In this document: positions 1 through 64,000 of the stretch, one piece after another
How positions within the stretch are numbered: the stretch's first letter is position 1
How the letters are laid out: every line of letters starts with the position of its first letter
Assembly (NCBI RefSeq): GCF_964355755.1
Contig: NC_092678.1
Span: forward strand, 3,922,422-3,986,421
DNA length: 64,000 bases
Source: Antedon mediterranea
Taxonomy: Eukaryota; Animalia; Echinodermata
Direction of reading: 5' to 3'
Notes under the pieces: model-generated
What the model was told of the DNA's origin: nothing
Databases searched by the model: none
The model's input: the letters and a program-made list of their open reading frames with translations, nothing else
Position numbers and translations under genes: made by a program

Positions 1-1043
1 AATAACAACCATTTTTGATGATTTACATCTTCTAAATTAATTGATTTAAATTGATACACTTGATGTGTCATTGAATATATAAACCTCTGGCATGATGGCT
101 ATTTTGAGATGTACATTATTGATCTAAATTCACTGAGGAATAGACTGAGGTGACATACTGTATTAGTGGCAAGATAGACCCACTTATAAATCAATCTCTA
201 TCAGCTGCTTATACCGTAATTACTATCACAAGGAATTATATACAGTATTTCTAACAACATACAAGACACAAGGAAGCAGTGTGTAAAATAGAATAAGGCG
301 TCAGGATTTTGAATAAAGGGCCAAGAGGGCTTAACAATTGTAAAGGAAGGTCTAAATTTATTATTTTTGTATTACAAAATATTTCCTTTAAATCATAGTT
401 ACAACTGCTAAAACTACTATGTTATAGTTATAAAAAGTAATGCTGCAGGTTTGAAGTTTTACATTTGCCAAAATATAAAAAAAAATAAGTAGCAATAAAT
501 ATTGAGTTTTAAAAATTGTTTTGCTCACCAAGAGACTTCCTCTTATTAAAATTACAGTTAAAAAAAACTTGTTTAGGTATTCATATATGGCAGCGGTTTG
601 TGTGCACAAAATATAGTGAGTAAATTTAAAAAAAGGAACATTCTTTCTTTAAAAATTCTTCTTTACAACTAACTAAGAACAATATGTGTTAATTAAATGC
701 AGTTTCTTTAATTTCATGCAACATTCACTTACAATATAAAAGACAAACCACACTTAAGTCATTATAAAAAAAGATAATTGCCATGACTTATGACCATCCA
801 ATAATCCATATGGTTTTATTAATTATTATATTTTAAATAACCTTGTGATGAAAATTTGGTTTCTACATTTGAAATTTGCGAGACAATTTTATGTTTCTAC
901 ATAACTGGAGGTTTTTACATACACATGGTTACAGAGTGGGCTACATATTATAATTATTATTAATATCGGCTACATATAGTCAGTGATATGATTAATTGTA
1001 ACACTCATGCCTTAACCAAAACAATACACATAATAATACTTAC

Positions 1044-1330
1044 CACCAGCCGCGTGTTACAAATCCGGGCGGTGTTTCAGAAAAACAAAGTCTTTACTTA
1101 TCTAAAGCGAAAGAAAAAAGAGGGTATATTTCACAGAGATCCTCCCTTCTTACCAACTAAACACAACTGTTTTGCTTTAGAAATATCTCAGGCGTTTTGT
1201 TTACAAAAAACTGACCCACGATATATGATAATAACCTCCTATCGCGCCAACCGTATTTCTTTTATTTAGTCATAATTTAGAAACGTTGAAACGTAGTGGG
1301 CTGTGCCGAGATTCAAGCGATCTGATTGGC
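1044..1330 (-). promoter_or_regulatory. Probable promoter and non-coding first exon of a gene extending left out of the window
   Basis: CpG-richer patch with a CCAAT box on the minus strand (~1325) and a consensus minus-strand donor TG|GTAAGT at ~1043. No long ORF, and the sequence to the left is CpG-poor like an intron. Confidence 0.35.
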
Positions 1331-4300
1331 TGCCGTAGGTATGCGACACAAAATTTTCCATCACAGAATATGTAAGGTCAGTTTACTTCGGTTCATTACG
1401 TGTAAAAAATGGTATACTGTAGTACATTCTTCAGTTATTATGAGCTGTAAACATTGGACTTGATATGTGTATCCATTTCGTTTCATACAGTTCTTTTTTT
1501 GCAATGGGATAATTTTAATGAATAGGCCTGAATAAATAGAAACATTTTTGCTGCCCGATTACAATCTCAAAAAAAGCAATAGAAAATAAATGCTCATCAT
1601 TTTTCTTCATTCATCTTTTATTAATTCGGAATCTATCTCAATATGCATAGAAAGAAATCGCAACAAAGAAAATGAGAAAACAAAAAATATAAGGCCTATT
1701 AAAGAAGTTAATTACACTTGAAAAAATGCTTTATAAATATTGAAAAACTAAGAAAAATCTAGCTGAAGTTTTGTTTAGGTTTACCATTTTGAAAGCTGTT
1801 AACTAAAACCTAAATTTCCACAAAACTGTCAAAGATAAATAATTGTATAAAATGGTAGCAATATACTGCTACTTTTAACATTCCAGTACAATACCTGGTT
1901 TTGCATAACAGCAACTTCTTCCATTGTCAAGGTCTTAACCGTGACATTGTCATGATTTGGGCCTATTATGTAGGCCTAATCAGGCAAACTTCAGGACTTT
2001 ACAATGATGTAGAACACTATTGGTGGACAAAAGACAGATAAAACACAAAAGGCCACCGAAAAGTACAATACATAATGGCGTTCACATGAAACTAGAAAAA
2101 GTGGATTTGAAAACTGAAATAACATTTCATTCGAAAAATGTTTTATCTTACATAATAAATTTGAAACGAAAAAGTTAGTTATTTTCCATCAGGAAGTTGC
2201 TATCAACTTCCTTGTTTCATCATGTGCAATTGGAACTACAGAGAAGATCACTCAAACATGAGCATCCTCCATAATCAATATTGACCAGACTAGACACCTT
2301 ATGAAAAAAGGCGAATGTGATCAATTAAAAAATTCTTGAAATCAAATTCTTCAGTCAATGCTTACCATATTTAAAACTCATGAGTTATGATTAATTATGA
2401 TAATGGTAACCTTTGAAATTTTTTAGAGGACATAACGCTGAAATAGTTTGTCCAATTAGACAAGGTGAAGTACAATGACAAGCTATGTTATTCAGCTTAT
2501 GGAGATCTGACAAAACCTTACACAATAATGTATTTACAGTATTCTTAATTGACTTAACAACTGTCAGACTGTCGGCTTAACAATAACATTATAGGCCTAT
2601 AACAATATTGATAATTTAATTAACAAAATATATCTAATCAACATACAACACCTCACGAGATTTTAAAATAAATGTTTCGAAACGTTGACCTGACGGGAAA
2701 GTAACGTCCGTTTGTGGGTCAGCGGAGTGACCTTGAGGAAAATTTCAAGAAAACCTCAACCTTGTCCAAGAATCCGTGGATAAACAAAATGCATCAGGGA
2801 CATCTTTGCGCAATAAATTAATAATATATTCAGAAGAAAATGAAAAGTACAATGTAGGAAAACTGTACAAACTTCAACACTTTGCATCTCCCATAGTAAC
2901 AACAATTACAGTACAAGGAGAAAATAAAACACATGGATTATGTGGATTAGGGAAGGAGGCTTTGAATTATGACGTCATCCCACAATGTCATTTTATTACC
3001 CATGACGTCATAATTTCAAGGGCGACGTCAAAGACTTGCCATATACAGTGATTTGAGCGTGTTCAGTACATATTGTTTTTTTAATAGGAAAATAAATATC
3101 AAATATATCCAATTTTGTCCTGTTTTATTACTTTGTGATTTAGCATTTTAGCAAGTAGGCATTTATTCAATACATAATTTTTCTTATGAAGAAGTTACAG
3201 AAATAAAGACCAAGTGTTGACTAATTCGTAACAGGAAGACATTTCTTATAAGTCTTAAAGCAATCAATTCAAATAAACAATCGTGAATATAGTTAATAAT
3301 TAATAATTAACACAGCATTGATTTTCATTCATAATTTATCGTTTTGTGATTATTCACTGTTTACACACGTGATGTTTACTATCAGGAGCATTTCATTGAG
3401 TAAACTTTATTAGAGGATGTATGTTTAAAGTTCAGTTTACATTGGTGTACAGTTTGAAAAAGATATAAAAGATTATATTGTTGAATCAACCAATCAAAAG
3501 AAACACATAGCGGTCGGAATCAAACATTCGACACTGTAATTATCAATAATAGATGTTTACTATCGGTATAAACGCCTTCAGAGATCACAAAAGAAGAAAC
3601 GTAAATTTTCTCAATATAAAATGATAGAACTTAAAAATATATTCTTAACAAGAACATATTTGCGTTGTTGTAAATATTTTTGTTTATCGCATCAGAAGAT
3701 TATACCTATGATTATTCAACTGTTGCCTCACACAGTGCGGTACTATGCTAAAACAAATATTGTGCACGTAGGCCGTGAGGAACTGTATTATTAATAAAAG
3801 GTTAATTTGAAGTTGTTTATCAATTGGAGCAGTGAACTCGGGTTAGTGTGTTTAGCCACGTAGACCTAACGAGTTCACTAAAGTTTTCTCCTCGTATTTG
3901 CGCGAGGTAAGAAATCAAATGTTCAAGGTCAAAACAATCAACAATATTTAAAAAAGCAAGTGCATATGGAAAAAAAAAGAAAAAAAAAAGAGAGAGAAAA
4001 AAAAGCAAAGTAATTGGTAAAGTGGGATATTACTGGTGATTCATAATGAAATATTTAATTTTAAGGACTATCATATATAAATCTAACAATAGATAAATCC
4101 CATAAAGCACAAATGGATTAGGACATTACTAACGACAATTGAATAATTTACACATTTCAAAGTCACGAAATGCCTCGTGACAAAGTCAACGAGCGCGTAC
4201 AAAGTCCGTTCCATTGTGACGCTATCGGTATTTGAACGCGCAGTACGTATGATAACAGTGTGTGGTGTTAAAACTTGCAATCCATTTACGTATTAAATAA

Positions 4301-4415
4301 AATTATTGAAAACATTAAATCAAACGGGATTATATTGTATGTAGGTCTACTTAGGCGTCAGCTCATAGAGCAGTCTTAAAGTCTGGTACAGGCTAACAAT
4401 TACTTGTATCTCAGA

Positions 4416-4724
4416 CGTAGGAGGAAATATACGATGATTTCCCATTTTTTACACAAACATTAAAATCATAGCTATACTATAAAATCTTACTCATAAACAA
4501 TTTTGACAAATAAGAGATAAAAAAAAAGGAGATAGTTTAATTTTATACAGGTTCGTAGGCCTGACAGTTCCGCACCGTAGGAGGAAATACACGATGATTT
4601 CCCATTTTTTACACAAACATTAAAATCATAGCTATACTGTAAAATTTTACTCATAAACAATTTTGAAAAATAAGAGATAAAAAAAGGAGATTTTACAGGT
4701 TCGAAGGTCTGACAGAACCGCACC
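4416..4724. repeat. Direct tandem duplication, ~160/149 bp units
   Basis: CGTAGGAGGAAATA(T/C)ACGATGATTTCCC...CGCAC starts at 4416 and again at 4576, near identical apart from an indel. It explains the overlapping spurious ORFs 4487-4850. Confidence 0.9.
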
Positions 4725-5225
4725 GCACTTAATTATGTTTTGAACGCCGCTCATTACAGAAGACAATCTGTAAAAATCGCCAGTGTTACGTAATCTTATT
4801 GACGCCACTGTATTCCTGTCATTGAATATTTCTGAAAACAATAATATCAAAATGTTATGATAATAAGTTAATCAGAACAAGGCCAGATATAAGTAATTCA
4901 TCAATTTTCAATAACAAAATGAAAGGTGTAAAGCACTTTTTAAAGAGTTATGAAATTCTATGTCGATTAGCACAATGCAGTATGAGTAAGTAATTAATTA
5001 TCAAATGTCGTCTAAAAGTACAAAACAATTGAGAATGCTTAATTTGCCACAGACCACGAGACCGACAGCACGAATTGGATCAACTTCAGGAAGGCATGTA
5101 AGAAAAGACCATTAAGGTGTAATTATTACCCACAAAATATTATTGAACATATTCATAAGATAACAATTAAATTTCGTTTGCGCAATTATCATGGTCATCT
5201 TGTGGAAATCTCAGCTAAACACTAA

Positions 5226-5391
5226 AGCTTGGTTCCCACTAGAACGTAACGCAAGGACGTAAACGCAACGCAAGCGTTTTAACCAATGACAAGCGAAGTT
5301 ATAGACAGTTAGCAATCACAAGCAAATAAGCCATCGCTTGTGATTGGTCAATTCACTTGCGTTGCGTTACGTCACTAGTGGGAACCACGCT
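5226..5391. mobile_element. PIF/Harbinger-type (Tourist-like) MITE, family 1
   Basis: TIRs AGCTTGGTTCCCACTAG / CTAGTGGGAACCACGCT, 3-bp TSD TAA (5223-5225, 5392-5394). An inverted second copy lies at 56157-56335. Confidence 0.85.
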
Positions 5392-6130
5392 TAAAGGAGG
5401 ATGAAAACGTAGCCCTAAGATATTAATAAGTTGTTTTATAAAAACATACAAAAGAACATTAAACTCTCAGGTTTGTCATTTTGGGTGTAGATATTCAAAG
5501 ATTTCAAAACACCAACAAAAAGTTCAAACTTACTTATGTGTTTATTAACGTTTATTTCAAGAGGGCTGAAGGTAGAAAATGTTTTTTTATGTTATTTTCT
5601 CGTGCACATTCTGAAAATCAACACATAACAAAAAAACATATAACTGCACAATTTATTTAACTTAATATATTTACACCTATATCTCAAAAGAATATTTAGT
5701 GCAAAATACCATTTTTTACTGATCATCAAATATATACAATAGGAGACATATAAATCATTACCAAACTGAAAAAGCACATTCTGTAGACAAATAGTGTTGA
5801 AATTTGCGAATATGAATTCAAAATCTTACAAAACTTTTAGCCACTCATGTGATCTTTTAGGATATAAGTGGTTTGGATGGTTTTGTAAGGCAAGTTAATT
5901 ATGTAGCATGGTAATCGAAAAATAAAATATATATTCATATAAATACAAATAGAAAGAAAAAATAACCAAAACCAAAAAACATAAACAAAATTTTACAAAC
6001 TTTTTTTTTATCTATATTTCTTTATACATTTTTAAATATAAATATGCATATAAAATTTACTTTGAAGCAAAAGGTGAGAATAAATTCTTAATATTTAATA
6101 TTTACAAACAGAAAATATAATTGCATTTTA

Positions 6131-7804
6131 TCAAGAAGTTTCTATGCCAAGTCTTTCATCTTGTTTAACACTATCTTCATGTTTTTGTCGGTGTCTCTGT
6201 TCATGCGTTACGTTTGCAATATCTGCAACATTTTCAATAGTGTTCTCTAACTTTGTATTCACTTCATGTTCATAAGTAACAGACTGCTGTATATTCTCTG
6301 TTGAACCACTTTCTACTGGTGAGCTAGGTTCTGCTGTTGAACCACTTTCTACTGGTGAGCTAGGTTCTGCTGTTGAACCACTTTCTACTGGTGAACTAGT
6401 TTCTACCGCTGTAGGCGGTGAGTTCAAATTAGGTCTATTTTGAGACTCAGTTGATGCTGGTTCAGTCCTCCCACCCGTTTCATTCACAAAAACATCATCA
6501 CCATATTTTTCATTTACTTCTTCTATAATACAATCTTTGGTATCCATATTTTGTTCAGGAAAATCAGAAGACTTTTGAGATTTTGATCCGCGGCGGAAAG
6601 AGAATCTCCTTTTTTTACCAAATATAACAATTTCATACATAGGAGGTGGCGATCTTGGTTCGCCCTCATCAATTGAGTTCGTACGACTGCCTAGTTTGAA
6701 ACTACTAAAACGACGTCCTCTACCAGTACTCACAACGTCTGCGTATTCTGGAGGGAAGTCATTTCGAGCTAGCACTGAGCTTTCATCAAATGAATTACCA
6801 CGTGCCTCTGCAAAAAAAAAACACCAGTTTTTAAACATTCTTTTTCTATTTATTACATTGCGAAATATGCTAATTAGATAATAAGTAAGAATTACCATAT
6901 AATTCATACAGCCTATTCAGAATACTTTTTAATCTATAGAGGGCCCACCATTAATATATGATTGTATCAGAGTAATGCAAAAAGAGGGCGCACTTACAAC
7001 TTTTTCACAGAAAGGTATCTGCTTTATCAGAAATTATCTGATTTGTCAATATATAATACCAAGATAATATGCCCACTAAAGAAGATTTATTCAAAATGCT
7101 GTGTTTGTTATACTTACCAACACTAACTAATCTTGTTAATCGAGATTCACCATTAGTACCTTGTGGTCCACGTATGTGTGCTGCAAAGGCCATGCATGTT
7201 AATAGTAACAGGAATACAATACATATTACTGCTCCAGCAATTGCTCCAATTGTTGAGTACCCATTGTACCCTAATAAAAATTAAATAATAACATTTTAAA
7301 AATATTGTAATTTTGAAGTTGATGACTGTTATAGCACCCACAGTGAATTCTAAATTTTATAGTAATCGCCTTTTTAAACTGCCATGTTGTATATGATTCG
7401 TGCCTCCATTATTATCCTAATTACCTTAGGGCTAAAAGGTATTAGGAAATTAATTTCAATGTTGTAAACAATACTAATTACTATCACATTTCTAAACATA
7501 TTTTTAAAATGATGTTTACAAAACCAATTTCAATATCGTAAACAAATTTCGAAAAGACAAAGAAGTACTATCTGTAATGAATATAAAAGATCTCGGAGCT
7601 ATGAAAAGAAAATTTTTTTGCCAATGTATACAGTATAAAGAACACTAAATTACTGTAAAAATTAGGATTACACACCTATATTCTGGCAATTCTCTCCATA
7701 ATATCCTGGCAAACAAGCGCATGATCCATCAGCATTGCAAACGCCATTGTGTAAACATACTGTAGTACATGCAACCACTGTTGTAGTAATCTCTTGTAAA
7801 AAGT
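6131..7804 (-). CDS. EGF-TM-PPxY single-pass membrane protein, paralog A
   Basis: Exons 7804-7676 (EGF CTTVCLHNGVCNADGSCACLPGYYGENC), 7270-7118 (TM STIGAIAGAVICIVFLLLTCMAFAA...RLVSV) and 6807-6131 (tail with PPEY and PPPMY). All introns are phase 1 GT-AG and join in frame. Start exon uncertain; candidate 10715-10688 (MTPNTTNQP, phase 1). Confidence 0.85.
6296..6402 (-). repeat. 36-bp coding repeat x3 (SSPVESGSTAEP) in paralog A tail
   Basis: Near-identical CTGTTGAACCACTTTCTACTGGTGA(G/A)CTAG units, also visible in the translation. Confidence 0.85.
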
Positions 7805-10687
7805 CTAAAAAATATAACAGAATTATAGAAAAATTTATAAGTCGAAAATTTGTACGGTATATAAGGTATGTTGGATTTTCTTGCAATTTCTGAAAAAAAA
7901 GGTAATTTACATTGGTACGGTATGTCATGCAGAAGATAAATATAATAGTCATCTGTGTGTGTGGATATTCTTTTAATTGAGCAATGTTGGCCTGAAACGT
8001 TGCCCTGAAACGTTGCCATATAATAATAAGAGCCTACCACTACCAGTAAAATATAACCATTACTTATCACATGGTTAGTATTTCATCATTATCAAGTTAT
8101 ATTCTTGATCTGTTTTCGTTATTGATATATTTGTAGTTTTTGATGCAAAGAGATAGAAAACCCCCTGAAACACTATTTGGAACTGAAAATTCCTTCTTTG
8201 GCCGAATTTGTAACGTTTGTTTTCAATCAATTGTATGGTTTTTTTAGATTCTTTACAGAAAGCATTTGTACTGTAGTTGCAATTGACTTGTTTTGACGTT
8301 TTTCTTTGATGAAACATGTCAGCAATTAAAACATGTCTTCTAATAATTAATAACATGATATTTATTCCAAACAAGAAGAATACAATAAATGGAAAAATGA
8401 GAAACCATAAATTTCAAGTGAGTCTAATCAGGAAGTATTTTATCATACAAATGGAAGATATATAATAAAATTTTGAAAAATTGTTCACATCGAAAATAAT
8501 TCATAAATTTCCATTAACTAAAAAAGAAAAATATAATAATAAAGGAGGAAATAAAATACTGTATCTGTTTGCCTTGATTAATATTTTGTTAATCATAAAA
8601 TAAATAATTTAATACAAATTTTTTTTTGGTGTCCCAGCGAAATGTGTACACTACTTTATGAGTTGCATGACATTTTCTAGTACTGGAATGATCTTAAAAA
8701 ATCAAAACAAAACAAAAACTAACCACTCATTATAAAAGATGATCTGATATTTCTGGATTAGACTTCCGTCCACTTTTTGTTTTAAGTGAAAACTTGATAA
8801 ATGTTCAACGTTGATATTTATTTAATAGATAAACTATTAAATTTTGATTGTTGTTCTGCCATCTGTTTTTTGAAAAAGCAAGCTGCAGTTAAAAGAAAAG
8901 AAACACATTTTGTAAGTAATAAACATTTTAAAGAAAATAGACAAGGTGTTTTGTCTCAAAATCAACAGAAAAACATGTATGATGAATCAGAGCGGAAAAA
9001 GATATATCATGGGATGACAAAGATAGATCAGAGAATGAAAAAGATGGATCAGTATAAATCAAACTTGTTTACTACATGATGCACATCAGTGTAAATGTTT
9101 TCAAAAAATTAATCATATGAAAGCTTCCATGGGATATCAGGGTCAGATTAATAATATTATTGAGCATGTGCAGAAGCATGATGCTCTATTTCAGAGTCTA
9201 TTGATATATATATACAGTAAAGTACATTTTCAATAAAAGTAAAAAACAATGTTTGCATGCTTCCAATATCAAGAAGGCCCCGGGCAGCACTTTTAATAGC
9301 AAGTACTTTGATATCGGATTCATTCATTTATGCAGGTTGATGATGACTCGAGTACACCCCTGAGACTAATTGAGGCTATGCATAACATTATTATTGTACT
9401 AATTATAATACAAGTCATTAAGATGCCATTTTAATGACAAAAAAAATATTAAATCATTGTTTCCAGAAAATATAAAATAACGATGATTACTAACTCAAAT
9501 TTTCTAATTTTTATAGAAATATTTCTATACTATAAGTATTATACTGTTACTAAACATTTACTATACAGTATTTTATACATTATCATTAATTAATTTAACA
9601 AAGTACAATACACAATACAAACGTCATGGCTGAACATTTAAATGTTGTAATTTGTTGAAGACAATAGAAAAAAGAAAGGAAGGGGAAATTACTACTCTAA
9701 GTATCTAAGAGATATTAAATACAGTATTTATAGGATATACCACACACAACATAGGATATAAAGACTTAAAAAAAGGAAAGTGAGGATTTGAATCTCATAT
9801 TTATGTACTGTGAAGTTTGTGACATCCTATTTGTAAATATTACATCCTGTGTGAAAAAACAAACGGTAACAGTGAGTACTAAGTAAGTGACTAGTGGTGT
9901 TCTATCACATTGGAGGTAAAAAGTGTTGTCCAGTGCTAGTGGTAGGACATCTACATGAGTGAGTAAGGGGGATGGGTGGGGGATCTTTCGAAATTTAGCA
10001 ATTTTCTTTTTACTATCTTTTTTTCCCCTATTTACATTCAAATTGTTTGGTTTTGCTATTCCCATCTGGCACATACTGTACACTCAAGTGGGTATGATTT
10101 TGCTTAAACCAATCACAATGCAAGTCTACAGTAAATATGCTATAAACTCAACACTCCTTGCAATAAAAGGTTTACGTCTACAGTTTTACATACTGCATGC
10201 ATAATATTATTTGCTGCATGAGGTTTAACAAATATTTGATGTTTTGTTATCAATTTGAATAATGGATATGTTTATATAAACTTATACCTTTAACTGAGGA
10301 AGTAAGTGATTTGTGTTGAACTTGATTCCTAGAACAGACATGTTTACTGCAGCATCAATGTATGCATAAAATATACAACTAGCTATGTTTACACATTCAT
10401 TTCCCCATCAGAGTTAAATTGCAGTCATTTTCAAACATACAGTAGGAGCAGCCTATGGTATTTGGTGTCAAACATATATTTTAATGTAACATATATGATC
10501 ATTTTTTGTTTAATATCATTTACAAAAACATGCTATTATTAATGCTTGTATAGCTATATTCATGTTGTGTGAATAAAATGTTATACTACACACAGGTATA
10601 CTATTATTACAGTAGCATTGATGTTTACCAGTGTTTGGTAACATATTGCATATACTGGATACTACAGTATGTAACAGTAGTAGTCAC

Positions 10688-10715
10688 CAGGTTGGTTAGT
10701 GGTGTTGGGTGTCAT
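10688..10715 (-). CDS. Tentative first coding exon of paralog A (MTPNTTNQP)
   Basis: ATG at 10715, phase-1 donor G|GTGACT compatible with the EGF exon, upstream acceptor TTTTAG at ~10805, N-T-T sequon. Confidence 0.4.
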
Positions 10716-13220
10716 ACTGAACACTATTTTCAAAATACTATATTATTTCTCAACCTTTGGTCTCTTATTTCTACCTCCATGGCTGTCACAGTTTCATTAA
10801 CTTGCTAAAAACAAAAAACATGAACAGCTTTATCTCCATGGGAGAGAACGCATAGATTTATCTGTCAAGTAACTGCTAACTCCATATCAATATTGTTGAT
10901 TGTGTTTGATAGCTACACTACACAAATAATGGAGAATCTTCCTGGTTGGAGAATAACAAATCAAAGTCACACAAAATATTTTATTTCAATTTTTAAAAAA
11001 TTCTTCAGGATCGCACAGGCCATTTAACATGCAAGTTAAATTAAAAAACTCCAAATCTTATCTTTGTAAACAATATGGAGAAAACAATGTATACAACTTT
11101 TGTTTTAATTACTCTATATAATATTTGTAAAATTTAATTAAACAGGAAAATCTGTGCAATATCATATCTACAGTAGACTAGGTAATATAATGGATAAACC
11201 AGTTCCATAACATTTGGATAAAACTCCTTCTATCTATGTAGACGAAGATTCAATAGTAGTTTTGTCTGGTAATTTACATGAAAGAAATAAAATTGAAACT
11301 GATATCAATCCATCGGTGCCTTTCAAAGGTAAATTAACATGGATTGATGGATGTGTACTGCAAACATCATAATCACATACTTATTAAAAACTAATGGCTA
11401 AAAGCTGTTGTAATAATGTTCATGTATATAATACATCAAACTGTAATTATGGATATTGTCTGTGGTTACTTTTGTAAAATGTCCATAAAGATGTCTATAA
11501 ATTCAATTAAAATACAATTAAAAACAAAATTTTAATCTTTAATCAGTACAGTACAAAAAAAATGTCCTCATTATAATAACTTTATTTGAAATTACCAACT
11601 TTAGCAGGAGTTCATAATATAAAACCATAACAAAATACAATAATGTTTTAATATTACGTTGTTCTCAGCTTCATATTTTGCCCAATTTTGATGTAAATGG
11701 AATTAAAAAAAATATAATATTTGAAAGGTTTTTGTTGTGGTTTGTACTTAGTTCCTGTTGAATTTAAAAAGATTGAATCGAAAATTCTGAGAACAGATCC
11801 TTGTAAGAGATTTAGTGCAAAGTTTACAGGAATTAGAATACTTTGTCTTGCCTATATCTCTTTTTCCTGTTCTTTAACAAAAGTATGAACAGTAACAATG
11901 GAGTCTGTAATCAAACTAAAGGAGCAAATGTTCCTGATTTAATAGCAAAGTGTAAACAAAACAAACAATTGATTCATTATATATTTCTTATAAATAGACC
12001 ATGCATAATAATATTTTTACTGTAGTAAACTCTTAAAAAAAACAAAATTAAAGATTTGAACAACAAAACAGTTTAGGAAGCAAAAGTGGCCCTCCAATGC
12101 TGGTGGCCTTTTATATTTTGTTAAAAGCTTTTTTAAAAATATATTTTAATGCCTGTTGTTTTCTTTGGGCCCTTCTCAGAGGTCCTCAGGACGCTCAGGC
12201 CTATGCAAGTTTATCCATGTAAACAAGGTATGGCATAGACATAGAAGTGTTAGAAATGGACGGCCATCATTGGCTACTTACCTTCGATCAAACACACTCT
12301 TTTTTATTTCCTACAAACCTGTAGACTATATAAATATGCAGTAATGAGTCTATGATATTAACATTAAACTCTATACAAATAAACAAACCTCTCACCTACG
12401 TACTAAACGAGAAATGACTACTGTTCACGACGTCACAAATTTTAATCCATTCATAGCTTGTTGATTATAGCCATTTACTATACAAAAAAATCAGGGTCAA
12501 GTGAACAAGGTTGAGGTCAATGACAATAGGCTATCTATCATTCATATGAATATTATAAGGAATTTTTAATAGTATATAATTCTTTGTCACTACCTAACTA
12601 CTGTAACTGGGGTAAGTTTACCTTCTAATTTCATTTGTGCTGACTTGAATCCTAAAAACAATGACTGTGCTATATCCTCAAATGACATATTGCGATTGAT
12701 CAAAGAAAGGTCATCCCAAACAAATCAAATTAATTCATTTATTTTGTAGGCTTTGATCAGAAAACGATCTGTCTATTGATACATAAAATTAAAACGGCAT
12801 CCTATTCAAATTTATTTTAAAGCATAGGATTTACATAGTATCTAATGGATAGACAATTGTATTTACATCTACTTAATTTGTCTATTAACAAAATACACGC
12901 TGTCCTATTATAATTTAATAACACAATATGTTCTTATATTGATCGATATATTCACAACAGTAGCAGCATATAAATCATTTTAGTAATCATTTATCCATTA
13001 GAGAAGCTCTTGATGTGAAAAAAAGAATGGTTGGTGCATTAACTCATTTGACAATATGAAAAGACGTTGAGTTTCTTTCGGAAATAGATCATTTCTTTGA
13101 AGGATTCTACTCAGTTTGGAGGATGAGACTATTAGTACAGTATCCCAAAAAATCCAGTGCGAGTGCTTTTACCCGGCAAAACTTACACTTATTCTTTCTG
13201 AAGTCTTACCTTGACTGCAC

Positions 13221-13310
13221 GGTAAATCTCACAGAGCAAAGAAAGTCCATTAAAACTCACAGAGCCAAAAACATCTGTGTCATGGATTTTCTTGGCTCTG
13301 TGAGTTTACC
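13221..13310. repeat. Foldback/inverted repeat (MITE relic or hairpin)
   Basis: A ~29-bp unit GGTAAA(T)CTCACAGAGC(C/A)AAGAAA(A/G)TCCAT occurs twice forward and once reverse. Perfect 16-bp stem 13253-13268 / 13292-13307. Confidence 0.7.
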
Positions 13311-14639
13311 ACACTCAAGATGTGCTGACAGTGGTAAGATATCCCCTTCCTGAGGAGTTGGTAAAATACTGTTACAAATTAGTCCAATTCGATTTTCGCA
13401 TAAGACATAACGCAATCACAACCAACAACAACTTGGTGATGATCCGCTACTAGTGATTGATTAATTAATTGTGTGAAGGTCTTGTATTGGGATGTGCTCA
13501 TCCTTTTAATTTACATTATGTTTTTTGTTACAGTATAGTATCTAGTATAAAGAAGAAAAATGGAAACTGTATCCTAGTAGAAACCAAGCCCAATCATCCA
13601 CCCCTTCACGGTAAAATGGTAGAATATTTTTACCCGTCAGTACTCTACTGTATCTTCTTTTTTCAAGGCCAATGAACATATTTTACTATTAAATATTTCA
13701 ACTGTTCATCTTTAAATCAAGTACTGACTGAATACTTGATTCCTCCCTGATGTAATTATGAATGAGCAGATTGAATTATTTGTCCATTAGTTTGTTTGCT
13801 ACAGTATACCAAACTTAATGATCGATGACTATCTCATGTGACCAATTAGGTTTATAAGAAGTCTACAGGCTTACAGTAATTTCGATAAAATCTATTAAAG
13901 CACGCAAAAATAGACTAGAGTACACTTACTCTCGTTATAATATTATTCTGTTAATAGTAGTAGGAGGCACACAAATATTTTAAAATAATTAATATTTTAT
14001 TGTAAGAAAGCAGAAAAAACCTGAATCTGTCTCGGTGATAATATTAGAATGAAAAATATGTAAAGATTAGTATGCCTGCGAGACTGAAAATTCACCTAAT
14101 TTTATAATACGACACATGTTCACGTAGCTTATGAAACCTCAAATGCGATCTGATTTGCATGTCATAACTAATTATTCAAAAATTACAATTGACAAACAAA
14201 ACCTAATTAGGTAATACTGCACTATGCACATATTTGTAGATTTTAACTCTAATGCATCGTTCATACATGAAAGTATATGTAAAATAGGCTAATTGTAAGC
14301 TTATTAACTTTATAAAAAAAAATAGTTGAGATTGAAAACTTTCTCGGACTACTCACAAAACTCATCCTGAACAAACATATGGTCAATAAAATAATGAACA
14401 TATCTATAATACTGTACCAGCAAGTTCTAAATGATGGCCTTGTTTTTCAATGTTAGAGTTAAACAGTATATATTATACGGGAGTGTCTTAATGCCAAATA
14501 ACCTCTGAAACCCAATATCATTATAATCAAAGAATATCGTTTTTAAATTAATTAATCAATTACTGTAATTAAATAAAATTTCAGTATATCACCAGGCGGT
14601 TTAGAATTTCTTCTAATGCTAATAAATATTTATATATAT

Positions 14640-14700
14640 ATACAGTATATACAGCAGTATATACAGTAGTATATACAGTAGTATATACAGTAGTATATAC
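14640..14700. repeat. 12-bp minisatellite (TATATACAGTAG)n
   Basis: About 5 tandem units visible. Confidence 0.8.
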
Positions 14701-17173
14701 TGAATCAGAAGAATGAACAAAACAATTGTTCCTGTAACTATCGTGGTTGATACTGAATGATCCCAATGGTAATAAGCTTTTTGGGATATCCTGGAAAATC
14801 ATAAATTATAAACGCATTTATTTGTAATGTCAGTAATTTATGTTATCACTTTGTATGCACTTTGTTTTCCTGCAGTAATAAATTCAAATCAAATCAACTT
14901 GTAACAATGTGGATTCACTTTGGTATGATACTCTAGCTGTTAGTATTGAAGCCTGGCTTTTTTGCACTCCTTCTCTTTCTAAATGCAGCAGATAAATGCA
15001 CTTGAACACCTTCTTAGTCCCACAAAACAAAGTGTGAACTACTGCACAGTGCGTTAGCATTATGTTGAGTTTCCAATGATGAAAATTCTTTGGTGATTCT
15101 TACACATCCATTCAAGTCCCATAGATGTCAAAGATATCTCCGTATAGTCATAGTATTTTTACCATCTGCTTTCATGAGGCTTTTTTTTAGATTCACTATA
15201 AACAAATTACTTATCTTATGCTAATTTTATTTTAAAAAATAGATTTTGCAATTTAACTACCGGTACTATATTATGTAAATGACTGTCATTTATCTTTTAT
15301 TTTGGATACATTTTTAAAAGGTATTAAATACTCATGAATATTAAACTTACTAATTTTGTATTTAAAGTCGGATAGGATAAAAAATGGGATTATATGTTTA
15401 ATTGAGCATTTGATTTAAAACAACCACAATCTCATAAGAGAAGATGATTTGTTACCTGGTAACACAAATTGGAACATTTTATATTATATTAAACTGTACA
15501 TATTTTATTATGTCCATATTGGGTACAAAAGTATAACATTTACTATTATCTGTATTATATGCATTTAGCTGTAATGCAAAGGATTTTATAAACATACTGT
15601 AAGAATATTTATATGAGAAAAAGATTCATTGCATGTGACAGGATTTGAACTCAGGAAACTGTTTTGTAGACAAGACCAAAATCATCACCTGTATGCCATC
15701 AATTGCAATACTTTGAAACAAATCTTGCTCATGGCATTGTTAAATCTTTTAAATACTTAAGCCTAAACCGTCATATTATGTAGGCCTATATGTCAAAGTC
15801 TAATTAATATTTAATGACATTAATCAATGCTAACAACAAAAGATCCTGTAGTATTTTAGAATTGGTGTTTTATTCAAGTATAATGACACTTAAAGCATCA
15901 GAAATAAAACGTCTTTGTCCTTTAAAAATAATTATGCAGATTAAAATATTCGATGGAAAGACAGAATTGTGGGGAATAAAATTTAAGGAGATGTAATCAA
16001 ACAAAAAGCATCAGAAATAATAACAAAAATTATTGATAAAACTATTCCATTTGTTGTATACAGTATTCACATATTGACATTCAAGAATTCCCCATCCCCC
16101 ATTATTGTTAGCATTCTGTCCAATGATTGGTCAGTTGGGTGGAACAGCTACAACACAATTATATTAATACATTACAACGAGGGTCAGGAACCTACTTACC
16201 TTGTTGTTTCGGTGTATAAAATGAAATACAGTAGTCAGATTCGGCAACAAAAAATAAAACGATTTAGCCTATTGCTAGTTTTTAACAACCAACATCTTTT
16301 AAACAGAAAGCGACATATCAAAAACGTGTGAAATACTACACCCGACTATTTGTTACTTACCACTGATGGGTACGTGTTTTTAGTAACGAATCTTAAATCA
16401 ACCAGAACAGGTCGTCGCTGCCAAATAACAAGAAAGATTTGGACCATCATTTTTTTTAAAAACACAGTTGTAGTTCAGAAACGTGTAAAATGACCCATAA
16501 AATATCTTACCTGCAAGTTCTTTTTATCATAAACCCTTTATCTTACTCAATCATTTAGAAAATTAGCAAACAAAAATAACAACAGACCTCACCTCGCTAT
16601 CTCCAAAATCCGTTATGAGATTACCTGATGAGTTATCGTTACGCTTCATTGATTCACTGCCGTCAATATTAGCATATAAAACACATCCGGTATTATATCA
16701 TAATGACGTCATGATGACTATTTAAATATTGGTTGATGATATCCGATTTAGACAGTGATAAAGCAAAAATATTTATTTATTTGTTTATATATTTTATCAG
16801 ATGCAATGTTTACTGAAAGTTTAATATTTATTTCAAAATATATTACACGCACTTTAATTATTGCAAATTAGTATAGGCCCAATATACTTAGTACAAATTA
16901 GTATAGGCAAAATACTGCACGGTATTGTCTAAAAAAAGTGGCCCTTAAGCCTAAAAAAACATGAAAAGCAAATATTAAGGTTGGAAAATTGGCCTGTGTA
17001 TTACAATATTTCTGAAAATGGTATGCAAAGCAAGATACTTATTTACCAACACTTATTGACTACTATATGATCATGCTTATTGCTATAAAAGTTGGCAACT
17101 TTAGCAAAAATGGTGAAATTAATGTTATGAATGTTTTCAACAAGTAACTTAATTTTAAACAATGAGGTGAAGA

Positions 17174-18410
17174 TCATACATGTTCTTCAGTCATTGAACT
17201 TATACTCAGTTCTGGAGGTTGGGTGCCATTGTCTTGACTTTTTCGCTTAAAACTTTGTGTGAACCATCTCAAATGTTTACTTAGCCGATTTCTCATAACA
17301 ATAGCGTACGAAGGAGGGGGAACGTCTGGTGTCGTAGGCCTACTGTTTTCCATTGATGCGATTGTCTGATTGACAATGATATCATGGTTGCTGCCCTCTG
17401 ATGGCATATCAGTTGCAGTTTGATAATCTGGAGGGGTTTCAATTGCAGCTATAGCGGTTGATCGGTTGTAAATTGATTCTTGTCGTCTGGTGGTTTCTAA
17501 AAATAAATTGATAGGCGTCATGTTTTATGTAAATGTGCTAAGATGACGACAATTTATATCTGAGGCACCACTATTTAGTATTAATGTTTTAAATAAAATA
17601 AGAAACCAACAATTCAAAACATTATGCCTAATATATTCGTTTAAACGATTTTCTGCAAGACTTTTATACAATATTTATATTATCGATGCACTTACCGACA
17701 GATTTTACCTTGATACAATATCCATTTTCTCTATATTTCTTAATTAGCTTGAAAACTAAGAAAACGATTATGAAGAATAAGACAACCATGATACTGAAAC
17801 TGACGCCCTCAAACAAAACTAAAAAAGAAACAATGATAATAACACTTGGCATCTGCAGCACCATTGATGCCTTCGACATCAGAATCATTATCAACTTATC
17901 AAGAGGCAACTGACTCTTTGAATTATAGTTATTGTTTTGCTTTAGTTGCCCCTGACCATTGTGCTTTGTTTCTGTTCTGTTCTGTATCTGCATTGGTCGA
18001 ATAAATACATGAAATGAAACTTGGTACACCATCATATAAACAACAATCTATCCTCATTAGCTGGTTATTCATAATAATCATTTCGGGCCTATGGCATCAC
18101 ACCCACGTCATCATTATCATCACTGGATAATAGCATCATCCTCGTTTGTAGTTTCATCTTTCGACAACATACTTACATACATGGCATATAATTGATTTTA
18201 AATAAAATACAACATGTAAACTGAAGAAAACGACCAATTAAACAAGAAAAGAAAACTCTTACGGCTACCATTATCCATTGTTGGAGCCTCTGTACTTGGC
18301 ATTGTGTGTGGTTTGTGCATGACAATTATTCTGCTGTCGAGTGAAATTATAAAACTTGAATCTGAGGAGGAAACAGTGATAAGCACGTTTGTAAAAGCTG
18401 ATGAAGCCAT
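17174..18410 (-). CDS. TM-PPxY membrane protein, paralog B (EGF exon decayed)
   Basis: Exons ~18410/18361-18263 (Ser/Thr stalk ...MPSTEAPTMDNGS, donor GTAAGA), 17818-17696 (TM FSIMVVLFFIIVFLVF...KVKSV) and 17496-17174 (tail with PPDY and PPPSYAIVMRNRLS). Introns are phase 1 and in frame. Start codon uncertain. Confidence 0.7.
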
Positions 18411-18473
18411 CACCAATTAATATTTCGGGACTACACTTTATCAACCACTAATACTAAACTTTCTCTCTCTTAC

Positions 18474-18594
18474 TGTAGATCTGGTACTGGTACTGGTACT
18501 GGTACTGGTTCAAATAACCGTCTCACAGAGACATCTGGTAGCCATTGACTTGAAGTTGGCATTTGGATGTGTTACTTTTAAATGTAGGCCTACA
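18474..18594 (-). pseudogene. Decayed EGF exon of paralog B
   Basis: Reads CRPTFKSNTSKCQLQVNGYQ, then CLC in the +1 frame, then DGY back in frame. It contains an in-frame TGA, a (CCAGTA)n microsatellite replaces the last Cys, and it ends in a phase-1 donor A|GTAAGA like the EGF exons of the other paralogs. Confidence 0.5.
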
Positions 18595-19724
18595 GTATGA
18601 GAGTGACTACTACCAAATTACACAGTCACAAAACAACTTATAAAACAGTTCATATATACAGTTAAAACATTGCTGGGAATCATAAATTTCTGTTGAAGCA
18701 GGCTCTAATGAAGTTGCATCTAGTAAGTTGACTTTGTTGTACAACTCTATCAAGTACTGATGGTATCTTCCGACCTCTTCGTTTACTTTGTGTTGTGTGA
18801 AAAGTAAGAATTTTTGTAGGATCTTCATTTTCTTTTCTAATTACATGTCCGATCCAGTTGAATTGTTGCTTGTAGACATATTCTTCTAGCGGTTGACAGC
18901 CAGTAATACCTTTTTTAATAGTATAATTAGTATATTTGGTTATTTTTAGTAGAAAACTTACCTATTTCTCACCAACTGTCATAAACTAGATGATACACAT
19001 TTTAGCATTAACACTGATTTCTCCCAGTATCCTATATGTCACGTTTTTATCTAGCGTACTTATTTATATATTTTGAAGAACGTAGGCATATGCCTATATA
19101 AGTACCGGTACCACTCTCTGTGTACCACCGTGATTACACTTGTAATAACAAAATCCAATATAAAACTGCATTCTTCACGCGCTCATAAACTCTATGAATT
19201 GAGTTATTGGTATAGCCTTTTCCAAAAAAAATTGTTTGAGGAAAGAACAGTTTGTAGTTACACGGCAGAACAATCACATTAGCATATTCCATCACTGAAC
19301 AATCATACGTGTTTCTTTTTCTGTTATTGTATTCTATTATTGTGGTATAAAACTCAGAAAACACGCCGATCAAACGGAATGAGGATAATGAAGTCACTGA
19401 CATGTAACTATGACGCGTAGGCCTATATTATATACAAAGTATTATGCTATATACCACATAATTACTCATGAATCGTTTTACTTAATTTAGAATACTCTTT
19501 TATTATAATTTGATCGAGCATAATTTAAACGGCACCAACTAACTTCTTTGTACCCAATGACAGCACAAACTTGAAATGCATTTATTATTCAGAAATACAG
19601 CAATATATAAAAAAAAACAAATTACGTAAGAATTAGAAAATAATTGGTCAGATGTTTTGCCCTACTCTGACGTAATTTGTACTTTATACTAAGTACATAC
19701 GTGCGAAAAAATACGCAAGTAATT

Positions 19725-19768
19725 CTCGGGTGGGACTCGAACCCACGACCTCCAGATCACTAGCCTGG
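19725..19768 (-). mobile_element. tRNA-derived (SINE-like) fragment, 3' half only
   Basis: Minus strand GGAGGTCGTGGGTTCGAGTCCCACCCGAG has a Pol III B-box/T-arm; no D-arm or acceptor 5' strand. Confidence 0.55.
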
Positions 19769-20125
19769 AAATATATACATTCTTGTCATACAAATTAGAA
19801 ATGTCAATAAATAAGTTTATTGGACTTGTGCAGGATCACAAAATGATCTTTATATACATTATAAATTAAATTGAGAATTATATACAAAATACATAACATT
19901 TGCGATTAGAGGAAGAAATCAATTTTAATAATAGTTTAGTAGCACCATTTGGCTAACATCACAATCAAAGAGTTTTTCTTCTATAGGATTATAATCATTT
20001 AATGTATCATCATTTAATGGTTTAAATAATCAATATTTACACTCCGTTGTCATTTAAACAATTGCTATGCCATTTAATGTGGTATCCTATAAGAAACTCT
20101 TGAATGTTGCTTGCCTTCTCCAACG

Positions 20126-21414
20126 TTAGTTTTCACACTCCATTGTCACTTGTACAACTTTTCCAGGAATGCTGATGGCTCTATTAGGCCCTCGGACCTT
20201 TTTATTTTTAGGTTGCTGCTGAGTTGTTGACCAAGGGGTTTCGTTTTTGGTCATCATTGATTGTGACGGTACACTACTGCACCTGCGTAAATCCTGCCTG
20301 GACGAGCCTTCTGCAGCTTCCGTAACTCTAGGACGCCTACTGACTAACACTCTCTCTAGAATTTTGGAAGCAAACGACAGCGTTGTTTTTAAATTCGTAT
20401 TTTTTTTAGTTTTACTATTTTTCCCTGAGTTTCTTGAGCGGTTTGCGTTTTCATCACCAGCATCGTCTGTATTCTGGGAGGAGTTTGTGCTACTTTCTTC
20501 TGGTTCGTAGCCAACCGCTTCTTGATAGTCTGGTGGGCTCTCAACACTCGCTAAAGCATATGTTCTATCTCTTCTCGATAAAGTAGGACCTTTATGGAAA
20601 AACAACATAAGATAAAATATAAACATTATTTATTACTTGTTAGGCCTACATTGTAAATGAAAAAAAATAATCACCAGAATGGTAGTAGTAATATAGTATA
20701 GTAATATTTAAAAAAAATGTATTTTCAGTAACCGTTGATGGTTACGATGCCAATAAAATTAAGACAATAAGGAAAATTGAGACTATTTAGCCCAAGAAGT
20801 CTCATCACTGCGTATACTGAAAGTGTTCTCTTCTTGCATGTTAAATTGAGACACCCATAGCAATAGTCATCAGTGTAGGTACACAGCAAAATAAGACAAT
20901 GTTTTATTTTGTATTGTGGCGTCATTAACGAAAGTACTTCCCCTTTTTTCAAGAACTAATAGAAAACTTACGCCTTCGAACACTGTGTACACGAATAGTA
21001 GTAGCAGTTGGTGTATGTGAATCTTGTAACTTTTGGTAGAGTATAAATAAAAATATACAAAGAAGGCAGACAAACAAAGCGGCACAAAAGCTACCAACCA
21101 CAATGTATTGAGTCCCTGAAAAACAAACAGAAAATTAAGATTAAATTATGATTTTAAGACCTCAGTAGAAATCATGCAGTCCTAAAAACCACGAATCAGC
21201 TAACGTTGTTAGATGTATAGATAAGAACGATAAAAATAATGATTTAAAAAAAATAGTGTTAAGCGAAATGCAGATGATAACTGATAATGGTATTAAACTT
21301 ACCTAAATCTAGTTGACATATTTCGCCTTTGAAGCCAAATGGACATTTGCAAGTCTTGTCAATATGCATATAGGTGCCTCCATTATGGCACACTTGTTGG
21401 GGAGTTGGTATCAT
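20126..21414 (-). CDS. EGF-TM-PPxY membrane protein, paralog C (4-Cys EGF, one PY motif)
   Basis: Exons 21414-21303 (MIPTPQQVCHNGGTYMHIDKTCKCPFGFKGEICQLDL), 21115-20972 (TM YIVVGSFCAALFVCLLCIFLFILY...RVHSVRR, a different frame from the ORF track) and 20589-20126 (PPDY tail). All phase 1 and in frame. Confidence 0.85.
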
Positions 21415-23153
21415 TGTAGCACTTTTAAATCTGTAAAGGTTCAAAATCGTTTTAGCAGCAGGCGAAATTGTTGATAACGACTGAAAAAACTAGGCCTACA
21501 GGAATTTTAACAATCACAAATGCTGATGATAAACGTCACATGCCATACGAAACTCCTTTAGGATATATCTATTTTGGGCTAACTCCGGGAAGTTGAACAA
21601 CACATAATACAGGCATTTAGGTTTACAGGAACTTACAAATGTTACACAAATCGTGACAAAGGAGTAAGGTGGACGATCAATCCTGGTTCATGTGGGTTGT
21701 CTGCACTTTCCTAAACCACACAAAATGTAACAGAGGCCTACAGCATAAGGTATACCAGTGACATAATACTTATGTTAGTCATTTCGAAAACAATGATTTG
21801 TCATTACCTTTGTAGAGTTTGAAGGACAAACTTTAAACTAACATAAACTAAACTGGTATAAAACATAAAAAGAAAAGATAAAAACCTACATTTTCAAAAT
21901 AAACTATGAAGTGCGTCTGTTCTAAAAATAAAATCTATTCCAGACAGATTGAAATGGTAGGTAGACTCTCCCATCATTCCAAAGAAATTGGTAAAATATG
22001 TAGTATAGGAGCCCTAACATGCTATAGCCCTATTGCGTTAGTCGTATCTTAAAATAATATTGTCATCTTATGCTACATTTTTTTCGATCGATAAATAGGC
22101 CTATGCTATACCAACGAAAAAATATTGACTGAAAAAACAATCAAAGAAAGAAAACAAAAAACATACGGAGCAACAACCTACAAAGTTATCAGGGAAAATG
22201 GTAATATATATTAGTCCTAGGCCTTACCTTACCTGTTTGTTTGTTTAAACTTTTCTTCGGGAGCTAGGCTCTGACGACTACTTTCATCGAACACGAGTAC
22301 ACCGTTTCAATCGAAAAAAAAAATTCCTTAAAATAAATACCACTGAAAATTGTCAATAGAAGAATGGCAGGTATTGTTCAGAGTACAGATTTGAATACAC
22401 GTGAGCGACGTCACGGATCCTTGTTTAATTTTAACCAAAATCGTTCTGTTTTTTACGAGTGAATTAAAAGAAATATAAATAGAGAGGACGTCCTTTGTCT
22501 GAATCACCGAGCCAAACAAAATATATAGTGTGTATATAAGTATTGTATTATACCAATAAAGCCACAGTTTGTATTTAATAAGGTTTCTGGAAACAATAAA
22601 GGAACTTTACCCAACTGGTATTGGCCTCTAATGTTGTACTCTTTACATTAATCAATAGTCTATAGAAACCGGTTAGTTTTAACAGATGAATTGAGATTGA
22701 CGACCAGAGTAGCACAAATAGTTTATATAATTTAATCACTTTTTAAATGCTTTGTTAACCAAGGACGGGGGAAATTATCCATGTTCCTGAAGGGAGTTGA
22801 AAACGTTCGTTTTGGTAATTCCGAATAGGAGATGAGAATCCAAATATTGACATCGCGAAGGTTAATATGATTTTAGGCCTATACTATTTATAACTTTGTT
22901 TCGGCGTCAACAATATAAAACACCGGTGCATCGAAACAAGTACCAGTTACCTGTGTATGCGCTTAATAAATGAAATAATGATTTAATTTTAAAGAAAAAA
23001 TAAACCTCTTCATATCTTATAAGTGAGTTGATTGCACATTTCGCATGATTTCATTTCTAAAAGCTAAATTGATTATAAAATCTTGTACAAAATGGAAATT
23101 ATCTATTTACAATAATCTATTTTCAAGGTTATTACTTAGCAAGTCTCTCTATT

Positions 23154-24221
23154 TCATTCAGAGTCACGTGTGTTAAAAGATGCATCGCCTGTTTCATCAG
23201 CAGCAGACGGTTGCTTGTGGCTAGCTCTGTTTTTGTGCACTAGCGAGTAGGATGGGGGTATCGCTTGAGGTATGCTATGGTCTTCTTCTGAATTAAATTG
23301 TTCCTCTGATTCCTGAACCTTGGAGACATTTGAACGTTCTTCCAGATTCTCATTAATTGACTCTTCGGTTAACATTGGATTAACATGAGTTGATGGCTCG
23401 CTGTTTTTTGTAGCTTCCGGGACTTCCACAGATGTGGTATCATCGAATTGATCGTCGGTGTTTGTTCTTGTTACGTCATCGTAGTTTGGTGGGACGTCAT
23501 CGTTTGCTTTATCAATCTTAATGCTAGTATTGACGGAATCTTTGAAATAAATAGAAACTTCATAAGAAAAAGGACATTTCTAGCTGACATAGGACATTTT
23601 AACGTAAAAAAACAAAGTTTACTTACGAACACTAATTATTCTTTGAATGATTCTATTCTGTCTAGGTTGCGTTTGTTGCCGTTCTCCTTTAAAGTATCTG
23701 TATGAATATATAATAATTGTCAACAGAAGGCCCGTCGCAAGCAGTACGGCAATGGTGATGTATGTTGTTCTGTCAGCAGCTGCAATAAAGGCATACTACT
23801 ATTATAATATCTTACCTGGCACAAGTATAATATATGTTATCCAATTGTGTTAAGATTCATTTGGAGCACTCTCGTTTTATAGTTGTTGGTTTCAGCTTAA
23901 CTTTAAAAGTTGACAACAACTTATATCCATAATCCATAATAAGAAGAGTAGGCCTAGTCACAATAAAAAAAAGTATCCGGATCTATACACCGGATTAGAT
24001 CGGTATGCAAGTTCGTTTGCATTGAAGAAAGATTTAGGCAAAAAATACTTTTAATTGAAAAAAAAACACCAAAATAACAGATAAAAACGCAACATATGCA
24101 TACTATTAATTTCACATGAATCTCCGGTGTATGGATTTGGACACGCACACACCGGACCGTCACGTGACTGTAAACACGACCCTCCGTTCACACACTCCGG
24201 ATTGCATGGTGGTCGGCTCAT
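23154..24221 (-). CDS. EGF-TM-PPxY membrane protein, paralog D
   Basis: Exons 24221-24104 (MSRPPCNPECVNGGSCLQSRDGPVCACPNPYTGDSCEIN), 23779-23627 (TM YITIAVLLATGLLLTIIIYSY...RIISV) and 23539-23154 (PPNYDDV, PPSYSLVHKNRAS). All phase 1 and in frame. Confidence 0.9.
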
Positions 24222-25819
24222 TTCCTTAACCCACAGCCTTGCTTGCTGAAAGGCAATGTATAAACGGAGTTAAACAAGAAACTTTGGAGGAAGTATTTCA
24301 CCTTTAACCTTTTCGTTCGTCTGGGTGCACTTTTGTGATCTCAATATTTGAGAAACCCATTCCATATCCTGTTGAAATAACGGAACAAGGAGAAAAACAA
24401 AATTAGGCCTATATTCTCCAGCACGAAATTAAAATATGCCTGTCCTTAAGTACGCTTTGTAAAGAAGAAAATGGAAATTCCTAATAAATAATACATATGA
24501 AGATTATTAAACAGGAAAGTGCATTATAGCTTTCCTTACTTCAATAGAAACTGCTATATACAAGGAAATTGAATATTAAATTAATTGAATAGAAAATTTA
24601 CCAAAACAATTACATAATCATAACAAAATCACTGAAAACAATGTAGGTATATAACATACATATATAACATAAACTAAATTCCACAGAGGAATTAAACGAT
24701 TATATTCCAATTCTTCAATAGATAATAGAAACCTTATTTTATACAAACAAAAGTGGTGAGTGAACTATAATAATACGGTACGTTTCTATACAATAACTAT
24801 TGTTACGTACAAGGTTGCGATCGTTCCAAACCGTGAAATAAAGGTGTAATTATACAGCTCTATATAATATTTGATTATTTCCTCCTAATGCCAATACTAG
24901 ACAACACTTACCTTTGACGATTTTGTATGGTTTCACTTTAATATAGGCCTAATGCCGGTAGCTCCACTCCAACACTTCCTGCTCGCACAATGTGTAAGCA
25001 AAATATTAATAGCGAGACGTGACTGTAACCGATTTAACTGTACTTGAAATTGAACAATACCACGATATTTGACTTTGACTTTAAAAAACCATATGCACTT
25101 CTAAGGTTGGTATAAAAAGCATTTTAAGCAGCATAGAATAATGATCGTATAATAACGTGTAAACTGGTATGAGACCTATGTTAAATTGGAGACACGTCAA
25201 ACTGGAGAAACATACTCGTACTAGCCTGCGTACTCTCTGACTTCAATTACAATAAAAGCTCTGAAATATTTCTATTCACTTCAATGATCCGTTATTGTTG
25301 ATTTCCCGTAATCTCCACAAGATTATAAACTCACGTCATTTGTATATATTTACACTTATTATCAACTCATTGACTATAAAATATTCTTTTAATATTATCT
25401 TTAGAACGTTGTTAACGCCCAAATAAAACACGACAGTTTTTCATTATTAAATGAATTTGAATATACTTCTCATTATTTTAAACAATGTTACTTACCGTAT
25501 GCGTATTAGGATCTAATATTTTTGTTTCCCCATAGAATCATCTATGATTGATTGTCACTAACATGATATTCATTAAATAATAAGGTGGTACAATAACTCA
25601 TTAAACATACAATTCTTAGTCTTCTTTGCTGGAGCACGATGACCTACCGTGGGTATTAAAAATCTGATTACTTTTCAATTTGACTTTGGTGAGATATTAA
25701 CATAAAAAGAACTAATCACAGTTGAATATCGTTTTATAAACAGCATTTCTCAAATAATTTGTAAATTAGAAGTGATACTGTTTCAATAATGTGATTCACA
25801 GTTCAATAACGACTTGTTT

Positions 25820-27244
25820 TTATATGTCACTTTCAGTATCATTAGCATTTGCTTCTTCGCTTTCTGCATGTTCTTGTAATATACGTTTGCTTGCTCTATT
25901 TTCGTGAACCTCTGTATAGTCCGGAGGAGGCTCACTTTTATCTAGTTCATCAGATCTTCGATTTTGTTTATCAGCATCAGTTCTGTTCTCACTTGTAGCT
26001 GCTCCTGAAACTTCATTGTTGCCACTTTCAGTGGTTTTCACTGCTTCTTCTCTAACGTGAGAAACCGACAATTCTTCTATCTGACCAGTCCTGCTAACTT
26101 CAATCTCAGACTCGCCATCGTTAAAGTGATTTGCAGCCGTATCGTCTGCTGTGCGTTCTGACGAAATTGCGTCTTCTATCTCATTCACGTCTGTTTCAAC
26201 CTGACCCTCTGCAACCGATACGTCATCATAAGCAGGCGGTAAATCATTTTTAGATCGATCAATCTTTGTCGTTCTTCTTTTTGCTCCTAAAAGGACAAAA
26301 AAACAATGTTTATTAATATAGTTATGTGACAGTGCTCTACATTACCTCCATTAGTGATAACCACGTATTGCAGCAACAATATGAACACACATCATTTACG
26401 ATGTGGATACCTTCCAATTGAGATTGTTTCATCGATAACCAGTAGGCCTACCAGCAGATTATTAATATTATTCACGAGTCGGCACAAAGTATACCAGTGA
26501 CTGATAATTATTAATTGAAGGTTTCAAACACTGCAGTAAATAAATTAATTTCAGTGGAACAGATTAATTGTAGGATGGTTCTCACCATTTCAATAGAGAT
26601 AAAGTAGGCCTAGGGTAAGATCTAAGAGATACCTACTGACACTAATAATCCGGTTGATTATTAGAGGCCTATCTTGTTCTTCTCGGTAGCGTTGACAATA
26701 TGCAACAAGTAAACAGGCTGCAATTGCTAGTAACGTTGCAATTGCAATTAATACAAACGTTACCGTCATTGCAACTGAAAGTTAAAAAACAAACAATTGT
26801 TATAAAACATTTAGATACATAGAATATATACACACCTCCTAAAAACTGGCATGTTGTTAGTATTTTAAGATTTCAAGCTTAGGCCGAATTATAATTCAAT
26901 TTTCTGATATTGATAATTATTAGATAATACAAAGGTCTGTTGATTTAAAGGGAACCTTTTAAACAAGGCAAGCCTGGCTGTTTTTTAAACAAATATCCTA
27001 GATTTATAAACTATATTCTCGTACGGTACGGTATCATGTCTGGGGACAATAAAGAGTCCCGCTGTTTCTTGAGAAATGACACAGTACGCGAATCAGCTGA
27101 AATATATCATTTATTGTAAAATCTATATATACCATCTCTTTCACATCTGTCTCCATAGAACATACTAGTGCAAACACAAATATTTTCTGTAACTTGACAT
27201 GTTCCACCATTCAGACAAGTCGGCCGGCAAAGTCTTCCACTCAT
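25820..27244 (-). CDS. EGF-TM-PPxY membrane protein, paralog E
   Basis: Exons 27244-27133 (MSGRLCRPTCLNGGTCQVTENICVCTSMFYGDRCERD), 26774-26637 (TM VTFVLIAIATLLAIAACLLVAYC...RIISV) and 26286-25820 (LPPAYDDV, PPPDYTEVHENRAS). All phase 1 and in frame. Confidence 0.9.
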
Positions 27245-28825
27245 TGCTGAAATAAATACAGACCTAAATAAAGTTAAACTGCAACTTGACAGTTTTACTT
27301 TTTAGTTTAATAGGCCTACATGTTGACTTCCATAGTCTACTAGAACAAACTAGCAAATTGATTATTCGAGGGAAGTATTTTTAAGTAGTTTCACTTTCAG
27401 ATACATTACTCGCTATCATCATTGCGTTTCTTTTTGCTGTTTTCTTGTGTGGGGTTTTCCAATCCAATTTCACTTAAATGTACAAATAAGCAGTAAATAA
27501 GCAAACATATATGCTGTACTAAAATTAATTCCAACTAGTTTTTCAGCTAGCTCGTATGTATAGATAAAAATCCTAATTCTTGCATAATTGATGATGATGT
27601 TATTGTTGATGATAAAGATATAGAGGATAGTTAAAAGTAAATACTATTACTTAATTAATTAATATTACGATTACTTAAAATTACTAATACTTAGACAAGA
27701 ACCTATTATTAAGCTGACTCGATATAATTATTATTATTATTGTAGTTATAATAGGCTTATATATTTTTTTGGTATATTTATTATGCAAGAAGATAAATTA
27801 AGCAATGTATTTTTTGAGAAAATATCAATTGATAACAAATACATAAAACGTACCTTTTTTTCTCCTTAACAAAGTTGTCAATGAATAGTTATACCGCCGA
27901 GTTTTTCGTTTTGATTTGGACGTTCTTTTAGCGTTATGTAGATTACACTATTAAGCAATTGTCAGCAATTTGTAAGCACATAACAAACAGAAAAACTTTT
28001 AGGACGAGGAACTACAAAATTAATATTTATCGAAAGAGTGTTTTGTGAGTTATACATCCCAATGATTTCCACGGCTATTGTTTAATTTCAACCCATATTC
28101 AACTATAGAACAGGAAAGGAAACATAGCATTTCTTCCGCAATGAGTGCTACAATATTACACCACAACAGGTCAAATAAATTGACATTGTTGAGGAAATAC
28201 CAAATCATCGTGACTATGGAAACTTCTGACGTTTAAAGAAAAACAAAGAATTAGGCCAGCAATAATGTTTAAAAAAGTATCACAAGCGACAGCAGTTCGA
28301 GCGATAAACTACCAGGACATGTAGTAAAGTGAGTTGACCAATCAAAAGCTACAGTTCGAACGATCCATGGTGTTGTGATTCGCCAAATTATTTGCGATGC
28401 TCTATAGTCCTGGTTGCGTGGTGGAAACCAATCTCTGTATGTATGATTCATACAGTACGGCAGATGACGATCCCTTTGCACGTGATCCTGATTTGTTCCA
28501 TTTACATTTTCTTTTGTTTAATGATTAAAATACGTCACATACACTGATTAAAAACAATACCATTTCAAAATGTATTATTTAAATCTATACTACCTTGATC
28601 TATTAGTATTAATGTAAGTAGGCCTTAAGTCCGTCCAGCAGTAAATAGCTGGTACTGACCATAAGCATTTCATTTTGTGTATAAAGGAGTGAACATTTTA
28701 TATTTACAGTATTGAAACAATAATTTGATAGATCTTCTACATTTGGAACAATTTGCTCGTGTCTGTAACAAAGGCTTGGATTAACATCCCACCAAAGTAT
28801 ATCTTCTAGGCCTACTAATGGAGAA

Positions 28826-29788
28826 ATGGCAGACTTTATAAACGATACATCCGACTGGAGCTCGATGAGAATGTCAAGAAGAACCAATTACATCGCATGC
28901 GTTATCATAGTTGACGTAATAGGCGTCATTTCAATCGTTCTTAATGTCAGCGTTATAGTCGTAATTTCTAGTAACAAAAGACTGAGAAAACGAAAGAACA
29001 TCTTTACATGTTCCCTGGCTGTTTCGGATGGATTATTCGCGCTTGCAATGTTAGTGAAGATTCTTAGTAATGAATCGTTTGAACTTTATCGGTCAAATTT
29101 AGATCTAGTAACGTTGGCTGTAATGGATGTAACTTCATTGGTATCCCTTCTGACCATAGGATCTATAGCCTTAGAGAGGTATGTTGCTATTGTCTGGAAA
29201 CCAATGTTGCGAAGTAAGGTATCCATGAGGCACATTGCAACGGTGTGTATTCTGAACTGGGTATTCGCGGCTTGTGTAATAATTCCAGGTTATATCTTAT
29301 CCTTCTATAGGCCTAAAGATACATTTATCCTATCAACATTTTTTATCATATGTATTATTGTATTTTTGGTAACTATATACATTGCTATATACAGAAGCGT
29401 CGCTGGCCACGAACGAAACATGCATTCGTTTTCATGTAGGCGGGAAAAATACAATTCGCATCGTCTGCTTGTGATGTTTTCGTTGATTCTTGGATGCTTT
29501 ATCGTCTGCTGGTTACCGATAAACATTGTCATTATTTTAGAATACTATCTTCATTTTAATGACAAAGAGCTATATAGGATTTTATTGGTCATTGGTACCA
29601 GTCTTATTCTTCTAAATTCGTTAACCAATCCAATTATTTATTTTTGGAGAATTCCAGATTTTCGTAAAGCATTCTTCGCATTGTTTAAACGAATAAAGTT
29701 ACATGGTAAAACATCGAGCACATCCAATATTGCAGCAAGATCTTGCACTAACCGAGCAATTACTATTTCCGAAGCTGTTCAAACTTAA
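28826..29788 (+). CDS. Intronless rhodopsin-family (class A) orphan GPCR
   Basis: 320 aa, seven hydrophobic segments, LAVSD (TM2), ERY (TM3), CWLP (TM6), NPIIY (TM7), FRKAF helix 8. Confidence 0.93.
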   Translation: MADFINDTSDWSSMRMSRRTNYIACVIIVDVIGVISIVLNVSVIVVISSNKRLRKRKNIFTCSLAVSDGLFALAMLVKILSNESFELYRSNLDLVTLAVMDVTSLVSLLTIGSIALERYVAIVWKPMLRSKVSMRHIATVCILNWVFAACVIIPGYILSFYRPKDTFILSTFFIICIIVFLVTIYIAIYRSVAGHERNMHSFSCRREKYNSHRLLVMFSLILGCFIVCWLPINIVIILEYYLHFNDKELYRILLVIGTSLILLNSLTNPIIYFWRIPDFRKAFFALFKRIKLHGKTSSTSNIAARSCTNRAITISEAVQT

Positions 29789-30541
29789 ATATATTAAAAG
29801 TACTTTATTAAGAAATCAAAGAAGATGGAGGCTGTCACGTAGTTCTACTTTGATTAAGACAACCTAACAACAGGACACTGAGCTCGTCTTGCCAAGATAG
29901 GAACTTTTAACATTCCTTTGATCTTATGTCTGGCTGCGACCACCAACAGTACTGTACCAACTCCCTGACTGTACTATGTCTATATTCTCCACAGCGCGCG
30001 TTGTCTGTTAAGTGCCGCAGCCACAGATAAACCCTTTCATCTCCGGAGCTCAGCATCCTATTGTTAGATTTCCTTGCTTGGACATACAATTTAACGAATA
30101 TGTATTTTGTAATGGAAACTTTGTTGTACTGTATAAATATCAAACTGAGATATATAATGATATATTAAGGACAGGTTTAATAAATTACTATTCAATGCTG
30201 TGCTCTGAAACATATTAATAGTCTCTTAGTTTGACATAGGCTAATATCAATATACATACACTCAACGGTACGGTATCTCTATCTCCATCCAAACTCCAAA
30301 TTCCAACAAACTCCTGACTTTTATTGCGAATCAATGCGAATCATTAAACCTATAATAGTGTCACAATATTACCACTTTCAAATATCTTCAACCTATTTCC
30401 AACTACTGTACGTTCCTTGGAATTTAAAGTATTCCATTTCCAAAATAAAAACATTTTTAAATATGTGCTATATGTTAATGTCTTAATATGTACTGATCCA
30501 TTGACAATATATATTATCTTACAAACTGGTCGAATTAAGTA

Positions 30542-31435
30542 TTAGCAATTTACAGTAGATAATCTATTTTTCGGTTTAAACAATATTCGTCTGAACACCG
30601 CATCTCTAAAACCTTTAATTCGCCAACCATACAAAACTGGTGTTAGGATAGAATGAATAATTGTTAACATCAAACAAGGGTAGTAAATATTGGTTTTTAC
30701 ATTTTCATAGCAACTTAAAATAAGAATATGGTCTAATAGAGTTATTAAATCCATCGGCAGCCAACTGATTACAAAGGCACAAACAACAATTGAAAAGGTT
30801 CTTATCAAAATCTTCGACATTCTGAGTTCTGCCGGAACTATATTAATCTGGTTTTCATGTTTGCAGACAGAATTGTAAATAATGAAGTACGAAACGCACA
30901 CTTGGATGATAATCACGAAATTCCAGACAGCTACGATAATCGCTGTTTGGTACTCAAAGTATAAGGAAACACCAATTACTGTATACGACAGAGTGAAAAG
31001 TATTGCCCATGTTGACAGCAGTTTCTTCGGTGAATTCAAATCCTTCTTAAACGGGAAAATTACAATAACGACCAGCCGTTCTAAAGCAATGGCTAACACG
31101 GTCTGGATCGACATCACGGCAGACGATAAGCTAATCTGCATCACTATTTGTGTAGATTTTATATTCATGTTTATTGTTAGTGTTATAAACATAAATACAG
31201 CGTAGATACAATCGGAGACGGCCAAACAACAAGGCAACATGTGGTGACGTTTGCGCAGATGTTTTTCCGAAGCAAAAATAAGGATGGTCGTTAAGTTGAA
31301 GACGGCACTTATGCCACAGAAAACAGCAATAGCCACTGTACTTGATTGGGATCCCGTACCATAATGCAATTCTTCAAAGAAAAAATATATCAGAGGGACA
31401 TTACATGTTACATTGACGCTAGATATATTCGTCAT
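30542..31435 (-). CDS. Intronless class A orphan GPCR (ERL/TPxxY subfamily)
   Basis: 297 aa, 7 TM, LAVSD, ERL, SWLP, TPVLY, FRDA. Shares IFPFKKDLNSPK with its neighbours. Confidence 0.92.
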   Translation of the reverse strand: MTNISSVNVTCNVPLIYFFFEELHYGTGSQSSTVAIAVFCGISAVFNLTTILIFASEKHLRKRHHMLPCCLAVSDCIYAVFMFITLTINMNIKSTQIVMQISLSSAVMSIQTVLAIALERLVVIVIFPFKKDLNSPKKLLSTWAILFTLSYTVIGVSLYFEYQTAIIVAVWNFVIIIQVCVSYFIIYNSVCKHENQINIVPAELRMSKILIRTFSIVVCAFVISWLPMDLITLLDHILILSCYENVKTNIYYPCLMLTIIHSILTPVLYGWRIKGFRDAVFRRILFKPKNRLSTVNC

Positions 31436-31893
31436 TTTCAGAGACTTGTTTCTTTCTTGACACTGTTTCGTTATTATTTTCTGCGGTTTTCCTAAGTTGT
31501 GATCGGCTGATGTTTGCTAGATAATTTAAATTTGTTTGCAGCACGCATCGTCATTGTTCAAAAAACTGTTACACGATTGGTTGCAAGCACTTATAAGCAA
31601 TTATAATAAGGACGTGATTCTTTAGAAAATGAATATATCAAATACAGCTATATTTCAATGTCAATTTACTGTACTTCCTGAACCGAATCGCTTTCCATAT
31701 TCATAATTAAAGTAAGCTCATAACAACAGATCGTAATTAATGGACACTACAGTAATCCTTATTAGGAAAAAAACCATTTCGAAAAAGCGCCGCCAAAACT
31801 ACAAGTTCATCGTAGAAACATAAAACAAACAAAATATTTCAACAGGGTCTTTATTTGTATACTAGGCCTACCATTACTACTCTATAACTGTTA

Positions 31894-32052
31894 AGCCGAT
31901 TTTCCACTAGGCGAATTTGTTCGCGCGAATCGAACGCGCCAGCTTGTACGCATGTGTATTCATGTTTACGTCTTCCAAATCCTTCTCTACGCATGCGTAT
32001 TAGCTGACGCCTTCGATTCGCACGAACAAATTCGCCTAGTGGAAAATCGGCT
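31894..32052. mobile_element. PIF/Harbinger-type MITE, family 2
   Basis: ~40-bp TIRs AGCCGATTTTCCACTAGGCGAATTTGTTCG..., TSD TTA (31891-31893, 32053-32055). Confidence 0.9.
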
Positions 32053-32803
32053 TTAGGATACCATTTTATTGTACGGTAACAAAATCGTTCATAGTACTGT
32101 ATAATTAGGCTTGATAATTGATAACAACCCACTTAATTTTCTACTCTCGAACATATTAGCTTGTTTAAACATATTAAGGCCTACTTTCAGCTCGAAGTTA
32201 ACTAATTACATTCTTCTTGTTATTTCCTTCTATTTATCAACATGCGTATACTAATACTAAATAAATGCTATTATTAGTGAATAATTACTATGTAACTATT
32301 ATCCTAGTAACATAATGTAATGAAAAGAGATCTTATGCCAAAGTATGGTTGTAATTTTCTATAATTACCATAATTGGAACTTAATAAGACAGGCCTACTG
32401 TTTTCTAGTATAATTAACATTAAGAAAGTCTTCGACGAGTTATTTTGAATCTTTCAACAAATACAGAAAACGCAAAAGTCATCTGGCACATCCTTCTGAG
32501 TATGCGCAGAATGTCTGAATGGGTTAATAGCTTGAGCGTATCAACTTGATGGGCAATCACCCGATCTGTTTCACGCGACAACTAAGCACTCGAATGATTA
32601 ATTCTGTCACTCGGCATTGTAAGCCTACACAACGAACCCGCATATACGCATTTGAAACTCGACTTTCTATACATCTAAGCATTTAGGTTAATGTAGGGTA
32701 TGAAACTATCAATTGAACTGTATTAAAACGGAGCTTAAGAAACAAATAGGAAAGCTGAAAAGCATCTGAAAATCAACACGACTAGAAGTTAAACTGTAAA
32801 GAA

Positions 32804-33676
32804 ATGGCGACCGATGAAGTTTACTGCAATATATCGGTTCTGGAAGTTTTCTACAAACAACTTGATCCAGATGAAGATTACAGATCTACCGTAATGGCCT
32901 TCACGGTCATATGTGTAGTAGCTTTTGTTCTGAACTTTGGAGTTGTTGTCATGTTTACAACCGAAAAGAGCTTGCGTAAGAGATACCACATCTTCGTTGG
33001 TTCCTTGGCAATATCAGAATGCGTGTTTGTTTCCACTACATTGTTTCTTGTAACATTTCCAGAAATTGATTCTTCAATTACAGAATTTGTGTATGCTATT
33101 TGTTCAGCGTCCCTTCAAGTATCAATCGAGACTGTTTTAGCGATTGCCTTGGAACGGCTTCTAGTTCTTGTAATCTTTCCGTTTAAGAAGGATTTAAATT
33201 CACCAAAGAACATGTTCATAACTTGTGCGGTAATGTGGAGTGTAACCTATATAGTAGTCGGAGGGTTTACCATGAGTAATATGTTGAGTGAATATGAACT
33301 ATTTGCTTTTGCTCTAAATGTCTGTGTCCAACTCTTAGTTGCGTTAACATACTACATAATTTACAATTCTTTACAACGACGTGAAAAACAGTTAGAGTCA
33401 GTACCCAGTGAATTTAGAATTTCCAAACGACTACTTAAAACATTCTCAATTGTTGTATTTGTATTTTTCATGAGTTGGATGCCAGTATACACTGTTGCTA
33501 TTATTGATAAACTGTTAGACTTTAAGTGTGATGACATTATATATTTATATATTTTCCCAATTTGTTTCAACATAAACATGGTTCACTCTGCAGTTACGCC
33601 AATTTTATACGTATGGAGAATGAAGACGTTCAGAGACGCTTTGGTGAAACGATTAACGTGTAGGCACAAGAACTAA
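32804..33676 (+). CDS. Intronless class A orphan GPCR (ERL/TPxxY subfamily)
   Basis: 290 aa, 7 TM, LAISE, ERL, SWMP, TPILY, FRDA, N-terminal DPDEDY. Confidence 0.92.
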   Translation: MATDEVYCNISVLEVFYKQLDPDEDYRSTVMAFTVICVVAFVLNFGVVVMFTTEKSLRKRYHIFVGSLAISECVFVSTTLFLVTFPEIDSSITEFVYAICSASLQVSIETVLAIALERLLVLVIFPFKKDLNSPKNMFITCAVMWSVTYIVVGGFTMSNMLSEYELFAFALNVCVQLLVALTYYIIYNSLQRREKQLESVPSEFRISKRLLKTFSIVVFVFFMSWMPVYTVAIIDKLLDFKCDDIIYLYIFPICFNINMVHSAVTPILYVWRMKTFRDALVKRLTCRHKN

Positions 33677-35006
33677 ATCGTTTGTCGCGCACGGCAAGGA
33701 TATGATAAATTCATTTTCCTAGCCTAAAATTATGATTTAGGACCGCTTCATTGGCAACAACCATTGAATCAGTGACGAGGAACAGAAATACACAAATAAT
33801 AAAACAGGTTTTTTGGACAAATGTTGAACACATTATTACGAAACTAAGTCACACTCAGTGGATGTTTAAATATGTATCGTATGTAATGTTAAGCCATACT
33901 GAACAATATCAAGTAGAACATATTTCGGTATAGGCTTTGCTAAATTCATAAGAATAGCATACTATTTGTAACATTCGACTATGCAACGTTTGTATACGGC
34001 AATGCATACATTACATTTGACTACTAAACCGAATTGCGGAACTCCGGTATACGGAAAATATTCTAACAACCGGAACAAGGATTTCATGATGGAAACACGC
34101 ATGTACTAATGCGCATCATTATCGGGTTGAGCGTGCGCAAAGTGTTTAATAGTTCGAGTGAAATGTACATTAACGTTGTAATAATTATTGAATATTTTCT
34201 ACACAGATAGTTCTATCAACATGATAATTATCTCAAGCTGATGCGGATTCAAAAATAAAAACGTTCTTCAAATTATATGTTAATAAGAAATTGATTAAAA
34301 TAATACACAATGAATATAAATAAATTCGATAAAAGGACTTAAAAGCACTTCGAAATCAGGTGCAGTAGGCATAGTGGTATATACATCCGTATACCTCACT
34401 TGTGATATTATTCAGAATACACTGGCCTCAAGTGGAAGTCGTCAACGCAGTTAAGATTAAAGACATCATTTGGTATCTTCATTACTCCATTTTTTATTTG
34501 TGTATTAGTAGTGGCAATAATCTAAGACTATTTAGATTTTCTGTTTCTTCTGTATTCCCACAAGTTACGCGTTAGCACCAACTCAAGTGACCTGGAGCTA
34601 GTTTTTTCCATTTTCAAGAGCGCAGGAAGTTTTCACAGATACCAGTCACTTTTATGTTGCCCATTAAAGTATTTAGTTGAAATTCAAACCAAAACAGAGA
34701 GGGTAATAAACTGGCCATAGTAATCCCTACAGATTTCCCGCTTTGTCCATTTGACAAAACACAGTAAGCGTTCGGGTGATTCAGTCTGTCGCTCTCGGCG
34801 TTGCATCCGGATTTAAGGACAATATTGTTGTCTTATAACTTAGGCATCGGATACTACGAATTCCACACGTCGATGTTAACGTATGTAGTGCACAAAGCTA
34901 TCTACATTTATAGAGCTTTTAAAGAAACTGTAGTGTAAACTTCAAACCGATAGGAAAACAAATAAAACTGCTGAAAATATTAATTAATTTAATTAATCCA
35001 TAAAAA

Positions 35007-35879
35007 ATGGCAAACATGACGGATGAAGTTTACTGCAACTTATCGGTTCTTGAAGTCTTCTTCAAACAAATTGATCCAGATGAAGATTACAGATCTACCG
35101 TAATGGCATTTACAGTAATTTCTGTGGTAGGTTTTGTTCTGAACTTTGGAGTTGTTGTCATGTTTACAACTGAAAAGAGCTTGCGTAAGAGATACCACAT
35201 CTTCGTTGGTTCCTTGGCAATATCAGAATGCATATTTGTTTCCACTACATTGTTTCTTGTAACATTTCCAGAAATTGATTCTTCAATTACACAAGTTGTT
35301 AATGGCATTTGTTCAGCGTCCCTTCAAGTATCAATCGAGACTGTTTTAGCGATTGCCTTGGAACGGCTTCTAGTTCTTGTAATCTTTCCGTTTAAGAAGG
35401 ATTTAAATTCACCAAAGAACATGTTCATAACTTGTGCGGTAATGTGGAGTGTAACTTACATAGTAGTTGGGGGGTTTACGTTGAAAAATATGTTGGGTGA
35501 ATATGCAATATTTGCTTTTTTGGTAAACGTCTGTATTGTACTATTAGTTGCGTTGATATACTACATAATTTACAATTCATTACAACGACGTGAAAAACAG
35601 TTAGAGTCAGTACCCAGTGAATTTAGAATTTCCAAGCGACTAGTTAAAACATTCTCAATTGTTGTATTTGTATTTTTCATGAGTTGGATGCCAGTATACA
35701 CTGTTGCTATTATTGATAAACTGTTAGACTTTAAGTGTGATGACATTATATATTTATATATTTTCCCAATTTGTTTCAACATAAACATGGTTCATTCTGC
35801 AGTTACACCCATTTTATACGTATGGCGAATGAAGACGTTCAGAGACGCTTTGGTGAAACGAATAACATGTAGGCACTAA
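35007..35879 (+). CDS. Intronless class A orphan GPCR, close paralog of 32804-33676
   Basis: 290 aa, about 22 substitutions versus the previous gene and long identical nucleotide tracts. Confidence 0.92.
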   Translation: MANMTDEVYCNLSVLEVFFKQIDPDEDYRSTVMAFTVISVVGFVLNFGVVVMFTTEKSLRKRYHIFVGSLAISECIFVSTTLFLVTFPEIDSSITQVVNGICSASLQVSIETVLAIALERLLVLVIFPFKKDLNSPKNMFITCAVMWSVTYIVVGGFTLKNMLGEYAIFAFLVNVCIVLLVALIYYIIYNSLQRREKQLESVPSEFRISKRLVKTFSIVVFVFFMSWMPVYTVAIIDKLLDFKCDDIIYLYIFPICFNINMVHSAVTPILYVWRMKTFRDALVKRITCRH

Positions 35880-37037
35880 AACTGAAAAGCTTTGGATTCA
35901 AATTTTAACTGTGTAATTGAAGGGTCGGTGGAACAATATTTTAAAAACACTTCGAATGACCAATATTAGGATTATGGGTGAATAGATGCGGCGGCGATTG
36001 AAAGCAAAAACAAAGTCGTAATTAAGGTCTTATTTCAGTCAATGGCCATTCAATTAAAGAGTGTTGTCTGCCACAGGAGAGGTTAAATATGAGTTTGGGT
36101 CAAAGGAATGATCTGGCCCACAAGAAGTAATTAAACATTTAACTGCACTAATTATATCAAGAAAAGGAAGAATATATTTACAACATTCTCATATTGTGTA
36201 AAATATACCGTAACGAGATCCTTTAATTGCTGTTTAAGTAATCTAAATAATAGTTGTAGTACGTATGCCTACCTTCAGAAACAATAAATAAGATTAACAG
36301 GACTAGAATAAAAAGTAAGTGTATCATGTGTGGTTTGCTATTTAGTATTATTACTGTTAATAAAGTTGGCATACCAGTGTTTTTTTTTTTTTAAAGGCAC
36401 CACTGGCGTTGCATAGAACGATCAATCGTCCGAGACAACACGTGGCGATACGGTGTGTTGAGTGTGCATTTATATCATAAAAAAAGTATACAGTTAATTC
36501 CTATTTTTATAAGTTGATTTATTTTATGGATGCATAATTATATTAAAAATTCAATACAAATACATCAATTTAAACTTTCTTAATTAAGTGGAGTATCATT
36601 AACATTGTACTGTATCTCTATCTAAGATGTAATATTTGACAATTATCAAAAACACAATGAAATGAAATGAAGGACCAGGTTTAAACTGTACTGACGTATT
36701 TTTGGATAGCACCACTGACAATATACGAACATACAACTCATAGAATCAGTGATGAGGATATACATAAATTATGTTCACATTTCAATACATTTAAAAGGGT
36801 TTAATGATGAATCTCACTAATTGTCACTAGTAGTTTAATTATGAGGGTAAATTGATGTAACAGCATATACTATTCGAACAATAATATATTAATAATCATC
36901 AATGCCTGTAGTACAAACAAACATTAGGAACCTCGACAATTTATCACATTTTGTTAAGGATACGTTTTAAAGTACAACCCTTAATTTGTAACTACGAACT
37001 AAAGCATGGGATTTGAGTTAAAAGTACAAGCAATTAA

Positions 37038-37376
37038 CAAATCATACATTAGTACAAATAGACTTATTGATTAGCAGCTCTATTATACGTCATATAACCT
37101 GTAATAGTGCATCGATATTAGAAAACAAGGTGGTATTCTGTAGCTGGTGATTCCATACTCGTTTGCAGATAGCGTCTCTAAATGCCTTTATTCGCCATAC
37201 GTACATGATGAGCAAATCATACATTAGTACAAATAGACTTATTGATTAGCAGCTCTATTATACGTCATATAACCTGTAATATTAGAAAACAAGATGGTAT
37301 TCTGTAGCCGGTGATTCCGTACTCGTTTGCAGATAGCGTCTCTAAATGCCTTTATTCGCCATACGTACACGATGAG
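37038..37376. repeat. Tandem duplication (~175/164 bp) of the 3' end of the GPCR pseudogene
   Basis: CAAATCATACATTAGTACAAATAGAC...GATGAG at 37038-37212 and 37213-37376. Confidence 0.9.
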
Positions 37377-38112
37377 CGTAACGAATGAATGCGAGAAAGA
37401 CAAAATGAAACAAATAGGGTAAGATAAGTAGATAATGTTCGCATTCAATCTTTAAATAAACAGCCATAATCCCAACTACATCAATAGGCAACCAATTGAT
37501 AATAAATGCAAAAATAACCATTGAGAAAGTCTTGACGAGTGGTAATAAGTAACAATAACAACAATAAGAGTCACAAAACATTCAAACCTCCGATTCCAAT
37601 CAATTGCGCTTCGAGAAATAAATACTTAATACGTAAACAGTATTCAGAATAAAAATACACGTACACATTACAGTCCAAATCACTACGCATACTGCTAAAA
37701 GATTTTTCGGCGAATAAAGATCTTGTTTAAATGGAAAAACAACAATAACTAATAGTTGTTCAACAGCAACGGAAATAAACATCTGAAACGAAACATAGGC
37801 TGTAGACGTTCCAATAGAAAAGATTATGTGACTGTGACTGTAATGTCACGAAAATACATCATTGCCAAAGTGCTTATTACGAAGATACATTGCGAAATTG
37901 CCAACGACCCAATGAAGATGTACAGTATTGTCTTTTCCGCAGACTTTTTCAACTGCGTGACATGACAACAAAATTTACAACCACACTACGTAAACCAATG
38001 ACTATAAAAATCGTTAGGTATTATAATATTCATAGTCTTCGTTTGGATCTAACAATTGTATAAATTTTCCAAGTACGATCGACGCACAATTCTCGTTTGT
38101 CATGTTCCTCAT
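37239..38112 (-). pseudogene. Disrupted GPCR of the ERL/TPxxY subfamily
   Basis: Begins MRNMTNENC...LDPNEDY and then stops. Fragments AVEQLLVIVVFPFKQDLYSPK, LVKTFSMVIFAFIINWLP and IVYVWRIKAFRDA are separated by frameshifts, stops and deletions. Confidence 0.85.
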
Positions 38113-38726
38113 TTCTGTCTTCTTTCTGCTTTATATCTTTATTTCAGTGTAAATGCACATAAAAGAAAGAACAATTGTGTATGTTACATTCTGTCTATAT
38201 GACAGTAACATACTTTTGCAACACTAAATATCAAGCAGAACAAAATTCGAAATTAGGATTAATTGCATCCAAGAGAAGAAGGATCGGTTCAAACAAGAGT
38301 TTACAAGCTCTAGGCTACCACGTGTCCGATTTTGCACATAGATTTTTTAACCCTGAAAAGTCTGTAATGAACGTGAATTCTATACTGTATCATGTCATCA
38401 CCTTATCTATCTAAACAATCAAGTTACTAAATATTAATCAGAATAATGAACACTTCAAAATTATATGTTAGAATATTATACTCTTCAGCACTAATTAAAA
38501 TTATAATTCAAATTACAAGATGTCTCATCAAATAGAAACTACAATAAAAAAAGATAAAAATAAACTTGTGTCGGTTGACTCTTTAAAAATATTACAAAAA
38601 TAAGAATGTGAAAAGGCCAATGGTTTCCTGTATCTATATTAAGTCTTCAAATTATTAGCTTATAGGCCTATTCCTCTCCCTAATAATGTCAAACATTTGG
38701 AAGAAGCAAAATTCGATTATTGTTTA

Positions 38727-38969
38727 AGCCTGGTTTCCATAAAATCGCTACACGACAGAGCGTAGCGATTCTATGGAAACGCTAGAGTTTATCGGGGATC
38801 TAGTACGCGTATACGATTCATCGCCGACAAAATCGGCAAAGTTGAACATGGTTGAACTTTGCCGATTTGACTGCGATGAATCGGGGAGCCTTCCCGATTG
38901 CGTCGGCGACATCTGCGCGTGTAGCGATTTTAATGGAAACGCTGTAGCGATTTTAATGGAAACCAGGCT
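38727..38969. mobile_element. PIF/Harbinger-type MITE, family 3
   Basis: TIRs AGCCTGGTTTCCAT(A)AAAATCGCTACA / TGTAGCGATTTTAATGGAAACCAGGCT, subterminal repeats, TSD TTA (38724-38726, 38970-38972). Confidence 0.9.
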
Positions 38970-39915
38970 TTAATCAGCATAGGTCTATATAGGCCTAATA
39001 GACACCGAATCAAAAATATCAATTAACGAAGGTTCTTCGCGTAAGCATAATTAATAATAAATTATTTTTTCTCATCAAACTATAATACTAACAACGGTGA
39101 TCACATGTAATAATTTGACCAATCACTGTGAGACATAGAAACCAATGCTTACTAGATACACAAGGACACAGAACGGAAAAGTGAGATTTTAAGCTTCCGA
39201 GGAAACTGGATGATTATAAACAAAATAATATAAGTAAACATAATTGAAAAAAAATAAGATTTTAATATTATCAGCAGATTTTGAATAAATAATTGTTGTT
39301 GTATGGTTGTCTAAACATGGAACAATATATCCAACAATTGATTTCTATCTTCGCTTTGATCTTAATCTATCTTTAATATTCCACTTATTTACTTTATCGA
39401 TTAACCACAATCGATTAAATTTGAACGTGTATTTAATAAACTGAAAACTCCCTAAATTTTCCGACATGGTTTGAAAATAAAATTCATTGTAATAATGAAG
39501 ATGAGATACAAGGAAAAAAATATATAGTTTGACAAAAATTGCTAAAAATTATATATTAGCCTATATAAATATATTGTATGATTGTTTTTTAACTTAGATA
39601 TTTACTTGTTTTCCAAGGTAGATTAATGTATTTATCAATTGCTATTTGTTCAGTTACTCTAGGTAATATTTCCAATCACTTGGAAACCTGCTAAGTCTGT
39701 TTTATTAATCCGTAAACTAATACAATGATTTGATTCGTCGTGTCAGATGTGTTGAATACTTAAGACGATTGTTCCGTATTATTATAATTTATATCCAACT
39801 CAACTATAAAACACTCGGGACTGAATCTATCAACTGCTCATCTTAAAACTGTTGAATGCATATACACTTTAGCAAAAGAGAAACATAGGCTTACAGTTTG
39901 GAATTAATAACCAAA

Positions 39916-40914
39916 ATGAACACTTCTGCTGAAGAATATTGTATGTTATCTGGTATTGAAATTTTCTTCAACGAATTAGACCCGAACGAAGATTATGCGT
40001 CAACTGTGACGGGGTTTGTCGTTATTTGTTCAGTAAGTTTGATATTAAACCTAGGCGTACTGTACATATTTGCATCGGAGAAAAAGCTACACAAACGGCA
40101 GCATATCTTTATCGTTTCGTTAGCGGTTTCAGAATGTATTTTTGTGTTCACTACTTTGGTGATTTCAATTTATCAAGAGAATCCAACAATAACTCTAGCA
40201 ATATTTGCAGTTTGTTCGTCTTCAGTGCATGTATCAATACAGATGGTGTTGGCGATTGCGATAGAACGCCTTCTGGTCCTGGTCATCTTCCCATTCAACA
40301 GAGATCTAAACTCACCGAAGAAACTTGTTATCACCTGCGTTATCATCTGGATTAGTACATACATAACTGTATGTACATTTATATGCACGGGTATGATATT
40401 AGAGTTTGAATTTGTTGCAACTATAGTTCATTTTCTTGTAATAATATTAGTCTCATTGACGTATTGTGGTATCTACATTTTTGTTGAAAGACACGAAAGC
40501 AAGCTTGACGTAGTTCCTTACGAGTTGAGACTTTCCAAACGACTGATGAAAACATTTGCGATTGTGGTTTGCGCTTTTAACATTAGTTGGTTACCTGTGG
40601 ACCTTGTTGCGGTTGTTGATAAAAATGTAGACTTTAGATGTGATGATGATATATATGTGTATGTTTATCCTGTATGTTTCAGTTTAACATTCACACACTC
40701 CATCATAACTCCGATTGTTTATCTTTGGAGAATCAAACATTTTAGAAACGCAGTGTCAAAACGACTATGTTTTATCAAAAGTATGTACAGTAAGATAGGA
40801 CGATACAATTCCAATCGAAATAGACCAAAACAATTCAACTGGGTTGCCCGTAGGTTTCCCAAAAAAGATGCCACTTCACCAGCACATAGCGAATTTGATG
40901 TGCTCAGTATTTAA
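39916..40914 (+). CDS. Intronless class A orphan GPCR (ERL/TPxxY subfamily)
   Basis: ATG at 39916, 332 aa, 7 TM, DPNEDY, LAVSE, ERL, SWLP, TPIVY, FRNA, longer C-tail. Confidence 0.92.
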   Translation: MNTSAEEYCMLSGIEIFFNELDPNEDYASTVTGFVVICSVSLILNLGVLYIFASEKKLHKRQHIFIVSLAVSECIFVFTTLVISIYQENPTITLAIFAVCSSSVHVSIQMVLAIAIERLLVLVIFPFNRDLNSPKKLVITCVIIWISTYITVCTFICTGMILEFEFVATIVHFLVIILVSLTYCGIYIFVERHESKLDVVPYELRLSKRLMKTFAIVVCAFNISWLPVDLVAVVDKNVDFRCDDDIYVYVYPVCFSLTFTHSIITPIVYLWRIKHFRNAVSKRLCFIKSMYSKIGRYNSNRNRPKQFNWVARRFPKKDATSPAHSEFDVLSI

Positions 40915-42574
40915 AAGATACTTTAGGCCTACTACACAAGGCAAGAAACGTATGCTAAGATGGAATATCATTAAAATCCACGTACAATAGTTACAATGTT
41001 GAAGGTTTCAGAAGAAGAGAAAAACAAAGAAAACAAATGGAGAAACATTCTGATTGTTACATAATGTACCTTCGACCCAAAATATACAGAAAATATAATT
41101 AATTTGTCACAAAGTATTTAACAATTTCACAAATGTTTTCGATCACATGTCTTTCTAATTGATACTGGATAATTATTGGTAGAATATTCAAAATGTACGT
41201 GACAATTGAACAATAGGGAGAAGTAAAAGATAAACATTACGACCTAAGACATTAATTTCACATATTGTACTGTTTGTATGATGTGAATAAAGTTGAAAAT
41301 TATTATAACAGGAATTGCTGACATTTTTAAGTTTTAAGCCAATTTTGGAGAATTAACGATGGACAGACGGTACATAGTAATGGACGAATGTCATGATAAC
41401 GTTCTCCACCAATAAAACGAAATAATAAAACTCTGCTGTGCAATGTGTAATCTAAGAAAACTAAAATGCAGTTCCTATTATCTAAATAAGTGGTAGTTTT
41501 ACTAAGATCTATGTTCTTTATATTATCATACAGAGCATACATATAAAATATTAATATGCCTAATACAGTGTTTCCACTTGGGACTCATTTTGTTAAATAT
41601 ATTTGGATCCGCTTTTGTAATAGAATTGGTGCCCTATGGCTGTTCTGGGCCATTAGATGTGTCTAAGGAAATAAGATTCTATGAAACCATTTTTTACTTC
41701 GTCATATTATCATAAGTATATTGATTTTAACAATTATTATGCTTAAACGAAATAACCACTCAGAAAGAGACTTGCAATTTTGTATTATAATCCAGGTTAA
41801 ACGAAGTACTGTCATCATGCGGTTGAATGCATCTTAATTATTTTGCTTTATCAACAGATTATGGAATTAATCCTTATATGGGTCTCAAAGTTGACGGTTT
41901 AATCCGCTGAATTACACCATATCGGAATATATATATAAAATACTAGATTCTAGGAAGAGCAAAAACACTTTATGTTCGTTACGATTTTTATAAAATTTAA
42001 AAAAACAGCGAATATGTATATAAAATTAATATACTAAGTGCTACCATGATAACCTATGATGGATGGTGCTGTTGTAATTTGAAACAGGAACTCATGGTTC
42101 ATTCTCCTAATTGCAGAACATGCGTAAATGTTTATTCGTCATCAATCGGGAGGAAAATTCTTTGAAACAGACGATTGTGCGCAATTTAGGATGAATAACG
42201 GGTTATTCTCCTACTTCCACCCACGAAAATTCACCTGAAGGGGTACAGTGACATTAATGTACCAGTAATGGTTTTAGCAAAATTAAATGGTAAATGGATA
42301 TATACATGGCCTAACTTAACACAATATTGTCCTCCGGGGGTGCAAGTGTGAACGATTGATTTATTTATTCTACTTATCTGTCTAAACTGTTTTCTGCGTA
42401 AATTTACAAACATATATATTACATTTCTAAAATAGTGCAGACAGTTATTAAGACAGAATATTAAGAGCAGCACCCAGCAGAATGTTAATACAGTATTAGT
42501 TTTATCAAGTATACATATTACACAATATCAACCGGTTGCCGTAGTAATTTATTGAAAATATGATTCACCAATCG

Positions 42575-42660
42575 ATGCGGCGCGCAAGCGTATTCGAACG
42601 CGGCGCTTAATTGGTTGTGGCGTTTATTCGACTACGACACTTATTCAATTGCGGCACTAT
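42575..42660. mobile_element. Degenerate GCGGCGC/TTATTCGA-type repeat, probable DNA-transposon relic
   Basis: Short CpG-rich repeated units GCGGCG(C/T)TTA(A/T)T in an AT-rich background; no intact TIR pair found. Confidence 0.3.
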
Positions 42661-43595
42661 GAAGTTCAATCACTTACGATTATTGCATACGTTACTACGT
42701 CCTTGAAAATGATAGTGTGTTATTGATCAAAGGTATTACCTAATGAAATCTGTTGTTAACCTCAAGCGGGTTGGACAACTATATATTAAAAGAATTGTTT
42801 TTTCAAAGAAATGTTTGCTCGATTTATTTGTAATTTGTTTTCTAGCTAATGCCACAATTCATAAGTTGTTCCACAATACCAATTTTCAGATTTCATAAAC
42901 AATTCGATTTTTTTTTCATTACACAGTAACTCTTTTATTTCTTTCTGTTAATTAGTTAATTTAAATTTATTTTTTTAGTTTAAACTTAATGGTCCTAAAT
43001 GAGAAAATTATCCAAAACGGGTTACTAACATTTTGTCGAATAATTAACCTAAAATAAGGGGTGCTGTGAACTAAATATTTGTGTTCCAATTGCCATATCA
43101 CTGATAAAATGGTATGGAAAATAGTTGTATAAGCGCGCGTATTATTGTCAACAGGAAATTACAGACTTTTTACAAAGTACAAAATGGCAAGTAACCGACT
43201 ATAGCTCTAGGTCATAGAACAGTACCGGAATAAACCACTCCCAGATAGAAAGAAGATATGAGTATTTACTAATATTCATGTCTGTAGCCGAAGGATTGTA
43301 ATATAGTTCCGGGGTGACTGTTTTACATAGGTTGTTATATCCATTAGTCAAGCAGAAGATAATGTCTCACTTGTCGCTTTAGAACGTCAAAAGAAATGAG
43401 TACAAAGTCAAAATAGAATTCAAATTCTATAGATAGAAGAACATAATACAGGTATTATTACAATCAAATTGTTAAAAAGTACATATTGAGGGAAAGCAAA
43501 GGCAAGATATGCTTTTAAAGGCACTTTTTACATTATTAGTTGAACTATGTACTAAATAATACTAATTTGAATACAATTCGAAACATGATCAGTGT

Positions 43596-44415
43596 TTGTA
43601 ATAGTCTCCACAAACAAAATGTGGACACTGCAAATGATGTAGACCAAGTCAATCCAAATGATGTCAGGTTTTGTAATAGTCTCCACTAAACCATGTGGAC
43701 ACTGCAAATGATGTAGACCAAGTCAATCCAAATGATGTCAGGTTTTGTAATAGTCTCCACTAAACCATGTGGACACTGCGAGTCAAGTCAATCTAATTGA
43801 TGTTTACTGGTTTTATAATAGTCTGGACACTGCAAGTGACGTAGACCAAGTCAGTCCAGTTGATGTCTACTGGTGTTGTAATAGTCTCCACTAAACAAAG
43901 TGGACACTGCAAATGATGTAGACCAAGTCAGTCCAGTTGATGTCTACTGGTGTTGTAATAGTCTTCACTAAACAAAGTGGACACTGCAAATGATGTAGAC
44001 CAAGTCAATCCAGTTGATGTCAGGTTTTGTATTAGTCTCCACTAAACAAAGTGGACACTGCAAATGATGTAGACCAAGTCAATCCAGTTGATGTCTACTG
44101 GTGTTGTATTAGTCTCCACTAAACAAAGTGGACACTGCAAATGATGTAGACCAAGTCAATCCAGTTGATGTCTACTGGTGTTGTAATAGTCTCCACTAAA
44201 CAAAGTGGACACTGCAAATGATGTAGACCAAGTCAATCCAGTTGATGTCTACTGGTGTTGTAATAGTCTCCACTAAACAAAGTGGACACTGCAAATGATG
44301 TAGACCAAGTCAATCCAGTTGATGTCTACTGGTGTTGTAATAGTCTCCACTAAACAAAGTGGCCACTGCAAATGATGTAGACCAAGTCAATCTAATTGAT
44401 GTCAGGTTTTATAAT
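43596..44415. repeat. Satellite of 74-77 bp units, about 11 copies
   Basis: GTGG(A/C)CACTGC recurs at 43621, 43695, 43769, 43900, 43977, 44051, 44128, 44205, 44282 and 44359, plus one shortened unit. Confidence 0.95.
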
Positions 44416-44569
44416 GAGGAAACCGCAAAAATCATGGGCAATTTACACTCGATCCACAATAGATTGCAAAAAAACAGTTCGAAGGAAATTCAAATTTAGA
44501 GTTGTTGATGACATAGCAATGGGGCAGAGGAAAACCAGCTCCTCAACCACACAAGACTCTACCTCTTTG

Positions 44570-47307
44570 TTATTTATATTGCAAGTAAGATTTAAGGCTA
44601 GCGGGTACATCAAGATTAGGAAGATTGTCTAAATGACTGCTTCCAATATTCTTACGTATTTCTAAACGACAAAGTTGTTTTAAAGAAACGGCATTGCCTG
44701 TAAATAAAGAAGAGCATATGTCGTAAAAGGTGGTCTAAGTATTATTGCGCTACACGATAACTTTATCATGCATAAAAAGCAATAATAAAAACATGCGTAA
44801 AAGAAGGTATACTTACTGTGATATTTATATAAAGTACTTGCTGCGTCGCAATCTACTTCTACTAGGTCACATGGGTATTGTTGTTTTTTGTCTTTTACAA
44901 ACGGAGTTGCGCCATAGTCCATTAGAAGTTGTATAATTTTTGTGTTATTTCTCATAGCTGCTAGATGCAGTGGGCTGCAATGCGTTTGAGGCACTATGAA
45001 GTTTACACAGGAACCTAAGAAAAATTAACATTTAAAAAGATAAGCAAAAGCCAAATAAAAAAAAATACAAAATTAAATATTGAAATTGATAATTCAAGAT
45101 TTAAACTCACCTGACTGAATTAGGAAAAAAAAAAGGAATTTTAGATAGAGCAAAAAAAGTAATAATAAAAGGAAAGAAAAAAAATAAGAAAGTGATAAAA
45201 GGAAAGATGCAAGAATTAAACTGACCTGACTGAAGTAGTAAACCAACACATGCAGGATGTGATTGCTCACATGCACAGTGAAGGGCCGTTCCATAATGTT
45301 GGTCTTCTAATTCAAGTTGTGCACCAGCGTCAAGGAGTAATCTTACACACTCCTCATTGCCTATAATAAAATACAACAACAATCTATAGTTTGCTCACTA
45401 TTTATGAATTATTATTATGGGAAAAAATTCACATTCACATTAAATTGAGGAAGATCATTATTTACCATTAAGAGCAGCCTCATGTAATGGTGATCGTGTG
45501 GTCTGTTTTGGATTCACATCACAACCTGCTTCTATTAATAGTTTAACACAATCAACACTACCGGTGCTAGCGGCATGGTTTAAGGGTGTGGCACCTAGGA
45601 TATCACATGCATTCAACTGGAAAAAAACAAACAACTCCTAACTTCAATGTTCACAGAATGCAGGGGTTTAAAGAAGTAATTGTGAACCTGAAGAAAAGTT
45701 TGGTTTGGGAGAGTGAAAGAGATTAAAAAAACAAGTGCTGATGAACAGTAATTAGGAAGGTCCGTACTAACTAAAGCATTTAGTAAAAGTCTGTAAAACA
45801 ATGTTAGCAAAAATACAGTATTGTGATAAAAAAATTAAAAAAAAACCTTTTTGCATTGTCTTAATGAATAGCAAGGAATTTGAAACTTTTGGAAACAATA
45901 ACAGTTTTGAGATAGTTGACATAAACAATGAAATAATAATGAACCTGTTTGAAATCAGAATATACATTACACATTGAACGATAGACAAACGAAGAGTTCA
46001 TTCATTCAGTGTATCATTAGATATAAAAGGAAACAATGTACACTAAATTAATTAAATCTCAATGGCTACTTTGTGTCAAGTGAGTAGATACAATACATGG
46101 TAAGAAACCATTTATTAGTTTACAAACACTTTTTTGGGCCAAGTTTGTTCCATGCAGGTACTAACAATTCTCCCTCATAAGATCTGAACATGAAACATGA
46201 ACGGACACTATTTAAACTTTTTTTAGAAGCACACGTTATGGTAAATGTAATGATTTCTAACAGGAAAATCACAGCACATCACACTAGACAATGGTGACAC
46301 AGCAAGTGTTGTACAATACTGCAAAAACCCATACTTACTATACATACTACAGATAACCACCATTTGCACCTATATTAGTTAAACAGAGATGATTTTTAAT
46401 TGCTTATTCTTTAAAGTAATAATATTTTACCAACCAAATTTTTTTTTGTAGGCCCAGTTAGGTAAATGATATTTTTTTTTAAAATTTAAACTACAGTACT
46501 TATTTTACAAGTTTTTTCAAATTTGTTTTTTTTAAACTTGCATCCAATAACTACTTTAAATAATTGTTATATTAATTCCAGAATTCGAAGTACTTACTTC
46601 TGCCTTTGCTTTTATCAAATTTCGTGCACAATACACATGATTTGTTCCACATGCTTCATGTAAAGGCGTTATCCCCTCAGACGTTCTTCTATTGACTGCC
46701 TGACCTTCTCGTATCAGGCTGTGAAGTACGAGAAGCTGACCGGTAGATGCTGCAATGTGAAGTCTGGTACGATTATGGCCGCTGTATCGATCTATTTGAA
46801 GATACATGCAGTAGTAAACGTTCTATATTACTAATAAATATTAATCATGTATTTACCCAGGGAACAATTTTTAATCTGAATTTGGAGTAGGAAACAGATT
46901 TTTGTATTGCATTTCTGGAGAAAAAATTTGATGTCAGGCATTTGTTTTTTATGAATTGCTCATTCATCAAATACAGATAAATATATACAAATGACAGGAT
47001 GAGAGCAAGAGGATAACCCTATAAGCTCTAGAGCTTGATGTTCCCATAGTAGCCCTGTACAATCAGAATGGATAATACTGTAAACTGGTATAATCATAAA
47101 CATAACAAATTATATTCAAATCATTTTGTCCGAGTAAATGGTTTTTCAGCTAGTATGCAAGTATCTAAATCTCTCCACAAGCTTAACTTTCATCTAGGTC
47201 TACTAGGCCTACCCTTTGTACCTCAGCATATAAAGTACCAGTAGCTAAAAATAATACGCAAATAATAAAACTGTAAATTTAGTGGAATACATACCATGTC
47301 CATGCAT
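44570..47307 (-). CDS. Ankyrin repeat and SOCS box protein (ASB13-like)
   Basis: Exons 47307-47295 (tentative), 46791-46598, 45616-45466, 45360-45226, 45014-44817 and 44697-44570 join in frame. About 6 ankyrin repeats (TPLHEAC, TPLNHAA, SPLHEAA, TALHCAC, SPLHLAA) and a C-terminal SOCS box SLKQLCRLEIRK...LDVPASLKSYLQY. Confidence 0.9.
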
Positions 47308-48089
47308 AGTCGCTATCAAACAGAACAAATATTGGAAAGTGGAAATATTCAGGCAGCGTTATTAAAAAGTAATGGAGACAAATAACAGTAGGTTTCTAGC
47401 AAACTCTCAGTCTCAGTAATAAGTGGCAAACTGACATCTTGTCTCTAAACTTATTTATATTACATGCTTAAATAGAGCAATTTAACAGCACAAAAGAAGA
47501 CCTAGACCCAGAATTCTTTTCAAGCAAGTACAGTAATTCGATCAAGGTTGAAAGTAGAGAGGTCAAAGTAAATTCAACCAACAAATGCTTAAGTGAATTT
47601 AACTTTTTTTAAATCCTATTTTATTGAAGGTAATTATTATTAAGTATAAATTAAGTATACTTAATAAAACATAAAAAAACAGCACTCTGCATCATGTCAG
47701 TGGCTTAGTTAAACATCTGTAAAATATCATCTCCATAAAACTTTGAAACAAAACAGACAGAACACAGTTAGGGTAAAGGGCTGGTCCATGTTACACAGTA
47801 AGTTAAGAGTTGTCAAAACAATTATCTGATAACTTAATCACATAAAACTTTTGATTTTTTTTTGCCTGGGCAAGAAAATGTAATGACCTTTCTTTGTCCT
47901 TTAATTTATTCTAGCAATCAAAATTCATTTTAAGTATTCACAAGGTAACTTGGAAGTAAGAAAGGTTAAAAGTTTAATATCATCATGCTTGAGTGGCAAC
48001 ATTGTAAAGATGACCTAGAGACATAAAAAACTCACTTTAGTCAAGCCTCACACATATTATTTAATTTACCAGATGGTCACACAATTTTA

Positions 48090-48480
48090 AATAGGCTAGG
48101 CCTAGCTAGCTCTTCTAGACTACTATTAACTGTCCCTAGCCTAGTAGCCTAGCTAGGCCTATAGGCTATAGGCTATAAATAATAGCCAGGCTGCAGAAGA
48201 GAGAATACACAGTTATTACTAATTAGGCCTAGCTAGCTAGTAACTAGGCCTACTATACTAGGGCCAGGCCTATGCCTTTGTAGTAGTAGTGTGTAGGCTA
48301 GTAGGACTTTGCCTGGGGATCTAGGCTAGCCCTAGCCCTCTACTACTAGGCCTAGGCTAGGCCTCCTCCTATAGGCTAGTACTACCGGGTCCGTACTACC
48401 TAGTCTCTAGACCTAGCTAGGCCTAGGCTAGTTAGGCCTAGCTAGTAGTAAGTTAGTTGATGTAGCCTAAAGGGTAGGCC
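48090..48480. repeat. Low-complexity TAGGCCTA/CTAG-rich tract
   Basis: Dense irregular CTAG/TAGGCCTA units; a similar tract lies at 55224-55500. Confidence 0.75.
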
Positions 48481-48653
48481 CAAAATAAATCCATTAACTG
48501 CATAAAGTAGACCCCTTATTAGAATTAAACATTTAAATATTAATAATACCGACCAACAAGGCCTGGATATCGTGTTTTGGCATCCATTATTTAATTTAGC
48601 CACAGCTTACAGCACGTGTCCAAACAAACAAACAAGAAAGGTCGAAAATTAAT

Positions 48654-48838
48654 TGAATATCATGTGACACACAATCCTCCAATCAAATGACAAGAATCTA
48701 CTCACGTGTCATAGCACGCCTGAGTAGATTCTTGTCCTCCAATCAAATAACAAGAATCTACTCACGTGCGATAATAAACACGGACGCCTGAATAGATTCT
48801 TTTCATTTAATTGGAGGATATGGGTCACATGACATTCA
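48654..48838. mobile_element. Foldback/MITE-like element with ~50-bp imperfect TIRs
   Basis: TGAATATCATGTGACACACAATCCTCCAATCAAATGACAAGAATCTACTCA on the left and its imperfect reverse complement on the right, with an internal direct duplicate of the arm. Confidence 0.7.
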
Positions 48839-50215
48839 GTATCTTACGACACAACTTGACACGAGGGCCGGCTGGGCCAATGAAAAGTCGGTATTATTAG
48901 GAAAGAGTGAAATTTATTGTTTTATAATTTCATTTCGTGAAAGATGAAATGTTGTTTCTATTTTTACCTCATTATATTTTCATTATATTTGTACCATTTT
49001 GGCCTGAATATTAAAATATTTATTATTCTGGATACTGCTTTCTTTAGATGTTTATTAATTATTGAAAATATAAATTGAGATAAAAAAAATTACACAAATA
49101 ATACTTAATAGAAAATGATGCAAACAGACAGGTTTTTTTTTATAAAACTTTCTTTTAACTTATATTTAATTATTATCAATAAATTATACAATGATCACAC
49201 ACGATCATTTAAATAATAATTCCCAATTTTTATATTTAAATAATTTATTGTAACTTAATGCTCCTTAGTTTGAGGTGGTTAGAACTACACATAAATCAAG
49301 TGTTTATGAATATTTGGATCATTGTTGGATACAATAATTAAATACAGAATTTTCAAACAAAAAAATGCCAATCTTTAACCTAGGATAAAGCTATTTACAG
49401 GCAAGATTGATAAACCTTCAATTGTCTGATGTAATAAACAATAAAAAAGAAATTGAAATATTCCCTGAAAATAACCAAATAGCATAAAGCTTATTTTACT
49501 TTTTTTAGCTTTATGCGACAAAACAAATAAATTAATTCATTCTGTTATTATTAGAAAATTTGAAAACATTTAAACACATTCAAACAATTTACACATAATT
49601 ACAAATACATTGAAAATTAAATCAGCTGTCATTTAAAAAAAAATATTCTCCAACAAAAAATTCACATAGAAAAAATAGTTAAATAATATACAAAAACTAT
49701 TACACCAACTATGGATAAATAGCACAATTTAATCCACGCACCTACTAAATATATTATAATTTGTTTAGAAATGCAAGCTATATTTAACTTTCTAACGCTT
49801 TTTTGGCTGAGCTTTTGCAATGAACTACGGCAGACTTCTTCACCCGATCAGGCAACAACCAATGACAACGTTCGAAAGTCATCACAAATCAAAAGCTTCC
49901 TGTTACTTCTGAGGTTATATATTATAAATTATGTCAAGGGTTGAATAATACATATAAAATAAAAAATATTGGAATGATTAATGGTTTATTTAGCATTGCA
50001 TATAATAGGCATGCTTATTATTTAATTGTTTAAACTGTGTACTTAAAACTCGTAGTTGGCTTATATACTCGAGTAATGTGACTAAATCTATAAATGAAAT
50101 AACAAAAAAAAAAGAAAAATTGTTTCGTATATCATAAAAAAAACCAAATAAAAATGTTACCGATCCCATAAAAAATACAACATCTTGTAGTTCAGTCAAA
50201 ACACAAACTTGAGAT

Positions 50216-53200
50216 TTAATTATAATTTACAGTTTTTACTGGAGAATTGCCATCTTGCTTTCCTACGGGATGGATTTTTCGACAGGAAGGTCCTTTGCAA
50301 ACGCTGAGTGCGATCAGCTTCTTATTTTGATCTGACAAAACCGTCGGACTAACAGTCTTGGCGATGTTTGCTAGTTGATGTGGATCTTTCACTAGATTGT
50401 AAAATTCAATGAAATTCTGAAAAACAAGAATAAAAAAAGATGAGTACAAATTTCATAAAGTAATTTTTAAATTAGAAAAGATTGCAAGAGGATTTGAATT
50501 CAGAATACTAGTATAACCTCCAATGACTACAATAATCATAAACATCAGACAAACAAACTACTTGTGAAAGTGATTGGAGCGTACTATATATTTTTTACTT
50601 ATTTCTTTTGGATCAAGGGAAAGGTTTGCCATATATATGTTTAGGTATCTCAATTTTATGTTACCTTCAGTTGTGTCTATCTTATAGCAAAACATAATTC
50701 AAGTTTCAATTTATTTTACCATATCAAGTTCATAAATAATAAATAACGAATACAGTACTGGTATGGATGACCATAAGAGCAATGCTCGTTTACCGGTCAC
50801 CTATATTTTTGCTCAATGAGATTTTTACTTGTTTTTACTTAAAAATATTCTTGTATTAGTATCTTAATATACCTCATCATCAGTAAATTCGCAGTACATT
50901 GTGTCAGTGCTGTCATTTAGCGAACGTATGCAAGAGTATGTATGATTTAGCCCGTCTTCGCATACACAATCAGGTACGCAGGTCTAAACAGAGAAGAAAA
51001 GCGGTGTTAGTACCATGCAAAAAAATAAAGCAATCAAAATACCTCTTCATCATTCATTTCACAATAAACAGTTTTCTCTGTCTTTTCAAGTGTCCATACA
51101 CAAGTGTACGTGTTGTTGATGGCGTCCTCACATACGCAATCTACACTGCACACCTACAAAGAATACAAAATATTTAAGAAACAAAGACAAACCACACTTA
51201 GATTTTTCTAATAAATGTAAAATTAAAAACTATATTTAAGGAAACCACAAACTTGTCCTCTGTAATCAATTCTTATTGCAATATGGGCGCAATTTTGAGG
51301 ACAGGCCTTTTGGGTGATCTATGTTCCTAAAAGTTTATAATACAATTTACGAAAATGAAAAGGTTAGAAAAGAGAGGTTAGAAGTTAGATAAAGAAGACA
51401 TTATTAGTGATGATTTTGTTGCTAGTGATGAGAATTATTGTTGCGATACTAATGATTAATACTAAAATGCACATGCACTAAACAGTTAAAGAAAAAAGTA
51501 AGAAAATAACAGAAATAGCATGAGTACAACCAAGCTGACATCATGGTACATGGTATCTGGGAGTTGACCACAATTTGTGTCGTAATCTGCATTGAGTAAT
51601 CATACCCAAGGCATGTCACACGGTACTGTGACGTCAGAGTTCAATACTCTATAACAAAACTAAATGAAACATTTCTGGATTCCAACAAAATAATTTATAT
51701 TTTAAAGGTAGGAACTGTAACTAGCAGGCGATGGACTTTGCTTTACTTACACAAAGATAATCAACATTTTTACAGCCTGGGGTTCCCTTCAGTAACCACT
51801 CCCCCTGATGTTCAACTAAAAATTCTTCTCGGAAACCAGTATTTAATGTGTCATTCTTTGGGAACTTGAAGAACAACAGACAAAGTATTTATGAATTAAT
51901 AATTAGTAAATTAGTTCAGAATTAACATACGAAACAATAAGATTTTCCAATTAGAATATATATTCTTTTGATTCTAACATGTATTCAATTGTCAATTTTG
52001 TATATTATAAACTGTGTAAAAAGTATATAGAAAAATCTTGTTGTCTATGTTAATTCTGAATTTCATGATTAGAGACCAAAGAATATTGTTGTTCTCTGAT
52101 CTCTAAAACACAGTTTATTACAAATAACTTACTGATAGAAACTTAGTATTTGGACAATTTTGAACATTTCGATTCTTAAATTCTCCTTGGTGCTCAACAA
52201 GAACCTGTCGGTATGGCTGTGTATCCTTCTTTGATTCATTAAATGACTTAATCTGGAATTATCAATGCTTTTAAAATATTTTGACAAAACTCAAACAATT
52301 TGTAAGGCAGATTACACAGATTCTAGTGTGAAACATGGTCTATATCTGCTTATAGTACAAGAACTGAATATGCCAATGACCAGCTATCATATGTCACTTA
52401 ATTCATTAATATCGTGAAAATCAGAGATTATACTACAATTGCAGACTATTCAATAAAGTTCCCAAAAGTTTACCAAAAGTGGAAGTAACGATGCACCATC
52501 CACGTCTGAGGGCGGTGTTAACCCAGCAAGGTTCACTATCGTAGGCATGATGTCAATGTTTATAACTGGATCCGCAATGACCTTCTTCTTAGGGACACCT
52601 GGGCCACGGATTAACAGCGGTATACGTACGTCAAACTCGTACAATTGACGTTTATCATTTGGTAATGAAAACTGACCTGTTGTATTTGAAAATCATACAA
52701 TTTTACAAATGGAGAAAAATTGTTACAAATTAAAAAGTCAAATATATGGGATAGCAAACAAAAAGTGTAACTTGCCAACACAAATATTTACTATTTAAAA
52801 TAAAGCCTTTCTAACAAGTCAAAAATGTATGTCCCTACTATTTCACAAAACCCTTCTCACCCAAATGGAATCCATTGTCAGATGTGTAAATGATAAATGT
52901 ATTGTCTAAGAGTTTCTTCTCTGTTAATGAATTCACAATTGACTCTACCATATCATCAACTGAGAGAAGAGTTCTCCACCTGAGAAAAACCAGAAAATCA
53001 ACAACGTTAAAAAACAATATTAACAAAGTATATAAATATGTTATATCAATATAAAAAAAAGAAATGACATTAACCTTTTTTTAAATGTTGAATCTACATA
53101 TTGTAATGATACATTAGACATTGGAGTCTTTGCTCTTCGAATTAACCAATGCTTATCCTGAAAAAAAAAAACACCAATTTATAAAGGTGAGGTTTTTCTA

Positions 53201-55654
53201 AGAAGAATACTAAATTACTATTCAATAAGAGTGCAATAACTATAAATTGTCTATCACAGGTAAGCAAAAACTTATAAGTATGAGCTAAGTTTGTAGTAAG
53301 AGGACAAGAAAAGTTAAAGATGACCTAATAAAGAAAGATTGGAATTTAGAAGTTGGTATTAATTACTGAGCCATGCTTGTTGAAGCTTGGTCCTCTAGGT
53401 GCATTCTTGTCTTTAAATTCTTCTTCATACTGAGGGGCGGAGTCAAATGGAGAATGGCAGGCAGGTGTTGATGCCATCAAGAAGAAAGGCTTGCTGGAAT
53501 CCACATTCTCTAAAAATTCTAAAGAACGATTTTTCTGGGAAAAAAAAAGTTATTTTTTTCAATAAATTATTTGTTAACAGTTACCGATTTAACTTATATA
53601 TACAAATGAACATGAATAAAATATATCTGGTAATTATTAAAAGTGATCAACAAGTGATTATAAGTACTTACAATTACATCAGTGAGATAATCTTTTTGGT
53701 AGTCGTCATGGTGACTCTCAGCTGTCCCATTCACCGATAATGTGTAGTTGTAATAAACAGAGTTCTTTACCTGAAAAGGTCAAAGGTGAATCAATATGCA
53801 TAAGATTATGATGATGATATAATGATGATATGATGATGATATGATAATGATGAGATGATTATATGATGATGATGATGATATGATGATGAGATGAGATGAT
53901 ATCATGTTTATAATATGATGTTGATACTGTATATATATCTTTGTTTGACATGTGCAGTAATTTTCTGGACTCTCTCGTACAAACTTACCAATCCAATCCA
54001 CCAGTCCCACCCAGGAGGGATGTGTTCCACTCCACCAGCATCAGGCGTGCCATACTGTTAACAGATATAAAACAAAGTAATATGGAGGAAAATTGCATGA
54101 AGATTATTACAAAAAAAAGATGTGTGGCAACCTGTGTTGCTGTGTATCTAAAGACATTGTCGGTCATGTTGTGGCATAATTCTCTGTTTCTTGCTTTCTC
54201 CAGAAGCTCCACCTCCTCCTGGTATTTTCTCTTCAAGCTTGAAATCCATAGCGCCCTTTGTCAAGGCCAAGTTTTCAATGCTGACTTTTTAGAATGAGCC
54301 CAAGAAACTGTATCTGCTTGGCTCGTACTAAACTGTTTCCTATGCTGCTCTGCTCTACTTCCACATTGTGGTAAAATGGCAGTGACATACATAGTGTATC
54401 TTTGACAGTATACTCACTTGGTTTAGATACTTGCCAGCCATAAATGTCACATATCCTTGTGATTTTAAGTATGTAGCAAATGTCTTCTTCTCAGGGCCGT
54501 CCTGCCAGTATTTGCTGCTGCAGTTGCCCGATATACTGTTGTTAACACTCTTGTGATTGTGAACGTACTTGCCCGTAAAGATACTGGATCGACTGGGGCA
54601 GCACAAAGGGCTACTGGTAAACTAGAAAAAGATTTATCATTATTTATCATTTATTTATATTTATATTATATATATTTATTTTTCTATATCTTTGTTAATT
54701 TTGTGTTTTTATAGTTTATTTTGTATTTACTGTTTGTATTGTTTGAGGGTCTCTAATGATCAGCTGATGCTGGATGGACCACCCTCATAAAATATTGTTG
54801 ATATAAAAAAAAAAATAAATAAATAAATACAATTGGAAATAATTTATACTGCCGCAACTTTGTACATGAGATTTCAAAGAATGACAAAGCATAGGTATAG
54901 TACACATTTGCTGAGAAATTGTTTCTTAAAATGCATTTTTATCTGAGGATTATTATTATTATTTATTACGTCAATCAAAATATAATTATACCATGTTTGA
55001 AAATGTAACCCCATTGTCACCAATAAGCTTCAATGTTTTCTCCATAGGTTGCTGTAAAGAGAAAAATCAATCACTGAGTTTAGGCAAAGCAAGATTAGTT
55101 TAGGGCAGATTTCGATAGTGCGAATGAAGAAGTGGGTCCATCCCTATTACTACAGTACTGTATCTATCTATCTCTTGTATTGTGAACTCCTTTATAATTA
55201 TAATTATATTATTTAAAAAAATGTAGGCCTAGGGCTAGCTAGGCCTAGGCCTATTAGGGCCTATATCATATTCATAATTAAATTATTATTTATTGTGTAT
55301 GTTTTTCAGTTTCAGTAGCTCTATATGCAAGGCCATACATAGTGAAAACCACACTATCCTAGTTTGATCTTGGCCTAGGCCTATCCCCGTCCATCCATCT
55401 AGCATCGGAAGGCCGGGATTGCACGATACTATTACTAGACTAGAGCCTGCTTAGTTAGAGAAAGGTAGGGCTAGCCTAGCTAGGCTCTACTCTAGCCTTT
55501 AAACTTAAAAAAAGGTAGACTAGCTCACCATTGAATCCATTGTAACATCTTGATCGTCTGTTAATATAAGTACTATATTTGGTAATTTATTGCAAAGAGA
55601 ATTAGAAACACTTAACATCACAATAGTGATGCAAATCAAGTTTAGTTTTTCCAT
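50216..55654 (-). CDS. GNS: N-acetylglucosamine-6-sulfatase (lysosomal sulfatase)
   Basis: Signal peptide followed by [12 protein letters not shown], catalytic [33 protein letters not shown] and CVCED motifs. Exons 55654-55529, 55051-54992, 54621-54418, 54054-53989, 53770-53672, 53534-53367, 53157-53075, 52979-52861, 52676-52474, [52252-52133 or 51864-51751], [51153-51043 or 50983-50873] and 50416-50216 (extreme 3' end uncertain). Phases are consistent. Confidence 0.93.
50873..50983 (-). CDS. GNS: GNS duplicated exon 11b
   Basis: 111 nt, phase 0/0, [41 protein letters not shown] flanks. Confidence 0.85.
51043..51153 (-). CDS. GNS: GNS duplicated exon 11a
   Basis: 111 nt, phase 0/0, [41 protein letters not shown] flanks. 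Confidence 0.85.
51751..51864 (-). CDS. GNS: GNS duplicated exon 10b
   Basis: 114 nt, phase 0/0, [38 protein letters not shown], donor GTAAGT. Confidence 0.85.
52133..52252 (-). CDS. GNS: GNS duplicated exon 10a
   Basis: 120 nt, phase 0/0, [40 protein letters not shown], donor GTAAGT. Confidence 0.85.
53808..53905. repeat. Degenerate (GAT)n microsatellite in a GNS intron
   Basis: Run of GAT/GATAT units. Confidence 0.8.
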
Positions 55655-55707
55655 ATTTTGCAAAAAAGGGTGAATGTGTGCGACTACTCTGCACGCACGG
55701 TTGAGCA

Positions 55708-55742
55708 CGGAAGTTAAGTCACGTGAGGGATCCTCACGTGAT
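55708..55742 (-). promoter_or_regulatory. GNS promoter: two CLEAR-type E-boxes (TCACGTGA) plus an ETS site
   Basis: TCACGTGA at 55719-55726 and 55734-55741, 65-87 bp upstream of the ATG; CGGAAGT at 55708-55714. Confidence 0.7.
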
Positions 55743-56156
55743 CTAGGTACTACGGTGGACGCTACATGCGCATTTTAAATTTAATAAAAGTACAATTACC
55801 TGTAGTAGCCGTATTCCACCAGTCGATAATATCTCTATCACACATACAATAAATAGAAATAACAGTGATAACAATATAGAAAATAGGCCTACGCGTATTG
55901 AATATCCATAAAAACGATTAATTATATATATAAAAAAACAACAAAACACTGACAATAATTCAGTTTATAAATTATAATTAATAATGTAGAGGAATCGCTT
56001 AAAATGAATATTGTGTCTTTTTATCTATTAAAAAAACTTTAACGCCAATAATATTATATAAAACAATTTAAATTATTTAATTTGAAAGATAAAGTAGGCC
56101 TAATTAAATTTTTGTTAGTGCTAGTTATTATTTGCTCATATATTTTTAGGCCTTTA

Positions 56157-56335
56157 AGCGTGGTTCCCAGTTGCCACGCAACACAAGGACGTAACGCAAC
56201 GCAAGTGAATTGACCAATCACAAGCGATGGCTTATTCGCTTGTGATTGCTAACTGTTTATAACTTCGCTTGTCATTGGTTAAAACGCTTGCGTTGCGTTT
56301 ACGTCCTTGCGTTACGTTCTAGTGGGAACCAAGCT
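56157..56335. mobile_element. PIF/Harbinger-type MITE, family 1 (inverted relative to 5226-5391)
   Basis: TIRs AGCGTGGTTCCCA / TGGGAACCAAGCT, TSD TTA (56154-56156, 56336-56338). The internal sequence is the near-exact reverse complement of the 5.2 kb copy. Confidence 0.88.
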
Positions 56336-56941
56336 TTACATTCACACGCAGTGTGTAAATTGTAAAGTGGAGTGGTGCATGTTGATTGTTGATCTTTGTA
56401 TTTACTCACTCTTGGTACATTTTATTATGAATTTAAAATACATATTTTATTGCAAATAATTATAATATACAAATACGTATGAACCATATTATAAATAAAC
56501 TATTATTTATAAATAAATAAATAATAATTATCAGTAAAGTATGTCAATACACTAAACACAGATGGTGGATAAAAACATACTACCTTTGTCAGTTTCATCG
56601 TGTCTTTTTTTCAAAGTGGTTTGTAAAACAAGTCCGTTATACTTTCTCTAGAATAATTTTTATGTAATAATAAAGGATTATTATTATTTTTATTTAAAAT
56701 ATTTGACAAGTCTTAATTTGGAGTACATTACTTGAGGGCGCCACTTTCCTCATCGCCGGAAGTGGATTGTGTTGTATTTTTGTTTGGCAGGCTTGATCTT
56801 TCGACCTCGCAGCTTACCTGGAGAAATTTTGCCAAGTTTTTCAGTTTATCTAGGCTTGGAAACGGGTCATATACATCCTAAAGCCGTTTGAAGGGAACGG
56901 CTACATTTTCCTGTGCCTCATCTATCTATTTTCAAGTCACT

Positions 56942-59900
56942 ATGGGTGAGTTTAGCTTCTTAGAAAAACTTCACGTGGGTCATTTCGTATTCATGTTTTA
57001 ATAAGAGAACGCGTCCTTTTATTTTCTTTGACTCAATTCTTGGAAATATACTTTAACAAAATGGGTTAAATTTATTGTTTCCGACGTTTTATTTATTAAA
57101 GTACATGTCTTATACAAACTTAAATATATATAGATGATTTTTGTGTAGTTTATTTTAGCGTACACTTTGAAAAGTATCGAAAAGTTACCATTCCTTTTAG
57201 TTTATTTGTTCTGGGCGTTCAGCTTCGCTTAGCCTTATATTATCGCTTGGCCTTTATTTTCTTTGTTCCCAATGCGTGTGTTGTGTGCGGTAATGTGGTC
57301 TATGTAGGTTATTGAAAAGCGCTCGCCGCTCTGTCGCTCTCTGTTTTTTACGGCCGATCGCTGTCAATTTTTGATATTAAAAGTGATATTTAACGTGCTT
57401 TATTTTATATATATTTCGGGAAATACAAAATAAAACATCACATCTTATCATCTGCAGTTTGATTACTTTTTATCTTGAGTTTTATATATAAATTTAGATG
57501 AATTTAGTTTGACAGATTCGAGATGCGTTCGACAGTTCAGCATTGCTTTTATTGTGGCTTTTATTGTTCTTTCATTCATAACATCATTTTGGTTTTATAA
57601 AAATGATAAAAAAATATTAAATTTTAACCACAATAACCAGAGAACCACCAAGTAATTTTATCTGTCAATAATGCCATGGAAACTGTCAACTACTGTAGTT
57701 TTTTTTACATCCTGTAATAATAATTATGTCATGAAAAAGTTGTAGTAAAATAAATTAATCTGATTTTAATTTTGAAACCCAGTTTTATTTTGGTATATAT
57801 ATATAATATTATTTAATTTTTTTTAAAGATGAGTCAGATTTTTTAGATAGATAATAATTAATATATTGTGTTATTGTTGTAGAGGAATGGATGTACATAT
57901 ACTCTGGAACAATATGTTTCTTTCGTATCTTTTGTATTTCAGTAACAGAAATGAAAATACACTTATTTAAAAATAGTTTGGTACAATACTCTATTTATCA
58001 TTACAATTATTGTTTTGAACATTTACAAGAAATTGAAAGAGGAAAAACTACAGTATTACTTGTCAGTATACAGTATACTGTTTTCAATCATGTTTTATCT
58101 TTATTTATTGATTTTTGTTGTAATTATAAATATTGTGCCTTCATTGTTTTTGTTAAAACAAGCAAAATATTTTTAGTCCATTTCGTGATGGAAATAGATT
58201 CTGCACCATCCAAGAAATTATATTTTTTTAAATATAACATATACAGTAATTAATAAGTTCCTTTAAAGCGCTTTCCACCCACAAAAAAAGAGAGTTTTCC
58301 TGGCCGTTTTTCTATTTTTAAGGCAGTACACTACATAGTGAACCATATTTTGTTTCTACATTCAGCTTGATAAACAAGCTTTGTGAAGCTTTATATAGAA
58401 TTATGATACGTTATGCAAACGATAAACTTGTCGTGTTGCAGTAATGATTTGAATGACATGCAGAAATTATGTACACTAAAATCTGTTATTGTGAAACAGC
58501 TTATTAGTCAGTTTGCACTGTGAAAAGGTCAGTTATACTATCAGCGTGCCTAAATTACTGCTAGCGTATTACATTTACTTGTTAATTCAGGATTTATCAG
58601 CCGAGATCTTAACCTGTTTTAATGAGACTGAAGGAAATCATTAAGCATTATCTGTACACTGATATAGATTGACTTTAACCTGTAAGAAAGTGTACAAATC
58701 GGGCAAAAAAAGGGGATAAGCTGAGTGTTTTTTTGTTCTATTTTTTTACTACTGTAATGTATGTTTCCAGTATGATTGCCGGTTAGCTAAATACGGTATC
58801 ACATACAACTTCTTGTAATTTATAACAGTATCCGCAATTTACAGTTTTAGATGTCCCAGAGTAGTACTATCCGTTTTGTTACTTAAGCATTTGAAATGTA
58901 AGTGTAAACTGGTCTAAAAATTCTGCACTTCATCTTGTTTCATTTCAAACATTTACTTATATCACTAGACCATAGAATGCAAATGGACCCTAGAATGGAT
59001 CCGAACAGAATGGACCCTAGAATGGATCCAAACAGGATGGACCCTAGAATGGATCCAAACAGGATGGACCCTACCAGAATGGATCCTAACAGAATGGACC
59101 CAAACAGAATGGACCCAAACAGAATGGACCCAAACAGAATGGACCCTAACAGAATGGATCCTAACAGAATGGACCCTAACAGAATGGACCCAAGCAGAAT
59201 GGATCCTAACAGAATGGATCCAAGCAGAATGGATCCAAGCAGAATGGACCCAAGCAGAATGGACGCTGCATATTTATGTTTAGACTTAACAACGAAACCA
59301 AAGCGTGGCCGAAAGCCCAACGAAGACAAGAAGAAGAGACGAAAACGTAACCGTCCTGGAGCACACATCAAACGAGCCAAGACTGGATATTTTTATTTTC
59401 TTGATTATTTTAGAAAAAATTACAATAAAGACGCAGACCACATATCGAAGGTACAGTATCAAACGTATTGAAATTTTATTGTACCCATGGTTAAACAATG
59501 GTAACTTAATAGAGTGCCACAGAACAGTACATAAGATAGGAATCACCTAGAGTATTACTATTACTATGAAAACAAAATACTGTATTGTAGTGTTTTTAAT
59601 GTACAGTAGATATTGTACAGTATTGTACAGGTGTAGCAACTTGATACTGCTTCTATACAAAACACTTCTTTCTGTTCATGCTGCATTGCAAAATCTATAG
59701 AGCTACAGTATTGTACAGTACTATGAATATTATTCTGTTGTGTAACAAAATAAAACATTGTATACAGTACAGTATAAAAATTAATATTTACTGACAATGA
59801 CATTTGTTTCTGTCATTTAGTTTAGAAAGTAATAATATTAATCATGTCTTCTGTACCCTTAGAAAAAGCTGAATACTATAGTCTATCTAAACCAAATCCC

Positions 59901-61211
59901 CAAAGATAAAATCTTTACTGATTATTTACTCTCGTCATTCAAAGACAATGTTAAACACTAATCGCAGGATGTTTGTTCTTAAAACCTATATTATTACACA
60001 CAAAAGGAAATTAAGAATCAAATGCATAGGTTTGTGAATGTCAAAGGTCACTAAACATAATGCAGCATTTTCCCAATTATGAATTAAGGGTTTGCAACAT
60101 TATAGTATTACAATTTAAATGATGTGAGAAATGTTTAACATTATCTCAAATGTTGTATCTATGTTGACAACAATAATGTTTTTTTAATAACATTTTTCTA
60201 TTTAGCAAGACATAAGATGTCCACAAATTAGTTGTAAGGAGAAATTCTAAAAAGATAGGATTTTAAGTATAATTATTTTACTGTACTTGGCCATCATTTC
60301 ATAATTTGCAATGAAAGTAATATTTTAAAATGATTGAAAAAGCAAATAATTTAATACACCTTTGATGCACTGTACTGTATAACACTAACATGTAATCCTT
60401 TATCCAGATATGTACATTTAAATTGATTTTAAATTATAATATGACATGGCAATGATACATGCTGATTCTACAGCGCATATTAATAATAAAACTAACATTT
60501 CATAAATTCTATCTCAGCATGTCTTCTATTACAACAGTATTATTATTTTGTGGTGAGTTTCTACCTTATACCATACAGTAGAAAATTGGCCATTTGGCCT
60601 GGGATAACTTTTTAAAACATTGTTTACACCCTTGTTATCTTTTTTTTACTGAAATAAAGTTCCAGCCCCAGGAAAGAACAACCTATAACAGTAGTCCTGG
60701 GACTGAATAATCAGAGGAACATTAAATTCCCTCATGCCTGACTTATTGTTTGCCCAACTTTCTCATATTAGACTTTATGGCACTTCAAGCGACAATAAGT
60801 GCTTTACAAATTTCAATAAATAAACAATTTTATAGATTAAAAAATACTGTTTACATCCTACAGATAAAATAAAAAGGTTTTTGTTCTTTCCAGTACAAAT
60901 GAAGTGAAAGTTAACAAAATAATTTGTTAGACAATAATGGAAATTACATTATTGTTAATAGTTTTTTTTATGGTATTATATTATTTCCAGCTGTTCAAAT
61001 TAGAATTTGGAATAATAGGATATAACAATAGTAGAATTTAAGGTTTTAACTAAATTTAGTCGTTCCTTCCAAAGTTGATATTTTTGTGATCTTTTTTTAG
61101 GCCAGCGAAATCACAAAAGCGTGTGGAGCGGCATGGCAGGCGATGTCAATAGACGAGAAAGAACCTTTCCAGAAACTAGCTCGCAAGGACAGAGAACGAT
61201 ACGAAGCTGAG
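56942..61211 (+). CDS. HMG-box (HMGB-like) protein with N-terminal MDP(N/S)R repeats, 3' partial
   Basis: Exons 56942-56945 (ATGG|GTGAGT, phase 1), 58969-59450 and 61101-61211 join in frame. HMG box HIKRAKTGYFYFLDYFRK...ASEITKACGAAWQAMSIDEKEPFQKLARKDRERYEAE. No stop reached within the window. Confidence 0.88.
58983..59264 (+). repeat. Coding 12/15-bp repeat, 19 MDP(-/N/S/T)R units
   Basis: ATGGA(C/T)CC(A/T)A(A/G/C)CAG(A/G) units with synonymous third-position variation. Confidence 0.95.
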
Positions 61212-64000
61212 GTAACTATAATACTGTAAAATCTCAAGAGAAAGCCCATGGGCTTGCTTTATGTATAATATTTATGTGGCCTGATTGTTGGAGTTGATAT
61301 TTGTTCCTTTGTAGTAACACAGACTTTTCTACAGTATTCCCATTTTTTCTTGGTCAAAACATGTTATATTGACATGCGTCATCTGATTGGCCGATTGAAT
61401 CACAAATATGTCAATGATACACTTAAGAATGCTGTACAATTAAGCATTCTTACATACACATCACAATTTGCAATTATTATCCATATACCGTTAGCTATTT
61501 ATCATTTATGCAGCCGAGTACAAATGACGACATTTACATGTTGGGCATAAGGAATAATTCTAGTCTCATTATTAATATAATAATGGGGTTACTGTAAGCC
61601 ACAAGGCTTAATCAATTGGTTGCCTTTCTAGTGGTGGTAAGCGTCAATAATAAATATTATTTGTGGTTATTAAAACAGTGGGTAAACAAACTCTTTTAAA
61701 AATTATCAATACACAATTTAATGGAAATTGGTCTCCCATACAACAGTATAAGTGTGCATTCAAACTTAAAAGTTTTCAAAGGCTGTTTAATTTTTTTTAA
61801 TTTATTCAATTTCTGCCATATACATGATAAAAAAAGAAGACAAAACAATTATAAAAGGAGGCACGGAGAGACCAAACAGGTGCTAAACACCTATGCTAGT
61901 TGGTCAACCCAGAACAGAGAAAAATAAATAAATTGGCAGTATTGTAAGTGGGTGAGACAATCTTGCAGTAGTGTAGTACCAAAGCCATGAAGAAGTCCTG
62001 GTATAGAGTGTTTAAAGATCTCCTTGTTTGTACAGTATCCCTGATAGTGATAGGAAAATATTCAGCCCTGTATTAAATAAAGGGTAACACCCTGTTAACT
62101 TTAATATGAACTTAGTTTTGTTCTCCCCATGATAAAAAGGTCCTTGTCCTTAAACTGTCTTATGAAATAACATCAGGCAACCACATAGTGCAAAAGCCTA
62201 TTAATTTTAGAAGATTGGTTATCACAATATGACTCACGGCTCTATATACTTACTGTATTAATATTCTTTCTACATTTGCCATTATACACAGACTAATGCC
62301 TTTCATTTATTATACCACCTGATATTTAATTTCCTTTACAAAGCCACCTGCTCAAAGTGTTTTATTATTTTACTTACGGATGTCAATGTACATTTTGCTT
62401 TAGTGTTTCCAAATTCTGTTCTTGTTTTTAAAACCTTGTGGAACTCTCAACTTTTATATAATTGAATACACATGATTACACATATTGTGGACTGTGTATT
62501 CCATTTTCAAAGATTGATTATTATTTTACGTAATCGTATTGCAAAAAAAATGTTTAAAAGTGATTAGTTTAGTTAAACAATAGTGTAACTACTTCATTTA
62601 TTCAATTCTGTCTGTTTAAAGAAATCTAAGAAAGTGTTTTAGCTTTCTTTGTGTACTGCTGCAATCCCAATCACTGCTTGTTTTACAGAATCCGCAGTGC
62701 CAATATTATTTGTAAAGAAGAAATAAAGTCATTTCAGACTACTGTACAGGTTTTGTTATCTTGCATCCGTACAGTGTATTCTACATTATTCCATGGAGAA
62801 ATCAGAACAGTTAAATAGTTTTGTTATTTTTTCATTTCTCTATTATTTATGTGTAACCCTGCCATGGTTTACCATGTTTTCCTTATTAGATTTTTTAATC
62901 TTTTAATCCTTTCTTTGTTGTTGAGCCCAAGTTTTAATTAGTTGTTTATCTTTTGGCTAGAACTTCCTTTGCTGTTTATGTCATTGTGTCATAAACTATG
63001 TGGTAATGCATGAGAGCTTTCTGTTTTTTCTATAGACACTGACCAATAAGGGCCAGTTTACCCTTTGCTTTTTCTCCAGCAACATGGATTGACCAATGGG
63101 ATTAGCCTTGGTCAGGTGACTGGGCCAATATTAGGGTATGTTCCCATGCTTCATTCTCTTTTCCTGATTATGCCATCTGAAGTGCTGGTCATTTCTAAGT
63201 GTTACAAATTAAAATATATGACTTTATTTAAAGCTATACAGTATACAGTATAATTACATTACCGAACTAAGTTTTAAAGTTCGCGTTGATTGGAAGTTTG
63301 TGCTAGTTTGGCATATTGCACTAAAAAAACTATATTTGATCGACTGTATTGTACATATTGGAGACTGTTCGTTTTATTTTGAATATTGGCTCTTTGTATA
63401 GGTGAGTGTTTGAACACCAATTTACTTTGTTCTATATTTAAAGTTCATTATTGGGATTATAAGTATATTACTGTTGTTATTATTTACAGTTAATGCTGTT
63501 TTAATGGAAGTCGTTACAGTATAGTATATAACTTAACGTGACATTATTATTAATTATGTTTAAACCTATTTTTATAAATGGAATGTTTCCATGATTGATC
63601 TGTTACTGTTAGGGTAAGCAGGCTCAAGATAGACCTATTACTGTATATCATATAGGCATTGTATAGATCAGCAAATTGTTATTTTCCTCTTTTACTTATT
63701 TATTGTTCTTTAAGACAATGTTTTCATTTTCCTTTTTCATTATGTTATTTTTGAGACAACGATTGCCATTATAAAGTCGTTTTATGACTCTTGCCATGTA
63801 AGGCTGATAATGTACTTATGGTACATTCAATGTTAAACTATTTTAGACAGTATACTGTATTATTATACTGTATATTGTATAGGCTACCGAAGAACCACTG
63901 GTTCTCGGACACCGAAATTATCTGTGTAGACTGCTATATAAATCAACTGTATTCATCTACCGTAAGGCAAAAAACGCAAGACGGAGGTCAAGGTTGCCGT

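What the first reader, a model, noticed from the sequence alone, without database searches (positions are those of the whole stretch)
6131..27244. Hidden tandem array of five EGF-TM-dual-PPxY proteins: candidate lineage-specific Nedd4 adaptor/receptor family
Seen: five co-oriented genes with the same exon plan, namely a tiny ectodomain with one EGF, a phase-1 intron, a TM exon, a phase-1 intron, and a long Ser/Thr/Glu-rich tail. The sequences are otherwise hardly alignable, yet every tail keeps PPxY: A PPEY+PPMY, B PPDY+PPSY, C PPDY, D PPNY+PPSY, E PPAY+PPDY. Established: PPxY motifs bind WW domains of Nedd4/Itch/Smurf HECT ligases and YAP, and single-pass PY proteins (Commissureless, PRRG, PMEPA1) act as adaptors that route surface receptors to lysosomes. 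I do not recognise a described family with a lone N-terminal EGF in this layout. Inference: a rapidly diversifying set of adaptors in which the variable EGF selects cargo or ligand and the PY tail recruits the ligase.
Basis: partly seen in the sequence, partly recalled or inferred. Interest (0 to 1): 0.85.

Follow-up and report, generated by a model that had tools for sequence, protein, structure and literature searches.

The report
Feather-star array of headless PPxY adaptors
Five neighbouring, spliced feather-star genes encode small membrane proteins with tail motifs that likely recruit Nedd4-type ubiquitin ligases; they are likely shortened copies, without a signal peptide, of a larger uncharacterised receptor-like gene of other echinoderms, and likely mark partner membrane proteins for removal.

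Summary
The five minus-strand genes are real. One RNA-like run shows 15 of 16 modelled introns, and models A, C and E equal RefSeq 'uncharacterized' proteins of Antedon mediterranea. All nine PPxY motifs are present, far above chance.

The family is not array-specific. Orthologues of A, C, D and E occur in Anneissia japonica. Sea stars, urchins and sea cucumbers have a long form: signal peptide, CUB, likely second CUB, LDLa, 0-3 EGF, TM, RxxSV, two PPxY. Its TM is 94% identical between classes, against about 30% for the CUB regions.

Best reading (0.5): headless WW/Nedd4-recruiting membrane adaptors, working like Comm, PRRG or PMEPA1, which likely choose clients through the TM rather than the EGF. 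They fail membership tests for Comm/PRRG, Shisa-like, EGFR ligands and NETO. No binding or function was shown. Verdict: new variant of a known kind, moderate interest.

The parts
6131..6807 (-). Gene A tail exon (to stop): PPEY 6743-6754, PPMY 6635-6646, basic RRxS sites, an 11-residue repeat in about three copies
   Evidence: (joint 6807/7118); model identical to P0065
7118..7270 (-). Gene A TM exon with GxxxG; ends in RLVSV (7119-7133)
7676..7804 (-). Gene A EGF exon, six Cys, spacing 3-5-5-1-8
   Evidence: Pfam EGF 23.1 bits, above cut-off
8724..8882 (-). Gene A second leader exon; start codon at 8730 with an in-frame stop 9 codons upstream
   Evidence: joint 8882/16511; RefSeq P0065 has the same start
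16511..16660 (-). Gene A first leader exon; donor at 16510, upper end assumed
   Evidence: joint 8882/16511
17174..17496 (-). Gene B tail exon: PPDY 17423-17434, PPSY 17306-17317
17696..17818 (-). Gene B TM exon; ends in KVKSV (17697-17711)
   Evidence: joints 17496/17696 and 17818/18263
18263..18361 (-). Gene B N-terminal exon without EGF; ATG at 18320, short Ser/Thr/Pro-rich ectodomain with one N-x-S sequon
   Evidence: joints 17818/18263 and 18361/18962
18962..19260 (-). Gene B non-coding leader exon, upper end assumed; holds a six-codon EGF-start look-alike at 19138 that is not statistically a relic
20126..20589 (-). Gene C tail exon: single PPDY 20525-20536
   Evidence: model identical to P0057
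20972..21115 (-). Gene C TM exon with RVHSV (20979-20993)
21303..21430 (-). Gene C EGF exon; ATG at 21414; four Cys (first and third missing; the Anneissia orthologue has six)
   Evidence: (Pfam below cut-off)
22233..22380 (-). Gene C leader exon; donor at 22232, upper end assumed
   Evidence: joint 21430/22233
23154..23539 (-). Gene D tail exon: PPNY 23481-23492, PPSY 23247-23258
23627..23779 (-). Gene D TM exon; ends in RIISV (23628-23642)
24104..24245 (-). Gene D EGF exon; ATG at 24221; spacing 3-5-8-1-8
   Evidence: Pfam EGF 28.2 bits
24912..25060 (-). Gene D leader exon; donor at 24911, upper end assumed
   Evidence: joint 24245/24912
25820..26286 (-). Gene E tail exon: PPAY 26228-26239, PPDY 25916-25927
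   Evidence: model identical to P0001 = XP_071960758.1
26637..26774 (-). Gene E TM exon; ends in RIISV (26638-26652)
27133..27246 (-). Gene E EGF exon; ATG at 27244; spacing 3-5-6-1-8
   Evidence: Pfam EGF_2 27.8 bits
27854..28000 (-). Gene E leader exon; donor at 27853, upper end assumed
   Evidence: joint 27246/27854

Best explanation
The five genes are spliced tandem paralogues encoding single-pass proteins without a signal peptide, likely inserted N-out/C-in, whose PPxY tails likely bind WW domains of a Nedd4-family ubiquitin ligase and so likely send themselves and a partner membrane protein, likely chosen through the TM helix, to the endo-lysosome. Shown: gene structures, motifs, orthologues, and homology of the TM-to-PPxY core with a longer CUB/LDLa/EGF protein of other echinoderms. 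Inferred: (1) the array arose from the 3' part of that gene (last EGF, TM, tail) under new non-coding leaders and duplicated before Antedon and Anneissia split, A being the conservative copy; (2) type III insertion with the TM as reverse signal anchor; (3) WW binding and ubiquitination of tail lysines (6-12 per tail); (4) client choice by the TM, each paralogue's diverged TM fitting another client; (5) the invariant Ser of RxxSV is likely a basophilic kinase site or short docking motif that gates the adaptor.
For: Nine PPxY against at most 3 in 40,001 shuffles; all nine have Val (7) or Ala (2) at Tyr+3, like the extended PY motifs of Comm and PRRG4 (PMC5578492). R, S, V, P, P, Y are invariant in 9 of 9 aligned short forms. 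Both PPxY are kept in the long forms of all classes while the surrounding tail is 20% identical. AlphaFold model of A: confident EGF and helix 48-79, PY region mostly below pLDDT 55. The start codon lies 4-14 residues before the first EGF cysteine, with in-frame stops upstream in 5 of 5 leaders, and four Anneissia orthologues start alike. Net charge is higher on the C-side of the TM in 13 of 13 proteins. TM identity between sea star, urchin and sea cucumber classes is 0.94, against 0.33, 0.28 and 0.46 for CUB1, CUB2 and LDLa. The EGF is missing in B and in P0002, P0049, P0078, P0070, P0073. A crinoid-only profile scores 8 of 8 long or brittle-star forms at 20-43 bits, with 0 of 300 architecture-keeping shuffles as high. 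Precedent: PMEPA1 is type Ib with two PPxY, binds Nedd4 and promotes lysosomal degradation of the TGF-beta receptor (PMC5316989); Comm needs Robo's TM (PMC5578492).
Against: No ligase, client or localisation was tested. A PY motif does not guarantee Nedd4 recognition, and 11.7% of human proteins hold a PPxY (PMC8509885). PRRG4's motifs also bind MAGI scaffolds, and Comm's Robo sorting does not need Nedd4 (PMC5578492). The EGF is kept with six Cys in 7 of 9 crinoid proteins (39-64% identical between orthologues), so it is under constraint. TM conservation could serve self-association rather than clients; GxxxG is present only in A, its orthologue and the C orthologue among crinoid copies. The charge bias is only 1 unit in A, C and E. 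No signal-peptide predictor was available, leader starts were assumed, and 12 + 20 joints were not shown, so a minor signal-peptide exon is not excluded. In the reverse profile test B and the D orthologue are weak (12.1 and 11.3 bits; 1 and 2 of 300 shuffles as high).
Confidence: 0.5

Rival explanations
1. They are small receptors, co-receptors or decoys in which the EGF binds a ligand or cargo; the PPxY motifs mainly control their own turnover (closest to the first reader's reading).
For: EGF kept in 4 of 5 genes and in four Anneissia orthologues. The long relative has a receptor-like ectodomain matching NETO2 (E 1.4e-6) and resembling LRP3/10/12 (Atlas 0.90). PMEPA1's own lysosomal sorting depends on its PY motifs (PMC5316989).
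Against: B has no EGF, C lost a cysteine pair, and EGF-less products are annotated in relatives. The TM is far more conserved than any ectodomain part of the long form.
Confidence: 0.27
2. The WW partner is not a ligase: the tails tether YAP, MAGI or similar scaffolds to a membrane.
For: PRRG4's PY motifs bind MAGI proteins (PMC5578492). The long forms end in T-x-V, a class I PDZ-type ending (motif class recalled), which suits scaffolding.
Against: That C-terminal ending is not kept in orthologous crinoid pairs. Paired PPxY with hydrophobic Tyr+3 near a TM matches the Nedd4 adaptors described.
Confidence: 0.12
3. They are growth-factor precursors like neuregulin-4, shed to release an EGFR ligand.
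For: A lone EGF close to the TM; Atlas look-alikes include pro-neuregulin-4 clusters at 0.79-0.81, leads only.
Against: Cys spacing is 3-5-(5 to 8)-1-8, not CX7CX4-5CX10CXCX8C (PMC8657471). There is no intron between Cys4 and Cys5, a near-invariant feature of such ligands (PMC11686035). B has no EGF.
Confidence: 0.05
4. The copies are decaying fragments of a broken receptor gene, with no function.
For: Long branches for B (6.19) and C (0.91); loss of EGF in B; no CUB or LDLa exon in the window.
Against: Open spliced frames in all five; orthologues of four; A is 93% identical to its orthologue from stalk to SV and 88% from SV to PY1.
Confidence: 0.03

Closest known systems
Commissureless and PRRG1-4
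   Same: Short single-pass proteins with two PY motifs and hydrophobic Tyr+3; Comm, PRRG1 and PRRG3 lack signal sequences (PMC5578492).
   Different: EGF, or nothing, instead of a Gla/propeptide ectodomain; both motifs PPxY, no LPxY in the tails; Pfam Comm 14.9 bits against a cut-off of 27 for E; RxxSV motif.
PMEPA1/TMEPAI (and LDLRAD4, recalled)
   Same: Type Ib topology, TM near the N-terminus, two PPxY that bind Nedd4 (PMC5316989).
   Different: No Pfam or sequence hit to it; EGF ectodomain; no evidence for Smad binding.
Shisa-like / STMC6 adaptors (Shisa, CYYR1, WBP1, VOPP1, TMEM92)
   Same: Small Cys-rich ectodomain, one TM, PY tail (PMC5578492).
   Different: Their six-Cys pattern has adjacent CC pairs and follows a signal sequence; here a true EGF fold and no signal peptide.
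NETO1/2, SOL-2, Drosophila Neto (for the long echinoderm relative)
   Same: CUB-CUB-LDLa ectodomain, one TM, PDZ-type C-terminus (PMC9083331); NETO2 is the best PDB hit of P0059, residues 25-324, E 1.4e-6.
   Different: Extra EGFs and a PPxY tail; the TM-tail profile does not hit NETO2 at E up to 10. The five crinoid proteins have no CUB or LDLa.
LRP3/10/12 family (for the long relative)
   Same: Atlas feature hit at 0.90, CUB plus LDLa.
   Different: A lead only, no alignment; domain order and tail motifs were not compared here.

Membership tests
Comm/PRRG | Single TM with cytoplasmic PY motifs | tested here: met
Comm/PRRG | Extended LPxY motif (GLPSYDEAL type) in the tail | tested here: not met
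   No LPxY in any of the five tails; definition from PMC5578492
Comm/PRRG | Gla/propeptide ectodomain or Pfam Comm above cut-off | tested here: not met
   EGF instead; Comm 14.9 bits against 27, seen for E only among 4 crinoid full-length proteins scanned
Comm/PRRG | Down-regulates Robo, binds Nedd4 | not testable with these tools
   needs cell assays
Shisa-like (STMC6) | Six-Cys pattern with CC pairs after a signal sequence | tested here: not met
   Spacing 3-5-(5 to 8)-1-8, no CC pair, no signal peptide; definition from PMC5578492
PMEPA1/LDLRAD4 | TM at the N-terminus without signal peptide, two PPxY | tested here: met
   4 of 5 have two PPxY, C has one; topology inferred
PMEPA1/LDLRAD4 | Sequence homology to the family | tested here: not met
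   No such hit by Pfam.
EGFR ligands / neuregulins | Cys spacing CX7CX4-5CX10CXCX8C | tested here: not met
   against PMC8657471
EGFR ligands / neuregulins | Intron between Cys4 and Cys5 | tested here: not met
   Whole EGF in one exon in 4 of 4; definition from PMC11686035
NETO/SOL-2 | Two CUB plus one LDLa in the ectodomain | tested here: not met
   Absent from the five crinoid proteins and from the window; present in the long relatives, where the second CUB is inferred from the NETO2 match
NETO/SOL-2 | Homologous TM and tail | tested here: not met
   NETO2 is not among the 12 PDB hits of the TM-to-PY profile at E up to 10
LRP3/10/12 | Alternating CUB and LDLa clusters and sorting motifs in the tail (recalled) | not tested
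   Only the Atlas lead; no member sequence was in hand

The most novel reading that the evidence does not exclude
Feather stars turned an undescribed NETO/LRP12-like echinoderm receptor into a panel of five headless, TM-addressed E3-ligase adaptors. Each picks a different membrane client through its helix and is switched by the conserved RxxSV serine. The array may be read as one spliced read-through unit, each gene's leader being the tail end of the gene before it.
Probability: 0.15. Interest if true: 0.7.

Novelty: new variant of a known kind. Interest (0 to 1): 0.42.

Why it matters
Single-pass PY adaptors decide which receptors reach or stay at the cell surface. This adds an uncharacterised family in which one cytoplasmic module sits under a full CUB/LDLa/EGF ectodomain, a lone EGF, or almost nothing. 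That is a natural deletion series for asking whether the ectodomain or the TM picks the client. The near-invariant TM of the long form makes the sea urchin or sea star gene an easy knock-down target. The mechanism itself is of a known kind and the range seen is limited to echinoderms.

Tried and rejected
1) EGF relic in B's leader: a six-codon look-alike at 19138 sits where an EGF exon would be. An EGF profile gave no hit there, and DNA alignments scored within the control range (51-134 of 292 controls as high). Not supported. That profile held five EGFs and scored A's own EGF at only 0.9 bits, so it is a weak test.
2) TM homodimer of A, residues 12-100: no answer, score 0.01, alignment not used; no evidence either way.
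3) A crinoid long form or a relative outside echinoderms: none among 24 hits of 7997 scored candidates or 16 hits of 7994. One search also missed P0068, a member of its own query, so absence is weak. No CUB or LDLa exon lies in the window. No whole genome was held.
4) Hemichordate EGF-TM proteins P0030 and P0022: they lack RxxSV and score -4.7 to 5.5 bits; not counted as family.
5) A candidate coding exon of D near 24300-24370 is skipped by the joint 24245/24912. An earlier, longer start for B's TM exon was replaced by the joint at 17818.
6) No RNA holder on record was listed; X1 is treated as RNA only because of its GT-AG joints.
7) Read-through between genes: contigs cross E-to-D and B-to-A, and one runs from D's tail to 22259 next to C's leader donor, but X1 has depth in all bins and contigs cannot show one transcript; a lead only.
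8) Foldseek on the model of A: no match at E up to 0.001, top rows all EGF-containing.
9) Tree: the automatic cut dropped the EGF from both A rows, Acanthaster and Patiria; 8 of 14 inner branches are open and the root is not known.
10) Earlier findings of the scan: nothing.
11) Literature searches found no description of this family in their listings; most subscription papers are not searched, and no supplement was read.


Full report
What the window is. It is an AT-rich eukaryotic stretch (28-36% GC). The tail exon of gene E matches at 100% a 238-aa RefSeq 'uncharacterized protein' of Antedon mediterranea, a feather star (XP_071960758.1). No whole genome was held.

Checking the observation. 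Shuffling the five tails 40,001 times gave at most 3 motifs in total and never one in each. Run X1, not on record as RNA, shows joints for 15 of the 16 introns of my models. All are at depth 0 in X2-X4 and X3; X2 covers much of 20-28 kb poorly, X3 and X4 cover it. Fourteen have GT-AG ends. The 87-nt intron of D has the right length but was placed 2 nt off. A's 7805-8723 intron was not among the rows shown, but RefSeq P0065 needs it. The models give proteins of 321 (A), 167 (B), 239 (C), 218 (D) and 238 aa (E); A, C and E are identical to RefSeq proteins. B and D were not returned by any search.

Corrections. B has no EGF: its TM exon is joined to a 99-nt Ser/Thr/Pro-rich exon, and that to a leader closed by stops. 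A possible EGF relic in that leader failed its test. C keeps four of six cysteines, while its Anneissia orthologue has six; the missing first and third form one disulfide in EGF domains (recalled). A, D and E pass Pfam EGF or EGF_2 cut-offs, C does not.

No signal peptide. The start codon lies 4-14 residues before the first cysteine of the EGF (about 25 before the TM in B), and an in-frame stop lies upstream in each leader. Leader starts were assumed, no predictor was at hand, and hidden joints could hold a minor exon. Net charge is higher on the C-side of the TM in 13 of 13 family proteins, by only one unit in A, C, E and the Diadema protein. N-out/C-in (type III) insertion is therefore inferred.

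An overlooked motif. All five carry [RK]-[ILV]-x-S-V at or near the end of the TM exon, 21-26 residues before the first PPxY. The chance per tail is 1-4%, and 0 of 20,000 shuffles had it in all five; the pattern was drawn from these sequences, so the figure flatters it. Independent support is its presence in the relatives: R, S, V and P, P, Y are invariant in 9 of 9 aligned short forms. A, D and E fit a hydrophobic-x-R-x-x-S-hydrophobic kinase consensus (recalled). All nine PPxY have Val or Ala at Tyr+3.

Relatives in feather stars. A word-free search of 1.84 billion representatives with E gave 47 hits; I looked up 10 by name. They include orthologues of E, D and C in Anneissia japonica, and one search added A's. 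All four are recorded on a contig of the same length, 1,646,020 bases, which suggests the array is conserved. The tree pairs A, D and E with their orthologues (100/99, 91/91, 88/67) and joins D with E (99/100); B and C group only weakly with the C orthologue (caveats under tried and rejected).

Relatives in other echinoderms. One search also hit a 584-aa sea star protein over query residues 9-170 (E 3.1e-5). A profile search found such long forms in sea stars, urchins and sea cucumbers, and a short form in a brittle star (24 hits of 7997 scored; names). Their layout is a hydrophobic N-terminus, CUB, likely second CUB, LDLa, 0-3 EGF, TM, RxxS[VI], two PPxY and a T-x-V end. Because that profile held one long form, I retested without it: a crinoid-only profile scores 8 of 8 at 20-43 bits, and 0 of 300 shuffles that keep TM composition and PPxY reach the real score. 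The reverse test is clear for 7 of 9 and weak for B and the D orthologue. The last EGF of the long forms has the same short spacing as the crinoid EGFs. So the five genes likely equal the C-terminal part of that gene. No CUB or LDLa exon lies in the window. Whether feather stars keep a long form elsewhere, and whether the family reaches beyond echinoderms, is open: searches found none but are lossy.

Where the constraint lies. Between echinoderm classes (12 pairs from 6 of the 9 aligned proteins) the 22-residue TM is 94% identical, against 33% and 28% for the CUB regions, 46% for LDLa and 20% for the tail after PY1; the EGFs were not scored in that call. In orthologous crinoid pairs the EGF region is 64, 39, 50 and 56% identical (A, C, D, E) and the stalk-to-SV region 93, 42, 56 and 71%. 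EGF-less products occur in B and in five database proteins, which are predictions. This points to the TM, not the EGF, as the main partner surface; the EGF's retention in 8 of 9 crinoid proteins argues it still does something. The AlphaFold model of A shows a confident EGF and helix 48-79 and a mostly low-confidence PY region (mean pLDDT 56.4); its top Foldseek rows are EGF-containing chains, none at E up to 0.001.

Mechanism. Most likely (0.5) these are WW-recruiting membrane adaptors that work like Comm, PRRG4 and PMEPA1. PMEPA1 is type Ib with two PPxY, is ubiquitinated by Nedd4 and routed to the lysosome, and promotes receptor degradation (PMC5316989, passages). Comm lacks a signal sequence and needs Robo's TM (PMC5578492, passages and section 6). 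Every step after the anatomy is inferred. Rivals: ligand-binding receptors or decoys whose PY motifs govern their own turnover (0.27); tethers for non-ligase WW proteins such as MAGI (0.12); shed EGFR ligands (0.05), ruled against by spacing (PMC8657471, one passage) and by the missing Cys4-Cys5 intron (PMC11686035, passages); decay (0.03). A PY motif alone does not guarantee Nedd4 binding (PMC8509885, passages).

Membership. They are not Comm/PRRG, Shisa-like, PMEPA1, EGFR-ligand or NETO members by the features tested. The long relative has a NETO-type ectodomain (PMC9083331, passages; NETO2 hit) but an unrelated TM and tail; an LRP3/10/12 likeness is an untested lead. Searches for this architecture gave 0 papers or listings that do not describe it (titles and abstract starts only). 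Subscription papers are largely not covered, and genome-paper supplements were not read.

A lead on transcription. Each gene's leader donor lies only 0.66-1.17 kb beyond the previous stop. The E-to-D and D-to-C intervals have no AATAAA (about 1.3 expected in each), while C-to-B has three and B-to-A two. RefSeq labels C 'isoform X1' and E 'isoform X2' under neighbouring accessions, which may mean one locus. Contigs cannot settle this.

Verdict. A real, conserved and uncharacterised family; new variant of a known kind; interest 0.42.

Noticed in passing
window 28769-40911: Five single-ORF rhodopsin-type GPCR genes directly upstream of the array (28769-29785 +, 30545-31516 -, 32786-33673 +, 35004-35876 +, 39889-40911 +). 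Three were scanned and pass Pfam 7tm_1. No link to the array was tested.
   Followed up: partly
window 16511-17174, 18962-20126, 22233-23154, 24912-25820: Each leader exon abuts the previous gene's 3' end; E-to-D and D-to-C lack AATAAA, and RefSeq labels C and E as isoforms X1 and X2. Possible read-through or shared locus.
   Followed up: partly
P0089 and P0091 (Lytechinus variegatus), P0066 (Amphiura filiformis): The long gene is annotated in two pieces in one urchin and as a short EGF-TM form in a brittle star: either annotation splits or short internal-start forms outside feather stars.
   Followed up: no
window 6290-6400: About three tandem copies of a 33-nt, 11-residue Ser/Pro/Glu unit in A's tail, absent from the Anneissia orthologue.
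   Followed up: partly
window 20126-20400: C has lost its second PPxY but shares two other tail motifs with its orthologue; an N-R-[AL]-S-like motif follows PY2 in B, D and E and recurs near C's end.
   Followed up: no
window 5220-5400, about 14250-15270, 18570-18910, 19640-19770: High-copy repeats by contig depth. The 18683-18961 ORF looks like the end of a non-LTR retrotransposon protein (recalled likeness; no significant Pfam hit).
   Followed up: no
window 44683-45394: Minus-strand ankyrin-repeat exons (Pfam Ank).
   Followed up: no
window 58908-59468: Plus-strand ORF with a long five-residue Asp-Pro-x-Arg-Met repeat followed by a basic stretch that resembles the start of an HMG box (recalled likeness; no Pfam hit).
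   Followed up: no
window 12898-14601 and 15653-16540: Unspliced X1 contigs at depth 23-37 inside A's 7.6-kb leader intron, above neighbouring intron depth; unexplained.
   Followed up: no
P0030 (Ptychodera flava): A hemichordate protein with signal-like N-terminus, two EGF, TM and three PPxY but no RxxSV: a second EGF-TM-PY design not shown to be homologous.
   Followed up: partly
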